Shown: positions 1 to 64,000 of the stretch, piece by piece | How positions within the stretch are numbered: the stretch's first letter is position 1 | Layout of the letters: every line of letters begins with the position of its first letter | Source of the DNA: an uncultured bacterium | Lineage (GTDB): Bacteria; Oederibacteriota; PGYV01; CAWJRG01 | Direction: 5' to 3' | NCBI GenBank assembly: GCA_963845185.1 | Contig: CAWJRG010000010.1 | Span: 640,001 to 704,000 of the forward strand | Length of the DNA: 64,000 bases | Program-made: the position numbers and the translations under genes | Notes under the pieces: generated by a model | What the model saw: only the letters and a program-made list of their open reading frames with translations | What the model was told of the DNA's origin: nothing | Database searches by the model: none

Positions 1-37
1 TTCTCGCCCCGCCAAGTATAAAAGTTATCTTACTCAT
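1..37 (-). CDS. cobU: N-terminus (partial, runs off window) of adenosylcobinamide kinase/guanylyltransferase
   Basis: ATG at 37 translates MSKITFILGGAR, matching the CobU/CobP GGARSGKS start; overlaps the upstream stop in a B12 operon. Confidence 0.7.
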   Translation of the reverse strand, partial: MSKITFILGGAR

Positions 38-629
38 AATAAGCCTTTCCTTTTCCAATTTTCAGCAGCCGCGCGCCGCCGGGCGGTGTTTGAACGTCCT
101 TGCTTTTAAATAAAACATTCATTATTACGCATATGGGCCCTCCATGTGTAATAACGACAACTGTCTTTCCCCTGTTCCCTGAAACTATGCGTTTTATGGA
201 TCTTACAACTCTTTTCTCGAATTCATCCATTGCTTCAGCGCATGGTATTGTTGTGTTATACGGGTCTGTTATCCATTTTCTGTATGTTTTTTCCTGCTTC
301 TTCATCAACTGCGCGTGCGTCATGCCCTCAAACGCGCCAAAGTCATATTCCCGTAAATCCTGCATTATCTCCGGCTCCCTGTCTGGAAAAATAATCCTTG
401 CAAATTCAAGCGCTCTTTTCCTGTCGCTTGTGTATACGCGGTCAATATGCGCGTTTTCATATTTTTTTCTCAGTTCTTTTGCCTGTTTTATGCCGGCGGC
501 GTTAAGCCCTGTATTGGTCATGCCGAAATAACGTTTCTTCGCGTTCCAGCCGGTCTCGCCGTGCCTGATCAGGAATAATTTTGTCAAATCTTTGTCTCTT
601 TGTTCTTTTTTTGCTCTTACAGTACACAT
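30..629 (-). CDS. cobC: Histidine phosphatase family, likely alpha-ribazole phosphatase (true start may be TTG at 587)
   Basis: LIRHGET.WN, LREYDFG.FEG and THGG motifs; B12 operon context. Confidence 0.75.
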   Translation of the reverse strand: MCTVRAKKEQRDKDLTKLFLIRHGETGWNAKKRYFGMTNTGLNAAGIKQAKELRKKYENAHIDRVYTSDRKRALEFARIIFPDREPEIMQDLREYDFGAFEGMTHAQLMKKQEKTYRKWITDPYNTTIPCAEAMDEFEKRVVRSIKRIVSGNRGKTVVVITHGGPICVIMNVLFKSKDVQTPPGGARLLKIGKGKAYYE

Positions 630-630
630 T

Positions 631-1320
631 TTAACCCTTGCTCAGCCCTTCGTCCGGAAGCAAGTCGCAGAAACAAAATCTGCCTTCTTTCAAAACGACG
701 TCTCCTCTTTTCACGTAAATTTTCCTGTCGAATATGGGCCCGTCATAAACAAAAGTATGGAATTCTCCGTTCTCGCCGCACGGGTCAACTGAAAACGGCA
801 AATCGGATAACAGGGTTTTGTCGAATTCCCGTCCTGCAAAGCTTGCGTCAAGAAATTTCGTATCGACGCAGGTAATAACCGCCTTGAAGCCTAAATTGAT
901 AAATGAATCGGCAAGCTGCCTGGAGTCTTTCTTCCACAGCGGAAAAATCGCGTTCATTTGAAGTTTTGCAAGGTTGTTTTCGCGGTATTTACGCAAATCT
1001 TCAAGAAAAATGTCTCCAAAAACGACGGAATCCGTGCCCCTGTCCCTGTAATTCCCGAGAATCCGCGCCATGTTGGTTTCATATTCTTCGTTTGACGCGT
1101 TTTTCGTAATAAGCACTTTTTCAAGCCGGAGGTTCAGGGCATTTGCCTGTTGCGCAAGCAGGACACTGCGCACGCCGTGCATGCTGATCCTGTCATAATC
1201 TTCCGTAACTGTTGTCAGTAAAGCCTCCACGGAATAATTGCCGGATTTAAGAATTTCATATAAGGCGAATGAACTGTCTTTTCCGCCGCTCCATGACGAA
1301 ACCACGCTGATATTATTCAT
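631..1320 (-). CDS. PP-loop ATPase, DUF71/diphthine-ammonia ligase (MJ0570-like) family
   Basis: SWSGGKDS, FGDIFL and DPCGENGEFHTFVYDGPIF motifs. Confidence 0.9.
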   Translation of the reverse strand: MNNISVVSSWSGGKDSSFALYEILKSGNYSVEALLTTVTEDYDRISMHGVRSVLLAQQANALNLRLEKVLITKNASNEEYETNMARILGNYRDRGTDSVVFGDIFLEDLRKYRENNLAKLQMNAIFPLWKKDSRQLADSFINLGFKAVITCVDTKFLDASFAGREFDKTLLSDLPFSVDPCGENGEFHTFVYDGPIFDRKIYVKRGDVVLKEGRFCFCDLLPDEGLSKG

Positions 1321-1374
1321 CTACCCGTCCTCCCAAATTCAAAATTTCTCCTTCCACCCTGATGGCGGAAAATA

Positions 1375-3372
1375 TCAAAACTGCACTTCCATGCCTGCCA
1401 TTATCATCCGTCCCTGTGTCTGATAATCATAAACTATGCGGTATTTCGTATTGTCGAATATGTTGCTCACATTGCAGAATATCCGTATATTATCGTTGAG
1501 TTTCTGTGCCGCATTTATATTTAAAAGATAATACGGCTTTAGAATTACTGAATTCCCTGAAGTAGAGTCAATTCTGTTATCGACATACTCGGCGTCAGCC
1601 GAAAGTTTTATCGCGTAAGGCAGAGAGACCGACGTATTTCCGGTAATTTTATTCCTCGGCATATACGGCAGGGGTTTGCCGCTTACTTCGTCGGTGCCGA
1701 GCATGCATGTATATCCCGCGGCAATGGACCAGAAATCATAAGGCCTATAACTCGCCTTTACCTCTGCGCCCGTGATGACAGCTTTGCCGATATTTACAGG
1801 TGTCGTTATATAAGTAGCGGGATTATATGAATAATTAATCAGGTCAGTCACGCTTCTGTAAAACCACACCAGCGATCCTGTAAACCTGTCGGTTTTATTA
1901 TCCACTCCAAGTTCGTAGGACATGGCTTGCTCGGGTTTTAAATCAGGGTTGGACTTTATGCCCCACGCTATATCGGAATAATAAAGCTCGTCAAGCGTGG
2001 GCGCTGAAAATGAATAATCCATGGTTCCGTGAACATTCGTATTTTCAGGCAGCGCGTACTTTGCCCCGAAGCTCCAGCTGTACATATTCCCATATACCGT
2101 GTTGATGTCATATCTCCCTCCGGCATCGGCCACGAGCGCTTTTATCGGCATCAGGGACACATTTAACATGATGCCTTCGTTCTGGATAATTTTCGTTCCT
2201 ATGCTGGTATCATTTATCGTTTTAATATTCTCATCAAAACCGCCTATAAGCGAAAGATAGCTTAATTGGTCATAAATTCCCATTATGCTTCCCTGCGTTT
2301 CTTTGGCGACTGTCCGCGTAGATGGATACATTGGAGAGGTGTTTGTCATGTCCCCGCTTCTCTTAAACACGCTCGCATCAATCTTTACGGCGTCAAGAGT
2401 TTCAATTTCATCGGCGCCGAATGAATAATTTTCATCATATTGATTGCCGGAAAATTCAGGGTTTGAAATGGAACCCGGGTATGCCGCATATCTATTAAGG
2501 TAATTGCCTGTCAGCGTTGTTTTGCTCCAGCCCTCTTCGAACGTAAGCTTCCCGTTAAAATATCTCTTCAGATAATCGCTGCCGGGAAAATTATCAATGT
2601 TTGGAAGATATCCCGCGCTTCTTTCCTGCAGCCCGCTTGCCGAAATCCCTGCTTTTCCAAGTTTGAAAGCGGTGCCGAGCGTTTCTCTCAGGGTATTATA
2701 GGACCCGTTTGAAACAGATGCATTTATAATGTTTTTCAATCCGGAATTTGTGATGATATTTACCACGCCTGCCGTAGCATCCGGCCCGTATATTGAAGAT
2801 AACCCTCCTTTTACAACTTCAATCCTGTCGATATTCAAAAGGTTTATCAAACCCATGTCGGTTGCGCCTGAAAGCATATCCGCCGTGGGCATATTGTCTA
2901 CCAGCACGAGCACCTGGTTTGATGCTGAGCCTCTCATCAGCAGCGATGCCGTGCCTTCTGCCCCGGAATATTTTTCTATCGTAATATCGGAAATCTCCTG
3001 AAGGATGTCTTCCGCTTTTGTCTTTCCCGAGTCCTGAATCTGTTCATTTGTTATTACATCTACGCTGCGCGGCACAAGGTTTAATATTTCCGGCACCTTA
3101 CGCGCTGTTACTACTACCTCGTTTAGCGTTGACTGCTGCGCTGTTTGAGTCGCCGCCTGCATAGAATTTGAATTATTTTCCTTTTTACCGGCCTCCGGCG
3201 GCGCAGTTTCTGCGACATTTTGTTGCGTTGTTTTATCCGGTTCGCTTTTTTGTATTATGGCAGAGCTTCCATTTGTTGCACTTTCAGGCAAATAGCCCGC
3301 ATCGTCAGCATGCGCCTGCAGCGCTCCTGCGGACAAACAGAGACAGATAAAAATTACTTTTTTAATCGGCAT
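1375..3372 (-). CDS. btuB: TonB-dependent receptor, likely cobalamin transporter
   Basis: Signal peptide, EVVVTA TonB box, plug motif IDRIEVVKG..SSIYG..A..GVVNIIT, NPDLKPE, C-terminal F; downstream of B12 riboswitch. Confidence 0.85.
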   Translation of the reverse strand: MPIKKVIFICLCLSAGALQAHADDAGYLPESATNGSSAIIQKSEPDKTTQQNVAETAPPEAGKKENNSNSMQAATQTAQQSTLNEVVVTARKVPEILNLVPRSVDVITNEQIQDSGKTKAEDILQEISDITIEKYSGAEGTASLLMRGSASNQVLVLVDNMPTADMLSGATDMGLINLLNIDRIEVVKGGLSSIYGPDATAGVVNIITNSGLKNIINASVSNGSYNTLRETLGTAFKLGKAGISASGLQERSAGYLPNIDNFPGSDYLKRYFNGKLTFEEGWSKTTLTGNYLNRYAAYPGSISNPEFSGNQYDENYSFGADEIETLDAVKIDASVFKRSGDMTNTSPMYPSTRTVAKETQGSIMGIYDQLSYLSLIGGFDENIKTINDTSIGTKIIQNEGIMLNVSLMPIKALVADAGGRYDINTVYGNMYSWSFGAKYALPENTNVHGTMDYSFSAPTLDELYYSDIAWGIKSNPDLKPEQAMSYELGVDNKTDRFTGSLVWFYRSVTDLINYSYNPATYITTPVNIGKAVITGAEVKASYRPYDFWSIAAGYTCMLGTDEVSGKPLPYMPRNKITGNTSVSLPYAIKLSADAEYVDNRIDSTSGNSVILKPYYLLNINAAQKLNDNIRIFCNVSNIFDNTKYRIVYDYQTQGRMIMAGMEVQF

Positions 3373-3386
3373 GTTCCCTCCTGTTG

Positions 3387-4259
3387 TTATTTTAACCGGA
3401 TTTTATCGAAAATATTCTCCAACATTTCGATAGCCTTTGATATTCTCGGCCCGGGCCTGAGCATTATATCCATATCTTTTTTCCCGATTACGAAGATATT
3501 TCCAAAAATCCCCGCTTTTGCCAATTTAAACCAGCTTCTTTCCATGTATCCGGATTCCGGTGTATATAAGAGCAGTATCACGTCTGGATTTCTTTTGATT
3601 ATTTCTTCGGGCGATACTTTGGGATAAAAAGAAATTGAGTCGGCCATCACGTTTATTCCGCCTGCTTTTGAGATGACATCGGTTATGAAAGAGTCCCTGC
3701 CGATGCTTATGGCGGGATTTCCCCATAACTCCAAATATACTTTTATATGTTTGTTTTGTTTTATATGTGAAATGGTTTTTTCGATGCTTGTAACTATTTT
3801 ACCGGCGGTTATTTCATTTCCAAGCAATTTTCCCATAATTTGTATGTCTTTCTCTATGGCTGAAATATCCCGCGAATAAAAAATAACGACTTTAATCTTT
3901 AATTCTTCAAGTTTTTCTATTATTTTATCCTGAAGGTCCTTTGTCGCGAGCACAACATCCGGTTTCAACGCCAATATTTTTTCAATATCCGGACTGACAA
4001 ACGAGCCTGCCTTTTCTTTTGTCAAGGCAGAAATCGGATAATTGCAGTTGATAGTGACAGCTTTAAGCTTCTTCCCGCCGCCAAGGGCATAGACCATCTC
4101 GGTTTGCGCCGGAGAAAGCGAAACAATACTTTTTACCGGTAATTTGATATCTGTTTTTCTTCCGGCATCATCAGTTATAATTTCAGCATGCGCTGAAATT
4201 ATACAGAAAAAGGAAATAAAGAAAACAAACCCGGTGCTTCTTAATAAATTAATTTTCAT
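3387..4259 (-). CDS. btuF: Periplasmic cobalamin-binding protein
   Basis: IVSLSPAQTEMVYALG, DIEKILALKPDVV and RPGPR motifs. Confidence 0.85.
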   Translation of the reverse strand: MKINLLRSTGFVFFISFFCIISAHAEIITDDAGRKTDIKLPVKSIVSLSPAQTEMVYALGGGKKLKAVTINCNYPISALTKEKAGSFVSPDIEKILALKPDVVLATKDLQDKIIEKLEELKIKVVIFYSRDISAIEKDIQIMGKLLGNEITAGKIVTSIEKTISHIKQNKHIKVYLELWGNPAISIGRDSFITDVISKAGGINVMADSISFYPKVSPEEIIKRNPDVILLLYTPESGYMERSWFKLAKAGIFGNIFVIGKKDMDIMLRPGPRISKAIEMLENIFDKIRLK

Positions 4260-4358
4260 CAGTTAAGCGCTCCTTATTACTTAAAAATTCTGCATATAAT
4301 TTTACAGGCGGATAATGAAGCACCTTTCGGCAGGAGGGAGTAATAGCGGTTTTAAAAT

Positions 4359-4383
4359 AAAAAACCCGGCAACCTGCGCCGGG
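4359..4383 (-). terminator. Intrinsic terminator of riboswitch expression platform
   Basis: Minus strand CCCGGC-gcaggtt-GCCGGG followed by U-tract, between aptamer and btuF. Confidence 0.75.
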
Positions 4384-4434
4384 AATGGAATCATAATTTT
4401 GCTATATTTTCCCTTTGTGCGAAGGTACTAACCT

Positions 4435-4535
4435 GTAAACTACAGTGGACCGGGCTACCCTTTCGGGATTACCGTTGCGACACAGCGCCCTGAATTTCAC
4501 AGGGACTTCCTCTGTAATAATGGTTCTGCCAGAAA
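4435..4535 (-). promoter_or_regulatory. Cobalamin riboswitch (short form); ends approximate
   Basis: Minus strand AGAGGAAGTCCCTGTGAAATTCAGGGCGCTGTGTCGCAACGGTAA-hairpin-AGCCCGG resembles the B12 element core; upstream of btuF/btuB. Confidence 0.8.
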
Positions 4536-4807
4536 CTTAGCATAAACAGCAGTCGGCTGTCAACAACTTTCTTATATTGTTTTGTTTTGATTGTCAATTT
4601 CATACATAATATTTTATACTGGAGCCCCATCACGCGCATGCGCGTAGTACCAGTTAACGGCATACGACTCTTTTCCGTCCTGAGCGAGTCGTGGGACTCG
4701 CTTTCTGCCCGCCGCTGCTAATCTAACGCTTGCCGTTGTGGCAGTAATATGACCTACATGAAGCAGAATGCGTAAGGTATTGGTAAATAAAATATATGCG
4801 CATAAAT

Positions 4808-7261
4808 TTATTGGATTGCTTTTGGCCCTATCCCCGCGTCCGCCATCTGCATGGTGTACTCCAGCATATGGTATGCTGCTGAGGCGTCGTCCGGTATCGT
4901 GACGATATTTATGGACATGGGCGAAAAAGTTATTTTCCTGGGCTTGAGTTTTTCGACCGCAAGCGTCAGGACCCTCTTCACTGTATCTTTGTTGACGACC
5001 AGTATTGCTGTGGCTGCCTTTTTTCCGTCGTAGCTCGCATATACAGACATGCCATCAGGCGCCTCAGACGGCTTGACTGATATGCCGCTGAAGTTTGTGT
5101 CCACCATTTGCTGGACGTAATATTCAGGCGTGAGTTTATATGTCACCGGATTTTTTGTTGGGTCAGTCAGCACAAACCCGAAGACAGTAAAGTTTGCGCT
5201 CTGTACAGGCTCGGCAAGTTCCCAGAACGAGAAGTTCCAGAGCCCTGCCTCGAGCGCGGCGCCCATCCTGTCCGCGTCCCAGATGGCCGCGTAGAATGTC
5301 CCGGGCCCTACCTTGCGTGTCTCCGGAGTGTATAAATTGGTATTAGCGTCGTAGCAGACGCTTGCCTCGGTGATGGCCAGCTGCGTGCCCGACTTTCCGT
5401 GTTTTGCTATTCGGTTTTTTACGCTCTGGACAAACTCCGGAAACCCGTCTATATCATTTAGCACGCCCGCTTCAGTGAGCTCCCGTGCGGAAAAACCATA
5501 ATGATGTATGCTCACTATGTCGATGTAGTCCTTGCACCCGTCGAGCATCGGGCTCAGCCAGTCATTGCCATCATTGTATTTGGCGCCGAGCTCCGGCCCT
5601 ACGAATTTAATATCCACGCCGCTGTGCGCCTTTTCATTGGCGTCCAGCATTGCCTTTGCGTAGGAATTGTAGATAGCGGCATATTCGGACACGGTCGTAA
5701 CAGGCAGGCCTGTTTTCCTTTGAAAGAATACATCATATATATCCACCTCGTCGCCTATGCTCCAGTACTTGACCCCGTACTTTTTGGTGCCGTTTATATA
5801 GGTGACAATGTCCGCCGCTCCCTGCGCCGAGGTCTTGCCGCCATCCTTGTTGTTTCCGTAAACAGGTACCATCATGATAGGCTCTGCGCCTGTTGCGCGG
5901 CAATATTCTATAAACTTATCCTCCTGGCTATTGTCGAAAAGCTCAGGACTGTTCGCGTCGTTTTGGTTGTCCGCGCCTACAATTACGTTAAGTTTCAGCG
6001 CCTTGACAGGCTCCTCTGATCCCTTTAACCCGACCAGGCCGTTTTTGTTCCAGTCTATCCAGTCAAAGTAGCAGCTGCCGAAAGCATAGGGTGATATTGG
6101 GACACCGTTGTCCCGGCTTATCTTTACCGTCTTTATCTGGGCGCCGGCTTTTGCTTTGTCAAAAAAAGCGCCTCCTGTGCCTGCCGCCTCAACCTGACCT
6201 ATTTCCAGGACAGAATCGCCTGTGATCCTTGGCATAAAAGTAATGCCCTTGGTCAACTTCAGGTCCATGCTGTGCCCCAATCGCGCGCCGGCCGGTGTGT
6301 AATATGGGTCCTTTTGGAATGATGAAAATGGGAGCGTGACTTCTGTCCAGTCCCCGGATGATACCTGGAACACTGTGCCATACTGCACGTTAAATGAGTC
6401 CTTCAAAGACATCTGCACGTTGCCTGCCGCGCTTGATTTTATTTTAAATTTGAAACAGGTATTTTTGGAAAGGTCGGAAACCGGGACATTGCGTCCAATG
6501 CCGCACCACCCGCCCTTGGCCAGGCTGTAGGTAAGCTTTACTGCCTTTTGTCCGTCGGGCCCTGTCTCAAGCACAGCGTCACACCTGGAGCCCATAGAGT
6601 CTGCGAAAGTCCCAAGCATCTGGAAAGGGCTGGTAAACCAGTCCTCGATTATCCTGCCGTTTGAAGTAGAAACTATTATTACAGGCGTGGGTGCCGCGCC
6701 CGCTGATGCTTTCCCGGCTGCCTCGATGGGCCCGATTTCCACGGTTGAGTCTCCGGTAATTTCCGGCTGCAAATTCATGCTTTTGGTCATGGTGAGGTCC
6801 ATGGCATGCCCGGGTATCGCGTCCGGCGGCGTGTAATAAGGGTCCTTGTTAAAGGATGAAAAAGGAACCGTGACTTCTGTCCAGTCCCCGGATGAAACCT
6901 GGAACATGGCGACATACTGCACGTTGTATGAGTCCTTGAGCGCTATTTGCACTTGCCCGTCCGCGTTTGACCTGGCTTTGAACTTGAGTGAATTGTCTTT
7001 GGAAAGGTCGGCCGCGACAGCGCGCCAGATCCCGCACCAGCCGCTCGCGGTTATTTTTGATGTCAGCTTGATGGCCTTGTTTCCGTCAGGCCCGGCTTCA
7101 GCCGTGAAACTGATCTTGGAACCCGTGGTATCCGCGAATGTCCCAATGTCCTGCCCCGGGTTCACCATGCTCCAGTCCTCGATGACCGCCGCAAAAACAG
7201 CTGAAGACAGGAACAACAAAACCGCCGCGAGACTTAAAAGTCTTTTCATTTTTCTTTTCAT
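4808..7261 (-). CDS. Secreted glycoside hydrolase: 2x CBM11/CIA30-like domains + clan GH-A-like (GH44/GH51/GH39-like) catalytic domain
   Basis: Signal peptide; two repeats of GWCGI...WTEVT.PFSSF.KDPYY; catalytic-like YWSIGDE, FVGPE, SIHHY, LAITE; GGAG RBS before ATG 7261. Confidence 0.75.
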   Translation of the reverse strand: MKRKMKRLLSLAAVLLFLSSAVFAAVIEDWSMVNPGQDIGTFADTTGSKISFTAEAGPDGNKAIKLTSKITASGWCGIWRAVAADLSKDNSLKFKARSNADGQVQIALKDSYNVQYVAMFQVSSGDWTEVTVPFSSFNKDPYYTPPDAIPGHAMDLTMTKSMNLQPEITGDSTVEIGPIEAAGKASAGAAPTPVIIVSTSNGRIIEDWFTSPFQMLGTFADSMGSRCDAVLETGPDGQKAVKLTYSLAKGGWCGIGRNVPVSDLSKNTCFKFKIKSSAAGNVQMSLKDSFNVQYGTVFQVSSGDWTEVTLPFSSFQKDPYYTPAGARLGHSMDLKLTKGITFMPRITGDSVLEIGQVEAAGTGGAFFDKAKAGAQIKTVKISRDNGVPISPYAFGSCYFDWIDWNKNGLVGLKGSEEPVKALKLNVIVGADNQNDANSPELFDNSQEDKFIEYCRATGAEPIMMVPVYGNNKDGGKTSAQGAADIVTYINGTKKYGVKYWSIGDEVDIYDVFFQRKTGLPVTTVSEYAAIYNSYAKAMLDANEKAHSGVDIKFVGPELGAKYNDGNDWLSPMLDGCKDYIDIVSIHHYGFSARELTEAGVLNDIDGFPEFVQSVKNRIAKHGKSGTQLAITEASVCYDANTNLYTPETRKVGPGTFYAAIWDADRMGAALEAGLWNFSFWELAEPVQSANFTVFGFVLTDPTKNPVTYKLTPEYYVQQMVDTNFSGISVKPSEAPDGMSVYASYDGKKAATAILVVNKDTVKRVLTLAVEKLKPRKITFSPMSINIVTIPDDASAAYHMLEYTMQMADAGIGPKAIQ

Positions 7262-7275
7262 TTTTGTCTCCATTT
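6705..7275. repeat. Copy 1 of duplicated RBS + signal peptide + CBM11-like module
   Basis: Highly similar to 9425..9995 (offset 2720 bp). Confidence 0.9.
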
Positions 7276-7279
7276 ATGT

Positions 7280-9981
7280 TTATTCCATTTCAATCGAAAT
7301 AACATTATAATATTTCAAATTGTCCACCTTCAGTTTCAAGACTCCGTTATTAAAATCATACTTAACGTCCTTTTTGCCGTTGAAATCAGGCGAAACAGCG
7401 TACACTTTTAACGGCTTTTTTTGCAGCTCTATAAGTACATTAAAATCCCTTTGTGGCAGGATTTTGCCCTTATAGTTGTGATTGACCAGGTGAAGGACAT
7501 AGCGGTTGTCCTTTTTTTGTTCCATAAGGTTGTATGAAATATTTTTCCGCGGTATCCTCACGTTTACCGGCGAATAATCGTTGCCGTGGTAAAAGCCGCT
7601 GTTGTCTTTATAATACTTCGCGTATTCCGCGAAAAAATCCAATACCCGGATTCTTCAGCCGTGGGCTCGCCGGGCATCACGGTCGCGAGATGAAAGGCGT
7701 AATAACAGCCCGCGGCGTATGCTTCAGCGGCGTATATCCGCCAGAAATCCATTTTTTGTCCGGCTGAAAGCGCGTAATAGCCGTCAATTACCCTGTTTGG
7801 AAAATCAAGAAAAAATACAAGCGGGACATCTCCCGATGCTTCTTTACTGCGTTTATACATTTTCTTGTATATGTCCATGACTGACACGCTTCCGTCAAGT
7901 TTTCCGTCTTTTATGGGCACATAATCAAGGCCGTTCCAGTCCATGGGGGCGTTATCCGGGTTCGGCATGTAAATGCCCAGGCTGTTAAAATCGACGCATG
8001 GCATAATGCCGTTGCAGGTTATCAGTATCTTTTTCCCGTATTTTTCCCTGCCGTACGCCCTTGCAGCGTCAAATATTTCTTTTAAATACTTCTTTATGTA
8101 GACGCCTGTAAAAGTGCCGTCATTATACAGCCTGTTTCCCATTTGCTTGCCCCATTCTTTCGCGAGCGGGTTTGACTCTTCCTGCACCGTATCCTTTCCC
8201 CATGTTTTGCCGGTCCAGCCGTTTTTTTGCAGGTATTTCCTGTAGTTGAAATTCCTGTCAAGGTCGTCTGCCGGGACGCCTTTTTTTATGATGTTGTCGT
8301 CCGTCATTTTAAAATTATTTTTCCAGTCCGCGTCTTTATAATTTGGATATTTGTCCATAAGGTACCTGTTGAAATCCGCTATTGAATAGTCATCGAACCC
8401 TTCGTTGCCCGACCAGTTTTTTGCGGGCCCGCCCAGATACCCTGAATTTGCCTCGTCAAGGTGTATGCCGTCTGCGCCGCCGTCTATGAGCATTTTGCAG
8501 GTTTCTATTAGGTATTGCCTGTATTTCGGGTTTGCGAGCGCGCCGCGGTTTCCCACGCCCAGGAAGTCGTCCCACGGCACGACCTCGTTGTTTGCGTCCC
8601 TGGAAGCCATATTTAAAAAATCCCCGTTTGATTTAAATTCATTTTTATCTATGACCGTCGTAATCCCGCCCATGGCCAGTATGCCGGAATAATGGTATTT
8701 TTTCATATTGCTGAAATCGTAATCTGTCTTAGCGGCTCCGTCCGCGCCCCATTTGCAGAAATTCCTGATATTTATATCCGGTTTTACCTTATAAATCAGC
8801 GGGTCATATTCCTTCGGCCTTAGCTGGTCAAACACAAAGACCGTACAATCGCCAATATCCTTGTTTAACTTTTTATCTTCCAGGTTTTCAGGAAAAATAA
8901 TTTCGGATTTGTCCCCGCCCAGGTCGGTTACTGCGACATTACTGAAAATTATTGTGCTCTTTGCCTGCCCGCCGAACATCAGCTGGAAGGATGCTTTGGG
9001 GTCGGTCTCCATGTGCATGGTAAAGGTATAGGAGTATTTCCCGCTTTTTCCGGATAATTTGAATGTCCTTTGCTTTGAATATGAGGTCCACGGTTCTTTG
9101 TCCAGGTGTATTTCAGAAACTATGCTTATCGGCGGGTCTGCCCTGGCCTCAAACTCAACCCTGTATATTCTTCCCTTTACAATATTTATGCCCGGATTTG
9201 AAATACCCGCTGACCATAAATATGGCCCCGGCTCAGTAATTTCCACCTGCCCCCGGCCGTTTGCCGCGGTAAATACGCCCTTGCCTGTCTGGTTTGTCCA
9301 GAAATACCAGTTATTATTTCCCTGGCTGAAGTCTCCATTTACAGGCTGTAAAACATCATTGCCCGGTATCCCGCTTTTTGAAGCAGAAGAAGCGCCGCTG
9401 ATGGGCGTTGGAGCCGCGTTTGCAGATGCTTTCCCGGCTGCCTCGATGGGCCCGATTTCCACGGTTGAGTCTCCGGTAATTTCCGGCTGCAAGTTCATGC
9501 TTTTGATCATTGTGAGGTCCATGGCATGCCCGGGTATCGCGTCCGGCGGCGTGTAATAAGAGTCCTTGTTAAATGATGAAAAAGGTACTGTGACTTCTGT
9601 CCAGTCCCCGGATGAAATCTGAAACACGGCAACATACTGCACGTTGTATGAGTCCTTGAGCGCTATTTGCACTTCCCCGGCAGTGTTTGACTTGACCTTG
9701 AATTTCAAGGAACCAAACTTCGAAAGGTCTAGCGCAACAGCGCGCCATATTCCGCACCAGCCGCTCTCGGATATTTTTGAGGTCAGCTTGATGGCCTTGT
9801 TGTTGTCAGGCCCGGCTTCAGCCGTGAAACTGATCTTGGAACCCGTGGTGTCCGCAAACGTTCCTATGTCCTGACCATGGTTCACCCTGCTCCAGTCCTC
9901 AATGACTGCCGCAAAAGCAGCCGAAGACAGGAATAACAAAACCGCTGCTAAACTTAAAAGTCCTTTCATTTTTCTTTTCAT
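7280..9981 (-). CDS. Secreted CBM11-like + CBM4/9-like + TIM-barrel glycoside hydrolase-like protein (~900 aa), frameshifted near 7645
   Basis: ORFs 7564..10140 and 7280..7642 join as EESG-VLDFFAEY if one base is added; NGDFS CBM4/9 start; DGGADGIHLDE; C-terminal VLHLVNHNY beta domain; GGAGG RBS before ATG 9981. Confidence 0.7.
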
Positions 9982-9995
9982 TTTTGCCTCCATTT
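9425..9995. repeat. Copy 2 of duplicated RBS + signal peptide + CBM11-like module
   Basis: Highly similar to 6705..7275. Confidence 0.9.
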
Positions 9996-10176
9996 TGTGG
10001 AACATCGCTAAAAACCGCCGGAGATTATCATAAGTTCCCTCCGGAAAGTTATAATACATCCCCTCAACATGGGGGATTTCTTTCTGGATTAACATCGTTA
10101 CCTTACCCTGTATAATGGAGTTAAATGAAAAAGGTTGCAAATGATAGTTAAAAAAATTTGAATTGTAAGGGGTTTA

Positions 10177-10210
10177 ACGCCCCCCTTAACAAGGGGGGCG
10201 TAGGGGGGAT
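10177..10210. repeat. REP-like palindrome CGCCCCCCTT-aac-AAGGGGGGCG
   Basis: Perfect GC-rich hairpin followed by TAGGGGGGAT; related degenerate copy near 55145-55175. Confidence 0.55.
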
Positions 10211-10353
10211 TATGCCCTACCACAGATTTTTATTGGATTCCAAAAAAACTACCCCTGCCCAAACGCGACCCTACCCGGAATTTCTTGCTATTGATAAGAA
10301 TCCTCTTCTACACCGTTTTTCACAAAAAAAATCTCATATAATGTTATATACTA

Positions 10354-10453
10354 AATTACCATACAATGTGCAATACTATACAATTTGTATGGTAATTATT
10401 TCTTGACAACAGTTACCATACAATATATGCTAATTCAAATAATGTATGATAAC
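10354..10453 (+). promoter_or_regulatory. Sigma70 promoter with two tandem inverted-repeat operators
   Basis: TTGACA 10403-10408, 17 bp spacer, TATGCT; TTACCATACA-N20-TGTATG(G/A)TAA at 10356-10395 and 10413-10452. Confidence 0.75.
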
Positions 10454-10465
10454 GAGGTGAGTACA

Positions 10466-10783
10466 ATGGCAGTAATTAAAGCTATATTAAGGGAAGAACT
10501 TCGTAATGCTGTTGTTATGAAGTCAGAATATGAAAAAGCCTTATCCAACCTTCCTGAAGGGGCGCTTTTTAAAAAGATGATTAAAAACAGGGAATACTGG
10601 TACCTGATTTCAAGGAAAGATAAAAAGGTCCATTTTAAATATATGGGGAAGCTGGATAAAGACAAAATTAATGAATATAACGAATCAAAGAAACTAAGAG
10701 CAAAATACCGTAGCTTGCTGTCCCAGGTAAAAATTCGTATCAAGTATCTTAAAGGAGTTTTACGTGGAAAAAGAGAAATATGA
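10466..10783 (+). CDS. Small basic protein, putative antitoxin/DNA-binding partner
   Basis: GAGGTG RBS; LPEGAL..K.IK.REYWYL......V.FKYMG; overlaps downstream nucleotidyltransferase. Confidence 0.7.
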   Translation: MAVIKAILREELRNAVVMKSEYEKALSNLPEGALFKKMIKNREYWYLISRKDKKVHFKYMGKLDKDKINEYNESKKLRAKYRSLLSQVKIRIKYLKGVLRGKREI

Positions 10784-11453
10784 GTTGTTTACCGAAGTAT
10801 TAAAAAGGTTCGACAAGTCCGGCGTTTTAAGTGATCTTATAATAGCCGGCAGCTGGAACATCTTTCTTTACAGAGACTTTTTTGGCAAAGATTTCGAAAA
10901 AATACCACAGTTAAGAACGACAGATGTGGATTTTTTGGTTCCAAATCCTTCAAAAATAATCCATAAATCCAATATACCGGAAATTATGAAGGACCTTGGA
11001 TTTATAGTTAAATTTAAAGGAAACGAAGGTTTCGTCAAACTTATTCATCCCGACCTCACAATTGAGTTTATTGTGCCGGAAAAGGGCAAAGGAGTTGATA
11101 ATAAACCTGTTTCTTTGCCTGGGTTAGGCATAAATGCCCCTGCATTAAGGTTTATGGATATCCTTTATGAAAATATAATAACAGTAGTGTACGATGGCAT
11201 AAAAGTTAATATTGCCCATCCTGCGGCATTAGCTTTTCATTATTTGATGATTTATCCAAGACGTAAAAACAAAGAAAAGGCTGAAAAGAATCTTGAACAT
11301 GCGGCTTCTATACTTAAATTAATGATTGAAAAAGACAAACAAAAAGAAACCCGTGATATTTTTAACAAACTGCATAAAAACTGGAAAAAAGAAATAATTG
11401 AATTAATGAAAAAAAAAGACCTTGCTAATATTGTGGCGGACTTAAAGCTTTAA
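10764..11453 (+). CDS. Nucleotidyltransferase-fold protein (GSU2403/AbiEii-like), putative toxin
   Basis: IIAGSW and RTTDVDFL Pol-beta-type motifs, C-terminal R...KAEK.L helix. Confidence 0.75.
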   Translation: MEKEKYELFTEVLKRFDKSGVLSDLIIAGSWNIFLYRDFFGKDFEKIPQLRTTDVDFLVPNPSKIIHKSNIPEIMKDLGFIVKFKGNEGFVKLIHPDLTIEFIVPEKGKGVDNKPVSLPGLGINAPALRFMDILYENIITVVYDGIKVNIAHPAALAFHYLMIYPRRKNKEKAEKNLEHAASILKLMIEKDKQKETRDIFNKLHKNWKKEIIELMKKKDLANIVADLKL

Positions 11454-11707
11454 GGTGTGTTTACCTCCATATTGTCGCATTTACCGGTTAGTCTATGTTT
11501 TCAAATTTGAAGCCGTTAAAATCCATAATCATGCGGGCTTTACAACCTTGTCAAATTCTTTTCCGTGTCGCCCCGGGAGCACTGGCGGGTGACGTGATTA
11601 TTTCATTATATAGGACTACTAGGGGACGGCTTAACCCATGCGGTTTCTATACAAAACATAGCTAACTAACTCAGAATTTTACACTTTTAGTGTATTTTAT
11701 TTTCCGA

Positions 11708-11764
11708 CCAATGTACCTTCCGGTAATATGGCCCTAAACCCGAACTAAAATGAGTGATTTAGGG
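11708..11764. repeat. REP-like composite palindrome, copy 1
   Basis: TTCCGGTA..ATGGCCCTAAACCCGAAC...TTTAGGG shared with 18234..18304 and partly with 12811..12848. Confidence 0.65.
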
Positions 11765-12035
11765 TTTTACACTTTAAATGTAAACCTATCCCCTTATTTT
11801 ATACCCTGGGTATAAATTGCCCTGCCAAAATGTGGATAATATGGGATTCCCATAAATTGCCCTGCCTTCCTACCCCATTTTATTACGTCGTAATAATTTG
11901 CCTTTTTTTCTATTTTTCCCCAATATTTACAAGCCTTTTTTGGCACGAACAGCCAAAAATCGCAATATTGCAACTTTTTTTTGGATCAAATTCCGGCTAT
12001 TTTTCCAAGCCTGAGCCTGTCGAAGGCCCCCTTCT

Positions 12036-12076
12036 CACTTACCCCTTGCCCCTTACCACTTCCCCCTTACTCCTTA
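12036..12076. repeat. Degenerate 7-bp tandem repeat (CTTACCA/CTTACCC)
   Basis: Heptamer periodicity; same unit at 48525..48572. Confidence 0.6.
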
Positions 12077-12169
12077 TAACTACCAGTGTCGTTTCAAACT
12101 GAAACAGGCATGCTTCTCAAAGGTAGAAGCTGGGATTGTTATCATTATGTGCTCATATTCCTTCTTTTA

Positions 12170-12604
12170 TTATTTTTTCCCGTTCAGGTATTTTGCCAAC
12201 GATTCGGCAAGCAGCCGGTTCCTTTTGACATTATTTTCCAAAGCCTGCGGTTCCGGCTCCCCGCTTTCCTTTTTAAAATCCTCGATAAGGGTCAGTTTCG
12301 ACCCCTGGCCGTGTTTTTGCACTGTGAAAATATTCATGGCGTATGTAATCCCCGGCATGCCGCTTCTCGTATTGACTACTGTCATGCTTTCCGGGATGAG
12401 AATCCTTTCTGATTTCATCGACACCGGGATGCCGTTAAAAACACCTTTTACCGTATATTGTATTACGCGCTCATCCTGGAAGGATACTATATTTTCGATT
12501 CCAGGGCTTGCTCCGGCTTTCTTTAGAAAGTTTATATCCGAAACTTCATTAAAAACGGCTTCCGGGGGCTGATCCAATAAAATTTCATCCTTTATTACGG
12601 GCAT
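12170..12604 (-). CDS. SRPBCC/polyketide cyclase-like protein
   Basis: I.....PPEAVF..VSD N-terminus, GSKLTL strand, C-terminal helix; GGAGG RBS. Confidence 0.6.
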   Translation of the reverse strand: MPVIKDEILLDQPPEAVFNEVSDINFLKKAGASPGIENIVSFQDERVIQYTVKGVFNGIPVSMKSERILIPESMTVVNTRSGMPGITYAMNIFTVQKHGQGSKLTLIEDFKKESGEPEPQALENNVKRNRLLAESLAKYLNGKK

Positions 12605-13234
12605 ATTTGTCCTCCTAAATGGAATTTTAGGGTGCTTTATATACTACTAAACAGAAAAATTGTCAATAAAAAACCCCTCTGGTAAAAAAAGTTGAGCGGG
12701 ATAGATTCGGACTTCTAACATAAAATGATAGTGCAGTTACATATGTTTCAGTCTTTTTTCTACTTTATGTTTCAAGATCAAGGGAAAAACGAGGTTTATT
12801 GCGGATGGGGCCCATGTATTAGTCATTTCATTCCGGAGCCCTAAATCCTGTACCACTCATTTCGTCTGGGTGCAGGACTTGCCCGAGTTATAGTGAGTTT
12901 TAACCTTGAACTTGAGCTACAACGAATAGGTGAGAGGAGAATGTTTTAGAGTTTAATTTATAATCTAAATGTTCTAATAATACTTTCAATAATTTGTTTT
13001 ATGATTGATATTTCCATCCTCTTATCTTTGAATAAGCTTTAAATACTGGATCCGAGAATCTATAGCATTTATTACGAATTTTTATTAATATTGGGGATTT
13101 TGGATCTGCCGTTAATTCCTTCATTAGCTGCGAAGGATTTGTGATTCCCATTTCTTTTACGGTAGCATAAATACTTTCTGTATCCATTTCATCATCAGTA
13201 GTATGGAATGAACCCCTTCGTTTGGACACTCGGA

Positions 13235-14044
13235 TTAGAACAAACCGGCCTGTTCCTGTAGTTTAGTTTCAAATTCTACCGGTGGAACGTAGCCTATTGC
13301 CGAATGCAATCTTTTTTGATTATACACCTCCTCTATAAAAAATGGAATCCTTTTCAAGACGTCATCGATAGTTTTATAATCCCACATATAAACTTCTTCA
13401 CATTTAATTGTTTTCATAAAACTCTCGGCTCCGGCGTTGTCGTACGGGTTGCCTTTGCGCGACATGCTGATAGTAAATTCGTGTTCCTTCAAGATGCCAA
13501 CGTAATCGTTGCAGGCATACTGCACGCCGCGGTCTGAATGATGGACTACGCCTGTTCCGGGCTTACGTCTCTCTATGGCCATTTTAAGCGCTCCTATAGC
13601 AAGGTCGGCATCAAGATACAGCGAAATATTGTAGCCTATGACCTTTCTTGAAAAAGCGTCCAGTATCACCGCTAAATACACGAAGCCAAGCAAAATTCTG
13701 ATGTATGTTATGTCTGAACGCCAGAGCTGGTTTAACGTTGTCAGGATCATGTCCTTCGCTATATTCGGGTAAATCCTGAACGGGTGATTGGAGTCTGTGG
13801 TTTTTACCCACTTGCGTTTGTACACCACCAAAAGCGAGCTTTCACGCATGATTCTTTGTACTCTTTTGTGGTTTACAATCACACCTTCACGGTGAAGCTG
13901 TTTTGTAACCCGCCTATATCCATATCCTGCAAACTCAAGAACTATCCGTTCAATTTTATCTCTTAAATCACAGTCCACCTTTAATTTTTTCTGGTTTTTT
14001 TCTTTGGGTTTGTAGTAATAACTGCTTCGGCTCAACCCAGTCAT
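13235..14044 (-). CDS. IS3-family transposase OrfB (DDE)
   Basis: YGYRR, W.SDITY, HHSDRGVQY, DNA.AESF..TIK.E, YN.KRLHSAIGY motifs. Confidence 0.95.
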   Translation of the reverse strand: MTGLSRSSYYYKPKEKNQKKLKVDCDLRDKIERIVLEFAGYGYRRVTKQLHREGVIVNHKRVQRIMRESSLLVVYKRKWVKTTDSNHPFRIYPNIAKDMILTTLNQLWRSDITYIRILLGFVYLAVILDAFSRKVIGYNISLYLDADLAIGALKMAIERRKPGTGVVHHSDRGVQYACNDYVGILKEHEFTISMSRKGNPYDNAGAESFMKTIKCEEVYMWDYKTIDDVLKRIPFFIEEVYNQKRLHSAIGYVPPVEFETKLQEQAGLF

Positions 14045-14400
14045 TTTGCACCATCTTTTAACTTCTCCTTGCCTTCTTCGCCCGGATATGGCCCGCCGAA
14101 TAAACTCTCTCTTTTCTTTGGTGCTTTTGCAAGGTGTTGACAGGCTTTTTTTAAAAAGTCATTGTCCATAGTCATCTGCCCAAGCTTGCGTTCAAGCTCC
14201 CGGACATGTTCTTTAAGCCCCTCGACTTCATCAGGTTCATTGCCGTATTTGCCACGGGCATAATTTTGCTTCCAATTCTGGAGTAATCCCCCTGATATTC
14301 CATATTTCCGGCTTATCTGCGCCGGCGTACTTACCTTGGATAGCAATTCTTCTACTACTTGTATCCTAAATTCTTTGTCAAAAACTCTCTTTGGTTTCAT
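14041..14400 (-). CDS. IS3-family transposase OrfA (HTH); A7G slippery site at 14152..14145
   Basis: HTH_Tnp_1-like N-terminus; the -1 frame from FLKK is open into OrfB (KKSLSTPCK...WCKMTGLSRSSYY). Confidence 0.9.
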   Translation of the reverse strand: MKPKRVFDKEFRIQVVEELLSKVSTPAQISRKYGISGGLLQNWKQNYARGKYGNEPDEVEGLKEHVRELERKLGQMTMDNDFLKKACQHLAKAPKKRESLFGGPYPGEEGKEKLKDGAK

Positions 14401-15566
14401 AGATGGTCTCCTTTGCCTTATCAGGCCAGGTCTCCGTCTATTCTAACACATGTGTCCAGTCTCTTGGGTGCAGCCCAGTATCTGAAAATGCTTTTAATAA
14501 TATTTCTCGTTGTGGTGAATTTTTAACAGCAGCGTGATAAATATCTTCGTATATAGTCTTTAGTTTACCTTCTGAAATTTCTTTGACTAAAATATCAATT
14601 GTTGATTTATTAATTGTTCCTTGCCCTCTTTCATATGCCAATAACATGGCTTCTCTTCCTAATAAATGAACGAAATAAGGAAAACCTTCACTTTTATTAA
14701 TAATTATTTTTTTAACATCTTCATCAAATAAAATTTTTTTAGAAATATGATGCTCGGCTTTCGTTATAATTTCCATTAATTCTGTTTCTGGCATTCTTTC
14801 AATTTCGATAGATTCAATTTGTCTACCAACAGAAGAATGATCTTCAATCAACTCAGTTATTGATGATGCGATACCAATTATTCCAAATTTTACAAATTCT
14901 GACGAACAAGCTTTTACTAACGATGAAAAACCTTTTTTATCTTTTAAAGTGTCAAATTCATCAATTAAAATAAAAATTCCTGTTTTATCTTGGTTATCCT
15001 TTTGAACCGTACCTAACATTTGTCTAAATTGTTGTGTTAAATCATCCGACATATATGTTTTAAATGTTTTTTCCTCTTTTCCCGAACCATTTATTTTTGC
15101 TCCAAAAAAATTAGCGCCTCCATCTATTCCTATTGTTTTTTTAAAACTTTCTAATTTTATATCACCAGATTTTGTTAAATTAAATAAAGGAGGATTCTTA
15201 TCATCGCCAAATAAAATTCTTTTCAATAAATCAAAAACGTTTTTAATTGAACTATCTATTTTAATGTAATATGTAATAAACTTGAATCCATTATTAGGGA
15301 TAAAACGATCTAAACTTAATGTTCTTGGCAATTTATTATTTCCAGAAGCAATTAGGGATAGTTGGTGTCCTATTGAAGATTTTCCAACACCTCTTAAGCC
15401 ATATATAGCAAGAAAAGATCCGGGATTGCTTAGACAAATTATACCATTACGTATTTGTTCCTTTCTTCCTACAAATAAATCAGGATTTTGTATTTCTTGA
15501 GTAGGCGAAAAAGCTTCGTTAATTATTTTAATATCCATAGTTCTCCTTTTTAAAAATTTTTAATAT

Positions 15567-17969
15567 TTAATCATTTATTAATTTAAAAATATAAGAATAA
15601 ATATTATTCAACGGTCCTGAAATTTTATTATTATCAAGAAAAGAACTTACAATATTCATATAATTTACGTTAATTTTATATAGAATATTTTCATCTTTAG
15701 TTGATATAGTTTTTTGATCTAACGTAATTATTTGCAATTTAATAAATTCTTCAAAAATTTTTTCAATTTTAGGAATATTTTTTATACAACCAATAATTAT
15801 ATTTATTTTTTTTACTGAATGATAAACCTTTCCCGTTCTAAATTTTCCAAGTATTTGATTAATCCATTTTTTAACGTCATCTTCATAAACAGGTACTTCA
15901 TTCTCAGCTAATATTTTCATTAAACATGCTTTAGAATCTTCATCAATTTTTTCTACTTTTGAAAAATTTTTTTTAAATGATAATCTTTTAAGTCCTTTAC
16001 AGTTTTTAAATTCAATTCTTCCAGTAAATTCTCCATTTTCGAATAATGTATTTTCATTGAAATCACATTTATCAAATACTACGTCTTTAAAATTACAATT
16101 TATAAAAGTAACATTGAATAAATTAATTTTGGTTATTGTTCCTTTGATAGACATATTTTCAAATTTTCCATCAAACACAAATAATATATCTTCTATAATA
16201 TCCTCCGATTTTCTTTCAGTGCTTTTAAAATTTGTTGATAGATATTGGATTAAATTAAAGAGTGCGGGTGAATAATAATTTCGCCAATCTTTATGTCCTC
16301 TTAATTTATCTGATAAAATTTTTATTCTATTTATTAGAGCTTTATATTCTAAATTATTAATTTTATTTAATCTAAAAATTTCATTTAAATTCCCAAAATA
16401 TTCAGTTAACCCCGAATGTAATTTTTCAGAGAATTTTTTTAAATACTCATATTCAGATATTTCTTCTTGAAACAAAATATCGTAAAAAACCAAACACTCG
16501 AAAAATGGTCCTGCAAAATTCCACCTAAATTCATAATTATTTTGTTTATTTTTTTTAATAAGAGGATGGCTAATAAATGAACGGAATCTATTTTTGTCTT
16601 TTGGATTTTCTTTATCAATATTTGAATAAATCCATATAAAATCTTCGGAAAATGAATTTCCAATATATTCTCTATCTTTAACAATATTTTTAAATATTTC
16701 CATTTGTGTAGTAGAATCTAACCCTATTCCTTGTTTTAATGAATTACGATCACAAACTTTTTTTAATACCGCATACATAATTCCTAAGTTAGAAACACTT
16801 AATTCTGCATTATTAGTATCTTCTGCTGCTAAACAAATCATTTCTAGCATATAAGGATTAATTTCAATCTTACTTTTATTATCATAAGCATCTATAACGC
16901 TTCTAGCAAGTTTTTCGGCACGCTTACGTTGTATTTCATTTGTCAAATCAGGTGAAGATTGAATAAAATCAATCATTTGTTTTTCATTAAAATCTTTTAA
17001 AGCAAATATATCTATATTTTTCTCTATTAATTGCATAACTTCACTACTTTTAACATCTTTTATTGCTTCATCCCAAAAAACATCTCTTGTTGTAAGTAAT
17101 ATTCGACCAGTATCAATTGTCTTATTAAGACCGCTGACAAGAGAAGTAATTTTCTCTAAAACATCTTGTGCATTAAAAGAATGATAAAACATTGTACATA
17201 ACTCATCAAATCCGTCGAAAATTATTAAAAAACTACCATTATTCAAAAAAGTTTCTAAAAATTCTGTAGATTGTCTTTTAAATTTTAATTGAACCAATGA
17301 TTCAGATAGAATATCTTCAATCGCAATGGGGGACTTATCTAATAAATTTTTCCATTGGGAAGAATCAATAAAGATTGGAAGAATTTGTCTATTTTCGAAA
17401 TTTATTGCATAATTAAAATTAATTTTTTCACATAATCTAGTTTTTCCACCACCCCCAGCTCCCAATATTACTGCCACATTTCTTTTACCATTGATCAACC
17501 ATTCATTAATAAAATAATTTAATGCATTATCTTTTGATTCTTCATGCGAATCATGGCGAAAATAAATAAGAGCTTGGGATGTATATTTAGGCTCGTTTAA
17601 GTTTTCAAACAAAGATTTATCAATATTCCTTTTTATTATATCAAACGAAAATTGTCTAACAGTCCTAATTGTTGTAGCACTAAGACTTTTTTTAATACTT
17701 TCCAATTTCATTTGAATTTTGCTTGAATTTTTACCACTAATTAATGGTGAAGAATTTTGGATTAAAATATTTAATTTTCTTTCATGAGAATTTTTTTCTA
17801 AGGCATCATCAAGTGACGTATTATTAGCATCAGAATCAAAAAAAATAAATTTTATTTTTTTAATTTCAGCATAATCATAATATTCACATTCATATAATTC
17901 CCATTGCTTTCCTTGATTAATAATAGCAACATTTTCATATGCTTGTCTTAATTCGTTTATTATTGACAT
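15567..17969 (-). CDS. NACHT-type STAND NTPase with C-terminal pentapeptide-like repeats
   Basis: ILGAGGGGKT, LIIFDGFDEL, ILLTTR, NPYML; FINCNFKDVVFDKCDF; very AT-rich DNA. Confidence 0.85.
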   Translation of the reverse strand: MSIINELRQAYENVAIINQGKQWELYECEYYDYAEIKKIKFIFFDSDANNTSLDDALEKNSHERKLNILIQNSSPLISGKNSSKIQMKLESIKKSLSATTIRTVRQFSFDIIKRNIDKSLFENLNEPKYTSQALIYFRHDSHEESKDNALNYFINEWLINGKRNVAVILGAGGGGKTRLCEKINFNYAINFENRQILPIFIDSSQWKNLLDKSPIAIEDILSESLVQLKFKRQSTEFLETFLNNGSFLIIFDGFDELCTMFYHSFNAQDVLEKITSLVSGLNKTIDTGRILLTTRDVFWDEAIKDVKSSEVMQLIEKNIDIFALKDFNEKQMIDFIQSSPDLTNEIQRKRAEKLARSVIDAYDNKSKIEINPYMLEMICLAAEDTNNAELSVSNLGIMYAVLKKVCDRNSLKQGIGLDSTTQMEIFKNIVKDREYIGNSFSEDFIWIYSNIDKENPKDKNRFRSFISHPLIKKNKQNNYEFRWNFAGPFFECLVFYDILFQEEISEYEYLKKFSEKLHSGLTEYFGNLNEIFRLNKINNLEYKALINRIKILSDKLRGHKDWRNYYSPALFNLIQYLSTNFKSTERKSEDIIEDILFVFDGKFENMSIKGTITKINLFNVTFINCNFKDVVFDKCDFNENTLFENGEFTGRIEFKNCKGLKRLSFKKNFSKVEKIDEDSKACLMKILAENEVPVYEDDVKKWINQILGKFRTGKVYHSVKKINIIIGCIKNIPKIEKIFEEFIKLQIITLDQKTISTKDENILYKINVNYMNIVSSFLDNNKISGPLNNIYSYIFKLIND

Positions 17970-18233
17970 TATTTTAACTTTAATTTTTTGTCATAAAAGA
18001 TTTGTTCATGATTTTTACTCATATTTTTCACCTCTAATTAACATTCGCATATCAAAAGTAGTTTAAAATTCACAGTTTTAAGCATTTAAATTATACGCCT
18101 CATTGTTTATCGCGTCAATAATATTTGAAATCTTATAAAAAATATTAATGATTTTAATTAAAAATTGACAATTCAAACCAATTTTCCATTTCAAATTTGG
18201 GATTCGAATGCCAAATCCTATACCAGCCGTTTA

Positions 18234-18304
18234 CCCATGTACCAGTCTTTTCATTCCGGTACATGGCCCTAAACCCGAACCATAAGTGAATGGTTTAGGG
18301 CTAC
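18234..18304. repeat. REP-like double hairpin, most complete copy
   Basis: CCATGTACC...GGTACATGG and CCCTAAACC...GGTTTAGGG-CTAC (reads GTAG + palindrome on minus strand). Confidence 0.7.
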
Positions 18305-18432
18305 TTCGTCCACCATACATTTTTAACAATTTCCAATTCTCAATTCCCAATTTTCAATGAAAAATTTTTGTGTCCTGCACATTTCGTTTACAAACAAAAT
18401 CATTTAATATGTTAAAACCCTTACCATTATAT

Positions 18433-18975
18433 TTATTGAGGAGATTTGTATAATTCCAATAATGTACTTACTGCTTTATCATATTTTGGAGTTGTAGTCC
18501 CTACAACCTTTGTGCTTATAGTTGGTGTCGCATTTGCAATAGCTACGGTTTGCATTATTGCAAATCCTTTTGCAATTTTTGCGACAGCCAGGCTTTGGGA
18601 ATCGATAAAATTTTGCAGGGCAAGTACACCTTTGAGAGCCTCATCGCTGCACGGGGTCATACGCAGTGTTTCGAGCGCGCTTTTTAACTTAAGTTTCAGC
18701 CGGATTGAATCCTGATCCAGTGTTTGCTGAAAATTAGTGATTTCATTCTTTGTATTAACAGAAATTTGGCCGCTGCCCAGTACATTTGCTACATTTGAAA
18801 CTGCCAATGCCACGGAAGTATCGTACCCTTGAGTATAATCAGCAAAATCTTTTGAAACATCTATGTCTCTTACAGGCTCTCCGTTCGCGCATCTAATTGG
18901 GCATCCACAGCATGAACTTATTACTAATACAGATACTAATAATAACAGTAAACATAAAAATCGTTTTGTATTCAT
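18433..18975 (-). CDS. Hypothetical lipoprotein (180 aa)
   Basis: AGGAGG RBS; MNTKRFLCLLLLLVSVLVISSC lipobox-like signal. Confidence 0.7.
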   Translation of the reverse strand: MNTKRFLCLLLLLVSVLVISSCCGCPIRCANGEPVRDIDVSKDFADYTQGYDTSVALAVSNVANVLGSGQISVNTKNEITNFQQTLDQDSIRLKLKLKSALETLRMTPCSDEALKGVLALQNFIDSQSLAVAKIAKGFAIMQTVAIANATPTISTKVVGTTTPKYDKAVSTLLELYKSPQ

Positions 18976-19129
18976 TATTACCCTCCTTTTACTTTTTTTA
19001 TATGCCTTAAACTTCCTCTTTATCTTTCCGCGGGCACAAATTCCATTCAGTAATTTGTATTTGGCATTTGGGATTCGAACGCCTAATGCCAAACCCCTAA
19101 CAATGGTGCTACTCCAAATAATTGCATTT

Positions 19130-19372
19130 TTACAATTCTTCTTTGTCTTTCCACGGGCACGAGGAATAAGGTCTCATCGTGAATGAAAAATCGCAGGACG
19201 TGTCAAAAACCGGTGATTCCCTTTTAAATCCCAGTACTTTTAATCTTGTATTGATTTCAAGGGCATTATTATTATTCATCTGTTTAAGCCTGCAGAAACA
19301 TACCGTAATCAGCTCATGCCTGCCGAAAGTCTTTAAGGATTCTTTTTTCTTTGCTATATTTTTGCAATTCAT
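19130..19372 (-). CDS. Hypothetical 80-aa protein
   Basis: Upstream TTGACA-N17-TACAGT (19447..19419) and weak RBS; no recognisable domain. Confidence 0.3.
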   Translation of the reverse strand: MNCKNIAKKKESLKTFGRHELITVCFCRLKQMNNNNALEINTRLKVLGFKRESPVFDTSCDFSFTMRPYSSCPWKDKEEL

Positions 19373-19477
19373 TTGTACACTTTACCCCTGCAGGCGGACT
19401 CCGCCTGCTGTATAACTAACTGTATCCCTTAATATTTGTTTTGTCAAGGTGAAAGCACCCCCCGGGTGTTGCAGGGA

Positions 19478-19570
19478 TAAATAAAACAAGGCAGGCCAAG
19501 GGGGGTTTGGAGGGGAATGGGGGATAAAGGCCTGCCCTGTGTATTCATCTCTAAATTTTTATCTTTCGCA
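19478..19570 (-). ncRNA. Candidate small RNA with C-rich loop
   Basis: TTGAAA-N17-TATCAT promoter at 19603..19575; stem ACAGGGCAGGCC/GGCCTGCCTTGT around a C-rich loop, then U-rich tail. Confidence 0.4.
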
Positions 19571-19668
19571 TTAAATGATACATTAATAATTCCGGTATTT
19601 CAAGAAACAAAATCAACTTTTCATACTCTTTTTTCTTCCACGGGATTTAACTGATGATTGCCCGCATA

Positions 19669-21147
19669 TTATTTCAGTACAATAAATTTATCAACCCTGC
19701 TAAAATTTGTTGTCTTTCCTTTTTGCTTGTATGCTATAAAATATATGCCGCTTGCAAGGTTTTGCACGTTGATTTCAACGGTATTTACCCCTGCGTTCAA
19801 ATTCTGGCTAATTTTTCCTATCAACCTGTATGCCGCTGTATAAATGGTTAATTCTATATTGGCGTCTTCTGTGATGTTAAATACATATTTAAGCTTGTCT
19901 TTTGCAGGGTTTGGATATATCAGCGACTTGCCAGGCGCAACTGCCAGGGGAGGAGGGGTCGGAGCCGGGCATAGCGGTTGCGCCGTCCCTGTCAGCCATG
20001 CCAGAACATCCGCGCCGTGGCACGAGGTGGGCGTATAGCTCCAATCCTTTATGAGTGTGGGCCCTGAATACGGGTTCAGGTCCCATGCAGTCGCGTTGTA
20101 CATGTAATTCGCGTTATTGCCGCCGTCAAGCCATGAAATAAAGCTGGACTCATACGGGTTGCACCCGCTGTCGTCCCAGCCGCAGCAGTTGCCTTCGTTG
20201 TTTGTGCCGCCCATTAAAGACCCGAATTCCCCTACTATGACGCAGTAACCGGCGTTCACTGCCACCCCTACATACTGGTCCCAGCTTGCCGCGTCATTGT
20301 TCCCCGGGTTGCCGTAATATATATGCGCGTCATAAGCTATGCCGTAACCTGTCAGGGTGTTGCCGGTGTTCCTGTCCGTTATCGGATTCGACGGTACTCC
20401 GGTCAGGTCATGCGCCCAGACCAGGCCGTCCACAATGGCTATATTCTTCGCACCTGTATCGCGGATAGTCTCTACCATAGTCTGGTATCCCGGGCTGACA
20501 AAACTGCCGGTCCAGCCGCCGTTCTGCCATGTGGTCAACGGCATATAAGTCGGCTCATTATAAAGGCCGAAAAGCACAGCAGGGTTATTGCCGAATGTCA
20601 CGGCAAGGCTCTGCCAGAACACCAGGGCATTCATGTCACACATGGCCGGCCCGGTTGCCTGCACAGAAGTGGAAGTACCCCATGTGCCAAGGCCTGACCA
20701 GTGCAAATCCAGGATCACATAGCAGTTGAGTGCCGACGCAGTGTTTACCATATCGGCAACAAGGGTTCTGTAATTGCTCTGGTTTGTCAAATCCTGCGTG
20801 GTAGAGGAAGATGTTACGCCGTTACTGTAGCCAAACCAAAAATCCTGGTTTAAGGGTATCCTTACGATATTGGCTTTCCATGTGTTCACTGCCACGGTTA
20901 TTGACTGTGTCATATCCCCGCCTGGCCCGCTTGCCAGGCCTTTGCCGTCCGCTTCCCATTCCAGCCCGTCCACGTTTACGCCCACGAGCCTTACAGGGCA
21001 GCCGGTCGCCGCGTTTACAAAGTATTTTCCCGACACCGCAAGCTGCGGAGGCGCCGCAATAAGGACTGTATTTATAAGGAATATGCATGATAATGCTGTG
21101 AAGGTTATAAATATAATCTTTGGTACTAGATTAATGCTCTTATACAT
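19669..21147 (-). CDS. GH5 endoglucanase-like enzyme with T9SS-like C-terminal sorting domain
   Basis: NIVRIPL, ILDLHW, FGLYNEP, AHIY, VGEFG; C-terminal IYPNPA...LASGIYFI...KFIVLK. Confidence 0.9.
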   Translation of the reverse strand: MYKSINLVPKIIFITFTALSCIFLINTVLIAAPPQLAVSGKYFVNAATGCPVRLVGVNVDGLEWEADGKGLASGPGGDMTQSITVAVNTWKANIVRIPLNQDFWFGYSNGVTSSSTTQDLTNQSNYRTLVADMVNTASALNCYVILDLHWSGLGTWGTSTSVQATGPAMCDMNALVFWQSLAVTFGNNPAVLFGLYNEPTYMPLTTWQNGGWTGSFVSPGYQTMVETIRDTGAKNIAIVDGLVWAHDLTGVPSNPITDRNTGNTLTGYGIAYDAHIYYGNPGNNDAASWDQYVGVAVNAGYCVIVGEFGSLMGGTNNEGNCCGWDDSGCNPYESSFISWLDGGNNANYMYNATAWDLNPYSGPTLIKDWSYTPTSCHGADVLAWLTGTAQPLCPAPTPPPLAVAPGKSLIYPNPAKDKLKYVFNITEDANIELTIYTAAYRLIGKISQNLNAGVNTVEINVQNLASGIYFIAYKQKGKTTNFSRVDKFIVLK

Positions 21148-21158
21148 AAAGCTCTCCT

Positions 21159-21258
21159 ATGATAGCGTTTATTTTGTCGAGCCAAAGGCAGCAACAAAAT
21201 ATTACGCTATCATGTACCCGCTCAAGTCCAAGGCCACAAAGGCGAGGACAAGTGGTAC
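21159..21258. repeat. Modular hairpin repeat (modules A+B)
   Basis: GATAGCGTTTATTTTG..CAAAATATTACGCTATC + GTACCCGCTCAAGTCC..GGACAAGTGGTAC; homologous to copies at 41641, 42737 and 55614. Confidence 0.85.
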
Positions 21259-21389
21259 TAGTCTCTTGGCTGTATTAATTATACAGCTAAAAAACCTGAA
21301 AGTTAATTCTATTTAGTAAAACAAATTATCCGCCTTGCTATATGAACAAAATATCCCTGAGCCTTATTTTCTGCCCAAGGCTGATGCCT

Positions 21390-23015
21390 TCAGTCTATTA
21401 CAATATCAAGTGATTCTTCTTTAGTCTTCCCGCGCTTGGGCCCGTGGGTGTGCGGCTGTCGCACAACATTTGCCGGAAGCATCAGGGCCAGCGGCACCGC
21501 TATCATGACCACCAGCGCGGCTATAAAAAATGTGTCCTGAAAAGCCTTTATCACGCCTGATTTGACAATGGCGCCCATCAGCATGCCTCTTGAGGCCAGC
21601 ATTGACGTGCCGAAACCGTAGCCCAGCTCGTGGACATGCGCCATGATATTTTCCAGCGACTGCCTGAAAGCAGGGTTTGATGCCTTTATGTTTTGCCCGG
21701 CCATCGCTATATGGAACACCGACCTGTTTGAAAGGATTGCGGTGAAAAAGGCTATGCCTATGGACGCTCCCACCTGCTGTATTATGCTGTTCATCGAGGA
21801 CGCAATGCCTATTTTTCTTTGCGGCACGGAATTCATGAATGCCAGCATGACCGGCGCCATAAGCAGGCCCATGCCTATGCTTCTTAACATCATCGGGTAT
21901 ATCATTCCCCATATGCCCGTATTCACGTCAAGCTTGTCGTAAACAAGCAGGCTGTAAGCCACTATCAAAACTCCTATTGTGCACGGTATTCTCGGCCCTA
22001 TCCTGTCGGACATAATGCCGACCAGGGGCAGTACGATCCCCATAAAAAGCGCTGACGGCAGCATCAACATCCCGCTCTGGAGCGCTGTGTACCCCATCTG
22101 CTGCTGCACAAAAACAGGTATTAAAAAAATCGAGCCGAAAAGCCCGGCGGACCGCGCCACTGTTATTGCCGTGGCGCTGGCGAATACCGGGATTTTAAAA
22201 AGGCTCAGGTCTATTATGGGGTAATCAATGTATGAATCCACAAGCATAAAGCCTATGAAGCCGATTGCAGCCAGGCTGAAGCAGGTAATTATGAAAGCGG
22301 ATGACCATCCCTCCCTCTGGCCTTTTGAAAGGCCGAGCAGCGCAAAAACGAGAAACACCGATAAAAAGCCGAACCCCCAGAAATCAAACGGTTTTTTGAC
22401 CAGCTTGTGCGGTGCGTCCTTGAGGAGCAGTTCCATGGCAGCCACAATGCCTATTATGCCGAGCGGCAGGTTGACGAAAAAAATCGAGCGCCACCCGAAA
22501 TAGTCAGTAAGGAACCCGCCGAGCGTGGGACCGAACGCAGGCCCGATTATTATCGCCACGCCGAATACGCCCATGGAGCTCCCTCTCTCTTCCGGCGGGA
22601 AAACTTCAGCTGCCATTGCCATGGATGTGGGCTGCATTGCCCCGCCGCCAAAAGCCTGTATTACGCGCGCGAATATCAGCATGGGCAGGTTCCATGCAAG
22701 CCCGCACAGGACCGAGCCGAGCGTAAAAAGGAAAAGCGCGCCTATATAAATGTTCCTGTACCCTATCCTATCCCGCAGCCATCCTGTCATGGGCATTAGC
22801 GTAGCAAAGGCCAGCATGTAGCCCGTCGATACCCATTCTATATCATCAAGGTTCACGCCGAAATCAGCCATTATTTTCGGGATGGACACGTTGACGATGG
22901 ACTGGTCTATTGCCGCCATAATCATGCCAAGCATGACAATACCCATAACCACCCATTTATATCCTTCCGGAAATTTCTGCTGCTTAATTTGCTGTAAGTG
23001 CGGTTCCTGCGCCAT
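21390..23015 (-). CDS. DHA2 (EmrB/QacA) MFS efflux transporter
   Basis: D.SIVNVSIP, W....YMLA, GPAFGPTLGG, WRSIFFVNLP. Confidence 0.9.
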   Translation of the reverse strand: MAQEPHLQQIKQQKFPEGYKWVVMGIVMLGMIMAAIDQSIVNVSIPKIMADFGVNLDDIEWVSTGYMLAFATLMPMTGWLRDRIGYRNIYIGALFLFTLGSVLCGLAWNLPMLIFARVIQAFGGGAMQPTSMAMAAEVFPPEERGSSMGVFGVAIIIGPAFGPTLGGFLTDYFGWRSIFFVNLPLGIIGIVAAMELLLKDAPHKLVKKPFDFWGFGFLSVFLVFALLGLSKGQREGWSSAFIITCFSLAAIGFIGFMLVDSYIDYPIIDLSLFKIPVFASATAITVARSAGLFGSIFLIPVFVQQQMGYTALQSGMLMLPSALFMGIVLPLVGIMSDRIGPRIPCTIGVLIVAYSLLVYDKLDVNTGIWGMIYPMMLRSIGMGLLMAPVMLAFMNSVPQRKIGIASSMNSIIQQVGASIGIAFFTAILSNRSVFHIAMAGQNIKASNPAFRQSLENIMAHVHELGYGFGTSMLASRGMLMGAIVKSGVIKAFQDTFFIAALVVMIAVPLALMLPANVVRQPHTHGPKRGKTKEESLDIVID

Positions 23016-23185
23016 TTAAAGTTTCCCTTCTAATCCTGAAATTCGGCTGATAACCAAACCGGCAAAATAATAATTTCAATGCTTATAACGAATATACTCC
23101 TGAAAGCAGGCTTATTCAATAAATTTTTGTGGTTTTTGGATTGGATGAGGCAGGAATTAAGATGGATATATTCCGTCACAAAAAC

Positions 23186-23227
23186 AAAAAAACCCCCACC
23201 GATGGCGGTGACCGAATCGGCGGGGGT
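23186..23227 (-). terminator. Intrinsic terminator of GH30 gene
   Basis: ACCCCCGCCGAT/ATCGGTGGGGGT stem + U7 on minus strand. Confidence 0.8.
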
Positions 23228-23248
23228 CTCCCCTTATGTCAAATTTTA

Positions 23249-26200
23249 TTATTTAAGTATCAATATTGTTGAAAAGCCTGCGCTGGATATGCCCTGGCCT
23301 TTCATTTCTACCTTGAGCCTGTAAGCGCCGGGTGCAAGCGTCTGGCCGCCTGAAGCTTTACCGCTCCATTGCACCGTGTGGTCCCCTGTGGAAACGTAAT
23401 AGACTCCTGTAAGCTCCTGCTGCCATATGAGCCTGCCGGACACTGTGTATACTTTCAAATATACTGTAGTGTCCGGGGATGGGACATAGACTCTCTGACC
23501 TAAGGCTGCGGCAGCCGCTCCTGTGGATGTAGTGTTCACAGTGTACTTTATATTCACACCTGTTGCCGCTGTCGCAGGGTTCGGGTAAGTCATTACATTG
23601 GAAACCACGGCTGTACTTTGAGTAGATGAAGGCTCCTGTCCCCAGACCAGCACTCCCGAAGAATATGCAGTTACCCTGGTCCATGCCTGCCAGCTCTGCG
23701 TATTTGAGTAGCTCCAGTCGTTTGACTGCACCATGGCGGACCAGTCTGATTTGTTGAACCTTGCCTGGATCTCTATCGTCTGTCCGGGCTGCAGCACCAG
23801 GTTTCCCGTAAATTTGTAACTTATGTAATCGGTCTGTCCTCCCAGAGTTGTCGGTACTACCGTGGTTTGCACATCCTGGGTAACCGAGGTTCCGGCCGGC
23901 AGTAATCCCGCCCAATCAACCCAGGCCTGTATTGCCTGGCCTGTGCAGTCGCAGTTAAACCAGTACCTCACCTCTATATTATTAAGGTTTATCGCAGAGG
24001 TACCACTGTTTACTATCTGGAACTGCGGGTGCGGGCTGTTTGAATTGTTGTTGGTGTCAGCGCTTCTTAGTTCAATGGTCAGATTCACAGTAGTTGGCAC
24101 TGTAGGTGATGGCGTTATCGGCGTATTCGTCGGAACAGGCGTTGTTGGTGTCGCTGACGGCGTTATTGGTGTATTCGTAGGTACAGGTGTCGTAGGTGTT
24201 GCTGACGGCGTTATTGGCGTGTTCGTTGGAACCGGTGTCGTCGGTGTCGCTGACGGCGTTATTGGCGTGCTTGTTGGAACCGGTGTCGTCGGTGTCGCTG
24301 ACGGCGTTATTGGCGTGTTTGTTGGAACCGGCGTCGTCGGCGTCGCTGACGGCGTTATTGGCGTGTTCGTCGGAACCGGCGTCGTTGGCGTCGCTGACGG
24401 TGTCACCGGTGTATTTGTCTTTGTGAATGTATTGGTACTTGTGAAAGTATTCGTCGCCGTATAAGTGTTCGTGAAAGTATTTGTCGGCGGCACCGGCGTA
24501 TTTGTCTTTGTAAAAGTATTGGTGCTTGTTAATGTATTCGTCGCCGTGTAAGTCAGTGTATTGGTACTCGTTAACGTATTCGTCGGCGTATAAGTAAACG
24601 TATTGGTGCTCGTTAACGTATTGGTTGGCGTCGCCGGCTGGGGTATTATCTGGATAGCGCATACCTGTGCATTGTCCGCGCTCGCGGGCCCGAACTGGAT
24701 CGTGATCTGCCCGTTGCTTGGCGATATATTGTTAAACACTTTATCGTCAGCTTTGTATTCCGCACCCGAATCAGCGAATATGTCGAAGTTGCTCAGGACC
24801 TGGGTGCCGTTTATCGACACGTTGAACACACGCGACCCGGCTGCGGTCCAGATATGTCTCGGCGAATTTCAGCGTTACCTGGTAGCTGCCCGCTGGCACG
24901 TTAAATGTGTAAGTAAACGGGTTGCCGTACCTTTCACTCTGGTAAAGTGTCGGGTCCGTGGTATTTGAAATACTGTTTGTTAAAGTTTTTGCCGTGCCGC
25001 TGCTGTAATTCTCATCCGCGGCCCACACATTGCCGCTGCCGTCCGTATACGACGAACCTCCGGCATCCACCCTCCATATTGACTGAATAACGGGCGTCGG
25101 TGTCGGCGAAGGAGTAACAGGTGTATTCGTAGGAGCGGGTGTAGTTGGAGTCGAAGTCGGCCCCACCGGTGTATTTGTCTTTGTGAAAGTATTGGTCGGT
25201 ATAGGCGTCGTAGGCTGCGGTGTCACTCCGCCTGATGTGCCTACAAATGACATCACGCTCTGCGCCGGCAGCGAATAGGTAAAGCTGTTCCCGGAAACTG
25301 ACACGGCAGACTGCGCAACGAGGTTATTGTTAGCGTCCGTTTGCCAGGGCGTGACCGACGTCGCGGAAAGCCCGTTAAGGCTGAACTGCTGGCTTGTGGC
25401 CGACGAATTCTGGTTTATGACGACTATAACGAACTTGCCTGAGTTCGGGTCCGTATATGCCGAGCAGCTCAGGCCCGATGTCGGCGCCTCTGTAGCGCCT
25501 ATGCGGACGAAGCCGGGCTTGACGAACTTGCTGTAGTTGCCAATGGTATAAAGCCTCTTTGTCGGGTTGCCGCTCGAGTCGCACAGCCCCTCATCGTCGG
25601 AGCCCGTTGGGACCAGCCACCAGTAACAAAATGCGTTGAAATTGTTGTCCACGATACATTTGTGAAGCAGAGCGGCGTAGTAGATACCGCTGTCTATATT
25701 ATTATCGCTGGTTTTCTCCGAGATCTCCGTCTCCCAGCTCTCGACCGTATGGCCGGCAGTAGTGGAATAACTGGACGGTATCGCGGTAGGGCCGCCGCCG
25801 TACAGGTGCATGCCGATGACTTTCACGTATTTCGCCGCGTTCGAGTCCGCCATAGTGGTGTTGGAACCGGTCAGGTTGTCCGCAAAGGATTCCGGCATCA
25901 TGATGATGTTGTTAAAACCGGCGGCTGCGAGGTCCGGGCCCAGGTAGCTGCCGATGAAGGTGTCAAATGCCGATGGCGACCAGAGGCAGGCATCATAGCT
26001 GGGGTCGTAGTCCGGTTCGTTCTGGACCGAGATCGCGTAAAGTGTAAAACCGTAGGTGTTTTTGCAGGCTGTAACAAAGCTTGTCAGGTAGCTGGCATAG
26101 TCGCCATAGTGCGAGGTGTTAAGCTGGTTGGAGTTGGATCCGGGATTGAAGTTGTCGTTGCCGGTGTTGTTGCCGCTTGTGCTGTTGTTGTTCTTCCATT

Positions 26201-26534
26201 TCGCCGGCGGGCTCCACGGGCTGGCAAAGACCCTGACGTTGGGGTTGATGGCCAGTGCCTGTGTCGCAAATGCGCATTGTGAGCCCCAGTTGCCGTTGCC
26301 GGAATCATCAATGCCGAGGCGAAGTATGGATAGCCCGGCATGGCCGTTGGTGGAATCGTCCGCCCAGAAAGTGTTGGCAAGCGAGGACGAGAATGTGTTG
26401 TCCCATTGGCTGCTTGCACCGAAACCTGAGATCGTTTGGTATTTTGTGGTTGAATCAATTGTAGCTGTTCCTGCAAAAACTTGTGAAACAAAAACTAAAA
26501 GTAAAGCCATTAAACCGATTAACTGTTTTTTCAT
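23249..26534 (-). CDS. Multidomain GH30 (xylanase-like) + malectin + Thr/Pro linker + CBM3 + sorting domain; frameshift near 24851
   Basis: QTISGFG, SPWSPPAKWK, SVQNEPD, WETE (GH30); LYQSERYG...FAETY/RVFNVSING (malectin, joined by deleting one base); IEVRYWF...DWS....NDWSY (CBM3); TYPNPA. Confidence 0.88.
24105..24415. repeat. 48-bp coding tandem repeat (PSATPTTPVPTNTPIT, ~6 copies)
   Basis: Visible in DNA and protein. Confidence 0.9.
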
Positions 26535-26564
26535 TTTTACACCTCATTTTGACCTGGATTTTCA

Positions 26565-26613
26565 TTGCACACGTGTGCAAATAAAATATATCAAATAATT
26601 ATAAATTTGTCAA
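26565..26613 (-). promoter_or_regulatory. Sigma70 promoter and LacI-type operator of GH30 gene
   Basis: TTGACA 26613..26608, 17 bp spacer, TATATT; perfect palindrome TTGCACACGTGTGCAA at 26565-26580. Confidence 0.8.
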
Positions 26614-26796
26614 GCATTTTCACGTTTTATTTTCCAATAATGAACGTTCATAATATGATTGCGAAAAACAAATACCTTGCAGTTTAAAACGACGTTTTAA
26701 AAAATGATTAGATGGATTACTGCACACTATAAAATTTAAAAATAGCTCGCAATGACAGATTCTGTCGTTTATCCCTCTGACTGAATTCTCATTTTT

Positions 26797-27810
26797 TCAT
26801 GTGCTGTTCCTTATAATAAGCTCGGGGTAGAATATCTCGTCGTGCATGTTTTTCAAATCATTCTCCTGTATTGCCCTGACAGCAATCTCGACGGCTTTCC
26901 TGCCCATCTCAGCTGCCGGCTGCCTGACAGCTGTCATGCCTGCAGCGAGAGACAGGCGCATGTCGTCCTGGCTTACGATCGCCAGGTCATCGGGTATCTT
27001 CAGCCCTTTTTTCCTTGCCTCATCGAGCACCCTCAGCATGTAGCCCTCTCCTGCCGCGAAATATATAGCGTCCACTTTTTTGTCCAGGAAAAAATTCAGC
27101 GCTGTCCTGTGCACCTCCGGGTAGTCTTCGGGGAATTCGAATATGTTATGTTCGCCGGCGTTAAGGCCGTGGCTTGCCATGATCCTTTTGAAACCGGTCA
27201 GCCTTTCCTTGTAGCTCTGCACATAGCGCGTGTTGCCTATCATCATTCCTATTCTTTTCCTGCCCCTCTCCACAAGGTGGTTCACTGCCAGTACAGCAGC
27301 TTTCTCATTGTCGTAGTGCACCCTGTGACCCCACAAGCCCCTGCCTTCTATAAATACTACGTGTATTCCAGCCTGCCTGTACCTGTCCAGTATATTCCCC
27401 CTGCCTGTCATATTGGCAGTTATTATGATGACTGCCTCGGCCTTTCTCTCGTCGAGTATCTTTTCAAATATATATGTGTCCCTGCCTTGGGTGCCTACAA
27501 CCGTGAATTTTTGGGTGGTATAATAATCCATCTCAAACCCGGTATTTATCATTGCAGGCTCTATCCCGCGCATGACCTCGGCCGGGTAAATGGAAAAATA
27601 CGAGAATGTCACTATGGCTATTGCGTTTGATTTTGCCCTTGCCAGGCCTTTTGCGGCAGTATTCGGGATATAATTCATTTCCATTGCAGTCTGCCTGATT
27701 TTTTCGGCAGTTGCCTTGTTTATGCGCGGGTCATTATTCAGGGCGCGCGACACAGTTGAATGGTTTATGCCAAGCTTTTTTGCTATGTCCTTGATTGTGG
27801 TTAGTTTCAT
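26797..27810 (-). CDS. LacI-family transcriptional regulator
   Basis: TIKDIAKKLG....TVSRALN HTH, YIPN..A..LA, IPDDLAIV, LIIRNST. Confidence 0.95.
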   Translation of the reverse strand: MKLTTIKDIAKKLGINHSTVSRALNNDPRINKATAEKIRQTAMEMNYIPNTAAKGLARAKSNAIAIVTFSYFSIYPAEVMRGIEPAMINTGFEMDYYTTQKFTVVGTQGRDTYIFEKILDERKAEAVIIITANMTGRGNILDRYRQAGIHVVFIEGRGLWGHRVHYDNEKAAVLAVNHLVERGRKRIGMMIGNTRYVQSYKERLTGFKRIMASHGLNAGEHNIFEFPEDYPEVHRTALNFFLDKKVDAIYFAAGEGYMLRVLDEARKKGLKIPDDLAIVSQDDMRLSLAAGMTAVRQPAAEMGRKAVEIAVRAIQENDLKNMHDEIFYPELIIRNST

Positions 27811-27900
27811 GTTGATATTATAAAATATATAATCAATTTAGGCAAGATTAGTATCATGCATGAAAATCTATATGTGCCCATCCAACCGTTATTGCTTTAT

Positions 27901-28179
27901 TCACCCGCAATCGCAGGAGACTTTTTTGCCCTTGCCCCTGAACTTTGAGGCAAGCACAGCTGACGCGCAGCCCGGGCCAGCGTCGACCTTTATCGCGCCG
28001 AACGCGCAGTTTGTCATGCATGCCCCACATTCAATGCATTTGTCTTTGGCGGTCACAATTGCCTTTTTCCCTTTCATCTGGAATATCCTGTGAGGGCACA
28101 CAATGACACACATCTGGCATCCTGTGCATTTTTTCTCGTTGTATTCAAGGGTGTTCAGGCCAAGGTAAGTCAGTTCCAT
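27901..28179 (-). CDS. hgcB: Mercury methylation 2[4Fe-4S] ferredoxin HgcB
   Basis: CTGCQMCVIVCPH, CIECGACMTNC, GPGCA; overlaps hgcA stop. Confidence 0.93.
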   Translation of the reverse strand: MELTYLGLNTLEYNEKKCTGCQMCVIVCPHRIFQMKGKKAIVTAKDKCIECGACMTNCAFGAIKVDAGPGCASAVLASKFRGKGKKVSCDCG

Positions 28180-29348
28180 TTTATTGCACCTTTTATTACG
28201 AAGTCTGCTATCTGCAGGCCTATACCGATTATTGCCGCAATTATCATCACAGGCACTGATACTGCGATTTCTTTGCGCACGCCTGTAAGCGATGTGAAAG
28301 TAGATGTGCCTGTGTAATTCATGAAAATAAAAGAAGTAAATGCGGTAGATAGCATCACAATGGATGCCTGCGTGAGATGCGTCATGCCAAGCGCGAGCAG
28401 CACAAACGCCAGCGAACCTATGAGTCCGGTAACTGCTCCTTTAACCGAAAACATTCTGCCCGGCAATACAGGCAGCAGCGCAGCAGGCAGTACAGTCGCG
28501 CATAGCACTGCGACAAACAGGGCCTCTATAAAATACGCTGCGTTGGAAAAGCCCGTGGCCAGGTTAAAACCATTTTTTGTGAAACTTGCGGCCAGTACTG
28601 CAACAACAGAAGTAGTAAGTATTATCTTCACAGCAGATACAAACTCTATACCTGTTATTTCCATCCTTTTCCGCAACCCGAAACCAACTGTCCTCTGTTT
28701 TTCATCTGCCTTCATCCCGTTTTTCAAAAACTCTTTTATGTCCCGCGCCTCAACAGGCCCGAATATGACTTTGAACCTTGCGCCTTTCCTTACAAGGTGC
28801 GCTGCTATCCCCGGCGCGCCGAGCTGCGGCACTATCACGTCCCTGTGTGCGACAACCCTGTCCAGCTTCACAAGCTTTATCCTTTTAATAAGTTCCTCTG
28901 TCCCAAAAGTGCCCTTGCCTGCAGCGCACCAGACATTCACTCCCTTTGAGTCCAGCACAAGTATCCACGCGTCAATGCCTGTGAGTTCTTTTCTCAGCGA
29001 GTCAAAAGACATCTTGTAATTTGCAGATACCAGCACAGGCGAGTTCCTGTCTGGCTTTCCCACCGCGTATAACCCCGGCCGCACGCCATGGTTCATCCTG
29101 TTTATCCCGAACCGAGCAAGCAGGTTTCCTATTATATCGGTTATTCCTAATTTTGTCGGCACAACAGGCGCGCTGCCTCCTGCTGTTTTTAATATATCCA
29201 GCACGCGGAATTTTTTAAATTTTGTTATTTCCTTTATCGGCCCGCCGCAGCAGCATTCCTCTTCTTCTTTATCTTCTTCAGCCGCACATCCGCATGAAGC
29301 CTGTTCTTTTTCCTCTTCGCAGCAGCAGCTTTGCTTTTGTTTTTTCAC
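28170..29348 (-). CDS. hgcA: Mercury methylation corrinoid protein HgcA
   Basis: Cap-helix motif GVNVWCAAGKGTFGT, ANYKMSFD, PQLGAPG, C-terminal TM helices, MNYTGTSTFTS.TGVRKE. Confidence 0.96.
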   Translation of the reverse strand: MKKQKQSCCCEEEKEQASCGCAAEEDKEEEECCCGGPIKEITKFKKFRVLDILKTAGGSAPVVPTKLGITDIIGNLLARFGINRMNHGVRPGLYAVGKPDRNSPVLVSANYKMSFDSLRKELTGIDAWILVLDSKGVNVWCAAGKGTFGTEELIKRIKLVKLDRVVAHRDVIVPQLGAPGIAAHLVRKGARFKVIFGPVEARDIKEFLKNGMKADEKQRTVGFGLRKRMEITGIEFVSAVKIILTTSVVAVLAASFTKNGFNLATGFSNAAYFIEALFVAVLCATVLPAALLPVLPGRMFSVKGAVTGLIGSLAFVLLALGMTHLTQASIVMLSTAFTSFIFMNYTGTSTFTSLTGVRKEIAVSVPVMIIAAIIGIGLQIADFVIKGAIKWN

Positions 29349-30250
29349 CTGCCTGCTCCTTTTCCCGCCTGTTTGCCGAATTCTATCGTGCTTTTTATGA
29401 AATCACCGGGCGTGCCGAAATCAAAGCGCCTGGCGTCTTTTATTTCCAGCGCGCAGTATCCCTGCCTCTGCCTTAAGAGCTCCTGCGCATAGGTTAGCTG
29501 TATTTCGTTGTTCTGCCTGATATTGGCTGCTATCATTTCCTCAAGCACATCATATATACCCGGCGTAAGCACATGCATCCCGAACCAGCCGAGGAATTCG
29601 CCCGGTCTCAGCCCGCTGACTTTCAGTTTCTTCCCGGCTGTTTCTGCGCCTGGTTTTTCTATGATAAGCGACACGTCTATTAAACACGGGTTGTTTTTCC
29701 TCCGCACGCCCGCAATCACCCCGTAGCCTTTTAAATCTTTTGTCCGGATGCGGTTGACCGCAGAGACAGCCCTGCCGCACTCTTCATACGCCCTCATCAG
29801 CCGGCTATGGCAGGACCTGGCGCCTGACCTGAACAAATGGTCGCCGAGGCAAAGCAGTACAGGCTCATTGCCCGCGAACTTCCTGCTCTGGAATACGGCG
29901 TGCCCGTATCCTTCCTGTTTTTTCTGCACTGCGAATGATATCCTGCTTAATGCCGCGCGCATTTTTTTTGCTTCACCGTATAATGCCTTATGCTTTTTCA
30001 GCCTTCCGATATAATCGGCGTCCGGGCCGTTAAAATAATCCTCGATAAGCTTTTCTTCACCGGGCCTCACAATGACGCAGATTTCTTTTATCCCTGCGCC
30101 GATCAGGTCCATCACCTGGTAATGTATCATTGCCCTTGCTATGCCGTCGGGCCCGACCACAGGGAAAAGCTCTTTTTTGCAAGCGTGGACCGCAGGAAAC
30201 AGGCGCGTGCCCAGGCCTGCAACAGGTATGACTGCTTTTTTTATCATCAT
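29345..30250 (-). CDS. Sugar-1-phosphate nucleotidyltransferase (GalU-like)
   Basis: KAVIPVAGLGTRL.P....KKELFP, QEGYGHAV, LGDH, EKP, FDFG. Confidence 0.85.
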   Translation of the reverse strand: MMIKKAVIPVAGLGTRLFPAVHACKKELFPVVGPDGIARAMIHYQVMDLIGAGIKEICVIVRPGEEKLIEDYFNGPDADYIGRLKKHKALYGEAKKMRAALSRISFAVQKKQEGYGHAVFQSRKFAGNEPVLLCLGDHLFRSGARSCHSRLMRAYEECGRAVSAVNRIRTKDLKGYGVIAGVRRKNNPCLIDVSLIIEKPGAETAGKKLKVSGLRPGEFLGWFGMHVLTPGIYDVLEEMIAANIRQNNEIQLTYAQELLRQRQGYCALEIKDARRFDFGTPGDFIKSTIEFGKQAGKGAGR

Positions 30251-31692
30251 ATTTCCCTTTTCCATCCTGCTTTACCTTTCCTGTATGCCAGCGCGCCGAA
30301 CTCTTCCGCGCCCGGCGAGGTTCCGGAAAAAACATCCGGTTTTAACCCGGTTTCTTTTTCGTATTCATCTGCTACGGCGCGTATTTCTTTTGCGATGGTT
30401 TTCCTGCTGCCGAATACCGCCACAGTACCGCCGGAGCCTCCGCCTGTTATTTTTGCTCCGTACAATCCGCCCGGCCTTACCCTTTTTTTTACGCAATCCA
30501 CCAGGTAGTCCGTCTCAGGCACCGACAGCCGGCAGTTTTTACCGTAGCTTTCATGGCACGCGAACATGTACGTACCGGCTTTTATAAAATCCTTTTCGTC
30601 CTTTGCTGTTTTCAGCGCCTGTATAAATCCCAGCACTCTCTGGTTTTCGTGTACCGGGTGCGCCGTCGGCCCGGCTACCCTGTAAGCCCTGTCATGCCTT
30701 ATTTCGGTTGCCGGGTCCTCATGCGTCCTGAATTTTTTCAAAAACCCGCTGCCGCTTATCGTTTCCGGCAGCAGGCCCCTGTATTTTTTTTCGAATTCCG
30801 CCGCGCCAAGCTCGGTCAGGTACTGTATTTCTTTTTCGCCTTTTGACGCGCGCGCAGCGTTGATTATGCGCTTGCCCATAAAAGCGCCTGTGCGCACGTC
30901 GCCGTATGCCCTGCCTGCGACTGAATGCCTGACCATTGAATTAATTCCTGCAAAAGCAGCGCCTCGGGGTATGCTTATCTCGCCTGCTATGCTGCCCGGC
31001 CTGCATAAAATATGGAGTAGTTTCCCGTGCCTGCCCGCGGCAACTGTTATCTGGTCCATTGCGCCGCACGGCGCGCCCACTACCATGTTTTCAGCGAGCT
31101 GCCCGAGCTCGGCCATGCGCAATGCCGGCATGTCCAGCTTCAGGTAATTCTGCAGGGCGTAAAGCGTGGATATTTCCACGGCAGCCGAGCTGCTTATGCC
31201 CGAGTTCATGGGCACCCCGCTTAAAAGGAAAATATTGAGGCCGTTATAAAGGCGCATGCTGTGTTCTTTTAGGAGGACAAAAATAGAACCTACTATATAA
31301 GCGGACCATGCCGCAAGAGGGTTTGACCGGCAGATGGACCTGATTTGCCCGTATGCCGCATATTCCCCGTTTGAGTTGAATAAATCCAGCGGTATTCCTG
31401 TTTCCGCAGCCAGGTTCTGCGCGCCCATCTGCAGTGTCCTTATCCTGATTGTCCGGTCTTTCCGCGGCTGTATTGCCATGGCTATGCCGCAGCCGAGCGT
31501 GCCTTCGCATACGTTGCTGCCCGAATAGTCGGCTATGCCGCCCATGATGTCAAGCCTAGCAGGCACCCTTGTGACAGTGATTCCGCTTTGGTTGAAAAAT
31601 CCGTCCAGCCCTGGTTGGCTGTTTTGTTTCTCATTCAAAAGCGATTCAAACCGCGCAATTTCCGGCAGCAGTTTATTGTCCAAATGGCTCAT
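30247..31692 (-). CDS. GHMP sugar kinase (galactokinase/L-arabinokinase-like)
   Basis: RLDIMGGIADYSGS, PMNSGISSSAAVE, GAPCGAMDQ, GAKITGGGSGG; ATG overlaps upstream stop. Confidence 0.88.
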   Translation of the reverse strand: MSHLDNKLLPEIARFESLLNEKQNSQPGLDGFFNQSGITVTRVPARLDIMGGIADYSGSNVCEGTLGCGIAMAIQPRKDRTIRIRTLQMGAQNLAAETGIPLDLFNSNGEYAAYGQIRSICRSNPLAAWSAYIVGSIFVLLKEHSMRLYNGLNIFLLSGVPMNSGISSSAAVEISTLYALQNYLKLDMPALRMAELGQLAENMVVGAPCGAMDQITVAAGRHGKLLHILCRPGSIAGEISIPRGAAFAGINSMVRHSVAGRAYGDVRTGAFMGKRIINAARASKGEKEIQYLTELGAAEFEKKYRGLLPETISGSGFLKKFRTHEDPATEIRHDRAYRVAGPTAHPVHENQRVLGFIQALKTAKDEKDFIKAGTYMFACHESYGKNCRLSVPETDYLVDCVKKRVRPGGLYGAKITGGGSGGTVAVFGSRKTIAKEIRAVADEYEKETGLKPDVFSGTSPGAEEFGALAYRKGKAGWKREI

Positions 31693-32078
31693 TTTATAAA
31701 CACTCCCTGTAAAATAAGCAGTCCAGCTCCGGTAAAAATAAACGGGCAAAGCTTGTACGGCAGGAAATTTATCTGAAAGCCCGTGAAAAGCGACAGTATA
31801 GACATGGCGATGAGCATTAAAAATATAAGCACATACACTGCCTTTGCCACGTCAATGCCTTTGTCCTCGACAATTGCCGTAGTAATAGCCAATATGCCCA
31901 AAAATATCAGCGCCATGCCCTCGGTCACCCATTCCATTGTTATTACTCTGGCGTTGTCAAGGGTGATGTTTCCGAATCCTTTTACAACCGATACTGTTGG
32001 AAACAGGTGTGCAATTCCCCATACAGCAGTTAAAACTCCCCCGGTAATCAGCAATATTTTTCGTATCATAATTAACAT
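31689..32078 (-). CDS. Four-TM hypothetical membrane protein
   Basis: Hydrophobic helices, WGIAHLFPT, EW..EG, KLCP; operon packing. Confidence 0.75.
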   Translation of the reverse strand: MLIMIRKILLITGGVLTAVWGIAHLFPTVSVVKGFGNITLDNARVITMEWVTEGMALIFLGILAITTAIVEDKGIDVAKAVYVLIFLMLIAMSILSLFTGFQINFLPYKLCPFIFTGAGLLILQGVFIK

Positions 32079-32088
32079 TTCCTCCTAT

Positions 32089-32517
32089 TTATATTGCTAG
32101 AAATCCTTTTACCCATTCTACCACTTTTTTCTTAATTTCATCCCTGATTTTATTTGTGGCTTCAAGCTTCTCTTCCGGAGTTCCCTTTAGTGCCGATGGG
32201 TCCGGGAATGACCAGTGCAGCCTTTGCGTCACGCCCGGGAATATGGGGCAGCGCTCGGCTGCTTCCCTGTCGCATACGGTTATGACATAGTCAAATAATC
32301 TTCCCTGCTTGTAAAAATCAAAAACTGACTTGGTTTTGTTTTTTGAAATATCTATCCCGTCCTGTTGCATGCTTTTGACTGCAACAGGGTTCAAAACTCC
32401 GGGCTCTATGCCAGCGCTTTCCGCAATAAACCTGTCGCCAGCAATCTTGTTAAGGTACGCTTCAGCAATCTGACTCCTTGCGCTGTTGTTGTTGCAAACG
32501 AACAATACTTTTATCAT
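32089..32517 (-). CDS. arsC: Thioredoxin-dependent arsenate reductase (LMW-PTP fold)
   Basis: [12 protein letters not shown].....ERCP, HWSFPDP; GGAGG RBS. Confidence 0.9.
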
Positions 32518-32639
32518 ATTCTTAACCTCCTGAAGAGATATTCCGGAAGTATTGCACATGCTGGTACTTCAAAAGTAAATCGGTGAAATCTTTTTATCCA
32601 TTCTTACATTTTGAACAATTTTTCTGATAAATTTATCCT

Positions 32640-33593
32640 TCACTTACCCTGTTCCGCAGCTTTGTCAATAGGATATCCGGCTTTCTCCCACTGCGACAGC
32701 GCGTTGTTAAAAATATGGATTTTTTTATATCCGGCTTTGAACAATTTTTCTGCGGCTTTTGAGGCGTTTCCGTTAAAAAACCCGCGGCAATAAACTACAA
32801 TTGGTTTTTGGCTTAAAATTGCGCTATAACTTTGCAGCATATCCCCGGTTTTATCGGCAGGTATTGAATAAGCCCACTTTATTCGCATTTTATTGAATTT
32901 ATCCGCATCATCTGCATCTATAAAATTGGCAAGGTCGTTATCGTAAAGAAACTTCGCTTCGGTCAGTGTCAATTTTTTTACAGCACCGGCTGATGCGGCT
33001 TCATCGAAAAGATATTTATATTCAGCAGGCGGCTCATATTTTTGTACCGGCATATTTGCCTGCGTCCATTCCGGCCATCCGCCAAAAAATATGCAAATTT
33101 TCCTGTAGCCCGCGTCAAACAGGGCGGCTGCAACTTTATCGGACAGATGGCATCCGGTTCCGTGGCAGTAAGTTACGAGTACTTTATCCTGCAATTTGTC
33201 TTTTAACAACGGTATTTTTGTGGCTGCTTCGCTTGCTCCCATGGATTCCGAGCCTGGTATATGAGAAATATTGTACTCGCCGATACCCCTCGCGTCTATA
33301 AACAGCGCTTTGCCGCTTTCATACAAGACCTTTGCTTCTTTCAGATGGATTTTAGGTATTGTCTCTTTGGTCTTTGATTCCGCAAAAAGATATTTATATT
33401 TAGCAGGTATTTTATAATTTATTTTAGGCTTGAGCGCGGAAGCTGCCGTCTGTTGGTTAGAGTCCTGCTGAACCTTGATAACCGGCGGTGAAGGCTGATT
33501 ATTATCCGCTTTGATTACTTCCGAATTGACAAGTAAAGACACAGTTAAAAAAGCAGAGGTAACAAATACTTTAAAATATACTTTTCCAATCAT
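32640..33593 (-). CDS. Exported tandem rhodanese-domain protein
   Basis: Signal peptide; FIDAR...EY..SHIPG, YCHGTGCHLS, GGWPEW; second domain YCRG...W..AGYP. Confidence 0.85.
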   Translation of the reverse strand: MIGKVYFKVFVTSAFLTVSLLVNSEVIKADNNQPSPPVIKVQQDSNQQTAASALKPKINYKIPAKYKYLFAESKTKETIPKIHLKEAKVLYESGKALFIDARGIGEYNISHIPGSESMGASEAATKIPLLKDKLQDKVLVTYCHGTGCHLSDKVAAALFDAGYRKICIFFGGWPEWTQANMPVQKYEPPAEYKYLFDEAASAGAVKKLTLTEAKFLYDNDLANFIDADDADKFNKMRIKWAYSIPADKTGDMLQSYSAILSQKPIVVYCRGFFNGNASKAAEKLFKAGYKKIHIFNNALSQWEKAGYPIDKAAEQGK

Positions 33594-33619
33594 GTTTTGC
33601 TCCTTTAATTTTTCTTTAT

Positions 33620-34280
33620 TTAATTGCCTATCTTTCCATTTATAATCCTTATTACCCTATCGGCTGATTCTGATATTTTCGGGTCGTGGGATACAACTAC
33701 AACGGTTTTACCCTGGGTCTTTATGTCTTTCAGCATTGATATTACCTGTATGGCATTATCCGGGTCAAGATTGCCGGTAGGCTCGTCTGCAAGTATTATC
33801 TCGGGGTCTTTTATCAGTGCCCTTGCAGAGCGCCGCCCTTTGCTGTTCCCCCACGCTCAATTCTCCGGGTAAATGTCCTGCCCTGTGTGGGATATTCATT
33901 TTTTCAATTACAGCCGTTATCCGGCTCTTATCGATACTGACGGGTTTTGACAAACCAAGCGCCAGTTCTATGTTTTCAAAAATCGTAAGATAAGGTATTA
34001 AATTAAATGTCTGGAATAAAAATCCTATATATTTCGCTCTCCATGCGGCCCTTTTTTTTCTGTTCCATTCGTATATAGATGAGTTGTTCCATTTGACCTT
34101 GCCTTCCTCCGGGGCGCTCATTCCTCCCAGGGCAAGAAGCAACGTACTCTTACCGCTTCCGCTCGGTCCGGTTATTGCCAAAAATTCGCCATTTTTTATT
34201 TCAAACGAGGCGTTGTCAACGGCTGTTACCTTTCCATGCTTGTGTTGAAAAATTTTTGTTATATTAATTGCGCTAAGCAT
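33620..34280 (-). CDS. ABC transporter ATP-binding subunit (LolD/MacB type), frameshift near 33827
   Basis: GPSGSGKST, LSVGEQQR; deleting one base gives ALARALIKDPEIILADEPTGNLD...VSHD to stop at 33620. Confidence 0.88.
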
Positions 34281-34282
34281 AA

Positions 34283-35488
34283 TTAATCCTCTCTTATTAT
34301 AGAATATGGGTCGACCCTTATTGCGTTCAATACCGGGACAAAAGCAGCGGCAGCTGACACTATTAAAGACAGCACCGCCACTATTAAACCCAATAAGGGA
34401 ATTGGTCTTGCTTCTATTCCGGCTATTGCCTGTCCCAGCAGCATTGCGATAACCGAACCAAGAATAAAACCGGTCACCGCGCCTGAAAATCCAATTATCA
34501 GGGCTTTGGATATAAACAGCTTTGCGACGAACCGGTCGTCCGCGCCCATCGAAGTCAGGATGCCGATTTCTTTTCTGCGCTCATAAACGTCGTCAAACAT
34601 GAAATTTGCGATGCTTGCAGCGCCCATTAAAAGTACTATTATTATCAGGATATTTGAGATGCCATTCATTATCTTATTTGTATTTATCTGCGTAGCTACT
34701 ATCTGGCTTATGGTCACGACTTTCGCGTCTGGAAGAGCCTTATTAATTTTGGCTATAAGCCCGGTCGATATTGCCGAACAGCATCCTTCTATTTCTATGG
34801 CGCTTAACACCTGTTTTTTATTAAAGAGGTGCTGCATGGTTTTTAAATGTATAAATATCCTGGCGTCATCTGTGGTACCTGTCTGCGGAAGCACCTGCAT
34901 TACCGTAAATGTTTCGCCTTTAATTTTAAACCGGCTGTTTTCTTTAATCTTCAACCTGGAAGCGACGTCATAGCCTACAAGAGCCTGAAATTTGCCAAGG
35001 TCGCTTATGACCCTGTTCTTTTTATTGTCCACGTTGCCGGGAACCACGAACCCGGGCGCACAGCCTTTGGGCTTTGTAAATAATCCGACCGCTCCGGCCC
35101 AGACTGATTTTGATTTAAATTCATTGAGCGGCAGTATTCCCGTCGCAATTACCCTCATGCCTTCCACTTCTGTTTTGACATTCAGTTTTGGCGAGATATT
35201 ATCAAGCCCCTCCATTCCTGAATTTGTAAGCTTTGATATATACACTTCCGGAATTTCATCCTCCTGCAAATCCGCCTGGTAATAATCCTGCACGGTGGCG
35301 GATTTTGGAAGTATAAGAATATTGGCGCCAAGCGTGTCAAGCTCGGAGGATATTTTATTTTCAGAATAAAACGATATGGTTTTTATCGCAACAATGACCG
35401 CTACTCCCAGCGCAACCGCCAGTAATCCCGAAAAAAGCCTGTTTTTTTTCAAAAATATTTCTTTTAAAAGCATTCCTGATATTTTCAT
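34283..35488 (-). CDS. ABC transporter permease (FtsX/MacB type)
   Basis: One TM, large periplasmic loop (LGANI), ERRKEIGIL..MGA, three C-terminal TMs; unusual EGCC. Confidence 0.88.
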   Translation of the reverse strand: MKISGMLLKEIFLKKNRLFSGLLAVALGVAVIVAIKTISFYSENKISSELDTLGANILILPKSATVQDYYQADLQEDEIPEVYISKLTNSGMEGLDNISPKLNVKTEVEGMRVIATGILPLNEFKSKSVWAGAVGLFTKPKGCAPGFVVPGNVDNKKNRVISDLGKFQALVGYDVASRLKIKENSRFKIKGETFTVMQVLPQTGTTDDARIFIHLKTMQHLFNKKQVLSAIEIEGCCSAISTGLIAKINKALPDAKVVTISQIVATQINTNKIMNGISNILIIIVLLMGAASIANFMFDDVYERRKEIGILTSMGADDRFVAKLFISKALIIGFSGAVTGFILGSVIAMLLGQAIAGIEARPIPLLGLIVAVLSLIVSAAAAFVPVLNAIRVDPYSIIRED

Positions 35489-35504
35489 TGATTATCTCAC
35501 TTTC

Positions 35505-36248
35505 CTAGTGATGGCAGCAGCTGCCGCCGCTGCAGGCTTTAATGCCTGTTAATAATTGATCTTTGTTTGTTTTACCCTTATACACGCCGCCTATTCTTCC
35601 CGGAGGCACGATCATAACGATGGTTGCTTCCGTGATTGGCCCTGTTATTGTAGACTTTGTGATGAATTCCTTGCTGGCCGCATCGTCAGGGTCGATGTAA
35701 ATAGTCTCCACAGCGCCCATGAGGTTCTTTATCTTCGCAAAATCCTCAGCCGCTTTTGTCGATTCTTTGTTGTATTTTGTGCCGCTGTTTTGGAGCATCA
35801 CAAGCGCAAGCTTTCCTTCCTCCATGATTTTTAAAATATTCAAAACAGTCTGGCCCGGGAAACTTTTTTCAAGCTGTTCATCCGATACCTGCTGCGGAAA
35901 TCCGCCTGTTACCACGCCGTTTGGCGCAAAAACAAGCAACAAAGGCATAGGTGTGCCCGTTACCCTGTATTTTGCTATTATTTCCGCTTCTTTTGTGTCG
36001 CTTATCTTTGCCCTGTAAATCAAAGGTTTGTCCATACCGTCTTTTTTAAAAGCTTTTATTTTTTCATTCATTACTTTGTACAAGCTGTCTTTTTTTTCAT
36101 AAAAAATTACAAATACCCATTGATTTTTTGCCTGAGCTTCGCTTATTGCCTCCTGCGCGCTTTGCGGCGCCGCGGCAATATTACGTGATAAAAACATTAG
36201 GGTAAAAAAAACTGATAACTGCAATAAAATTGAATATGTTCTCTTCAT
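35505..36248 (-). CDS. Exported protein with probable degenerate thioredoxin-like folds and Cys/His tail
   Basis: AAGGAG RBS, signal peptide, KYRV...PMPLLLVFAPNG, C-terminal CSGGSCCHH. Confidence 0.7.
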   Translation of the reverse strand: MKRTYSILLQLSVFFTLMFLSRNIAAAPQSAQEAISEAQAKNQWVFVIFYEKKDSLYKVMNEKIKAFKKDGMDKPLIYRAKISDTKEAEIIAKYRVTGTPMPLLLVFAPNGVVTGGFPQQVSDEQLEKSFPGQTVLNILKIMEEGKLALVMLQNSGTKYNKESTKAAEDFAKIKNLMGAVETIYIDPDDAASKEFITKSTITGPITEATIVMIVPPGRIGGVYKGKTNKDQLLTGIKACSGGSCCHH

Positions 36249-36264
36249 TTTTTCTCCTTTGGTT

Positions 36265-36471
36265 TTATGGTTTTTTATAATAATAATTAACCAGGGGAAT
36301 GATAATGTTGTCGTTATCAACGCAGGTACAATTAGGTCCGCATAAAACAAATAATGGCTTTACTTTTGTTTCCAGTTTTGGCGTCTTTTCTGCGCAACCT
36401 TGATAAAATAATGTTAATAGCAGTATTAAAATCCACTTTATTAAACGTATGTAAATCCCTATGTTTTTCAT
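36265..36471 (-). CDS. Small Cys-containing putative lipoprotein (68 aa)
   Basis: AAGGAG RBS, hydrophobic stretch + QGC, CGPNCTC; fills operon gap. Confidence 0.6.
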   Translation of the reverse strand: MKNIGIYIRLIKWILILLLTLFYQGCAEKTPKLETKVKPLFVLCGPNCTCVDNDNIIIPLVNYYYKKP

Positions 36472-36494
36472 TTTTCTCCTTCTGGTATTTTAAT

Positions 36495-37841
36495 TTAAAC
36501 TTTTTTCATCCAGTCCTGGCCTGCCATCTGCACAGGGTCCCACGGCGTGCTCAAAGGCGGCGTATAGCTCAGGTCAAGGCTGCTTAAGGCGCTTATCGTC
36601 ATTGAATTATAAATGGCCGCAGCCGCTATGTCTATCCTTTTTGAAATCTCTGCTGTCCTGCTCCCTATCATCTGGAACCCCAGGAGCCTGCCTGTTTTCC
36701 TGTCGCCTGTCATCCTTATTGAAATTTTTGTCGCGCTAGGATAATAGACCTTGTGGTCCCACGCCTCAAACTCGGACGTAAAAGGTTCAAACCCTGCGCC
36801 TGTCGCCTCCCTGTCGTTCAACCCTGTCCTTGCCATGACCATGTCGAACAATTTCAATGACTGGGTGCCAAGTGTGCCTTCGAATTTAACATTATTGCCG
36901 AGCGCATTTTCTCCCGCTATCCTGCCCTGCTTGTGCGATATGGTGCCCAGCGGCAGGTAAACATATTTCTGAGTTATTCTGTTCCATGTTTCCACGCAGT
37001 CCCCTGCCGCGAAAATATCCGGAATATTTGTTTCCATTTTCCTGTTTACGATAATTGCGTTTTTTTGGTCTGTTTTGACCCCGGCTTCCATAGCGAGCTT
37101 TGTGTTCGGCACTGCGCCTGTCGCTATTAATACAAGGTCAGTGGAGGCGGAAAAGCCATTACTTCCCGTGACATCCAGTTTTTTGTTGTTTTGTTTTATT
37201 GCCGATACCGATACGCCTGTAAAAACCTTTGCGCCTTTTTCTTCGAGCTTTGCCATGACAAGGTTTCCAAGCTGGACGTCCATGGTCGGCAGCACCGTGT
37301 TTAAGAACTCGACTACGGTTATTCCAATGCCGCGGTTGAGCAAAGCCTCGGACATTTCAATGCCTATATATCCTGCGCCTATGATAACCGCGTTTTGGGG
37401 CTTATTCTTTTCCATGTACTCCTTGAAAGCGACTGATTCCCCTATCCAGCGAATATAAAATACGCCGGGCAGGTCCCTGCCCTCTATTGGAGGCACAGCT
37501 GATGTTGCGCCTGTGCCTATGACAAGGCGGTCGTATTTTATTTCCATGGGCTTGCCGTCTTTTGGCGCGGCATATATTTTCTTTTCTTCCGGTAAAATTT
37601 TTGTGACAACCGTGTCCAGGAGCAGCTTTATACCCGTGCCTTCTATCTCGGCCCGCGTTCTGTGCGCGAGAGTCCTCCAGTCCTTAATCTCATCTCCTAT
37701 ATAAAAAGGTATGCCGCATATGCTGAAATTTGGGAACTCATCTGATGTAATTATCAAGGGCTCTATTGTCTTGTCCAGCTCGCGTATCCTGAGCGCAGCG
37801 CTTATGCCCGCGTCGCTACCACCTATAATTACAATTTTCAT
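36495..37841 (-). CDS. FAD-dependent pyridine nucleotide-disulfide oxidoreductase (CoA-disulfide reductase/NADH oxidase family)
   Basis: IIGGSDAG, FSICGIPF redox Cys, IGAGYIG.E, AAGDC, LDLSYTPP. Confidence 0.9.
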   Translation of the reverse strand: MKIVIIGGSDAGISAALRIRELDKTIEPLIITSDEFPNFSICGIPFYIGDEIKDWRTLAHRTRAEIEGTGIKLLLDTVVTKILPEEKKIYAAPKDGKPMEIKYDRLVIGTGATSAVPPIEGRDLPGVFYIRWIGESVAFKEYMEKNKPQNAVIIGAGYIGIEMSEALLNRGIGITVVEFLNTVLPTMDVQLGNLVMAKLEEKGAKVFTGVSVSAIKQNNKKLDVTGSNGFSASTDLVLIATGAVPNTKLAMEAGVKTDQKNAIIVNRKMETNIPDIFAAGDCVETWNRITQKYVYLPLGTISHKQGRIAGENALGNNVKFEGTLGTQSLKLFDMVMARTGLNDREATGAGFEPFTSEFEAWDHKVYYPSATKISIRMTGDRKTGRLLGFQMIGSRTAEISKRIDIAAAAIYNSMTISALSSLDLSYTPPLSTPWDPVQMAGQDWMKKV

Positions 37842-37874
37842 GCAATCCTCCAATAATTGTATTTTTCGGATATA

Positions 37875-38735
37875 TCACCCGTATACTCCGAACCTGATGT
37901 TGTTCTTTCCGTGATTTTTTGCTTCATACATAAGGCTATCCGCTGCTTTTATCATCTCGTCTATGCTTTTAGGCGGTTTCGTCAAAGTAAGTACCCCGGC
38001 GCTGAAAGTTAACGGGTAGCCGGATTTCTTCATTTCCTCGCGGATAATTTCCCCAAGATGTTTTAAAAACGGTTGTACCGAATCCGCGCCCATTTCAGGC
38101 AGGAGAATCACGAATTCATCCCCGCCAAGCCTTGCCAAAGCGTCGGTTCTCCTTATATTGGACCTTACGATGTTTGCCACTGTAATCACGAGCCTGTCGC
38201 CTTCCAGGTGCCCCATCGTGTCGTTTACTTTCTTGAAATCGTCTATGTCCATGTAAATAATTGTCAGGGGTTTGTTGTACCTTTGTATCCTGTTTATTTC
38301 TATAGCCGCGTAATTATAAAATGCCCTTGCGTTTGATGCCTTTGTCAGGAAGTCTTCCATTGCCGATTCTTTCTGCCTTTTGATTTCCTTCTTAAATTCA
38401 ACAAGCATAAATGTAAAAATACCGCAGAATATAAACCCGGTTACCGCGCTCCATACTGGGATAAAATAGCCTCCCTTTTAGCTGATTTCCAGTTTGTCCG
38501 CAAAAAATAGCGTTACGGCAATTAAAACCGAAATAGCCAGCCCTGTTTTTTTACCCGTGAACCACGCCGTGATCCCTACGGGAATGAGGAAAAATATTAT
38601 AAAAGGCAGGTCAGTGCCTGTCTTCACGTCGAACCAGCGGTCCACAAACCCCAGAAATACTGCTAAAACCGCCGAAAATGTGAATATAACCGCTTTGACG
38701 GTTATGGAATCTGTTTTTATGCCGCTAAAATTCAT
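37875..38735 (-). pseudogene. Membrane-anchored diguanylate cyclase with in-frame TAA at 38478-38480
   Basis: ORFs 38478..38735 and 37875..38408 are in the same frame and the 23 codons between them are open; DIDDFKKVND..GH, RLGGDEF. Confidence 0.8.
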
Positions 38736-38758
38736 GGCAGCTCCTTTAATTATATTTT

Positions 38759-39799
38759 TTACAGGAAACTTTTTTTCATTGCCAGCGCCGCGTTTACAAG
38801 AAGTATGAGCGCAGGCACTTCCACGAGCGGGCCTATGACTGTAGCAAAAGCCTGTCCCGAACTTATGCCAAAAAGCGCAACAGACACTGCTATTGCCAGC
38901 TCAAAATCATTGCTCGCTGCCGTGAACGCTATGGTCGCGCACTTTTCATAAGGCGCACCTGCCTTTTTTGCCAGGAAAAAAGCCGCGAACCACATGATGC
39001 CGAAATAAAAGACAAGCGGTATGGCTACCCTGAGGACGTCCATGGGAAGCGAAATAATTGCCCCGCCCTTGAAAGTAAACATTACAATTATTGTAAAAAG
39101 TAGCGCAAAAAGTGTTATGGGCGAAACTGCTTTTACAAACCCATTGTCGTATTTTTCCGCGCCAATTATCGGCCTCAGTGTTATACGAGTAATAAAACCC
39201 GCGGCAAAAGGAATGCCGAGGTATATGAGCACGCTTTTTGCCGCTTCCCACATGGAAATATTTACATTGATTCCTTTGACAAGCCCTGTCAGGTTAAGGA
39301 AAAAACTGACAAAGAACCATATATATACGGAATAAAAAAGCACCTGGAATATTGCGTTAAAACCGACAAGGCCAACAGCCAGTTCGCGGTCACCGCCCGC
39401 AAGCTCGTTCCATACTATAACCATGGCTATACACCGTGCCAGCCCCACCATAATAAGCCCTATCATAAGCTCAGGCCTATCATGCAGGAAAAGCACTGCA
39501 AGCCCGGTCATAAGCACAGGGCCTATTACCCAGTTAAGGACAAGGGAAAGCGAAAGGAGTTTTTTATTGCTGAAAACAAGCCCCATTTCCCCGTAGCGCA
39601 CCCTCGTAAACGGCGGGTACATCATGAGCATGAGCCCGATGGCAATAGGGATGGAGGTCGTGCCTATATTGAATTTGCTTATGAACCCGGTTGCCTGCGG
39701 CCAGAAATATCCTATTGCCACGCCCGCGCCTATTGCCATGAAAATCCATAAGGTCAAAAATCTGTCAACAAATGATAATTTTTTGATTGTTGTTTCCAT
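38759..39799 (-). CDS. acr3: ACR3-family arsenite efflux transporter
   Basis: [39 protein letters not shown]. Confidence 0.95.
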
Positions 39800-40162
39800 C
39801 TATTTATCCTGGCTGCGGAATTTCATGCAGCATTCTGCTTTCTTCTTAATAACAATTTTTGCTTTCTTTAAATCTTTGCCCAGTGTCTTATCCGCCCGTG
39901 TCAATGCCCTGGCGAATTTTGATATTGCCCTACCTGGATCGTCTTTAACTGCTGAATAGTGTATCCAGAGACCGTCTTTCCTGTCTTTCACAAGCCCTGA
40001 ATTCTTCAGCAGCCCGAGTGCCCTGGAAGCATGTGTCTGGGATATTTTAAGAGTATCCATGATGTGGCAAACGCAAAGCTCGCCTTTTTCCGAAAGCAGC
40101 CTGTAGATGCGCAGCCTTGTTTCGTCCCCCAGCGCCCTGAATGCCTTGATTGCCTGTTCCAT
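39800..40162 (-). CDS. arsR: ArsR/SmtB repressor
   Basis: FRALGDETRLRI, ELCVCHI, GLV......W..Y, C-terminal CC. Confidence 0.92.
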   Translation of the reverse strand: MEQAIKAFRALGDETRLRIYRLLSEKGELCVCHIMDTLKISQTHASRALGLLKNSGLVKDRKDGLWIHYSAVKDDPGRAISKFARALTRADKTLGKDLKKAKIVIKKKAECCMKFRSQDK

Positions 40163-40177
40163 ATTAAATACTCCTTT

Positions 40178-40227
40178 TAAAGTATATTTGATTTTACAAA
40201 TATACTTTATTAAGAGTTATTTGTCAA
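40178..40227 (-). promoter_or_regulatory. ars promoter with putative ArsR operator
   Basis: TTGACA 40227..40222, 17 bp spacer, TATATT; 13-6-13 inverted repeat TAAAGTATATTTG-N6-CAAATATACTTTA at 40178-40209 over the -10. Confidence 0.8.
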
Positions 40228-40243
40228 GTTATTTAAATCCGAA

Positions 40244-40744
40244 TTAAAGTTTCCCGTACAAATCCATTGCCCAGGATTTTATCGTTTCCCAGTTTATGTA
40301 GTCCTGGTCTTTCATTTTCGCCATCTTCTCAAATATAAAACGCGCAAAAAATCCAAGTTTCGCCAGTTCCACTTTACCGGCAAACAACCCCTCACTTACG
40401 GGCTTGACCACGGCTTTTATCGGTTCCAGCCACGAGCTTACCTTTATTCTGTTTTCCGGCGTATCGTCTTTCATTGTCAGGCACACCACAAAAAGCGCCA
40501 CAGGAACTTTGTTTAACGCTTCCTTATAACGGCTAACAAAACTCTTTACTGACCCTTTTATATGCCCTGCTCTGATATTTGTTCCTATAACAACCGCGTC
40601 ATATCCCGCAATATTCTTTATTTTCTCAACAGGATTTACCTCGACAAGAGCTCCTTTTTCCGCCAGTATTTTTCCTATGAAATCCGAAACTTCGGCAGTT
40701 GAACCCGCGCTCGACCCAAAAGCTACAAGAATTTTTTTTGGCAT
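40244..40744 (-). CDS. Flavodoxin-domain protein (HemG-like long chain)
   Basis: S.AGSTAEV, YDAVVIG, FAGK, D..NW..I..WA. Confidence 0.85.
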   Translation of the reverse strand: MPKKILVAFGSSAGSTAEVSDFIGKILAEKGALVEVNPVEKIKNIAGYDAVVIGTNIRAGHIKGSVKSFVSRYKEALNKVPVALFVVCLTMKDDTPENRIKVSSWLEPIKAVVKPVSEGLFAGKVELAKLGFFARFIFEKMAKMKDQDYINWETIKSWAMDLYGKL

Positions 40745-40818
40745 TTTTCCTCCTTTTGCATATTTTTTGTATTTCTGCTTCCAATTATACTATACTTTCC
40801 ATCAATATCTTATGAAAT

Positions 40819-40895
40819 AAAAAAAGGGCCCCGTTTTTGATGAGTGTTCTTTAAATAGGGAGAGAGAGGATTTTGGAGGGTGCGGAGCCCTTTTT
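40819..40895 (-). terminator. Terminator-like stem with long CU-rich loop after phoU
   Basis: AAAAAGGGCTCCG/CGGGGCCCTTTTTTT stem, ~50-nt loop. Confidence 0.6.
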
Positions 40896-40932
40896 ATGAA
40901 TAACCAAAATTAAATATTCAGAAATTTTTAAG

Positions 40933-41628
40933 CTATTTTAAATTATTTTCGCCCTTATGCCCTGAATCATCCAAAATTTCGTCCTTGTGGTGCTTTATTA
41001 CCCTGCCTTCAACCATGAAAATCACGTCTTCTGCAATGTTTGTGGCAAGGTCAGCAAGGCGCTCCAAGTCGCGCGATATCCTCAGCACGTGTAAAGATGC
41101 CGTGATGCCTGCCGGGTTTTCTCCCATTGACTTGATTGACTCCTGCAGAATATGGTCTCCTATCTCATCAACCGCGTCGTCCCTTTCGCAGACGTCTTTT
41201 GCAGTCTTCGGGTCGTTGTTTATAAAAGAATTTATGCTGTCTTTCAGCATGTACTCTGCAAGCGAGCTCATTTTTTCAAGGTCGTCAAGGTGCTCCACAT
41301 CACGCCTGCCTGCGAGGAAAAGGTTGCTCTGGCATACATTTACCGCCATATCTCCTATTCTCTCGAGGTCGTTGTTTATTTTCAGCACCATGAGTATTGT
41401 CCTCATGTCAATTGCCTTTGGGCTGAACTGGGCTATGAGCACAAAGCAGTTTTCCTCTATCACCAGTTCCCTGCTGTTTGCTATGGGCTCGTCTTTTTGT
41501 ATCACTCCGAGCAGCATGCCCTTGTCGTTTTTTAAAAGGCCCTTGACGCTTTTGTTAATCATGTCATCCACAAACAGCGCGTATTCCACGAGCATTTTTT
41601 TCAGGTCATTTATCTTTTCTTCAAACAT
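40933..41628 (-). CDS. phoU: Phosphate signalling protein PhoU
   Basis: P.AIDMR, DLERIGDMAVN, RDDAVD, DLERLADLATNIAEDVIF. Confidence 0.95.
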   Translation of the reverse strand: MFEEKINDLKKMLVEYALFVDDMINKSVKGLLKNDKGMLLGVIQKDEPIANSRELVIEENCFVLIAQFSPKAIDMRTILMVLKINNDLERIGDMAVNVCQSNLFLAGRRDVEHLDDLEKMSSLAEYMLKDSINSFINNDPKTAKDVCERDDAVDEIGDHILQESIKSMGENPAGITASLHVLRISRDLERLADLATNIAEDVIFMVEGRVIKHHKDEILDDSGHKGENNLK

Positions 41629-41640
41629 TATTTTCCTCCT

Positions 41641-41900
41641 TGCAAGAGTTTATTTTGCAAACCTAAGGGTGCAGCAAAATATTACTCTTGCATGCACCCG
41701 CTCAAGCCCGAGGCTACAAGCCGAGGGCAAGAGGTGCTTAAATTCCGTTTACTTTGCCAAGCCGTCGAAGGCAGTCAAATAGTCCTGTGGACTATTTGGC
41801 GGGTAGTTACCATAAGTCATCATATAAAAGCTACCCAACAAAATCTTACGGAGTCTTGCACCCGCTCCAGCCCGAGGCTACAGCCGAGGGCAAGAGGTGC
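41641..41900. repeat. Modular hairpin repeat array (A-B-nested A-B)
   Basis: Two GCACCCGCTC.AGCCC..GGGCAAGAGGTGC copies; the nested unit matches 55614..55720. Confidence 0.85.
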
Positions 41901-41917
41901 TGATTATCTTGCCTTTA

Positions 41918-42721
41918 TCATCCAAACCTTCCTGTAATATAGTCCTCGGTAATTTTCTTTCCCGGGTTTGTGAACATCTTTGATGTAGTATCGTACTGCA
42001 TAATCTCTCCCAGCATGAAAAATGCGGTCATGTCCGCTATCCTTGCTGCCTGCTGCATGTTGTGCGTGACTATTACGATTGTATAATTTTTCTTAAGTTC
42101 TACTATCAGGTCCTCTATTTTTGAGGTTGACAAAGGGTCAAGCGACGCCGTGGGCTCATCCATCAAAATGACTTCCGGCTTTATCACAAGGCAGCGCGCT
42201 ATGCACAGCCTTTGCTGCTGGCCGCCTGAAAGGTCAAAAGCATTGCGTGACAAAATATTTTTTACCTCTTCCCACAACCCTGCTTCTTTCAGGCTTTGCT
42301 CGACTTTTGCCTCAAGCTCTGCCTGGTTTTTATGAAGCCTGTTTATCCTGAGCCCGTACGCCACGTTTTCGAAAATTGATTTTGGAAAAGGGTTTGGTTT
42401 CTGGAAAACCATACCTACCCTGCGCCTGAGCTGGGTAACGTCAATACCCTCATTGTATATGTTGTTTCCATCAAGGTTCAAATCCCCGTCCACGGTGAAA
42501 TGCTGTATAAGGTCGTTCATCCTGTTTATCGAGCGCAGAAAAGTTGACTTGCCGCACCCTGACGGGCCTATGATTGCCACCACGTTGTTTGCCTGTATCT
42601 GCAGATTTATATTTTTCAGCGCAGCCACCCCGTCGTAATAGGCGTTGAAATTTTTTGCCTCAATCAGCACAGTTTCAGTTTGAGCCGTTTCTTCAGGCGT
42701 TTCTGTTTTATTTTCATTCAT
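41918..42721 (-). CDS. pstB: Phosphate ABC transporter ATPase
   Basis: [48 protein letters not shown] before ATG 42721. Confidence 0.95.
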
Positions 42722-42736
42722 GGGTTTACTCCCTAT

Positions 42737-42832
42737 GACAGCGTTTGTTTTATCAAGCCGAAGGCGCTGGTAAAACATTACGCTGTCTTGCACCCGCTCA
42801 AGTCCGCAGCCAAAGCTGGGGACAAGCGGTGC
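42737..42832. repeat. Modular hairpin repeat (modules A+B)
   Basis: GACAGCGTTTGTTTTA..TAAAACATTACGCTGTC + GCACCCGCTCAAGTCC..GGACAAGCGGTGC. Confidence 0.85.
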
Positions 42833-42877
42833 TTTCTATTATATTTTGTTCCTCAAAACTTTTTTTGTTCCGGAAAT

Positions 42878-43729
42878 TTACCATTTTCTTTCCTTCCTTA
42901 TTTTTGTCCTTACTATTATTGCGGACGCGTTGATGACAAGCACGAGCAGCAAAAGCACCAGCGCAGTGCCGTAAGCAATGCTTACCTGCTCGGGCCTGTT
43001 GCCTTCTGTCATGAGCGCGTAAATATGGTACGGCAGAGCCATTACTTCCGAGAGAAGAGACGTCGGCAGTTTTATTGTGTAAAACGTGGCAGCTGTCATA
43101 AGTATAGGCGCTGTCTCTCCTGCTGCCCTGCCTATGCTTAGTATGACTCCGGTCAATATGCCGGGCAGCGAATTCGGAAGCACTATTTTATAAACTGTCT
43201 GCCATTTTGTCGCGCCGAGCGCGAGTGATGCTTCCTTGAAAGTAAGCGGCACTGTAAGTATAGCCTCCTCTGATGTCCTTATTATCGTGGGCAGTATAAG
43301 CATGCCCAGCACAAGGCTTCCTGAAAGCAGGGAAACGCCAAACTCCATGAATTTCACAAAAACAGCCAGGCCAAAAAGCCCGAAAACTATCGAAGGTACG
43401 CCTGAAAGCGCATCTATGCCGACGCGTACAATCCTTACTGCCCTCCTGTTCCTGGCGTATTCCGTGAGCCATATTGCTGTCAATATCCCGAGAGGCACCG
43501 CGAAAATTACCGCGCCTATTGAAAGCAGGAAAGTTCCCATAATTGCCGGGAATATCCCGCCTTTTGTCATGCCGTCGCTCGGGAACTGGGTAAAAAACCC
43601 GAAACTCAATACCTTTATGCCTTTTGCCGCGATGAATAAAATTATTGTGCCTAAAAACACAAGGACAAAAAGCAGGCAAAGCCTTATAAAGAGAAAACCT
43701 AATGCCTGGGATATTTTCCTGTAATTCAT
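42878..43729 (-). CDS. pstA: Phosphate ABC transporter permease
   Basis: GGIFPAIMGT, GVPSIVFGLFG, EASLALGATKW, RAAGETAP. Confidence 0.95.
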   Translation of the reverse strand: MNYRKISQALGFLFIRLCLLFVLVFLGTIILFIAAKGIKVLSFGFFTQFPSDGMTKGGIFPAIMGTFLLSIGAVIFAVPLGILTAIWLTEYARNRRAVRIVRVGIDALSGVPSIVFGLFGLAVFVKFMEFGVSLLSGSLVLGMLILPTIIRTSEEAILTVPLTFKEASLALGATKWQTVYKIVLPNSLPGILTGVILSIGRAAGETAPILMTAATFYTIKLPTSLLSEVMALPYHIYALMTEGNRPEQVSIAYGTALVLLLLVLVINASAIIVRTKIRKERKW

Positions 43730-43730
43730 T

Positions 43731-44600
43731 TTATTTTGCCCTCACATATATTTCCGCAAGCAGGGAAAAAATCAGGTTGAATACAAAAAGTACTATGCCT
43801 ATGCCGAAGAGCGCGTGGTAGTGCATACTGCCGACCACGGCCTCGCCCATTTCAAGCGCTATCGAGGCGGTCATCGCCCTCATCGGCTCGAAAATCGTCC
43901 CGGGCATTTTTATGGCATTGCCTCCCACCATCAGCACCGTCATTGTCTCGCCCATTGTCCTGCTTACTCCGAGGATAATTGCCGTGAATATCCCTGACCT
44001 TGCCGCAGGTATAACCACCTTTATTATTGTTTCCCACTTGTTTGCTCCCAGCGCGTATGAAGCGTGCCTTAATTCCTTTGGTACGGCAGCTATCGCGTCC
44101 TCTGTAATGCTGGCAATAAGCGGCACTGCCATTACTGCCAGTATGAGCGCGGCAGTAAATCCGCACTGTCCCGTCGGCAAATGGAATACTTTCTGTACAA
44201 GCGGTGCGACAAATACTATCCCAAAAAACCCGAAAACAACCGATGGAACTCCTGCGAGTACTTCCATCACAGGCTTTATTATTTCCCTGGTCCTCGCGCC
44301 TGCCATTTCAGAAATATACACTGCGCTGCCTATGCCGAGCGGCAGGGCTATAAGTACTGCTGCCACGGTAATTACCCACGACGCGACAACCATGGTCATT
44401 ATGCCGAACTCGGGGTCTGCCGCAGTCGGCTGCCACTGGGAACCGAACAAAAATTTTAAAATGCCGTATCCTTTAAAAACCGGAAATCCTGCGAATAGGA
44501 GCGTCAGGGCAATGGCTCCAAGGAATATAAGGGACACCGAAGCAAATATTGGGAGCATTTTTTCTATGAAATTTTTTTTCATTGTTTTCCCTCTTTCCAT
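43731..44600 (-). CDS. pstC: Phosphate ABC transporter permease
   Basis: W.P....FG, E.LAGVPSVVFG, ASYALGA.KWE, R.MGETMTV.MV.GN. Confidence 0.95.
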   Translation of the reverse strand: MERGKTMKKNFIEKMLPIFASVSLIFLGAIALTLLFAGFPVFKGYGILKFLFGSQWQPTAADPEFGIMTMVVASWVITVAAVLIALPLGIGSAVYISEMAGARTREIIKPVMEVLAGVPSVVFGFFGIVFVAPLVQKVFHLPTGQCGFTAALILAVMAVPLIASITEDAIAAVPKELRHASYALGANKWETIIKVVIPAARSGIFTAIILGVSRTMGETMTVLMVGGNAIKMPGTIFEPMRAMTASIALEMGEAVVGSMHYHALFGIGIVLFVFNLIFSLLAEIYVRAK

Positions 44601-44711
44601 CGCCTTTATTTAATTGCAGGGACGGCCATAGGCCGTCCCAAAAATCTAACTTCGAAACAGCCTTTTTTGGCATGGGACGCTGCCAAAAAGGATGCTTCAT
44701 GGCGCATTACA

Positions 44712-44765
44712 AGTATATGAACCAACCTTTAAAAACATATTAAAATTGTGTTAATTTTGTGTTAA
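44712..44765 (-). promoter_or_regulatory. Pho-box-like promoter of pstCAB-phoU
   Basis: TTAACAC/TTAACAC/TTAATAT at 11-bp period, -10 TATACT. Confidence 0.7.
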
Positions 44766-46300
44766 GTCGCCTTTTCAAAATTGACCTTTCTGCCGTAAAC
44801 CTCCTCAAAAAGGAACTTTTTCACATCCGCGCCCCATATGGCAATGTCAATATTGCTTTTTGACGAGTATTTTAGTATTAAGTTGACGGTATTCCTGCGG
44901 ATAACACATCTGACAAATTCGATTGCCGAGGAGTGCATCCTGTCCAGGCCGTCTGCTATCCTGAGTATTGCAGCCAGTTTCCTGACTTTTTCGCGGTCAT
45001 TGTCCGACAGATTTAAAAAGCCCGGGTGCTTCATTTTTGGGTGGCTTTTCCTGTGGTACCTGCTTATGTTTGCTATTATTTCTTTTTCGTTTTCGGTAAA
45101 CCCGAAAAGTTCGGCGTTCCTGATAAGGTAGTATGAGTGTATGTGGTGCTGTGAGTGGGAAAGCACCAGGCCTATGTCGTGAAGTATGGCGGCGTAGCGC
45201 AAATATTCCCGCTCCGCGTGCTTGAGCCTGTGCAAAGATTTCAACTGGTCGAAAATCTCAAGCGCAAGTTTTTCCGTCTGGAAAGCATGTTTTTCCTCAA
45301 GCCGGAAAGTCCTGCCAAGTGCTATCACGCTTTTATAACGCAGGTCTATGAACATGTGCGAATATTTACCCGGATATGCCCTTTGCATCGTGTCAAAAAT
45401 CAGGCCTTCCCTGAGCGCGTATTCCGAAACCTTTAATTCCTCAATATCAAACTGCCTGAATATCTCGCTTAGTATAATTATGCCGGATATTATTATGTCC
45501 GCCCGTTTTTTATTAAGCCCGGGAATCACAGCTATCTTTTCCGGGGTTCCGGCATGGAGTATCTTTTCAGCAACTTTTTCAAATTCCTTCCTTGTCAGGA
45601 CATTGTTTTCATTTTCATGGCTGCCTGAAAGCTTCCGCGCCACATTCAGTGCATTTATTATTGTGCCGGATGTGCCTATGACCTCGTCATACTTTATTTT
45701 TTTTACTGCCCTTACTATGGGGAACAGCATGCCTTTAACGAAACTGCGGCATTTTTTTACGGCCTTGCGCTTGAATTTATGTTCCGGGAAAAATTTTTCA
45801 GTCAGCCTCACCGTGCCTATTTTGAGGCTGTTGCCGTAAAAAATATTGTTCTTTTGCCCCACAAGGAATTCCGTGGAACCGCCGCCAATGTCGACCACCA
45901 GGATTTTCTTGTTGTAAACAGGCAGGGCGTGAAGCACTCCCTGGTAAATGAGCCGCGCTTCCTCGAATCCCGATATGACCTCTATGTCGATTCCTGTTTC
46001 CACTTTTACTTTTTTCAGGAAAAAATCCACGTTCAGCGCCTCGCGCACCACGCTTGTCCCCACTGCCCTGATCGAGGCCTTTTTTGCAGTACAGATTCTC
46101 TTGAATCGTTTCAGCGTGTCTACGGCTTTCGCCATAGCTTCGCCGCTTATAAATTTCATGTTCGCAGACCCGGAACCGAGTCTTATCATTTCTTTTTCCC
46201 TGTCTATTATGTAAAGCTTGCTGTTTTCAAGGTCAACCCTGGCTATTATCATATGGAATGAGTTTGTGCCGGCGTCTATTGCTGCAATGTGTTTGTTCAT
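44762..46300 (-). CDS. ppx: Exopolyphosphatase Ppx/GppA with HD domain
   Basis: AIDAGTNSFH, EEARL, DIGGGSTE, LREG, LHDIG, ADGLD. Confidence 0.93.
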   Translation of the reverse strand: MNKHIAAIDAGTNSFHMIIARVDLENSKLYIIDREKEMIRLGSGSANMKFISGEAMAKAVDTLKRFKRICTAKKASIRAVGTSVVREALNVDFFLKKVKVETGIDIEVISGFEEARLIYQGVLHALPVYNKKILVVDIGGGSTEFLVGQKNNIFYGNSLKIGTVRLTEKFFPEHKFKRKAVKKCRSFVKGMLFPIVRAVKKIKYDEVIGTSGTIINALNVARKLSGSHENENNVLTRKEFEKVAEKILHAGTPEKIAVIPGLNKKRADIIISGIIILSEIFRQFDIEELKVSEYALREGLIFDTMQRAYPGKYSHMFIDLRYKSVIALGRTFRLEEKHAFQTEKLALEIFDQLKSLHRLKHAEREYLRYAAILHDIGLVLSHSQHHIHSYYLIRNAELFGFTENEKEIIANISRYHRKSHPKMKHPGFLNLSDNDREKVRKLAAILRIADGLDRMHSSAIEFVRCVIRRNTVNLILKYSSKSNIDIAIWGADVKKFLFEEVYGRKVNFEKAT

Positions 46301-47026
46301 TTATTCTGTGATCCCCAGAACCGACATTATGCCTTCCTTGAGTATTTTGTTGACATGGGAAAATTTTTTACCTGCGTCAACTACCTGGAACCCGTATTCT
46401 TTTGCCATTGAGTCGAATATTGAGATAACTTTTTTCTGGTAATGGATGAAGCTGTCGTAAAAATCCTCACCGAGCCTCATGTCCATGCCCGATTCCCAGA
46501 AATCCATCATTTTCTCCGTGCTTTTCCAGTACTCGTCTCCCAGGTTGTCGCTGTTTAATATGCGCGGGATGAGCGCCTTTACCCTTACGCGCATATAAAA
46601 AACCGCGTCAGGTACAAGCGCAAAACCGTATGATTTCAACAGCCACTCCCTGTCAATGCCCCTGGTGAGCGAGCGGGCAAAAGCAGTGTATATGTAACGG
46701 TCTGCCAGCACTATGTAACCCGCTTTCAGCGCAGGTATTATCTCGTGCTCGAGCCTGTCCGCAAAATCAGCCAGGTAAAGCAAACTGAAAGTATGTACAT
46801 TTAAATTCTGGCGTTCTTTTGCGTCCTGGACTGCCTTGCCGATAAAAGGCGAGCGTATCCAGCCGGTCACAGATACCGGATAACCCTTTACTTCGAGCCA
46901 CTCCTTAATGTCGCTTATCTGGGTGGAACGTCCAACACCGTCAGTGCCCTCTATCACAATCAGCTTGCCTGTTATGTCGCTCAAGTCAATTTTTGGCAGC
47001 GTTATCCCTGAAAAAGTCTTGATCAT
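46301..47026 (-). CDS. Thymidylate-kinase-like protein with variant P-loop
   Basis: EGTDGVGRST, ADRYIYTAFAR. Confidence 0.85.
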   Translation of the reverse strand: MIKTFSGITLPKIDLSDITGKLIVIEGTDGVGRSTQISDIKEWLEVKGYPVSVTGWIRSPFIGKAVQDAKERQNLNVHTFSLLYLADFADRLEHEIIPALKAGYIVLADRYIYTAFARSLTRGIDREWLLKSYGFALVPDAVFYMRVRVKALIPRILNSDNLGDEYWKSTEKMMDFWESGMDMRLGEDFYDSFIHYQKKVISIFDSMAKEYGFQVVDAGKKFSHVNKILKEGIMSVLGITE

Positions 47027-47709
47027 ATTATGGGCTCCGGCACATAATTTTCGAGCACTGATTTTGTCATTTCGCGCACCAGATGCTGCTGGCTGTTTAT
47101 GCTCTGCGTCGCGTCAATGACATTCAGGCCGTACTCAGCGCATATCCTGTCATATTCCTCCAGTATTTTTCCCTGGAATATTTTGAAACTTTCCTCCGGG
47201 TCGTCGGAAAAGCCTATATCCATGCCTGCCTCGTAGTATTTCAGGCTCGGCCTTCCTATCATTATTCTTTTTATGGAAACATCCGTGTTAACCTTGAAAT
47301 ATAATGCGAGATTTGGTTTTATAGCAAAACCGTAAAGATCCTTGACCCACTCGCGGTCAACTCCCCTCACTGCGTCTCTGGCAAATGCAGTATATATGTA
47401 GCGGTCGGCAAGGACTATCATTCCTGCTTTTAACGGCGGCAAAATCAAATGGTTCAGCCTGTCTGCAAAATCAACAGCGTGCAAAATGCTGAATGTAGTC
47501 GGAGTAAGAAGATTTTTTTTCTTTCCTCTCCTTATAGTTTCGTTGACAAGGTCGGAAGAGTTCCACTCCGTGAAAAAAACCTGGTGCCCGAGGCTTTTGA
47601 GCCATTCCTGGAGCAGCCTGAGCTGCGTGGATTTTCCCGAGCCGTCTATGCCTTCAACTATTATTAGTTTTCCCGGATAAGGGTGCTGGTCAAGATATTT
47701 TCTTGGCAT
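47023..47709 (-). CDS. Thymidylate-kinase-like protein
   Basis: EGIDGSGKST, ADRYIYTAFAR, YYEAGMD. Confidence 0.88.
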   Translation of the reverse strand: MPRKYLDQHPYPGKLIIVEGIDGSGKSTQLRLLQEWLKSLGHQVFFTEWNSSDLVNETIRRGKKKNLLTPTTFSILHAVDFADRLNHLILPPLKAGMIVLADRYIYTAFARDAVRGVDREWVKDLYGFAIKPNLALYFKVNTDVSIKRIMIGRPSLKYYEAGMDIGFSDDPEESFKIFQGKILEEYDRICAEYGLNVIDATQSINSQQHLVREMTKSVLENYVPEPII

Positions 47710-47714
47710 TATTT

Positions 47715-48218
47715 TTACCTAATCGCGCGAAGCTGTTTGGGCTGCATGAGCCACACAAGCTTCGTGGTATTTTCAGGCGGCAGGCCGTCCATGTCAAGCC
47801 TAGCGACCGCGCCTTTTTTCAGGACAATTGAAATATTCATTGAGCCCAGCATAAACCCGATCATCACCGATAAGTCGGGCTCATGTCCCACAAGCAAAAT
47901 GCTGTTGCACGCCTTGTGCTCGGCTATTGTCAGGGCAAGCATTTTCATGCTTCCGCCAGGCGCGAGTTCCTTAATAACCTCGATTTTTTTCTTGAACCCG
48001 TATTCCTGCGCGACTATTATGGCAGTTTCAAATGCGCGCTTTAGCGGGCTTGAAAAAATGCACGCGATGTCAGGCACAATTTTTTTCAGTCCTTTTGCTG
48101 CCTTTGCCACCTTTTTTATGCCGTCTTCTGTGAGCGGCCTCTCTGAATCCCTGTCGCGGAAAAGCGGGATGTTCTTGTCCACGGCCGGACCGTGCCGCAT
48201 AAAATATAATCGGGTCAT
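47715..48218 (-). CDS. sixA: SixA-like phosphohistidine phosphatase
   Basis: MRHG.A, D.ERPLT..G, SSPLKRA.ETA, LVGHEP. Confidence 0.88.
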   Translation of the reverse strand: MTRLYFMRHGPAVDKNIPLFRDRDSERPLTEDGIKKVAKAAKGLKKIVPDIACIFSSPLKRAFETAIIVAQEYGFKKKIEVIKELAPGGSMKMLALTIAEHKACNSILLVGHEPDLSVMIGFMLGSMNISIVLKKGAVARLDMDGLPPENTTKLVWLMQPKQLRAIR

Positions 48219-48267
48219 GTTTTCACCTATTTTTGTAGTTAAATTATAAGATATGAGTATTGTGGAA

Positions 48268-48296
48268 TTTTTAAGAAATAGTTAATTATTTGTTAA
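48268..48296 (-). promoter_or_regulatory. Pho-box-like repeats upstream of sixA-tmk-tmk-ppx
   Basis: TTAACAA/TTAACTA/TTAAAAA at 11-bp period. Confidence 0.55.
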
Positions 48297-48321
48297 AATT
48301 TTTGGACTGATAAGCGAGCTG

Positions 48322-48572
48322 TGGAGCCCCCCGCCTTCACAGGCGGGGCACCTTTAAAAAATTCTCATATGCTCCCTCCCCGGAGCGGTCATATATCCCA
48401 CCGGGATATATTCCTATCCCAGCCTGACTTCGGCTGAGCTCAGTCGAAGCCCTACCGGCGGGGATTTTCGCGGAGTGGGATTAAATGAAAATTTTTATAT
48501 ATTTTATGCCTTCATTGCCCCATCCTTACCACTTACCACTTACCACTTACTCCTACCCTTACCACTACCTTG
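48322..48572. repeat. Cluster of REP-like palindromes and a heptamer (CTTACCA) array
   Basis: CCCCGCC..GGCGGGG, TATATCCC..GGGATATA, CTTCGGCTGAGCTCAGTCGAAG, (CTTACCA)n. Confidence 0.6.
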
Positions 48573-48874
48573 GATGGCGCAGTTACATATGTTTCAGTCT
48601 TTTTTCCACTTGATACTTATAGGTTGTGGAGAAATAAGGGGGATGATTATGCGAATTGGGTTGGGCATAGTGCGTATATAGTATTTTATACGAAATTTGT
48701 TTTTAAGAGGTTTTTTCCAATGTTTATCATACAAATCTTTGGTTTAAAGGAATTTGTATAACATTTTATATGAAATTAGATTTTCATGATATATTTTGCC
48801 CGAATTCTGCTTTGGCCCCTATTTGCATCGGGATTAATTTTGTTCTCATCATATTGCTTCTACTTTGGCATTTC

Positions 48875-49042
48875 TTATTTATCCTTGATTTCATGTATTT
48901 CGTGAAAAGCAAACTGCTCGTGTTCCCCCGTATCCATTTTGATAGTAAATGCAACTTTCCCTTTTGGAAGATGTATCTCTTTTACTATTTCCCCATGCTT
49001 ATCTTTATGCTCTCCCAACTTCAATCGTATTCTTGTTGACAC
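48875..49042 (-). CDS. Small 55-aa hypothetical protein (KOW/SH3-like?), below ORF-track cutoff
   Basis: GGGAG RBS, GTG start, MSTRIRLKLGEHKDKHGEIVKEIHLPKGKVAFTIKMDTGEHEQFAFHEIHEIKDK. Confidence 0.5.
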   Translation of the reverse strand: MSTRIRLKLGEHKDKHGEIVKEIHLPKGKVAFTIKMDTGEHEQFAFHEIHEIKDK

Positions 49043-49146
49043 TATTTACTCCCAATTTTACTTAAATCTTAATTTTTCCCCCTTCCGCGAACACAACCTT
49101 TAATCAATCTTTTCTTCAGCAAACACTGAATTTTAATACTTCTAAT

Positions 49147-51120
49147 TTATTTATATACCGTACTTTTTATTATTATCTCAACTCTCCTATTTTTCTGCCT
49201 GCCTTCATCCGTATCGTTTGTCGCTATGGGTTGTGTTTCCCCATAGCCTTCTGTTTCTATCCTTTTCTCGTCCATTCCAAGCAGGTTCACCATGAAAAAC
49301 TTGACTGCATCTGCCCTTGCTTTGGACAGCTCCATATTTGAATTGTATTTTTTACCCGTAGTCTGGGTATTATCGGTATGGCCCGCGACTATTATGTCGC
49401 TATCCGGATATTTGTCGATTGTTTCTTTCATCCCATTCAGAACATTATAAGCGGATATTTTTACGTCTGCCTGGCCAAGGTCAAACAGTGTATCCGACGA
49501 GAATATGAGTTTTATGTTCTTTAGCAGTACAACCTGCGACTGAACCGGTGTCTGCGCTTTGTTTCCCACCGTGTCATGCGCGATAAAGCTGTAATAATAA
49601 ATATCTCCTGTATTCACGTAATCGCCATTGTTTCCTTTGCCGTCCCATATATAAGAAATTGGCGGTTCGCCTTTCCCTTGGGTTGAAAAGAATATCTTTT
49701 TATCCTTATCCCATATAACAAACTGCCATGCCCCTATATTATTTTTGTCATGCGCATAAAAAGTAAACGTTACCGGGATCAGCAAGTTTTCTTCACCAAA
49801 TTTTAAAAGTTTTGGCTCGGCATCAACCCTCACGTCAGGCGGTGTGTTGTCTATTTCAACAGGAGCTTCGTTCGACTCTGACTTCCCCTTGTCGTATTCT
49901 ACTGTTGCTTTTGCCTTGTATGCGCCGTCCTGTAAAACAACGCCGTTTGCCTTACCGTCCCATTCAACTGATTTATCAAGGCCTCTTTTCGCGTCTATGC
50001 TTGTTAAAAACGTCTGCCCTGTCTCGCCATAAATATCGATTTTGAGCGACTTTATTTTATCGGGTAATTTCGCAGAAGTGGAAAAATATGTTGTGTCCAT
50101 AAACTTATCGTCGTTTGGCGAAAATACCGCAGGCGAAACTGTCAGTTTTAAAGGCGGCGTTCCCCACGCATAAACAAGGGAAACCCTGTTGGTATTTCCA
50201 AGTTCATCATAACTTACATAAGCATAGTTAAACTCAATGTCCGCGTATTTTAAACCTACGCCGAATGTCGGCTGGTTATATGCTCCGAATTCGTATCCCA
50301 GCCTTAAAGCCAGTATATTATTTATCCAGTATTCCGCGCCTACTCCGCATAGCGGATCATAATCAGTCTGCGGTATAACCTGCCCCGATACTGTAAGTTC
50401 ATTGCCGTATAAATTAACCTGATCCGCCAGTCCAATTTGCAAATTTAACGGCGTGCTGAATGCCTCATCATTCATCTTTAAGCTTGCGCCAAGGTTCGAA
50501 ACCGTCAACCCCGCCCTTATAAGATTATTATTTAATTCTTTTTTATACATCACGCCTATATTCCCTGCAAGATTCGAGCCGCTGAAATTATCTATGTTTT
50601 CCGAATTAATCTTTAAAGTTAATCCAGCACTGAAATTATCATTTATGTCCTGCCCATATCCAATTATAACCGAATAATCAAATGGAGAAAAATATCCGTT
50701 TATTAAACTATCCGGGTTTATGCTGTTTAAATATGATGAATCGTAGGAAGGTAATACAGACGACTTACCAATGTTGTTAACCTGCAGCCATGCAAAAGCA
50801 ATGCCGATCTTTCCAAGATCCTCAGCATGTGGAATTGGCCCTACAAAAGACGCAAATTCATAATTGATGTCCTGAAACCAAGCAATATGGCTTGCTTGAA
50901 CCTCATATCCCATCAGCGAACCGATGCCTGCGGGATTATAATATAAACCATATGTCCCGTCTGATATCGCAGTATAGGCCTCTCCCATTCCCTCTGCTCT
51001 CGCAAAAGGCACGATTTTTAGAAAATTTGTGCTCGTTGTGCCTGCAAGCTCTGCCCCGGCGTAAATACTGTTTATAAAAATACCCGTGCTAACAGCTATA
51101 AATATTAATACCTTTTTCAT
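49147..51120 (-). CDS. PorV/PorQ-like beta-barrel fused to FlgD-Ig-like domains and OmpA peptidoglycan-binding domain
   Basis: FL.I...AR..GMGEAY.A......LYYNPAG; FSPN.D, WDGK x2; LFD.G.A, GHTD, LS.ARA.AV, GYGETQP..N....GRQKNRRVE. Confidence 0.85.
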   Translation of the reverse strand: MKKVLIFIAVSTGIFINSIYAGAELAGTTSTNFLKIVPFARAEGMGEAYTAISDGTYGLYYNPAGIGSLMGYEVQASHIAWFQDINYEFASFVGPIPHAEDLGKIGIAFAWLQVNNIGKSSVLPSYDSSYLNSINPDSLINGYFSPFDYSVIIGYGQDINDNFSAGLTLKINSENIDNFSGSNLAGNIGVMYKKELNNNLIRAGLTVSNLGASLKMNDEAFSTPLNLQIGLADQVNLYGNELTVSGQVIPQTDYDPLCGVGAEYWINNILALRLGYEFGAYNQPTFGVGLKYADIEFNYAYVSYDELGNTNRVSLVYAWGTPPLKLTVSPAVFSPNDDKFMDTTYFSTSAKLPDKIKSLKIDIYGETGQTFLTSIDAKRGLDKSVEWDGKANGVVLQDGAYKAKATVEYDKGKSESNEAPVEIDNTPPDVRVDAEPKLLKFGEENLLIPVTFTFYAHDKNNIGAWQFVIWDKDKKIFFSTQGKGEPPISYIWDGKGNNGDYVNTGDIYYYSFIAHDTVGNKAQTPVQSQVVLLKNIKLIFSSDTLFDLGQADVKISAYNVLNGMKETIDKYPDSDIIVAGHTDNTQTTGKKYNSNMELSKARADAVKFFMVNLLGMDEKRIETEGYGETQPIATNDTDEGRQKNRRVEIIIKSTVYK

Positions 51121-51200
51121 TAGGTCCCACCTGTATCTTGACTTACCTTATTTATAATTGCCTGCCATGTTCTTCCTTTCCTCATTCCAAATCCCGCATT

Positions 51201-52865
51201 TTACTTAACCACCGCCATCTTTCCCCATACTTTTTTCTTTCCCTGGCCATCCATTGTTTCTATGCTGTAAATATATGTCCCGCTTGCCACTCCCCTGCCT
51301 GTTTTATTTTTTGCATCCCAATATATGCTGTTCATGCCGGGCTGGCCCTGTTGCGTCAATTCAACAACAACCTCCCCGCTTATTGTATATATTTTTACCT
51401 TTACATCTGCTTCATTGCATAATTGATAAATTATATTTGTGCCGTTTGAAAAAGGGCTGGGCGAATTTTGATATAACTTTAAACAAAGCGTTGCTGTAGG
51501 CGTGGGTGTTATTGTTGTAGTACATGTTATGCTTGTTGTAAATGTTTGTGTTGTTGTAATTGTATTGGTTGGTGTTATGGTTATAGTCGGTGTCAATGTA
51601 TCAGTATTCGTAATTGTATTGGTTGGCGATGCTGTATAAGTCGGTGTCTCAGTACATATTTCTGTCATAGTCAATGTAAATGTATCAGTGCCAGTAATTG
51701 TATTGGTTAACGATGCTGTATAAGTCGGTGTTTCAGTACATGTTTCTGTCATAGTTGATGTAAATGTATCAGTATTCGTAATTGTATTGGTTGGCGATGC
51801 TGTTAGCGTTGGAGTGTATGTATAAGTTGGCGTTGTCAAGTGAGTCGGGCTGGGTGTGTAAGTGGCACTGACGGTCGGCGTGGCAAGCAGAACGCCCTGG
51901 TTTAATCCGTAATAAGCAACCCAGGTAAGGCTCTGTCCCGGTGGCAGTGTATAGCTGCTGTTTACTCCTCCGCCGCTGCCGTTTGTCCACCATAGCTGTA
52001 CTGCGCTGTCATCCCCTATTGCGGAACCCGATTGTGTAAGGCTCCACGGGCTTGACGTGGTAAAAAGCTGGTTGGTCATGGCAGACCAGCTTCCTATCAT
52101 AAAAATATCAGGTTCACTAGCAGGGTCATCGTACGGGTTGTTGTACAGATGTCCCCTGCCCACCAGGTTTGGAGTGCCGGTTTTCGGGTCAACGTCATAA
52201 TCCCACCAGTCCGCAGGCATGGGCGATGATTTATAAAAAATTTCGCTGTTTGTTATTGTCGTAAACCCGTCATTGGTCGAAAGAATCGCGCCATCATTTC
52301 CGTTTACTTCGGTGTCAAACATAAGCATAAGGGAAACAGTGTGGCTGTTTGATGCGTCAATATTTGTGGCTGTAAATTCAAATTCTGCGGTATCCGCGTT
52401 AATGCCGGTCGAGGGGTTATTTACAAATTTATAATCCATTTTCAGGTCAATGTAGCTGTCTATTGTTTTAGTCCCATATATCTCAGAACCGGTATTTGAA
52501 ATATTACCTACCATGGGCCAGTTGTCCTGCGCGTCATATGCCTCTCCGTCTATGTTTATTATTACGAAGCTTGTAAACCAGTCATTCTCTGTAGCTGAGA
52601 AAAGGCATTCTCCGCCATAGGCATAGGTCAACCCGGCATTGGCTGGGGTATAGGATGACGATGTGCCGACGGAAAAAAGCATCGAAGAATCAGGCGAGAA
52701 ATCATAGTTTGCGAAATCGTAATCCACATTCATGCCTAGGTAATTGTTCTGTATGCATGTACCACCGGCAAAAGCAAATGAATTACATGCTGTTAACGCT
52801 ATAATCAAAAAAAATTCCGTTTTTTTTGCTAAAAAACTTTTTTTATTTTGGTTTTGTTTTTTCAA
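51201..52865 (-). CDS. Secreted protein: unknown beta-rich domain, Thr-rich 28-aa repeats, T9SS-like/FlgD C-terminal domain
   Basis: Signal peptide; DTEVNGNDGA; 84-bp repeats at ~51600-51805; QNSPSPF...IYTISGEVV...WD......VASGTYIY...KMAVVK. Confidence 0.8.
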   Translation of the reverse strand: MKKQNQNKKSFLAKKTEFFLIIALTACNSFAFAGGTCIQNNYLGMNVDYDFANYDFSPDSSMLFSVGTSSSYTPANAGLTYAYGGECLFSATENDWFTSFVIINIDGEAYDAQDNWPMVGNISNTGSEIYGTKTIDSYIDLKMDYKFVNNPSTGINADTAEFEFTATNIDASNSHTVSLMLMFDTEVNGNDGAILSTNDGFTTITNSEIFYKSSPMPADWWDYDVDPKTGTPNLVGRGHLYNNPYDDPASEPDIFMIGSWSAMTNQLFTTSSPWSLTQSGSAIGDDSAVQLWWTNGSGGGVNSSYTLPPGQSLTWVAYYGLNQGVLLATPTVSATYTPSPTHLTTPTYTYTPTLTASPTNTITNTDTFTSTMTETCTETPTYTASLTNTITGTDTFTLTMTEICTETPTYTASPTNTITNTDTLTPTITITPTNTITTTQTFTTSITCTTTITPTPTATLCLKLYQNSPSPFSNGTNIIYQLCNEADVKVKIYTISGEVVVELTQQGQPGMNSIYWDAKNKTGRGVASGTYIYSIETMDGQGKKKVWGKMAVVK

Positions 52866-52902
52866 CTATAATATACCTGCTTCTACAACAAATATTTTAT
52901 TT

Positions 52903-53373
52903 TTAATTTAGGGGGCCAGGAAAGCCTTTTCCCATCATTTTATTACTTTCAGATTTTATTTTTTCTTTCAATATCTGCTGTTGTTTTTTTGTCAATACGG
53001 ACTTGATTTTAATTATACTTTGGAACTGGTTTTTCATAATTACCTTGTGGTTCTCGGAAATTTTATTTATAAGCTCGTCTACTTTTTTCTCGTCGGGATT
53101 GTCTTTGTCTATTTCTTTACGCATATCCTCCATATTTGCTCTTAGTTCGCTCATAACTTTTTCTTCTACTTTCTTTGATTCCTTCTCAATCACAATAAGT
53201 TTTTCTATCTGGCCGGACGTCAGGTCAAGGTCATCGGCAAAATTCAATATGCTCATATGACCGGGCGACATAAAAGGTCCAGGCCCCGGTCCTGGCCGCG
53301 AACCTGCGTACGAGTACGTCGAAAGGACAAACAACATACAAAATGTCCAAAACACAGCAAGATTGTTTTTCAT
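52903..53373 (-). CDS. Spy/CpxP-family periplasmic protein
   Basis: Signal peptide, LDLTSGQ and VLTKKQ (LTxxQ) motifs. Confidence 0.85.
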   Translation of the reverse strand: MKNNLAVFWTFCMLFVLSTYSYAGSRPGPGPGPFMSPGHMSILNFADDLDLTSGQIEKLIVIEKESKKVEEKVMSELRANMEDMRKEIDKDNPDEKKVDELINKISENHKVIMKNQFQSIIKIKSVLTKKQQQILKEKIKSESNKMMGKGFPGPLN

Positions 53374-53395
53374 TTTTTCACCTCGTCTGTTTTAT

Positions 53396-53803
53396 TTAAT
53401 ATGATTTATCCAGATATTTTTCCTGGTAATAATCAAAATCATACATTGTTTTATACGTGGTATAAACAAACTCATATACATCCTTGTTCTTGCTTTCTTT
53501 TTTAAGCTTGTAATGGACCATAAAAAGTGCCGAAAAAAGTATAAATATGGTGCATAATACGACAGTTGCCGGTTTTAAAAACAGCCTCCATATATTCGCC
53601 ACGGATTTCCTTGGCCATATGCGCGGCTCAAGACCCTGGGATTTTTCCATTGTTAATTTAAAAAGCCCGCTTATTTTTGAAACCTTTTTTAGTTTGCGTC
53701 TGCATGCGGCACAGGTTTTAAGGTGATCCTTTATTGCCTTTTTATGGTCTCTGTCAATATCGTCCTTAAAATAAAAATACAATTTATCCTCGTTGTAATG
53801 CAT
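53396..53803 (-). CDS. Zinc-binding anti-sigma factor
   Basis: HLKTCAAC (HxxxCxxC) plus one TM helix. Confidence 0.85.
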   Translation of the reverse strand: MHYNEDKLYFYFKDDIDRDHKKAIKDHLKTCAACRRKLKKVSKISGLFKLTMEKSQGLEPRIWPRKSVANIWRLFLKPATVVLCTIFILFSALFMVHYKLKKESKNKDVYEFVYTTYKTMYDFDYYQEKYLDKSY

Positions 53804-53805
53804 TT

Positions 53806-54276
53806 TTATGCCTCCTCCGCCACGAATTTCGCCATCTTTTTAATACTTCTACTTATGCGTGACCTAACCGTTCCTTCGCCTATTTTTAGAATTAAAGCTA
53901 TTTCTTTCTGCGAACAACCGGCTATTTCATACAACAAAACTGCAGCCCTCTGCCCTGAGGTCAGTTTTGAAAGCAAAGAATCAAGCAGCAACCGGTCGGT
54001 ACTTATAGTTATCTCACCTGATTGAAAGCTCTTCACGGCGCGGTCTCTTTGTGAATGTTGCCTTCTTATTAAATCTATGCATTTATTTATGGTAACTCTG
54101 TAAATAAAAGTCTTAATGCTTGAAGTACCCAGAAAAGATTCTAATTTTTCCTGCAGTTTTACAAAAACTTCCTGGGCTACATCTTCCGCATCGTTCCTGT
54201 TTTTCAGCATCTTTTGAGCTACATTATATACAAACAAAAAATATTCACTGTAGATGCCTTGGATATCCACAGTCAT
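53806..54276 (-). CDS. ECF RNA polymerase sigma factor
   Basis: DAEDVAQEVF, F.G.SS.KT.IYR..IN.C.D, EIA..L.I..GTVRSRISR. Confidence 0.92.
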   Translation of the reverse strand: MTVDIQGIYSEYFLFVYNVAQKMLKNRNDAEDVAQEVFVKLQEKLESFLGTSSIKTFIYRVTINKCIDLIRRQHSQRDRAVKSFQSGEITISTDRLLLDSLLSKLTSGQRAAVLLYEIAGCSQKEIALILKIGEGTVRSRISRSIKKMAKFVAEEA

Positions 54277-54304
54277 TAAACACCTCGCTCTTTCTTTGAT
54301 AATT

Positions 54305-54375
54305 TAGACGTTTATCGTGCCGTATATGCTGCATGGCCTTTTGTGAGGGAGCATATAATCACCGGCTTGCGTCTA
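54305..54375. promoter_or_regulatory. Back-to-back ECF-type promoters
   Basis: Minus GCAGCATATA...CGTCTA (54332..54305) and plus GGAGCATATA...CGTCTA (54348..54375), both with 17-bp spacers. Confidence 0.7.
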
Positions 54376-54420
54376 TATATACAGTGGCATGAATACTAAA
54401 ACTGAAAGGAGGTGATAAAC

Positions 54421-54732
54421 ATGAGCACGTCATCAGTATCCTCTATATCTTCAGCTTTATCAAATTATTTGCTTTATTTGCAGAAAGCTGCTGCAAACGA
54501 TTTGTTAACCTCAAGTTCGTCCAAGAAAACAAAAAAGCATGATTTTTTAAAGGAGCTGTTGAAAACGCTACAGAATCTCGTAGGAGACAAGGTTACGGTC
54601 AAATCAAAAAATTCTTCTGGCAGCGTCACAGGGACAGTGGAAGCGGTAAAGGAGGTAGACGGTAAATTAAAGGTAGTAATAAACGGCGTCGCATACGATT
54701 TATCGGATGTGACGCAGGTATATAACACCTAA
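54421..54732 (+). CDS. Small FlgD-like protein lacking the central conserved segment
   Basis: GGAGGTG RBS; DFLKELL..LQN joined directly to LVG.KV...VTGTVEAVK..DG.....NG..YDLSDV. Confidence 0.65.
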   Translation: MSTSSVSSISSALSNYLLYLQKAAANDLLTSSSSKKTKKHDFLKELLKTLQNLVGDKVTVKSKNSSGSVTGTVEAVKEVDGKLKVVINGVAYDLSDVTQVYNT

Positions 54733-54788
54733 AATTTTCAATAAGAGTAGTCCGGACCTTGGAAAAAGGAGGACATCTTATCTCCTGT

Positions 54789-54833
54789 AAAAGCCAACGG
54801 GCGCAATTTTTATCTTGCCTGTTGGCTTTTTTT
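54789..54833 (+). terminator. Intrinsic terminator
   Basis: AAAAGCCAACGGGC/GCCTGTTGGCTTTTTTT. Confidence 0.75.
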
Positions 54834-54970
54834 ATTATGCCTAATTATAATTCACCTCTGTAATCCTTTTGATTTGTCAAGGTGAATTGGATTATGGAGT
54901 GCATAAAACAATGTGTAATTTTTCATATTAAGCCGAATATATAATTTCTTCACCAACCGAAGTTGGAATT

Positions 54971-55005
54971 TTTTACAAAAAAAACGGCGGCCTTTTCAGC
55001 CGCCG
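54971..55005 (-). terminator. Intrinsic terminator, duplicated at 55971..56005
   Basis: CGGCGGC-tgaaaag-GCCGCCG + U8 on minus strand. Confidence 0.8.
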
Positions 55006-55193
55006 CCACATAAGGGAGGAAACACGTGGTTAATCCCTGTATGTTACAATACCTCCCCTTTAGCAAGTGGAGGTAAATAGTCCAGTGGACTAACTAAATA
55101 GTCCGGTGGACTAGCTATCGGAGGTTTTACAGTCGCAAGGCAAACCTCCCCTGACCCCTCCTTGTTAAGAAGGGAAAAAAACAAACAGTGTTT

Positions 55194-55397
55194 TTAATCC
55201 AGATTATCCTCGTGTATTGCCCATTTGCCTTTTTCCAGGGCCTGGATATCAAGCCTTGTTTTATTGCAAACAGAACAAATCAGTACAGCCCGCTCTGCCG
55301 GCGGGTTAAAAGGCTTTGTACTGCCGCCGTAAATGGAACAGTTGAGCGAATAGATGTTGTGCTTTCCTTTGACAATCATGTGTTTTAAATCAGCCAT
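55194..55397 (-). CDS. Small putative zinc-binding protein (67 aa)
   Basis: GAGGTGA RBS; H/C and CSVC residues; follows DUF2934-like gene. Confidence 0.65.
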   Translation of the reverse strand: MADLKHMIVKGKHNIYSLNCSIYGGSTKPFNPPAERAVLICSVCNKTRLDIQALEKGKWAIHEDNLD

Positions 55398-55408
55398 GAT
55401 AAATCACC

Positions 55409-55594
55409 TCACAATCCGTATTTTTTTTTAATCACTTTTTCTGCCAGCAGCCAGTCCGAAAGCGCGTCGCCTGGCTGCTTTTTGGCCATCCTGTTCTTAT
55501 AGATTTCCTCGGCGTGCATGCAGATTTCGTACTGCAAATCTTCAAGGCTTGGTTTCTTCTGTGCTTTTTTCGTTTCTTTTGTTTCTTTTGCCAT
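55409..55594 (-). CDS. DUF2934-like small protein
   Basis: AAGGAGGTG RBS; I...AEEIY..R....G.ALSDWL.AE. Confidence 0.75.
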   Translation of the reverse strand: MAKETKETKKAQKKPSLEDLQYEICMHAEEIYKNRMAKKQPGDALSDWLLAEKVIKKKYGL

Positions 55595-55613
55595 GTTTCA
55601 CCTCCTTAGATTT

Positions 55614-55837
55614 CGTTTACTTTGTCAAGCCGTCATTATGGCAGTCGAATAGTCCTGTGGACTATTTGACGGGTAGTTCCCATAAATTATCATCATAAAA
55701 GCTACCCAGCAAAGTATTACAAGCTCCATGCTTCGCATGGACATGTCAGAGTAATGATTTTGCTTCGCTGTTGACGCTTGCAAAATCAAACTCTGTCAAG
55801 CCGCTCAAGTCCCGAGCTTGCGAGGGACAAGCGGTGC
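55614..55837. repeat. Modular hairpin repeat array (nested A, inverted A, B)
   Basis: Matches 41745..41850; CCGCTCAAGTCCC..GGGACAAGCGGTGC. Confidence 0.85.
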
Positions 55838-55925
55838 CAGTTTTTGAAACAAACCCGCAGGGTGTTAGTCATCATGCTTTTTCAAACAAAATATACAATC
55901 TTATGCTTTACTATGCATAAATAAT

Positions 55926-55943
55926 TGGTTAATTTTGGGTTAA
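55926..55943 (-). promoter_or_regulatory. Pho-box-like repeats upstream of DUF2934 pair
   Basis: TTAACCC-N4-TTAACCA. Confidence 0.55.
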
Positions 55944-55970
55944 ATCGTGACTGGAGATTTGAGGAGGTTT

Positions 55971-56006
55971 TTTACAAAAAAAAACGGCGGCCTTTTCAGC
56001 CGCCGT
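55971..56006 (-). terminator. Intrinsic terminator after pstS
   Basis: Same hairpin as 54971..55005, U9 tail. Confidence 0.8.
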
Positions 56007-56172
56007 CATACTGGAGTTTCACCAAAAAATTATCATTTGGCGACGTAAGCCGCAACAGTCGTCTGGCATATAATTAACCAGACGGCTGTGCAGGCTTATA
56101 AGGGAGAAAACACTCTGCCCTTATATATAAAGAACGTATATTTAAGAAACGCTTCTTTTAATGAAGTGTTTC

Positions 56173-57021
56173 TTACTTGCCTCCGTTTAAAGGCACATAG
56201 CCTGTTTCTTTTACTATTTTCTGGCCGTCATCGCTCAGGATAAAATCAATAAAATCCTTTGCGAGTCCTGACGGGTCGCCGTTTGTGTACATGTAAAGCG
56301 GCCTTGAAAGCTCGTATTTCCCGGATAATACTGTCTCTTCGGAAGGCGCTGTGCCGTCAACAACAAATGCCTTCATTTTCTTTGTCATAAAACCAAGCCC
56401 TATGTAGCCTACTGCGCCCGGTGTGCTTTCCACTGCCGAGGCAACTTCCTGGTTTGACGCTGTCATTAACGCATCTTCCCTGAGCTTGCTGCCCTTAAGC
56501 ACTTTTTCGTTGAAAACCTCGAAAGTACCTGAAGAGGAATCCCTTGAGATTACCACTATCTTCAAATCCGGGCCTCCAAGGTCTTTCCAGTTTTTTATCG
56601 CACCTGTGTATATGTCCTTAATTTGCTCCAGGGTAATGTCAGTCAGGTTGTTTGCCTCTGCGTTTACGACCACTGATATGCCGTCCTTGCATATCACCGT
56701 GCCGACCGGGTTCACGCCTTTTGTTTTTGCTTTTGCTATCTCGCTTGACTGCATTGGCCTCGAGGCGTCTGCTATGTCTATTGTGCTGTCGATTATCGCC
56801 GCTATACCTACCCCAGAGCCGCCGCCTCTAACGCTGATGTCAGCGCCGGAATTTTTCTGCATGTACATTTCGGCTGCTTTCTGCGCCAGGGGCAGGACCG
56901 TTGTCGAGCCGGATAAAGTAAGCTTGTTCGCGCTCTTTTGCATCCATGGCCAGTTCCACGCGAAAAGCGCTGAAACAAAAACCATGCTTAATACTGTTGC
57001 TATTGCGAATACTTTTTTCAT
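56173..57021 (-). CDS. pstS: Phosphate-binding protein
   Basis: GSTTVLP, GGGSGVG, DIADASR, SRDSSSGT, Y.LSRPLY. Confidence 0.93.
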   Translation of the reverse strand: MKKVFAIATVLSMVFVSALFAWNWPWMQKSANKLTLSGSTTVLPLAQKAAEMYMQKNSGADISVRGGGSGVGIAAIIDSTIDIADASRPMQSSEIAKAKTKGVNPVGTVICKDGISVVVNAEANNLTDITLEQIKDIYTGAIKNWKDLGGPDLKIVVISRDSSSGTFEVFNEKVLKGSKLREDALMTASNQEVASAVESTPGAVGYIGLGFMTKKMKAFVVDGTAPSEETVLSGKYELSRPLYMYTNGDPSGLAKDFIDFILSDDGQKIVKETGYVPLNGGK

Positions 57022-57099
57022 TTTGCTTCCTCCTTAGAATAATTTTCATTTTTCAGTTTTCAATTATCAATTGATAATTTTTCATTGACAATTTTTATG

Positions 57100-58290
57100 T
57101 TACCAAGCCCAGACCATCTGGGCAAGCAACTGGTTTTGGTTGATTGGATTTCCATTTGCGTCTTTGCTGCTCGCGTCGTTTGCTTTACCGCCGTATTCAT
57201 TTTCCTTTAATTCATAGTTTAACTGCAAAGTAGCGTTGCTTGCAACCTTGTAATTAAGTCCTGCTATATACACGTCGTATTCCTGGCCCGGCATAAATGT
57301 ATCCGGGTTTACATAGTCAAACATGAATTGCAGGGAAAGCGGGTCAAGCAGCTGTATTCCAAGATAACCTGATATTCCTTCAAGTATCCCTGATTTGCCT
57401 GCGCTTTTTGGGCCGCATTGCTGAATAAGCTCGAAAAACGACTGTATCGGTCCGCTTGCGTAACTGAGTACAAGCGCCTGTTTGATTGTCTGCTGGTACA
57501 AAGCGCTTGGGGCGCCTTTTATCCATCTGTCCTCGCCTAAATGGCTTGCGTAAATGGAACCCCTGAGAGAAAAGCCAGCGTACGGAACTATGTTTACGCT
57601 TGCAAGTATCGGCTTGTCAAGGTCTGATTCCATTTTCTTGTAGCCGTTTCCGTCATAAACCGCTATTTGGTAATCCCCGAAACCCATGGGTATATTCCCA
57701 AGAAGCGCGACTCCCATGTCTGCGCTGCTTATTACACCGGTGTAATCCTCAATTACCTTTTCGATAACAGGATATTGCCACGTGTCTATTGTGCCGAAAT
57801 AGCTGTCCTGCTGCCCAACCCTTACCTTCATATCCGCGTCCTTAAGGAAAGGCAGGGCTTTTAAATCAACAAAAGCTTTTTTTATCCAGATTGCCCAGTC
57901 AACGCTCCCTGAACCTGTTGCTGAATTTACCACATTTAACGTCTTTGTATTTGCGGTATAGGTATTTGCATTTGGAGCCGATACCGGTGTAACACCGGTC
58001 GCCACGCTGAACCCCTGGTCGTTTGCCACATTGTTAATATCAAGTGTCAACTCGCCTTCGTAATCGTTTGTCTTTACTTTTGTCCTGATGTATGTCCTCG
58101 GTACCTGTATCAGGCTTGAAACGTCATTAAAATTATTATACTGATCGCTGTACCTGATCCACTGGTAACCGTAAATATCGAGCCCTGGCTTGTCGCCGTC
58201 CTGCTGGACAACCGTCACGCCAAACGACAGGCTTGTAGTTACCCAGATCATTACCGCGGTAAAAATTATCCTTAAAGCGATATTTTTCAT
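57100..58290 (-). CDS. Outer-membrane porin-like protein (probably phosphate-related)
   Basis: Signal peptide, amphipathic beta strands, K.A.VD..VRVGQ, SSADMG, C-terminal W; upstream of pstS with Pho-box-like site. Confidence 0.7.
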   Translation of the reverse strand: MKNIALRIIFTAVMIWVTTSLSFGVTVVQQDGDKPGLDIYGYQWIRYSDQYNNFNDVSSLIQVPRTYIRTKVKTNDYEGELTLDINNVANDQGFSVATGVTPVSAPNANTYTANTKTLNVVNSATGSGSVDWAIWIKKAFVDLKALPFLKDADMKVRVGQQDSYFGTIDTWQYPVIEKVIEDYTGVISSADMGVALLGNIPMGFGDYQIAVYDGNGYKKMESDLDKPILASVNIVPYAGFSLRGSIYASHLGEDRWIKGAPSALYQQTIKQALVLSYASGPIQSFFELIQQCGPKSAGKSGILEGISGYLGIQLLDPLSLQFMFDYVNPDTFMPGQEYDVYIAGLNYKVASNATLQLNYELKENEYGGKANDASSKDANGNPINQNQLLAQMVWAW

Positions 58291-58470
58291 TTTTTCCTCC
58301 CGTGCAATATTTTGTTTTTTCAATTTTTTCATCGCATATTTTTGCGATGCCTTGCTTTCTTTCCTGTCCGGGGCTTTAATCCGGCTATGCTTTTGTAAAA
58401 CTTCACCTCCTTATTGGCATAAAATCTTAAAATCTCTTTTGCCTTATGCGTCTGTCTTAAATTTCATGTA

Positions 58471-58525
58471 TATGATATAAAATGACGGTTAAGAACAGAT
58501 AATCAAAAAATTAATTTTTGGTTAA
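58471..58525 (-). promoter_or_regulatory. Pho-box-like promoter of porin-pstS
   Basis: TTAA units ending 58525, 58514, 58492; -10 TATCAT. Confidence 0.65.
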
Positions 58526-58560
58526 CACCTTTTGCCCCCGGCGTGCGGCCCGGACTTTTG

Positions 58561-59004
58561 TTAAAAGCCCTTGTCTGCCGTAATTACAGATGCCCATTCC
58601 ACCATTTTTACTTTTATGTTGTCCCTTACCTTCCTTGTCCTCTCAAGTTTTTCCGCTTCAGTGCCTTTAAACTTCGCCGGCTCAGGGAATTTCCAGTGCT
58701 TTCTTTTTGCCGCACCGATATAAACCGGCCACTTCCCGGTAGAAGCCCCATCGCCAACCGTGATTACATGGCTGAACAGATTGCCTTTTTTGTGAAAATC
58801 AGAGACTCTTCTGGTCGGATTTTTCGATATATCAATGCCTATTTCAGCCATTGCTTCGACCGCATACGGGTTTAATTTGCCCGGCTTAAGCCCTGCGCTT
58901 TGAGCGTCAAACTTGTATCCTGCGTATTTGTTCATGAAAGCCGCGGCCATCTGGCTTCTTGCGTTGTTGCGCTCGCATACGAAAAGGACCCTTGTCTTTT
59001 CCAT
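58561..59004 (-). CDS. ArsC/LMW-PTP paralog lacking both resolving cysteines
   Basis: CERNNARSQ intact, TVGDGASTGKWP instead of TVC...KCP, FPEP instead of FPDP. Confidence 0.85.
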   Translation of the reverse strand: MEKTRVLFVCERNNARSQMAAAFMNKYAGYKFDAQSAGLKPGKLNPYAVEAMAEIGIDISKNPTRRVSDFHKKGNLFSHVITVGDGASTGKWPVYIGAAKRKHWKFPEPAKFKGTEAEKLERTRKVRDNIKVKMVEWASVITADKGF

Positions 59005-59066
59005 AATCAAAACCTCCTTTGCTGTGCATACAGTGTTTTAAACTTCCCAATGTTTAAATTGACCTG

Positions 59067-59525
59067 TCAGAATTCTTTGCCTACCATCATTATTGAAGCC
59101 CATTTCAATACTTTTACTTTTATTGCATCCCTTATCTTCCTCGTCATCTCAAGCTTTTCTTCTATTGTGCCGTCAAATTTTGAAGGGTCAGGGAAGCTCC
59201 AGTGCTCCCTTGTCGCTGTGCCGGGAAATACCGGGCATTTCCCGGCAGTGGCCTCATCACAGACGGTAATTACATAACTGAACAAATTCCCGTTTTTATA
59301 GACGTCAAAAACACTTTTGGTCTCGTTTTTCGATATATCAATGCCTATTTCAGCCATTGCTTCAACCGCGTATGGGTTTAACATGTCCGGCTCAAGCCCG
59401 GCGCTTTGTGCCTCGTATTTATATCCTGCGTATTTATTCATGAAAGCCTCGGCCATCTGGCTCCTTGCGCTGTTGTGCTCGCATATGAAAAGAATCTTTA
59501 TTTTTCCTGAATTTATTTTTTCCAT
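59067..59525 (-). CDS. arsC: Arsenate reductase (LMW-PTP fold)
   Basis: [28 protein letters not shown]. Confidence 0.88.
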
Positions 59526-59595
59526 AATCAAATCTCCCTTTAAATTTTTGTTTCCTGTAAATATTCAAACCAATGAAACATTTATTTTCAATGAA

Positions 59596-59649
59596 ATGAT
59601 ATAAAAAGGAGGTTAAAAGAAAATTATATAATAATTAATTTCGTGTTAA
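59596..59649 (-). promoter_or_regulatory. Pho-box-like promoter of arsC pair
   Basis: TTAACAC, TTAATTA, TTAACCT at 11-bp multiples; -10 TATCAT; same layout as 58471..58525. Confidence 0.65.
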
Positions 59650-59686
59650 GGCGTGAACTCTTATCTGACATGTCAGGTAATTAAAT

Positions 59687-59719
59687 AAAAAGGGACGGTT
59701 ATTAAACCGTCCCTTTTTT
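59687..59719. terminator. Intrinsic terminator (bidirectional form)
   Basis: AAAAAGGGACGGTT/AACCGTCCCTTTTTT. Confidence 0.8.
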
Positions 59720-59736
59720 GTATTGCCTAAAACCTG

Positions 59737-60504
59737 TTACCAGTTTATGTCGTCAAAAAGAATTGTCTCTGAAGATGTAGCTGCAGTCGCGCCGGTATTA
59801 GAATATATCTGCATTCCAACCTGGATAATCGCTGTAATATCGTCGTTGGTCAATGTTGCAGGCAGAACCCAGCTATACTGCTGCCATCCCGCTGCGGTAA
59901 TATTGATATAAGTTGCGTCCCAGCCGTACGCTGCGCTCTGGGCGTATATATCAACCTGATAATTACCACCGGTCATGTCTGCCGGAACATTTATCCAGCA
60001 TGAAATCGTTTTGCCGGTAAAATCTGCCGGAGTTGAGCTGAAATTGGTGTTTATATCACCTTTAACAGGAACAGTGGAATAATCTCCTGTAAACTGCATA
60101 CAGCCTGTGCTTCCGTTATGGCCTGCGCCTGCAGTAGTATTCCAGGTTTTTGCCGATAAGGCTGCGTTATCACCTGCTAAATTCCAACTCGGCGTTTGGT
60201 CTGTATCGAAACAAAACAGCGCATTACAAGGAACCGCTGTCGGGACTGCTGTTGGAACTGCTGTCGGAACCGCTGTATCTACTGCAGTCGGAACTGCCGT
60301 TGGAACTGCAGTCGTAACCGCTGTTGGTACTGCCGTTGGAACTGCTGTATTAGTAGACGTTACTGTAGCTGTCACTGTTTTTGTAGATGGTACCGCTGTC
60401 TTTGTCGGCGAAGGTGCTGTTACTGCCTTCCTGCCGCATGACACTGCAATTAATAAAGCTAAAACTGTGAATCCTAAAACAATATTCATTGAAAATTTTT
60501 TCAT
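59737..60504 (-). CDS. Lipoprotein with (TAVP)n linker and CBM-like beta-sandwich domain
   Basis: IAVSC lipobox, ~10 TAVP-type units at 60235-60350, DFTGKTISCW..P...GW......FDDI.W. Confidence 0.75.
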   Translation of the reverse strand: MKKFSMNIVLGFTVLALLIAVSCGRKAVTAPSPTKTAVPSTKTVTATVTSTNTAVPTAVPTAVTTAVPTAVPTAVDTAVPTAVPTAVPTAVPCNALFCFDTDQTPSWNLAGDNAALSAKTWNTTAGAGHNGSTGCMQFTGDYSTVPVKGDINTNFSSTPADFTGKTISCWINVPADMTGGNYQVDIYAQSAAYGWDATYINITAAGWQQYSWVLPATLTNDDITAIIQVGMQIYSNTGATAATSSETILFDDINW

Positions 60505-60693
60505 TTTGTCACCTCCTTTCTTTTTATTCTTTTTAGATTTTTTTTACTTTGGGTAAATTGTACTTTTATATTATTAAGATTTGATTAAGAAATATTAAAT
60601 TTTCCTTAAGTTAAATAACGGGGAATAATGTTGGTTAATTTTCATGTTTGGAATAAATGATTTTGGAATTTTTATAAGGGGGTTGGTTATTAA

Positions 60694-62412
60694 TTATACC
60701 GGCAGTGTCAAAATGAATTTCGTGCCTGCGCCGTACCTGCTGTCGACCTTTATTTCGCCCCTGTGCAGAAGCGCTATGTGTTTTACAATCGCAAGGCCGA
60801 GCCCGGTGCCGCCCATTTTTCTGGAGCGCGACGCATCCACGACATAAAACCTTTCGAAAATCCGCGGCAAATGCTCTTCGGGTATTCCTATGCCCGTATC
60901 CTGGATTTCAACGGTAACGTTGTTATCCTGGTTTTTTAAATTTATGGTTATCCTGCCTTTTTCAGTGTACTTGACTGCGTTGTCGATAAGGTTGATAAAT
61001 GCCTGCTCGAGCTTGAAAGAATCGCCTTTTATCATCGGGATATTTTCTTCATTTTTTAATGTTATTTCTATCCCCTTGTCTTTTGCCTTCTGCTCAAAAA
61101 GCTTTATTGCGGTATTTATTGACTGCATCAAATCGACCTTTTCCTCGACGATTCCTTTTTCCTCAAGCTCTGACAGCAAAAGCAGGTCGTTTACTATATT
61201 GATTACCCTTTCGGTATTTTTCTTTATTATGTCTAGGTAATGCCTGTTTTCCTCGTCAACGCTGCTTTCCATGGTCTCAACAAATCCCTTTATGGCAGTA
61301 AGCGGGGTTTTCAGCTCGTGCGAAACATTTGATACAAAATCCTTTTTTATTTTTTCCACCCTGCTGATTTCGGTGATGTCGTTAAATACAGCCATTATTT
61401 CATTCCTGTTCTGCAAATATGCCGCGCTCACCAGGTAAATCCTCTGGTTTATGTCAATCTGCTCGGTTATGCTTGTCTTGTCTTTTATGCTTCTTGCAAA
61501 CAGGTCGTTGAATTTCATTGATTTTAATACTTCCCACGAACGCTTGCCTTCGGGCGCTTCATCCTGCGCGATTTTTTTAAAGCTCTCGTTGCACATCAGG
61601 ATTTTTTCCTTGTCGTCTGCCAGGAGCAGGCCTTCCTTCATTGAAGAAATCACGCCGTCCAGCTCCTCGGTGCGGAAATTCAGCTCCTCAAAAAGGGTTT
61701 TTATTTCCGTGGACATGTTGTTGAAACTGTCCGCCAGTTCCTTAAACTCGCCTTTCCCCTCCGAGGGGACCTTCACTCCGAAATTTCCCGAGGCTATTTC
61801 CCTTGCGCCTGATGCCAGGCTGTTTATCGGGCCCGCGAATGTCCGCGCGAAAAAATATGAAACCGCAAGGGATAAAATTACTATGAGCAATGATATGCCG
61901 GCTATGCTTTTTTGAAGCTGCTCCAGAAGGCTGTTCACCTGGCGTAAAAATACGCTTACCCTGAGTATGGCAATGATTTTTCCGTTTTTTTCCAAAGGCA
62001 TAGCAACGTAAAGCATCCTGTCCTTTAACGTGTAGCTAAACCGCATGGATTTGCCTATGCCGTTTTTGAGCGCCTGCTTGACTTCATCCCTGTTCTTGTG
62101 GTTTTCCATCAAAGCAGGGTCCATCTCCGAGTCTGCCAGCACCCTGCCGTCCGGCGCTATGACCGTGATTCTCGTGTCTATCTGCCGCCGCATTGCCTTT
62201 ACAAATGCATCCATTTCCTTTGTTTTGTTTTTCTCAAGCAGCGGCATTATCTCGTCCTTAAGCATGAAAGTGTCGTTTTTCAGGCTTGTTGTTTCCCAGC
62301 TTATGTAATGGGACCTGATTATTATGTAGGAAAAAATTATTATGAGGCTTGAAAGCGCCGCAATAAGCAAAAGGTATCTTAAAAAAAGCCTGTAAAAAAT
62401 TGTGTTCTTCAT
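60694..62412 (-). CDS. phoR: Phosphate regulon sensor histidine kinase
   Basis: ENH..R.EV, HAMP, DFVSNVSHELKTPLT, NAVKY, FERFY.VD.SRSR..GGTGLGL. Confidence 0.92.
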   Translation of the reverse strand: MKNTIFYRLFLRYLLLIAALSSLIIIFSYIIIRSHYISWETTSLKNDTFMLKDEIMPLLEKNKTKEMDAFVKAMRRQIDTRITVIAPDGRVLADSEMDPALMENHKNRDEVKQALKNGIGKSMRFSYTLKDRMLYVAMPLEKNGKIIAILRVSVFLRQVNSLLEQLQKSIAGISLLIVILSLAVSYFFARTFAGPINSLASGAREIASGNFGVKVPSEGKGEFKELADSFNNMSTEIKTLFEELNFRTEELDGVISSMKEGLLLADDKEKILMCNESFKKIAQDEAPEGKRSWEVLKSMKFNDLFARSIKDKTSITEQIDINQRIYLVSAAYLQNRNEIMAVFNDITEISRVEKIKKDFVSNVSHELKTPLTAIKGFVETMESSVDEENRHYLDIIKKNTERVINIVNDLLLLSELEEKGIVEEKVDLMQSINTAIKLFEQKAKDKGIEITLKNEENIPMIKGDSFKLEQAFINLIDNAVKYTEKGRITINLKNQDNNVTVEIQDTGIGIPEEHLPRIFERFYVVDASRSRKMGGTGLGLAIVKHIALLHRGEIKVDSRYGAGTKFILTLPV

Positions 62413-63089
62413 TCTTCCAGCTTATAACCTACCCCTCTTATGTTTTTTACCAGTTTCCCGCCAACGCCTAGTTTTTCCCTAAGGTGCTTTATGTGCACGT
62501 CTATTGTCCTGTCCACCACTATTTTTTCGTCTCCCCACAGCAAGTCAAGAAGCTGCTCGCGCGAAAAAACCCTTCCTGGCTTTTCCATGAGTATTGTAAG
62601 TATCTTAAACTCGGTGGATGTCAGCTCGACTTTTTCGCCCTTTACGTATGCTTCAAACTTTTCAGGGTCTATTTTCAGTATTCCGCCGCGCTCGATGCCC
62701 GTGTTTTTTTCTTTTCTTTCTTTCCGCCGCAGCACTGCTTTTACCCGGGCAGTCAGCTCCCTGGGCGAAAACGGCTTTGGCACATAATCATCTGCGCCCA
62801 TTTCAAGCCCCAATACCCTGTCGGTTTCGTCTGTTTTTGCAGTAAGCATTATTATGGGTATGTCGCTGAACTTGTCGTCTTTTTTTATGATTTTGCATAC
62901 TTCGATGCCGTCCATGCCGGGCATCATTATGTCAAGAATTGCCAGGTCGGGCTTTGATTTGGAAAGGGATTTTATGAAGGAATTCCCGTTTGAAAATTCT
63001 TTTATTTTAAAACCTGCTTTTTTAAGGTTTACTGACACCAGTTCCCTTATATCGTCTTCGTCGTCAATTATTGCTATAAGGTTTTCCAT
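62409..63089 (-). CDS. phoB: OmpR-family response regulator of Pho regulon
   Basis: DDE, LDIMMP, MLTAK, GADDY..KPF, RTIDVHI..LR.KL, RGVGY; coupled to phoR. Confidence 0.88.
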   Translation of the reverse strand: MENLIAIIDDEDDIRELVSVNLKKAGFKIKEFSNGNSFIKSLSKSKPDLAILDIMMPGMDGIEVCKIIKKDDKFSDIPIIMLTAKTDETDRVLGLEMGADDYVPKPFSPRELTARVKAVLRRKERKEKNTGIERGGILKIDPEKFEAYVKGEKVELTSTEFKILTILMEKPGRVFSREQLLDLLWGDEKIVVDRTIDVHIKHLREKLGVGGKLVKNIRGVGYKLEE

Positions 63090-63124
63090 AAGGCACCGCC
63101 TTTCCTGCATATTATACAATAAAT

Positions 63125-64000
63125 TTAGTTAATTATTTTTGTCTTTTTTGTTAATTTATTGTAAAGAAAAAGCAGTATGTTCAGTATTAAAAGTCCGGCA
63201 AAACCCGCAGCTCCGGTTACGCCTACGGTAAGGTCGTTCCCGCCTTTGATATACAACAGCGCGAAACCTGCAGAAGCGTTCAAAGTGCCGTGCATTATGG
63301 ATGTGGCTATAACCGAGCCTGTTTTTAGCCTAATAAAATGGAAAAGCGGCGACAAAAGCATGCACCACAGTACCATAAAAAGCACGCCGATTTTATGGTG
63401 CTGGAAGTAATTATGCCCCTGCAGTATTATGGGCGCGTGCCATATTCCCCAGAGAAAGCCCGTGTAAAGCGACGCCTTATAAAAGCCCTTGTCCTTGAGC
63501 TCATTGAATAAAAAACCCCTCCAGCCTGTTTCCTCGCCAAAGGCTGCCAGGGCATTTACGGTAATTCCTGCAATCAGGGCCTGCGGTATGGCTATAAAAA
63601 TGTAATTTACAGGCAGGCCCTGCATCTGGCTTTTTATCAAATCCATTTTTCCCTTTGTCATGATATTCTGGAACCTGTTTATGCCTGACATGTCAGGCGC
63701 AAACGCAGTGCCCGGAAAAAGCAGGCCAATGCCAAGAGAGATAAATGAGTATATCAAAGGCATGAGCCAGGCAACTATATACCAGCCGCTGAACCTGAAT
63801 CCTATGCCGATTTCCTTAAAGGATTCTTTGTAAACGGCCTTTTTTAAAATGACTGTGGTCAAAAGCGGCAAGAACATGTATACAACCGTAAGCAATGTCC
63901 CGACAGTGCTCCTGTAAGGGAAAATAATATAAATCAGCGAAAACAAATAGGAAATACCAAGCACAAGCACTGTGTAAGATAATATTCTGTTTTTAAACAT
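63125..64000 (-). CDS. CPBP (CAAX protease-like) intramembrane protease; start may lie beyond window edge
   Basis: GEETGWRGFL, WGIWHAP, HGTLN motifs. Confidence 0.88.
   Translation of the reverse strand: MFKNRILSYTVLVLGISYLFSLIYIIFPYRSTVGTLLTVVYMFLPLLTTVILKKAVYKESFKEIGIGFRFSGWYIVAWLMPLIYSFISLGIGLLFPGTAFAPDMSGINRFQNIMTKGKMDLIKSQMQGLPVNYIFIAIPQALIAGITVNALAAFGEETGWRGFLFNELKDKGFYKASLYTGFLWGIWHAPIILQGHNYFQHHKIGVLFMVLWCMLLSPLFHFIRLKTGSVIATSIMHGTLNASAGFALLYIKGGNDLTVGVTGAAGFAGLLILNILLFLYNKLTKKTKIIN

Follow-up and report, generated by a model that had tools for sequence, protein, structure and literature searches.

Within the window, which is the whole 64,000-bp stretch of DNA analyzed, the minus strand carries a gene for an 800-aa NACHT protein, followed after a 28-bp gap by an ATPase gene with an IS element inside it. 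The features of this locus are as follows.

15567..17969, minus strand: intact gene for an 800-aa NACHT (bacterial NLR-related) protein; open reading frame with full-length alignment to relatives of ~770-800 aa
17604..17969, minus strand: N-terminal domain, residues 1-122, restriction-endonuclease-like alpha-beta-beta-beta-alpha-beta fold in the structure model
16986..17477, minus strand: NACHT NTPase core, residues 165-328 (Pfam envelope), with Walker A G175-K176 and Walker B D252-G-F-D-E256
15891..16196, minus strand: short pentapeptide-repeat beta-helix, residues 592-693, as modelled (m7dd3799c8819, pLDDT 86.8)
15570..15890, minus strand: modelled C-terminal winged helix, residues ~694-783, plus terminal helix (VIA-align over model residues 109-198)
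15539..15566, minus strand: 28-bp spacer with AGGAG at 15543-15547, five bases ahead of the ATPase ATG, read from the sequence
14478..15538, minus strand: 5' part of the ATPase gene, residues 1-354, nSTAND1/Orc-Cdc6-like AAA+ core (alignment A1)
13204..14477, minus strand: IS3-family element of 1274 bp, orfA 14041..14400, orfB 13235..14044, ends TG...CA
14478..14480 (left) and 13201-13203 (right), minus strand: 3-bp target-site duplication TAC, read from the sequence at the IS ends
12999..13203, minus strand: 3' part of the ATPase gene, last 66 residues (wHTH) and stop, aligning to the C-terminal 66-68 residues of homologs

The NACHT domain (PF05729) was recognized at residues 165-328 with 36.5 bits against a Pfam cut-off of 26.7, in agreement with the preliminary description of the protein. 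The residues G175, K176, D252, G253, D255 and E256 were invariant across 22 aligned sequences, and the Walker B motif corresponds to the D[GAS]hDE signature defined in the accessible part of a preprint by Kibby et al. (10.1101/2022.07.19.500537). An N-terminus of ~130 aa had been noted as unrecognized, and the N-terminal ~160 aa indeed gave no match in a Pfam search. In an AlphaFold model of this part (m3851a3ea7094), pLDDT exceeded 90 across residues 1-115. The best Foldseek match of the model was EcoT38I (E 1.2e-3), and VIA-align returned EcoT38I (Z 6.3), AF1548 (6.0), FokI (5.8) and Cdn1 (5.6). Alignments A3, A4 and A6 showed no D, E or K within residues 1-130 that was invariant or close to it. 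In the model, the N-terminus adopts a restriction-endonuclease-like fold, but the family conserves no catalytic residue in it; the earlier statement that no effector is evident is partly borne out.

The structure models also resolved the C-terminus into a beta-helix and a winged helix. In the model of residues 586-800, VIA-align matched the beta-helix to MfpA (Z 7.8, rmsd 2.6 over 80 residues), alr1298 (Z 7.6) and the SV2 luminal domain (Z 7.5), and Foldseek gave weak matches to Rfr, AlbG, MfpA and Qnr. The Pfam pentapeptide models stayed below their cut-offs (19.0 vs. 38 and 17.5 vs. 27), but the modelled helix bears out the pentapeptide-like repeats of the preliminary description. Like the DNA mimics MfpA, Qnr and AlbG, the NACHT protein is predicted to contain a right-handed quadrilateral beta-helix (AhQnr and EfsQnr, Z 6.0-6.5); unlike in these proteins, the helix spans only ~100 residues, lies inside a STAND protein and is below the Pfam cut-offs, the likeness being a structural one. 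The winged helix was matched to MarR-family 2fsw (Z 6.9), WRN RQC (6.9) and STIV F93 (6.8). The fold matches of both termini are middling (Z 6-8), and the tool warns that such Z values can reflect common arrangements.

Downstream of the spacer, an open reading frame of 366 aa (14438..15538, minus strand) contains the 5' part of the ATPase gene. The two pieces 14478..15538 and 12999..13199 were colinear with homologs of 420-428 aa (alignment A1; 65% identity to homolog P0007 for the 5' part) and matched positions 3-359 and 359-426 of the family profile with no internal stops. Without the IS element, the gene would encode 420 aa, as estimated before. Several Pfam P-loop models matched below their cut-offs, namely nSTAND1 (23.1 vs. 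27.1), ATPase_2, AAA, AAA_22 and AAA_16, and the Atlas structural neighbours of P0007 were nSTAND1-labelled clusters (TM 0.72-0.92). With its wHTH and no effector domain, the protein belongs among the nSTAND1/Orc-Cdc6-like AAA+ proteins, which supports the earlier AAA/wHTH assignment. The inserted element was identified by NCBIfam transpos_IS3 (284.4 bits, cut-off 160) and contains the Pfam domains HTH_Tnp_1, rve and HTH_21; its ends were set by the common extent of four copies in the genome, which are 100% identical. Compared with the IS3 family, with which it shares two overlapping open reading frames (HTH_Tnp_1; rve), TG...CA ends and a 3-bp duplication, it is ordinary, and it disrupts the ATPase gene by happenstance. 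Judged from the identical copies, the duplication and the lack of internal stops in the ATPase pieces, the insertion looks recent. Since the element severed the wHTH, the ATPase is probably inactivated.

Both genes are strikingly low in GC, the NACHT gene with 0.240 (GC3 0.131) and the ATPase 5' part with 0.278 (GC3 0.136), compared to 0.473 (7564..10140), 0.506 (19669..21147) and 0.518 (21390..23015) for flanking genes and 0.436 for the whole window. The AT-richness remarked on earlier is thus that of a foreign composition, and a horizontally acquired low-GC islet of defence-island-like origin is plausible. A scan of the minus strand from 12600 to 18600 found no terminator-like site. Because the two genes share a strand, are separated by a 28-bp spacer that holds a ribosome-binding site but no terminator, and are nearly identical in composition, they were probably transcribed together and may have arrived together. 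These properties are what would be expected if the genes formed a lineage-restricted two-gene system, transferred as one operon and disabled by the IS element, in which the NACHT protein senses and the ATPase/wHTH protein acts as partner or regulator. The NACHT protein's want of a demonstrably active effector domain would fit such a system, and there is a precedent in the nSTAND2 pairs, predicted systems of two genes that each encode a STAND NTPase, described in the accessible part of Kaur et al. (2021, PMC8195603). The locus shares with these the adjacency of two NTPase genes and the setting of a conflict system; it differs in that nSTAND2 pairs, as presented there, are defined by recurrent pairing, whereas the pairing here does not recur in the loci compared and the clades are NACHT and nSTAND1-like.

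The relatives of the two genes were never found together. The NACHT-family profile had no match in 22 genome loci of the ATPase family with flanks of up to 7 kb, and none of 21 upstream neighbours of the ATPase contained a NACHT domain. Conversely, none of the 62 metagenome loci that the NACHT alignment retrieved was matched by the ATPase profile; 35 of them are true family members, of which 18 extend 1.3 kb or more downstream and several are near-duplicates. The preliminary description had put the two genes forward as one candidate system and had proposed co-occurrence of homologs as a check; the homologs do not co-occur, the NACHT loci being those of relatives only 20-27% identical to the window protein, with the closest ones (P0125-P0127, 28-31%), which leave some room for a pair, outside the sample. 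Moreover, both families retain their full length and architecture as solo genes, and identity across phyla is 50-67% in the ATPase family (best 120 of 220 proteins) compared to 20-31% in the NACHT family, a difference that would be unexpected for a co-evolving pair and speaks against it. We therefore regard a dedicated two-gene system as improbable. As the relatives do not occur together, the two genes are most likely separate single-gene modules, adjacent by chance, rather than a new two-part system; the interval would then hold two unrelated, individually mobile, horizontally acquired defence-type NTPase genes, a reading to which we assign a probability of about 0.68.

The NACHT family comprised 400 representatives (E ≤ 1e-3), which measure about 770-800 aa and share one architecture from end to end. 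A different function for its member in the window would be that of a transcriptional regulator, in which the repeats sense a ligand, the NTPase acts as switch and the winged helix binds DNA; we presume that this would follow the logic of the MalT/AfsR-type STAND regulators. Whereas the MarR/PadR-like winged helix of the model (Z 6-6.9), the lack of conserved catalytic residues in the N-terminal domain and the missing PADLOC match are in line with such a role, the distribution and surroundings of the gene are not. Of 99 species genomes from the host phylum, only that of the host itself contained the family (E ≤ 1e-10), and the composition of the gene is extremely foreign. Among the 35 family loci, no neighbour was conserved beyond near-identical contigs, nor was a conserved target operon seen. 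Relatives are located in or next to type I R-M operons (L045, L047/L048), and others adjoin an integrase, resolvases or transposases; 42 scanned neighbours included no P-loop ATPase besides type I R-M helicase subunits. In addition, the bacterial NACHT proteins tested according to the accessible part of the preprint are antiphage (10.1101/2022.07.19.500537). A regulatory function is thus unlikely, and the reading as a defence-type module is preferred.

For the ATPase, 220 family proteins were found (E ≤ 1e-3), many of them with precomputed PF20703, AAA_16 or ATPase_2 matches; the source names of the matches listed include Cyanobacteria, Brevibacillus, Chitinophaga, Flavobacteriales, Gammaproteobacteria, Parcubacteria and a Hodarchaeales archaeon. 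Such conservation across distant phyla is unusual for an immune sensor and could indicate a non-immune function in an unrecognized mobile element, e.g., as an ATPase that resembles Orc/Cdc6 or IstB and serves in DNA loading or maintenance, in which case its position beside the NACHT gene would merely mark a hotspot of foreign DNA. The composition of the protein, AAA+ plus wHTH with neither sensor repeats nor effector, would suit this function. Distant relatives (23-33% identity) were located on plasmids, where one adjoins a type II R-M, as well as in temperate actinophages, with one phage copy next to a HicB-like antitoxin between lysis genes and integrase; viral contigs contained 14 further ones. 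These settings also count in favour of separate defence-type modules. Within three genes of the ATPase, 15 of the 22 loci had no PADLOC match (E ≤ 1e-10). However, the neighbours varied in all 22 loci, leaving the ATPase as the sole conserved unit: 600 bp on each side showed no DNA or peptide similarity except for one weak downstream pair, and neither terminal repeats nor conserved partner genes were found, so that no element can be delimited around it. Its neighbours were often housekeeping genes without mobility genes, and in 14 of the 22 loci its GC content was below that of the immediate neighbours. In five of the 22 loci it adjoins known or candidate defence genes, with clear PADLOC matches within three genes to a type I REase, an AriA/GajA-like ATPase, PDC-M03A/B, HEC-04 and a DpdF-like protein with type II R-M. 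The only longer relative identified, P0274, carries a fused metallophosphoesterase, which is effector-like. On balance, a mobile-element function has a low probability, and we keep to two separate defence-type modules.

PADLOC 2.0.0 models gave no convincing match to either protein, in keeping with the earlier view that no named system could be assigned. Since neither matches a validated family of these models and most ATPase loci are without a PADLOC match, a defence role of the two proteins is suggested by analogy and context. For the ATPase, the resemblance of its P-loop region to the nSTAND1 clade (PF20703) is below cut-off; according to the accessible part of Kaur et al. (2021, PMC8195603), nSTAND1 modules form the centre of multidomain proteins that also carry effector-associated domains and sensor repeats, whereas the ATPase family, at 420 aa, is reduced to NTPase and wHTH and has neither of these. 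The window gene would have encoded such a protein, lacking a fused effector or repeat sensor, which elsewhere appears to move alone.

The NACHT protein fits the published bacterial NLR-related class. As far as the accessible part of the preprint goes, bNACHT genes protect against phages, are mostly solo near other defence genes and include fusions to REase and pentapeptide (Pp) domains, bNACHT25 having an Mrr-like REase effector (10.1101/2022.07.19.500537). Like these, the window protein has the Walker A GK and the Walker B signature, and the same order of N-terminal domain, NTPase and C-terminal repeat region. It differs from those described there in a REase-like domain without any conserved catalytic residue and in a C-terminus joining a very short pentapeptide helix to a winged helix, and also in being unmatched by PADLOC and described here from sequence and models. 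By analogy with characterized STAND/bNACHT proteins, this intact bNACHT-type STAND protein might recognize an invader-derived cue via its C-terminal beta-helix and winged helix, whereupon the NACHT module would drive nucleotide-dependent oligomerization and gather the N-terminal restriction-endonuclease-fold domains for output. These domains could act as a nuclease whose active site is non-canonical or, likelier because conserved catalytic residues are lacking, as a non-catalytic DNA-binding or adaptor module.

The two NTPase genes lie on the minus strand, and the second of them is split by an insertion element. ORF calling gave the following arrangement.

15567..17969, minus strand: NACHT gene, 800 aa
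28 bp, minus strand: intergenic gap between the NACHT ORF and the ATPase 5' ORF
14438..15538, minus strand: 5' part of the ATPase gene, 366 aa
14041..14400, minus strand: orfA of the IS3 element, overlapping orfB
13235..14044, minus strand: orfB of the IS3 element, overlapping orfA
12999..13229, minus strand: 3' part of the ATPase gene, 76 aa

The preliminary description of the genes was borne out in every point (the ORFs, the 28-bp gap, the 420-aa ATPase and the NACHT match), as was the AT-richness of this DNA, the GC content of the NACHT gene being 0.240 and that of the 5' part of the ATPase gene 0.278, against 0.47-0.52 for the flanking genes. GC3 was about 0.13 for both. An AGGAG motif is located five bases ahead of the ATPase ATG, within the gap that follows the NACHT gene, and a terminator scan found no terminator between the two genes. 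Because of the common strand, the short gap, the AGGAG motif, the lack of a terminator and the matching composition, the genes were probably co-transcribed and may have been brought in on a single piece of DNA. A promoter scan was uninformative (34 sites compared to 32 ± 6 expected). The host genome contains one copy of each gene.

The orfA and orfB products matched the Pfam families HTH_Tnp_1, rve and HTH_21, and the transposase within the ATPase gene scored 284.4 bits with the NCBIfam model transpos_IS3 (NF033516; cut-off 160), which identifies the two ORFs as an IS3-family element. Within the host genome (3.50 Mb, 11 contigs), the element occurs as four copies of 1274 bp that are 100% identical, indicating that the element transposed recently in this genome.

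13204-14477 of the window: IS3 copy within the ATPase gene
C8:1550-2824, host contig: IS3 copy
C9:626424-627697, host contig: IS3 copy
C5:467684-468957, host contig: IS3 copy

The stretch common to the four copies set the extent of the element in the window at 13204..14477, with TG...CA ends, and a 3-bp target duplication (TAC) is present on both sides; the features of the IS3 family (transposase, TG...CA ends and a target duplication of 3-4 bp) are thus all present. The 366-aa and 76-aa ORFs were colinear with ATPase homologs of 420-428 aa (alignment A1) and matched positions 3-359 and 359-426 of the ATPase profile with no internal stops, showing that they are the halves of one gene. After removal of the element and one TAC copy, the frame reads through the junction (...AFSDT/TDDEMD...) to give 354 + 66 = 420 aa. 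In the host genome, the ATPase has probably lost its wHTH to the element and is probably inactive.

The NACHT protein matched Pfam NACHT (PF05729) at residues 165-328 of 800 with 36.5 bits (cut-off 26.7). An exhaustive phmmer search retrieved 400 representatives with E ≤ 1e-3, of which 208 reached E ≤ 1e-10 and 15 reached E ≤ 1e-30. These relatives are mostly 760-800 aa long and align from about residue 10 to about residue 795 with 20-31% identity; as judged from sequence, the family is one of a single fixed architecture. The Walker A (G175-K176-T) and Walker B (D252-G253-F254-D255-E256) motifs agree with the NACHT patterns GK[ST] and D[GAS]hDE, and G175, K176, D252, G253, D255 and E256 are invariant across 22 family sequences. 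In the available text of the preprint by Kibby et al. (10.1101/2022.07.19.500537), the D[GAS]hDE signature is described as diagnostic for NACHT. In the 22-sequence alignment, H468, located about 210 residues past Walker B, is nearly invariant; the middle region (residues 329-585) may comprise the winged-helix extension and helical modules of a STAND core, in which H468 would correspond to the conserved histidine of NLRs. Kibby et al. describe mutants of this histidine that are hyperactive. Among 99 species genomes of the host phylum, only that of the host itself contained a family member, and viral contigs yielded none, apart from one weak partial NACHT match.

Both termini of the NACHT protein were modelled from alignments of 21 sequences each, for which fragments were taken from the locus DNA (A6 and A7). 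These fragment-to-fragment alignments were used instead of A4 and A5, in which the N-terminal fragment was aligned against full-length homologs and its tail was misplaced. The model of residues 1-165 had a pLDDT > 90 for residues 1-115 and showed a helix and three strands followed by two helix-strand pairs and a last helix; its first elements (H4-10, E12-19, E23-32, E35-44, H50-59, E67-70) can be compared to the alpha-beta-beta-beta-alpha-beta core of the PD-(D/E)xK fold. Structural matches included EcoT38I (Foldseek E 1.2e-3, VIA Z 6.3), AF1548 (Z 6.0), FokI (5.8) and Cdn1 (5.6), as well as N.BspD6I, SduA and Can2. Nucleases were thus a frequent and consistent theme among the top matches, with middling Z scores that were all below 8. 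Within residues 1-130, no D, E or K was invariant or nearly so in alignments A3 (n = 22), A4 (n = 46) and A6 (n = 21), and the catalytic D...(D/E)xK residues of PD-(D/E)xK nucleases are not conserved; in this region, only G10, W23, S74 and P132 were conserved in the three alignments. The model suggests a restriction-endonuclease-like fold for the N-terminal domain, which is probably not a canonical nuclease.

At the other end, the model of residues 586-800 (pLDDT 86.8) contained a short, putatively right-handed quadrilateral beta-helix at residues 592-693 (model residues 7-108), resembling MfpA (Z 7.8), alr1298 (7.6) and the luminal domain of SV2 (7.5), with all Foldseek matches at E > 1e-3. 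The Pfam pentapeptide models stayed below their thresholds (Pentapeptide_4, 19.0 against 38; Pentapeptide_3, 17.5 against 27). The beta-helix is followed at about residues 694-783 by a winged helix similar to the MarR-family structure 2fsw (Z 6.9), WRN RQC (6.9) and STIV F93 (6.8).

For the ATPase, 220 related proteins were found at E ≤ 1e-3, nearly all of 420-430 aa, and the best 120 of the 220 showed 50-67% identity across 96-97% of the query length. Their source names include Cyanobacteria, Brevibacillus, Chitinophaga, Flavobacteriales, Marinifilaceae, Gammaproteobacteria, Parcubacteria and a Hodarchaeales archaeon; on sequence comparison, the family is large and unusually conserved. With the fragment from the window, all P-loop matches were below threshold (nSTAND1, 23.1 against 27.1; ATPase_2, AAA, AAA_22 and AAA_16), and many full-length homologs carry precomputed matches to PF20703, PF13191 or PF01637. 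The Walker A (GLRGVGKSS) and Walker B (LILIDEFD) sequences are conserved in alignments A1 and A2. For P0007, the full-length protein most closely related to the ATPase, the ESM Atlas model had a pTM of 0.80 and nSTAND1-labelled clusters as structural neighbours; together with the family pattern, this model points to a C-terminal wHTH. A comparison of the ATPase profile with PDB chain sequences gave nothing under E 0.1. A search for longer or fused forms returned one protein, the 810-aa metagenome protein P0274 (31% identity over 96% of the query), whose PF00149 metallophosphoesterase domain might point to an effector partner; this small yield is weak evidence.

It had also been proposed that the NACHT protein and the ATPase form one two-NTPase defence system, a proposal that was tied to co-occurrence of their homologs. 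On the ATPase side, we compared 22 genome loci with up to 7 kb of each flank. The ATPase gene was the sole conserved unit, and the genes upstream and downstream differed everywhere, encoding carbamoyl-phosphate synthase, an aminotransferase, an epimerase, a P-type ATPase, MFS transporters, sigma factors and restriction-modification (R-M) or other defence proteins. None of 21 upstream neighbours contained a NACHT domain, and in the 22 loci no reading frame of 60 aa or more matched the NACHT-family profile at E ≤ 0.01. Between loci, the 600 bp on either side of the gene shared no DNA or peptide similarity except for one weak downstream pair. The GC content of the ATPase gene was below that of its immediate neighbours in 14 of the 22 loci; in L016 (6953-8602), for example, it was 0.42 between genes of 0.64-0.65.

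For the NACHT family, we scanned metagenomes and obtained 62 loci, of which 35 contained true family members (> 400 bits with the family profile). At least 1.3 kb of downstream sequence was available in 18 of these 35, several loci being duplicates, and the members are distant relatives with 20-27% identity to the window protein; its closest relatives, P0125-P0127 (28-31%), lie outside this set. The ATPase profile had no match at E ≤ 1e-3 among ORFs of at least 60 aa in the 62 loci. When the neighbours in the 35 family loci were clustered, the groups all came from near-identical contigs, apart from a few pairs, and the NACHT gene was outside any conserved operon, as a stand-alone gene would be. 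Pfam matches of 42 neighbours were heterogeneous and included type I R-M subunits, an integrase, resolvases, transposases, a lysyl/aspartyl-type tRNA synthetase and solute-binding proteins. A recurrent NACHT-ATPase pairing in unrelated genomes was thus unseen in the 22 ATPase and 62 NACHT-query loci. Since the homologs did not co-occur in these loci, the two-gene reading fails on its own terms. The two genes are a real pair of foreign NTPase genes that most likely represent two independent solo modules rather than a new two-component system.

As a separate observation, the ATPase gene stands as a bare 1.3-kb gene amid unrelated surroundings in L016, L004, L001, L005 and 18 other loci. No convincing terminal repeats were found around the solo gene in four other genomes.

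The genomic context of both genes is suggestive of a role in defence. In the metagenome contigs L047 (1672-3981) and L048, a NACHT-family gene is located between hsdR and hsdM/hsdS of a type I R-M locus, in L045 a relative is found at type I R-M subunit genes, and others adjoin recombinases (integrase, resolvases). Clear PADLOC matches within three genes of the ATPase were present in five of the 22 loci, with ambiguous matches in two more and none in 15; they comprised a type I REase, an AriA/GajA-like ATPase, PDC-M03A/B, HEC-04, and a DpdF-like protein with a type II R-M system. Distant ATPase relatives (23-33% identity) were detected in 13 plasmid and three phage records, and viral contigs contained 14 further ones. 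Two of them (24-25% identity) occupy classic accessory-gene positions: on the Acinetobacter indicus plasmid pXG-13k (L087), the gene immediately follows a type II R-M pair, and in Mycobacterium phage Kevin1 (L086) it is gene 30, adjoining a HicB-like antitoxin gene, with the lysis genes on one side and the integrase and repressor genes on the other. In related phages, this region carries prophage-expressed defence genes.

Neither window protein had a convincing match to a PADLOC 2.0.0 model, nor did the members of the two families, in line with the preliminary description, which could not assign the arrangement to a named system. The window NACHT protein had no family match at E ≤ 0.1, the window ATPase matched only mad8 (0.0032) and mad3 (0.022), and 22 NACHT and 16 ATPase family members gave best E values of 8.8e-5 and 5.6e-5, respectively, each for a minority of members.

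The NACHT gene fits the class of bacterial NLR-related genes outlined in the available part of Kibby et al. (10.1101/2022.07.19.500537), according to which several bNACHT genes are antiphage, bNACHT01 depends on its Walker A lysine, bNACHT fusions include REase and pentapeptide domains, and bNACHT25 bears an Mrr-like REase effector. In the window protein, a REase-like domain that lacks the catalytic motif precedes NACHT, and a short pentapeptide helix and a winged helix come after it. By analogy, its pentapeptide and winged-helix region would sense a cue from the invader, NTP would drive oligomerization, and the clustered N-terminal REase-fold domains would provide the output. The output is the weakest link of this mechanism because the N-terminal domain has no conserved catalytic residues; going by the model, the domain would be no less likely to bind DNA or to recruit a host factor than to cleave.

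The ATPase resembles the nSTAND1 clade, but is without the effector-associated and sensor domains of the nSTAND1 proteins described in the accessible portion of Kaur et al. 2021 (PMC8195603). The same portion predicts two-gene systems of two STAND NTPases (nSTAND2); as presented there, recurrent pairing is what defines them, and the window pair shows none. Among the titles and abstract beginnings covered by a literature search, nothing relevant on characterized AAA_16/wHTH single-gene defence was found. With only an AAA+ core and a wHTH, the ATPase might undergo nucleotide-dependent assembly on nucleic acid. An alternative that we consider rather unlikely goes further and sees in the 420-aa protein an uncatalogued, autonomous "minimal STAND" gene for immunity or against mobile elements (an nSTAND1-like AAA+ core plus wHTH without sensor repeats or effector), which would spread singly across bacterial phyla and into archaea at 50-67% identity and act directly on nucleic acid, e.g., by Orc-like loading on invader DNA; its place behind an effector-less NACHT gene could then mean cooperation in the host lineage.

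If the two genes are independent modules side by side by chance, the locus is ordinary defence-island cargo, with a divergent bacterial NLR-related protein beside a disrupted solo ATPase, and defines no new type of system. The analysis would nevertheless delineate two families: one of NACHT proteins of about 780 aa in which a dead-looking N-terminal domain of REase fold is combined with a short pentapeptide helix and, at the C-terminus, a winged helix, and one of widely transferred, strongly conserved 420-aa AAA+/wHTH genes that are always solo and have no PADLOC 2.0.0 match.

In an empty-site and synteny test with 24 genomes of the host order, homologs of the right-flank GH5 gene were present in 7, but the left-flank gene had none outside the host, and the borders of the island could therefore not be set by comparison. 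Repeats of 23-26 bp flank the pair (12811-12836 with 18234-18259, and 11728-11750 with 18263-18285). Their interpretation as an att-like pair that would reveal a discrete integrated element was rejected, since the palindromic repeat also matches at other sites of the genome. They belong to a short dispersed repeat that contains a palindrome (CCCTAAACC...GGTTTAGGG); it occurs to either side of the two NTPase genes and may mark hotspots of recombination or insertion.

11718-11764, 12811-12836 and 18234-18300 of the window: dispersed palindromic repeat
C9:623492-623555, host contig: dispersed palindromic repeat
C10:122951-122992, host contig: dispersed palindromic repeat
further sites: other copies

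The island is flanked by a gene for a GH5 cellulase with a T9SS sorting tail (19669-21147), which has host paralogs at C9:880973-882460 (85% identity) and several at 55-59%. The CBM-rich genes that border the island on its opposite side (4808-10140) likewise occur in multiple copies. At 10385-11453 on the plus strand, some 1.5 kb away from the NTPase pair, a 132-aa ORF and the beginning of a gene for a 229-aa nucleotidyltransferase (PF12281, NTP_transf_8; E 3.6e-20) overlap. These two genes have a GC content of 0.32-0.33 and no PADLOC matches, and appear to constitute a small two-gene module that is possibly of the toxin-antitoxin type.

Follow-up and report, generated by a model that had tools for sequence, protein, structure and literature searches.

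hgcAB at the distal end of an arsR-headed arsenic-resistance operon in an uncultured bacterial order

The native role and the control of hgcAB are open questions, for which the locus examined here offers a simple operator/repressor pair. It lies in a 64-kb stretch of DNA from an uncultured bacterium (the window), in which a run of 15 genes opens with arsR and closes with hgcA and hgcB. A sequence-only reading had proposed that mercury methylation is arsenic-inducible here and is embedded in a broader metal(loid)/thiol pathway, which might hint at what HgcAB natively does. ArsR control of hgcAB, and acr3 or arsC as neighbours, have already been published for other organisms. We describe the gene content and order of this locus, its operator, its co-inheritance and its neighbourhood statistics, and consider it probable that the genome's arsenic-resistance operon has inherited hgcAB as its distal genes; co-transcription and induction by arsenite are what we infer from this.

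Layout, promoter and gene products of the run

The genes stand in the order arsR-acr3-GGDEF-CoADR-small Cys protein-Trx-like-ABC permease-ABC ATPase-rhodanese-arsC-4TM-sugar kinase-nucleotidyltransferase-hgcA-hgcB, all on the minus strand, as the earlier reading had it. The shared strand says little, as 27/27 ATG-started ORFs of at least 270 aa in the window are also on the minus strand. With the best starts, the gaps from arsR to hgcB are 0, 23, 33, 23, 16, 16, 2, 26, 122, 19, -4, -4, -4 and -10 bp, which agrees with the earlier count of at most 33 bp save one of 122 bp, and the final four junctions are overlaps. No terminator-like match was found in any gap of the run, again as first read. 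The 122-bp gap between the rhodanese gene and arsC (32518..32639), which had been flagged as a possible point of decoupling, holds no terminator-like site and no promoter-like site (best score 2.3 bits). Genes for glycoside hydrolases and CBM proteins abound in the window. Rfam gave zero matches at gathering thresholds within the window, and a search for Pho boxes with an E. coli consensus matched at most 9/14 positions.

The sole strong intergenic promoter of the run is a sigma70-type site at 40199..40227 on the minus strand (TTGACA-17-TATATT), which scored 15.1 bits with a matrix trained on this genome and outscores 81% of divergent intergenic regions. A perfect 13-6-13 inverted repeat (40178..40209, with arms at 40178-40190 and 40197-40209) covers its -10 element, as the sequence-only reading had noticed, and is the likely ArsR operator. 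It is unique in the genome, where the next best site has four mismatches, and in seven other loci (L035, L036, L038, L039, L040, L045 and L046) a palindrome likewise covers or adjoins the -10 element that precedes arsR. The first gene (39800..40162) encodes a 120-aa ArsR/SmtB repressor (NF033788, 85.9 bits, cut-off 55), one of two ArsR-family genes in the genome. Its cysteines are Cys30-x-Cys32 at the alpha3 site, a pair predicted to bind As(III), and Cys111-Cys112 at the C-terminus. The Acr3 arsenite efflux permease follows (38759..39799; TIGR00832, 415 bits, cut-off 282.8); acr3 is single-copy, and the run is the genome's only acr3 operon. The thioredoxin-type arsenate reductase ArsC (32089..32517) has all three catalytic cysteines (C8-x5-R14, C82, C90), at 119 bits on TIGR02691, under the cut-off of 174. 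Exporter and reductase thus share one run with arsR, as in an ArsR-regulated ars operon. With the queries used, arsM, arsP and arsA were absent from the genome.

The hgcA start lies about 10.8 kb from the promoter and about 9.4 kb from acr3. HgcA, the corrinoid protein (28170..29348), scored 388.8 bits on NF040863 (cut-off 275, model positions 3-322); it carries NVWCAAGK at residue 138, in agreement with the HgcA cap-helix motif N(V/I)WCA(A/G)GK, and two Cys triplets at the N-terminus. The next gene, overlapping hgcA by 10 bp, encodes the 2x[4Fe-4S] ferredoxin HgcB (27901..28179; NF040864, 102 bits, cut-off 99) with two CX2CX2CX3C motifs. Its C-terminus reads C-D-C-G where its close relatives have a final CC or CNC, and this tail is possibly a spaced variant of the vicinal Cys-Cys. 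Genes for btuF/btuB-like proteins, cobC, cobU, cobT and cobS lie at or just past the left end of the window; a corrinoid supply for the predicted HgcA methylation is plausible.

The same layout could also mean that hgcAB sits beside the ars genes but is uncoupled from them, with polarity or an internal promoter leaving rhodanese to hgcB, or kinase to hgcB, as a separate low-level unit. We consider this unlikely, although several features speak for it. Gene 3, for a membrane-anchored GGDEF protein (37875..38735), has an in-frame TAA at 38480-38478 (49% identity to an intact relative over 271 aa, with X read at the stop), and gene 8, for a LolD/MacB-type ABC ATPase (33620..34280), has a frameshift near 33826-33801. 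Because the genome encodes Rho, both breaks, if real, could be polar and reduce read-through. Promoter-like sites of at least 10 bits occur within coding sequence at 36634, 35340, 34219 and 33768 (chance expectation 2.0). Two sites precede the distal block, at 33768 (10.7 bits) and 31960 (8.1 bits), and the former, if active, would drive rhodanese to hgcB independently of ArsR. In addition, the kinase/nucleotidyltransferase pair is foreign in composition, and arsenite control would bring it no gain. However, the internal sites are not clearly above chance (4 observed versus 2.0 expected, and 8 versus 5.8), and the two strongest fall on protein motifs (IDIAAAAIYN, GNLD). The breaks are possibly assembly errors, considering that stops interrupt 2/25 genes matched by relatives' proteins and that a nearby glycoside hydrolase gene is frameshifted too. 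Finally, the distal block itself includes arsC, and the last four junctions of the run overlap. Of the earlier proposal, control of hgcAB by ArsR, with probable induction by arsenite, is supported by the unique operator, the only acr3 and the compact runs of relatives described below, and it accords with the published cases compared in the last section.

Inheritance of hgcAB with ars genes

We compared the locus with 99 genomes of the phylum, among which 11 same-order relatives carry hgcA above the cut-off. In 8/11, hgcA and acr3 share one run, a compact version of the window's operon; arsR is upstream in 9/11, and in three genomes (G088, G089 and G090) acr3 overlaps hgcA. In FastTree trees, HgcA and Acr3 fall in same-order-only clades of 8 and 9 rows, respectively, with local support of 99 each. 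Given these runs and clades, we read the window's operon as an inherited arsR-acr3-(arsC)-hgcAB that has been enlarged. The link is not obligate: six same-order genomes have acr3 without hgcA, in G091 a separate arsR heads hgcAB, and the hgcA of G077 is unlinked and belongs to another clade. Across the order, no insert of the window is conserved alongside hgcA. The relatives' operons lack the inserts, and the ABC module is missing from each of the 11 same-order hgcA loci.

The distribution of arsM bears on a second explanation, in which the locus would be one pathway: HgcAB would methylate arsenic or thioarsenic in place of ArsM, and the ABC module would export methylarsenite or methylmercury. 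We consider this improbable. It draws on the finding that hgcA (32/99 phylum genomes) and arsM (18/99) occur together in only one genome (Fisher p 0.005), and that in two same-order genomes without hgcA (G082 and G083) arsM sits inside the ars cluster. In Pseudodesulfovibrio mercurii ND132, an hgcAB knockout was more sensitive to arsenate, according to Gionfriddo et al. (10.1101/2022.10.17.512643). However, the exclusion rests on one family, with p rising to 0.13 without family f22 and to 0.24 within the order, and we rejected mutual exclusion of hgcA and arsM as a general pattern, its significance being phylum-wide only. The same paper also states that ND132 made no mono- or dimethylarsenicals. 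The evidence from the module itself is given in the next section.

Genes inserted between acr3 and hgcA

The intervening genes were what the sequence-only reading had found unusual. The analysis did not support the claim that they belong with HgcAB to a broader metal(loid)/thiol pathway: the oxidoreductase, the rhodanese and the ABC module follow ars operons, and the kinase/nucleotidyltransferase pair follows sugar-salvage genes.

The most valuable by-product of the analysis is a Cys-rich three-gene ABC module with a strong tie to ars operons. Its first gene (35505..36248) encodes an exported tandem thioredoxin-fold protein that has no CxxC and ends in a Cys-rich tail (C-x5-CC); the model has a pLDDT of 91, and each half gave a Z of about 11 against thioredoxins. 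The second (34283..35488) encodes a MacB/LolCDE-type (type VII) ABC permease (PF02687, PF12704) with invariant extracytoplasmic Cys143, Cys236 and Cys237, whose model matched type VII ABC folds at Foldseek E 1e-19 to 1e-12; the ATPase gene completes the module. We found at least 1,328 permease homologues. The permease occurs in 2/99 phylum genomes and had zero matches on plasmids, and the thioredoxin-fold gene is upstream of the permease in 71/80 and 25/26 loci. Neighbourhoods were scored in the 21 of 80 metagenome loci with at least 3 kb of flank on each side: 19 had arsR, 19 an ars effector gene, 9 arsM and 1 hgcA. The module is therefore arsenic-operon cargo, following ars operons with or without hgcA, and the most likely task of its cysteines is to bind trivalent arsenic species in the periplasm and pass them on. 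Its role as an hgc-specific exporter was rejected as a general rule, with hgcA beside 1/21 and 0/26 permease loci.

These counts also weigh on the one-pathway explanation. In its favour, the module adjoins hgcAB in 3/80 hgcA loci, and also in G001 and L202, and the pairing spans three separate HgcA clades, the window included. Against it, besides the permease counts and the 11 same-order loci, the more distant homologues of the module have RND pumps and P-type ATPases as neighbours, not methyltransferases, and the module's ATPase is frameshifted in the assembly. We give little credence to a reading in which HgcAB serves arsenic defence in this order, in the slot that ArsM occupies in sister genomes, and the module is a periplasmic machine, of which we found no description (most subscription journals lay outside the literature search), that clears methylated As(III) and, beside hgcAB, methylmercury. 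If true, this would bear on what HgcAB natively does as well as on the missing route of methylmercury export.

Other inserts of the acr3-arsC block point the same way as the preferred reading, an ars operon with added cargo. The CoA-disulfide reductase/NADH oxidase-like flavoprotein (36495..37841; TIGR03385, 368 bits, below the cut-off of 579) retains Cys42, a candidate for the single redox Cys expected in an SFxxC-like motif. Its homologues lay within ars operons in 5/5 plasmid records opened of 70 matches; the gene is present in 1/99 phylum genomes, and a search of 251 Bacillota genomes gave two matches, with arsR near one and not the other. One plasmid homologue, which follows arsA in At. 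caldus, is 48% identical to the window's protein and, judging from position and annotation, would be orf7 of TnAtcArs, described in a review (PMC1142338) as an ORF with an NADH oxidoreductase domain that lies within an ars operon. TnAtcArs thus resembles the window in having a pyridine nucleotide-disulfide oxidoreductase as an ars-operon accessory. The double-rhodanese protein (32640..33593), with a hydrophobic N-terminus and a CHGTGC loop, is an ars-cluster neighbour in this order. Oxidoreductase and rhodanese are both arsenic-operon cargo, with or without hgcA. The 68-aa ORF read as a small Cys protein (36265..36471; GC 0.30, good RBS) has no homologue in any locus of the comparison set and could be a spurious call.

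The arsC-hgcA block is of another kind. It starts with a small membrane protein (31689..32069) without a family in Pfam, NCBIfam or Atlas, found in 4/99 phylum genomes. A homologue directly follows hgcB in 1/80 loci (L057), too few to interpret. Next come a GHMP sugar-1-kinase, galactokinase/L-arabinokinase-like (30247..31692), and a GalU-like sugar-1-phosphate nucleotidyltransferase (29345..30250), whose GC contents are at the 99th and 98th percentiles of the genome. Either HgcAB or the ars genes could have these as functional partners, which might supply a nucleotide sugar for an arsenosugar, and the 4-bp overlaps with hgcA and with the upstream gene would fit; we find this hardly credible. 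Neither gene occurs in any of 80 hgcA or 106 permease loci, and on these neighbourhood counts such a partnership was rejected. The kinase's closest structure is 9ULX AbGHMP (E 2e-94), for which our literature search found no paper; the kinase scored under every galactokinase cut-off, and its near homologues (58-63% identity) are named galactokinase or L-arabinokinase by their sources. Homologues go with galT (13/17 loci; a GalU-like gene in 1/17), with no ars or hgc match in the 1.5-kb flanks of those 17 loci, and the other three of the 4/99 phylum genomes with the kinase lack hgcA. The lack of an arsM match in the genome and the window's wealth of glycoside hydrolase and CBM genes also speak against the partnership. 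The GC-rich pair is a sugar-salvage insert, and a caution that genes coupled to hgcA can be recent passengers.

Proposed operation and comparison with known systems

Under the preferred reading, ArsR bound to the palindrome over the -10 would block transcription, and As(III) at its cysteines would cause release, as in its family. The anatomy of the run suggests a single transcript from arsR to hgcB; arsenate would be reduced by ArsC and arsenite exported by Acr3, and HgcAB with its corrinoid would methylate Hg(II), so that more arsenic would mean a greater capacity for methylation. The order's ancestral operon was probably a compact arsR-acr3-(arsC)-hgcA-hgcB, into which two blocks would have been inserted in this lineage: between acr3 and arsC mostly ars accessories (the CoADR-like flavoprotein, rhodanese and ABC module), along with the now-broken GGDEF gene and the 68-aa ORF, and between arsC and hgcA the small membrane protein and the presumably horizontally acquired kinase and nucleotidyltransferase, passengers likely serving salvage of plant-derived sugars. 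We predict that in these bacteria, which degrade polysaccharides, methylmercury output tracks arsenic. On what HgcAB natively does, the locus contributes co-inheritance at the level of a lineage and no new enzyme partner.

The permease shares its fold with MacB, LolCDE and HrtBA, with a separate LolD-like ATPase; the module differs from them in its three invariant extracytoplasmic cysteines and in a Cys-tailed tandem-thioredoxin partner, whose gene lies upstream in nearly all loci. A MacAB-TolC tripartite pump was ruled out, the operon having neither a MacA adaptor nor TolC. The SAO system of anaerobes (Haft and Gwadz, 10.1101/2022.07.06.499078) is an ABC transporter with CC/CU motifs proposed for organometal(loid) traffic, and the same paper reports an N-terminal CC/CU motif in HgcA. 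There, the importer SaoP is MetI-like and works with a substrate-binding protein, and a MerB-like lyase belongs to the system, whereas the window's permease is MacB-type and ArsR-linked. Membership in SAO was rejected, as no operon protein matched a Sao family in NCBIfam.

The ArsR of R773, in which Gionfriddo et al. say the Cys pair equivalent to C30-x-C32 suffices, has a third cysteine that is missing from the window's ArsR, which adds C111-C112. They show arsenic-responsive ArsR control of hgcAB in ND132, where arsenic raises hgcA expression, by an ArsR2 that responds to SAH as well (10.1101/2022.10.17.512643). As in the window, an ArsR-family gene lies upstream of hgcAB. By description, the site of ArsR2 comprises four cysteines (C47, C49, C86, C88) in place of the alpha3 CVC and C-terminal CC found here, and the ND132 hgc unit is described with no other ars gene, whereas in the window hgcAB closes the genome's acr3-arsC operon, 13 genes past arsR. 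That hgcAB can lie near ars genes was, as the sequence-only reading stated, already on record in that paper and in two studies of MAGs, in which hgcAB is flanked by acr3, arsC, arsM and arsR (McDaniel et al., PMC7438021; Peterson et al., PMC11984097). In the latter study, hgcA led by arsR has acr3 or arsC as a neighbour, and hgcA/gyrB ratios are lower where arsR is present. These MAGs have the same core association as the window's operon. Their ars genes, as described, immediately flank hgcAB or lie a few ORFs off, in contrast to the acr3-hgcA distance here, and the link in the present case is co-inherited across one uncultured order.

Layout and probable regulation of the operon

Gene and profile reading supported all 15 genes of the arsR-to-hgcB operon in the order first claimed, on the minus strand from 40162 to 27901, with intergenic gaps of at most 33 bp apart from the 122 bp ahead of arsC, and with overlaps at the last four gene junctions. 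The shared strand, though correctly called, carries no information because 27/27 long ATG-started ORFs of the window lie on the minus strand. Upstream of arsR there is a TTGACA-17-TATATT promoter (40227-40199), and the 13-6-13 operator proposed over its -10 is a perfect palindrome, with no close second copy elsewhere in the genome (3.5 Mb searched). A promoter matrix built from 124 divergent intergenic stretches of the host genome gave 15.1 bits for the arsR site and 2.3 bits for the 122-bp gap, in keeping with the single clear promoter of the sequence-only reading. Within coding sequence there are four promoter-like sites of at least 10 bits (2.0 expected). No terminator-like match was found in any gap of the run, in agreement with the earlier reading, or downstream of hgcB, where lacI follows under a strong promoter of its own.

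We consider it likely that ArsR represses one long transcript, and that its release by As(III) would switch on the arsenic defence with HgcAB induced alongside. It is less probable that the distal genes are uncoupled, either by an internal promoter or by Rho polarity at two broken genes that the sequence-only reading overlooked, the GGDEF gene (in-frame stop) and the ABC ATPase gene (frameshift). Rho was found in the host genome, but these breaks may be assembly errors. A frameshift near 24800 also splits a GH30-malectin-CBM3 gene (23249-26534); this and the two operon breaks may reflect local decay or errors in the assembly.

HgcA exceeds the NF040863 cut-off (388.8 vs 275 bits) and has the cap helix NVWCAAGK, HgcB exceeds the NF040864 cut-off and has both cluster motifs, ArsC retains its three catalytic cysteines, and ArsR carries C30-x-C32 and C111-C112. 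As Acr3 (above the TIGR00832 cut-off) is the sole copy in the genome, with one ArsR-family gene outside the operon and no arsM, arsP or arsA found with the queries used, this is the host cell's acr3 operon. The host is a diderm rich in glycoside hydrolase and CBM genes and may resemble Candidatus Goldbacteria.

Genes for B12 uptake and salvage lie about 24 kb from the operon and are a plausible corrinoid source for HgcA. They comprise btuF-like, btuB-like, cobC, cobU, cobT and cobS (window 30-4259, with locus L310:12721-15630), and no cobalamin riboswitch was found at Rfam gathering thresholds. Directly upstream of the operon is a phosphate-regulon-like cluster (40933-63119), forming a phosphate-arsenic island with phoB/phoR, porin-like, pstS, SixA-like, two dTMP-kinase-like, ppx, pstCAB and phoU genes (named mostly by translation reading). 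The tandem dTMP-kinase-like genes (46301-47709), between the sixA-like gene and ppx, are possibly polyphosphate-related. This cluster also holds two further tandem ArsC paralogues (59067-59531 and 58561-59010), which share 65% and 55% identity, respectively, with the ArsC of the operon, the second lacking both resolving cysteines.

Inheritance of hgcA with acr3

HgcA scored over the cut-off in 32/99 phylum genomes and in 12/24 of the order, host included. Eight of the 11 order relatives have hgcA and acr3 in one run (genomes G078, G080, G088, G089, G090, G092, G095 and G098). In the other three, arsR-hgcAB is separate from the acr3 operon (G091), the hgcA locus is truncated by contig ends (G096), or hgcA is unlinked (G077). 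At 7 of 11 relative loci examined, a palindrome overlaps or adjoins the -10 ahead of arsR; the other four lie inside gene runs or have an uncertain start. In FastTree phylogenies, the window HgcA and Acr3 fall in clades of 8 and 9 rows, respectively, each made up of same-order genomes only (local support 99 for both). The simplest history suggested by these sequences would be a compact ancestral arsR-acr3-(arsC)-hgcAB operon, enlarged in the window lineage. The linkage is not obligate, because six genomes of the order carry acr3 without hgcA. The wider neighbourhood survey proposed in the sequence-only reading found an arsR match at 30 and a strong acr3 match at 14 of 80 hgcA loci across prokaryotes, many with short flanks and 3 grouping with same-order sequences, and so not independent of them.

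G090 has two arsR-acr3-hgcA copies, L037 (contig C84) and L038 (C85); hgcB follows hgcA in L037 and is absent there in L038 and in L035 of G088. Two loci from a different order have crcB-like fluoride channel and DUF190-like genes (by translation reading; L045:10202-11000, L046:11090-11902) just upstream of arsR-acr3-arsC-arsP-hgcAB.

Cargo of the enlarged operon

Between acr3 and arsC, the thioredoxin-fold, permease and ATPase genes form a fixed module, with the thioredoxin-fold gene preceding the permease at 71/80 metagenome loci and 25/26 Planctomycetota loci. The permease has a MacB/LolCDE fold, and its Cys143, Cys236 and Cys237 are invariant across 77 aligned homologues (of 120 among the matches listed); its partner is a tandem thioredoxin fold with no CxxC and a Cys-rich tail. 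Flanks of 3 kb or more on each side were available at 21 of 80 metagenome loci, best matches to the window permease that include near-copies; arsR occurs at 19 of the 21, an ars effector at 19, arsM and arsA at 9 each and hgcA at 1. A quick tree places the window permease in a group of 26 rows (support 87), 24 of them with ars genes, vs 3/23 outside it. RND pumps, P-type ATPases, CDF or ArsP-type permeases neighbour 7 of 20 mostly outside-group loci (57/118 neighbouring ORFs scanned). Judging from this split and these neighbours, the permease family is metal(loid)-linked by gene context and the window branch arsenic-linked. The type VII fold and the cysteines point to a likely mechanism in which a trivalent arsenic species would be captured on the permease cysteines, driven by ATP, and passed to the exported Cys-tailed carrier. 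The thioredoxin-fold gene is often tandem-duplicated ahead of the permease (loci L086, L205, L240, L248, L251, L259, L263, L270, L272, L275, L277 and L279), and one ars cluster with the module also encodes an ArsM-ArsD fusion (L168:15062-16291).

The module accompanies hgcAB at 3/80 hgcA loci, in phylum genome G001, at locus L202 and in the window. An improbable reading is that HgcAB replaces ArsM, with the module exporting the methylated product. While hgcA and arsM occur together in just 1/99 phylum genomes (p 0.005), this exclusion fades without one family (p 0.13) and within the order (p 0.24), and Pseudodesulfovibrio mercurii ND132 is reported to have made no methylarsenicals (10.1101/2022.10.17.512643).

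The CoADR-like flavoprotein has no homologue in any other phylum genome at E 1e-90. Its plasmid homologues (48–55% identity) lie within ars operons in 5/5 records examined, out of 70, one of them in the TnAtcArs orf7 position. In G080, G077 and G083, homologues of the rhodanese are located within ars clusters or next to them, whether hgcA is present or not.

Between arsC and hgcA, the sugar kinase and nucleotidyltransferase genes are in the 99th and 98th GC percentiles among the genome's long ORFs, and the remaining 23 genomes of the order yielded no kinase homologue at E 1e-30. Kinase homologues at 58–63% identity are annotated as galactokinase or L-arabinokinase, and the closest structure is 9ULX. 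More distant homologues (35–44%, 17 genome loci) adjoin galT in 13 cases and a GalU-like gene in one, with no ars or hgc match in their 1.5-kb flanks. Both genes are absent from the 80 hgcA loci and from 106 permease loci. That they are partners in the operon seems to us scarcely credible; they are best read as a putative sugar-1-phosphate/UDP-sugar salvage cassette that landed there. A homologue (42%) of the neighbouring small membrane protein lies directly 3' of hgcB in a Bacillota locus (L057:11204-11833).

Comparison with known methylators

The N-terminal Cys triplets of the window HgcA resemble the CC/CU extension reported in 10.1101/2022.07.06.499078. According to PMC10083202, methylators have no known methylmercury transporter. 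Our literature searches, with figures, supplements and most subscription journals outside their scope, found no description of the ABC module. Arsenic-responsive ArsR control of hgcAB has been shown in ND132 (10.1101/2022.10.17.512643), arsR is upstream in 14/31 confirmed methylators (PMC10349881), and acr3, arsC and arsM are described adjoining hgcAB (PMC7438021, PMC11984097, PMC10349881), which upholds the previously reported proximity cited in the sequence-only reading. The ars-hgcAB core is thus already known from the ND132 control and these published neighbours; what is new is its order-wide co-inheritance, the long expanded form of the operon and the sorting of its cargo.
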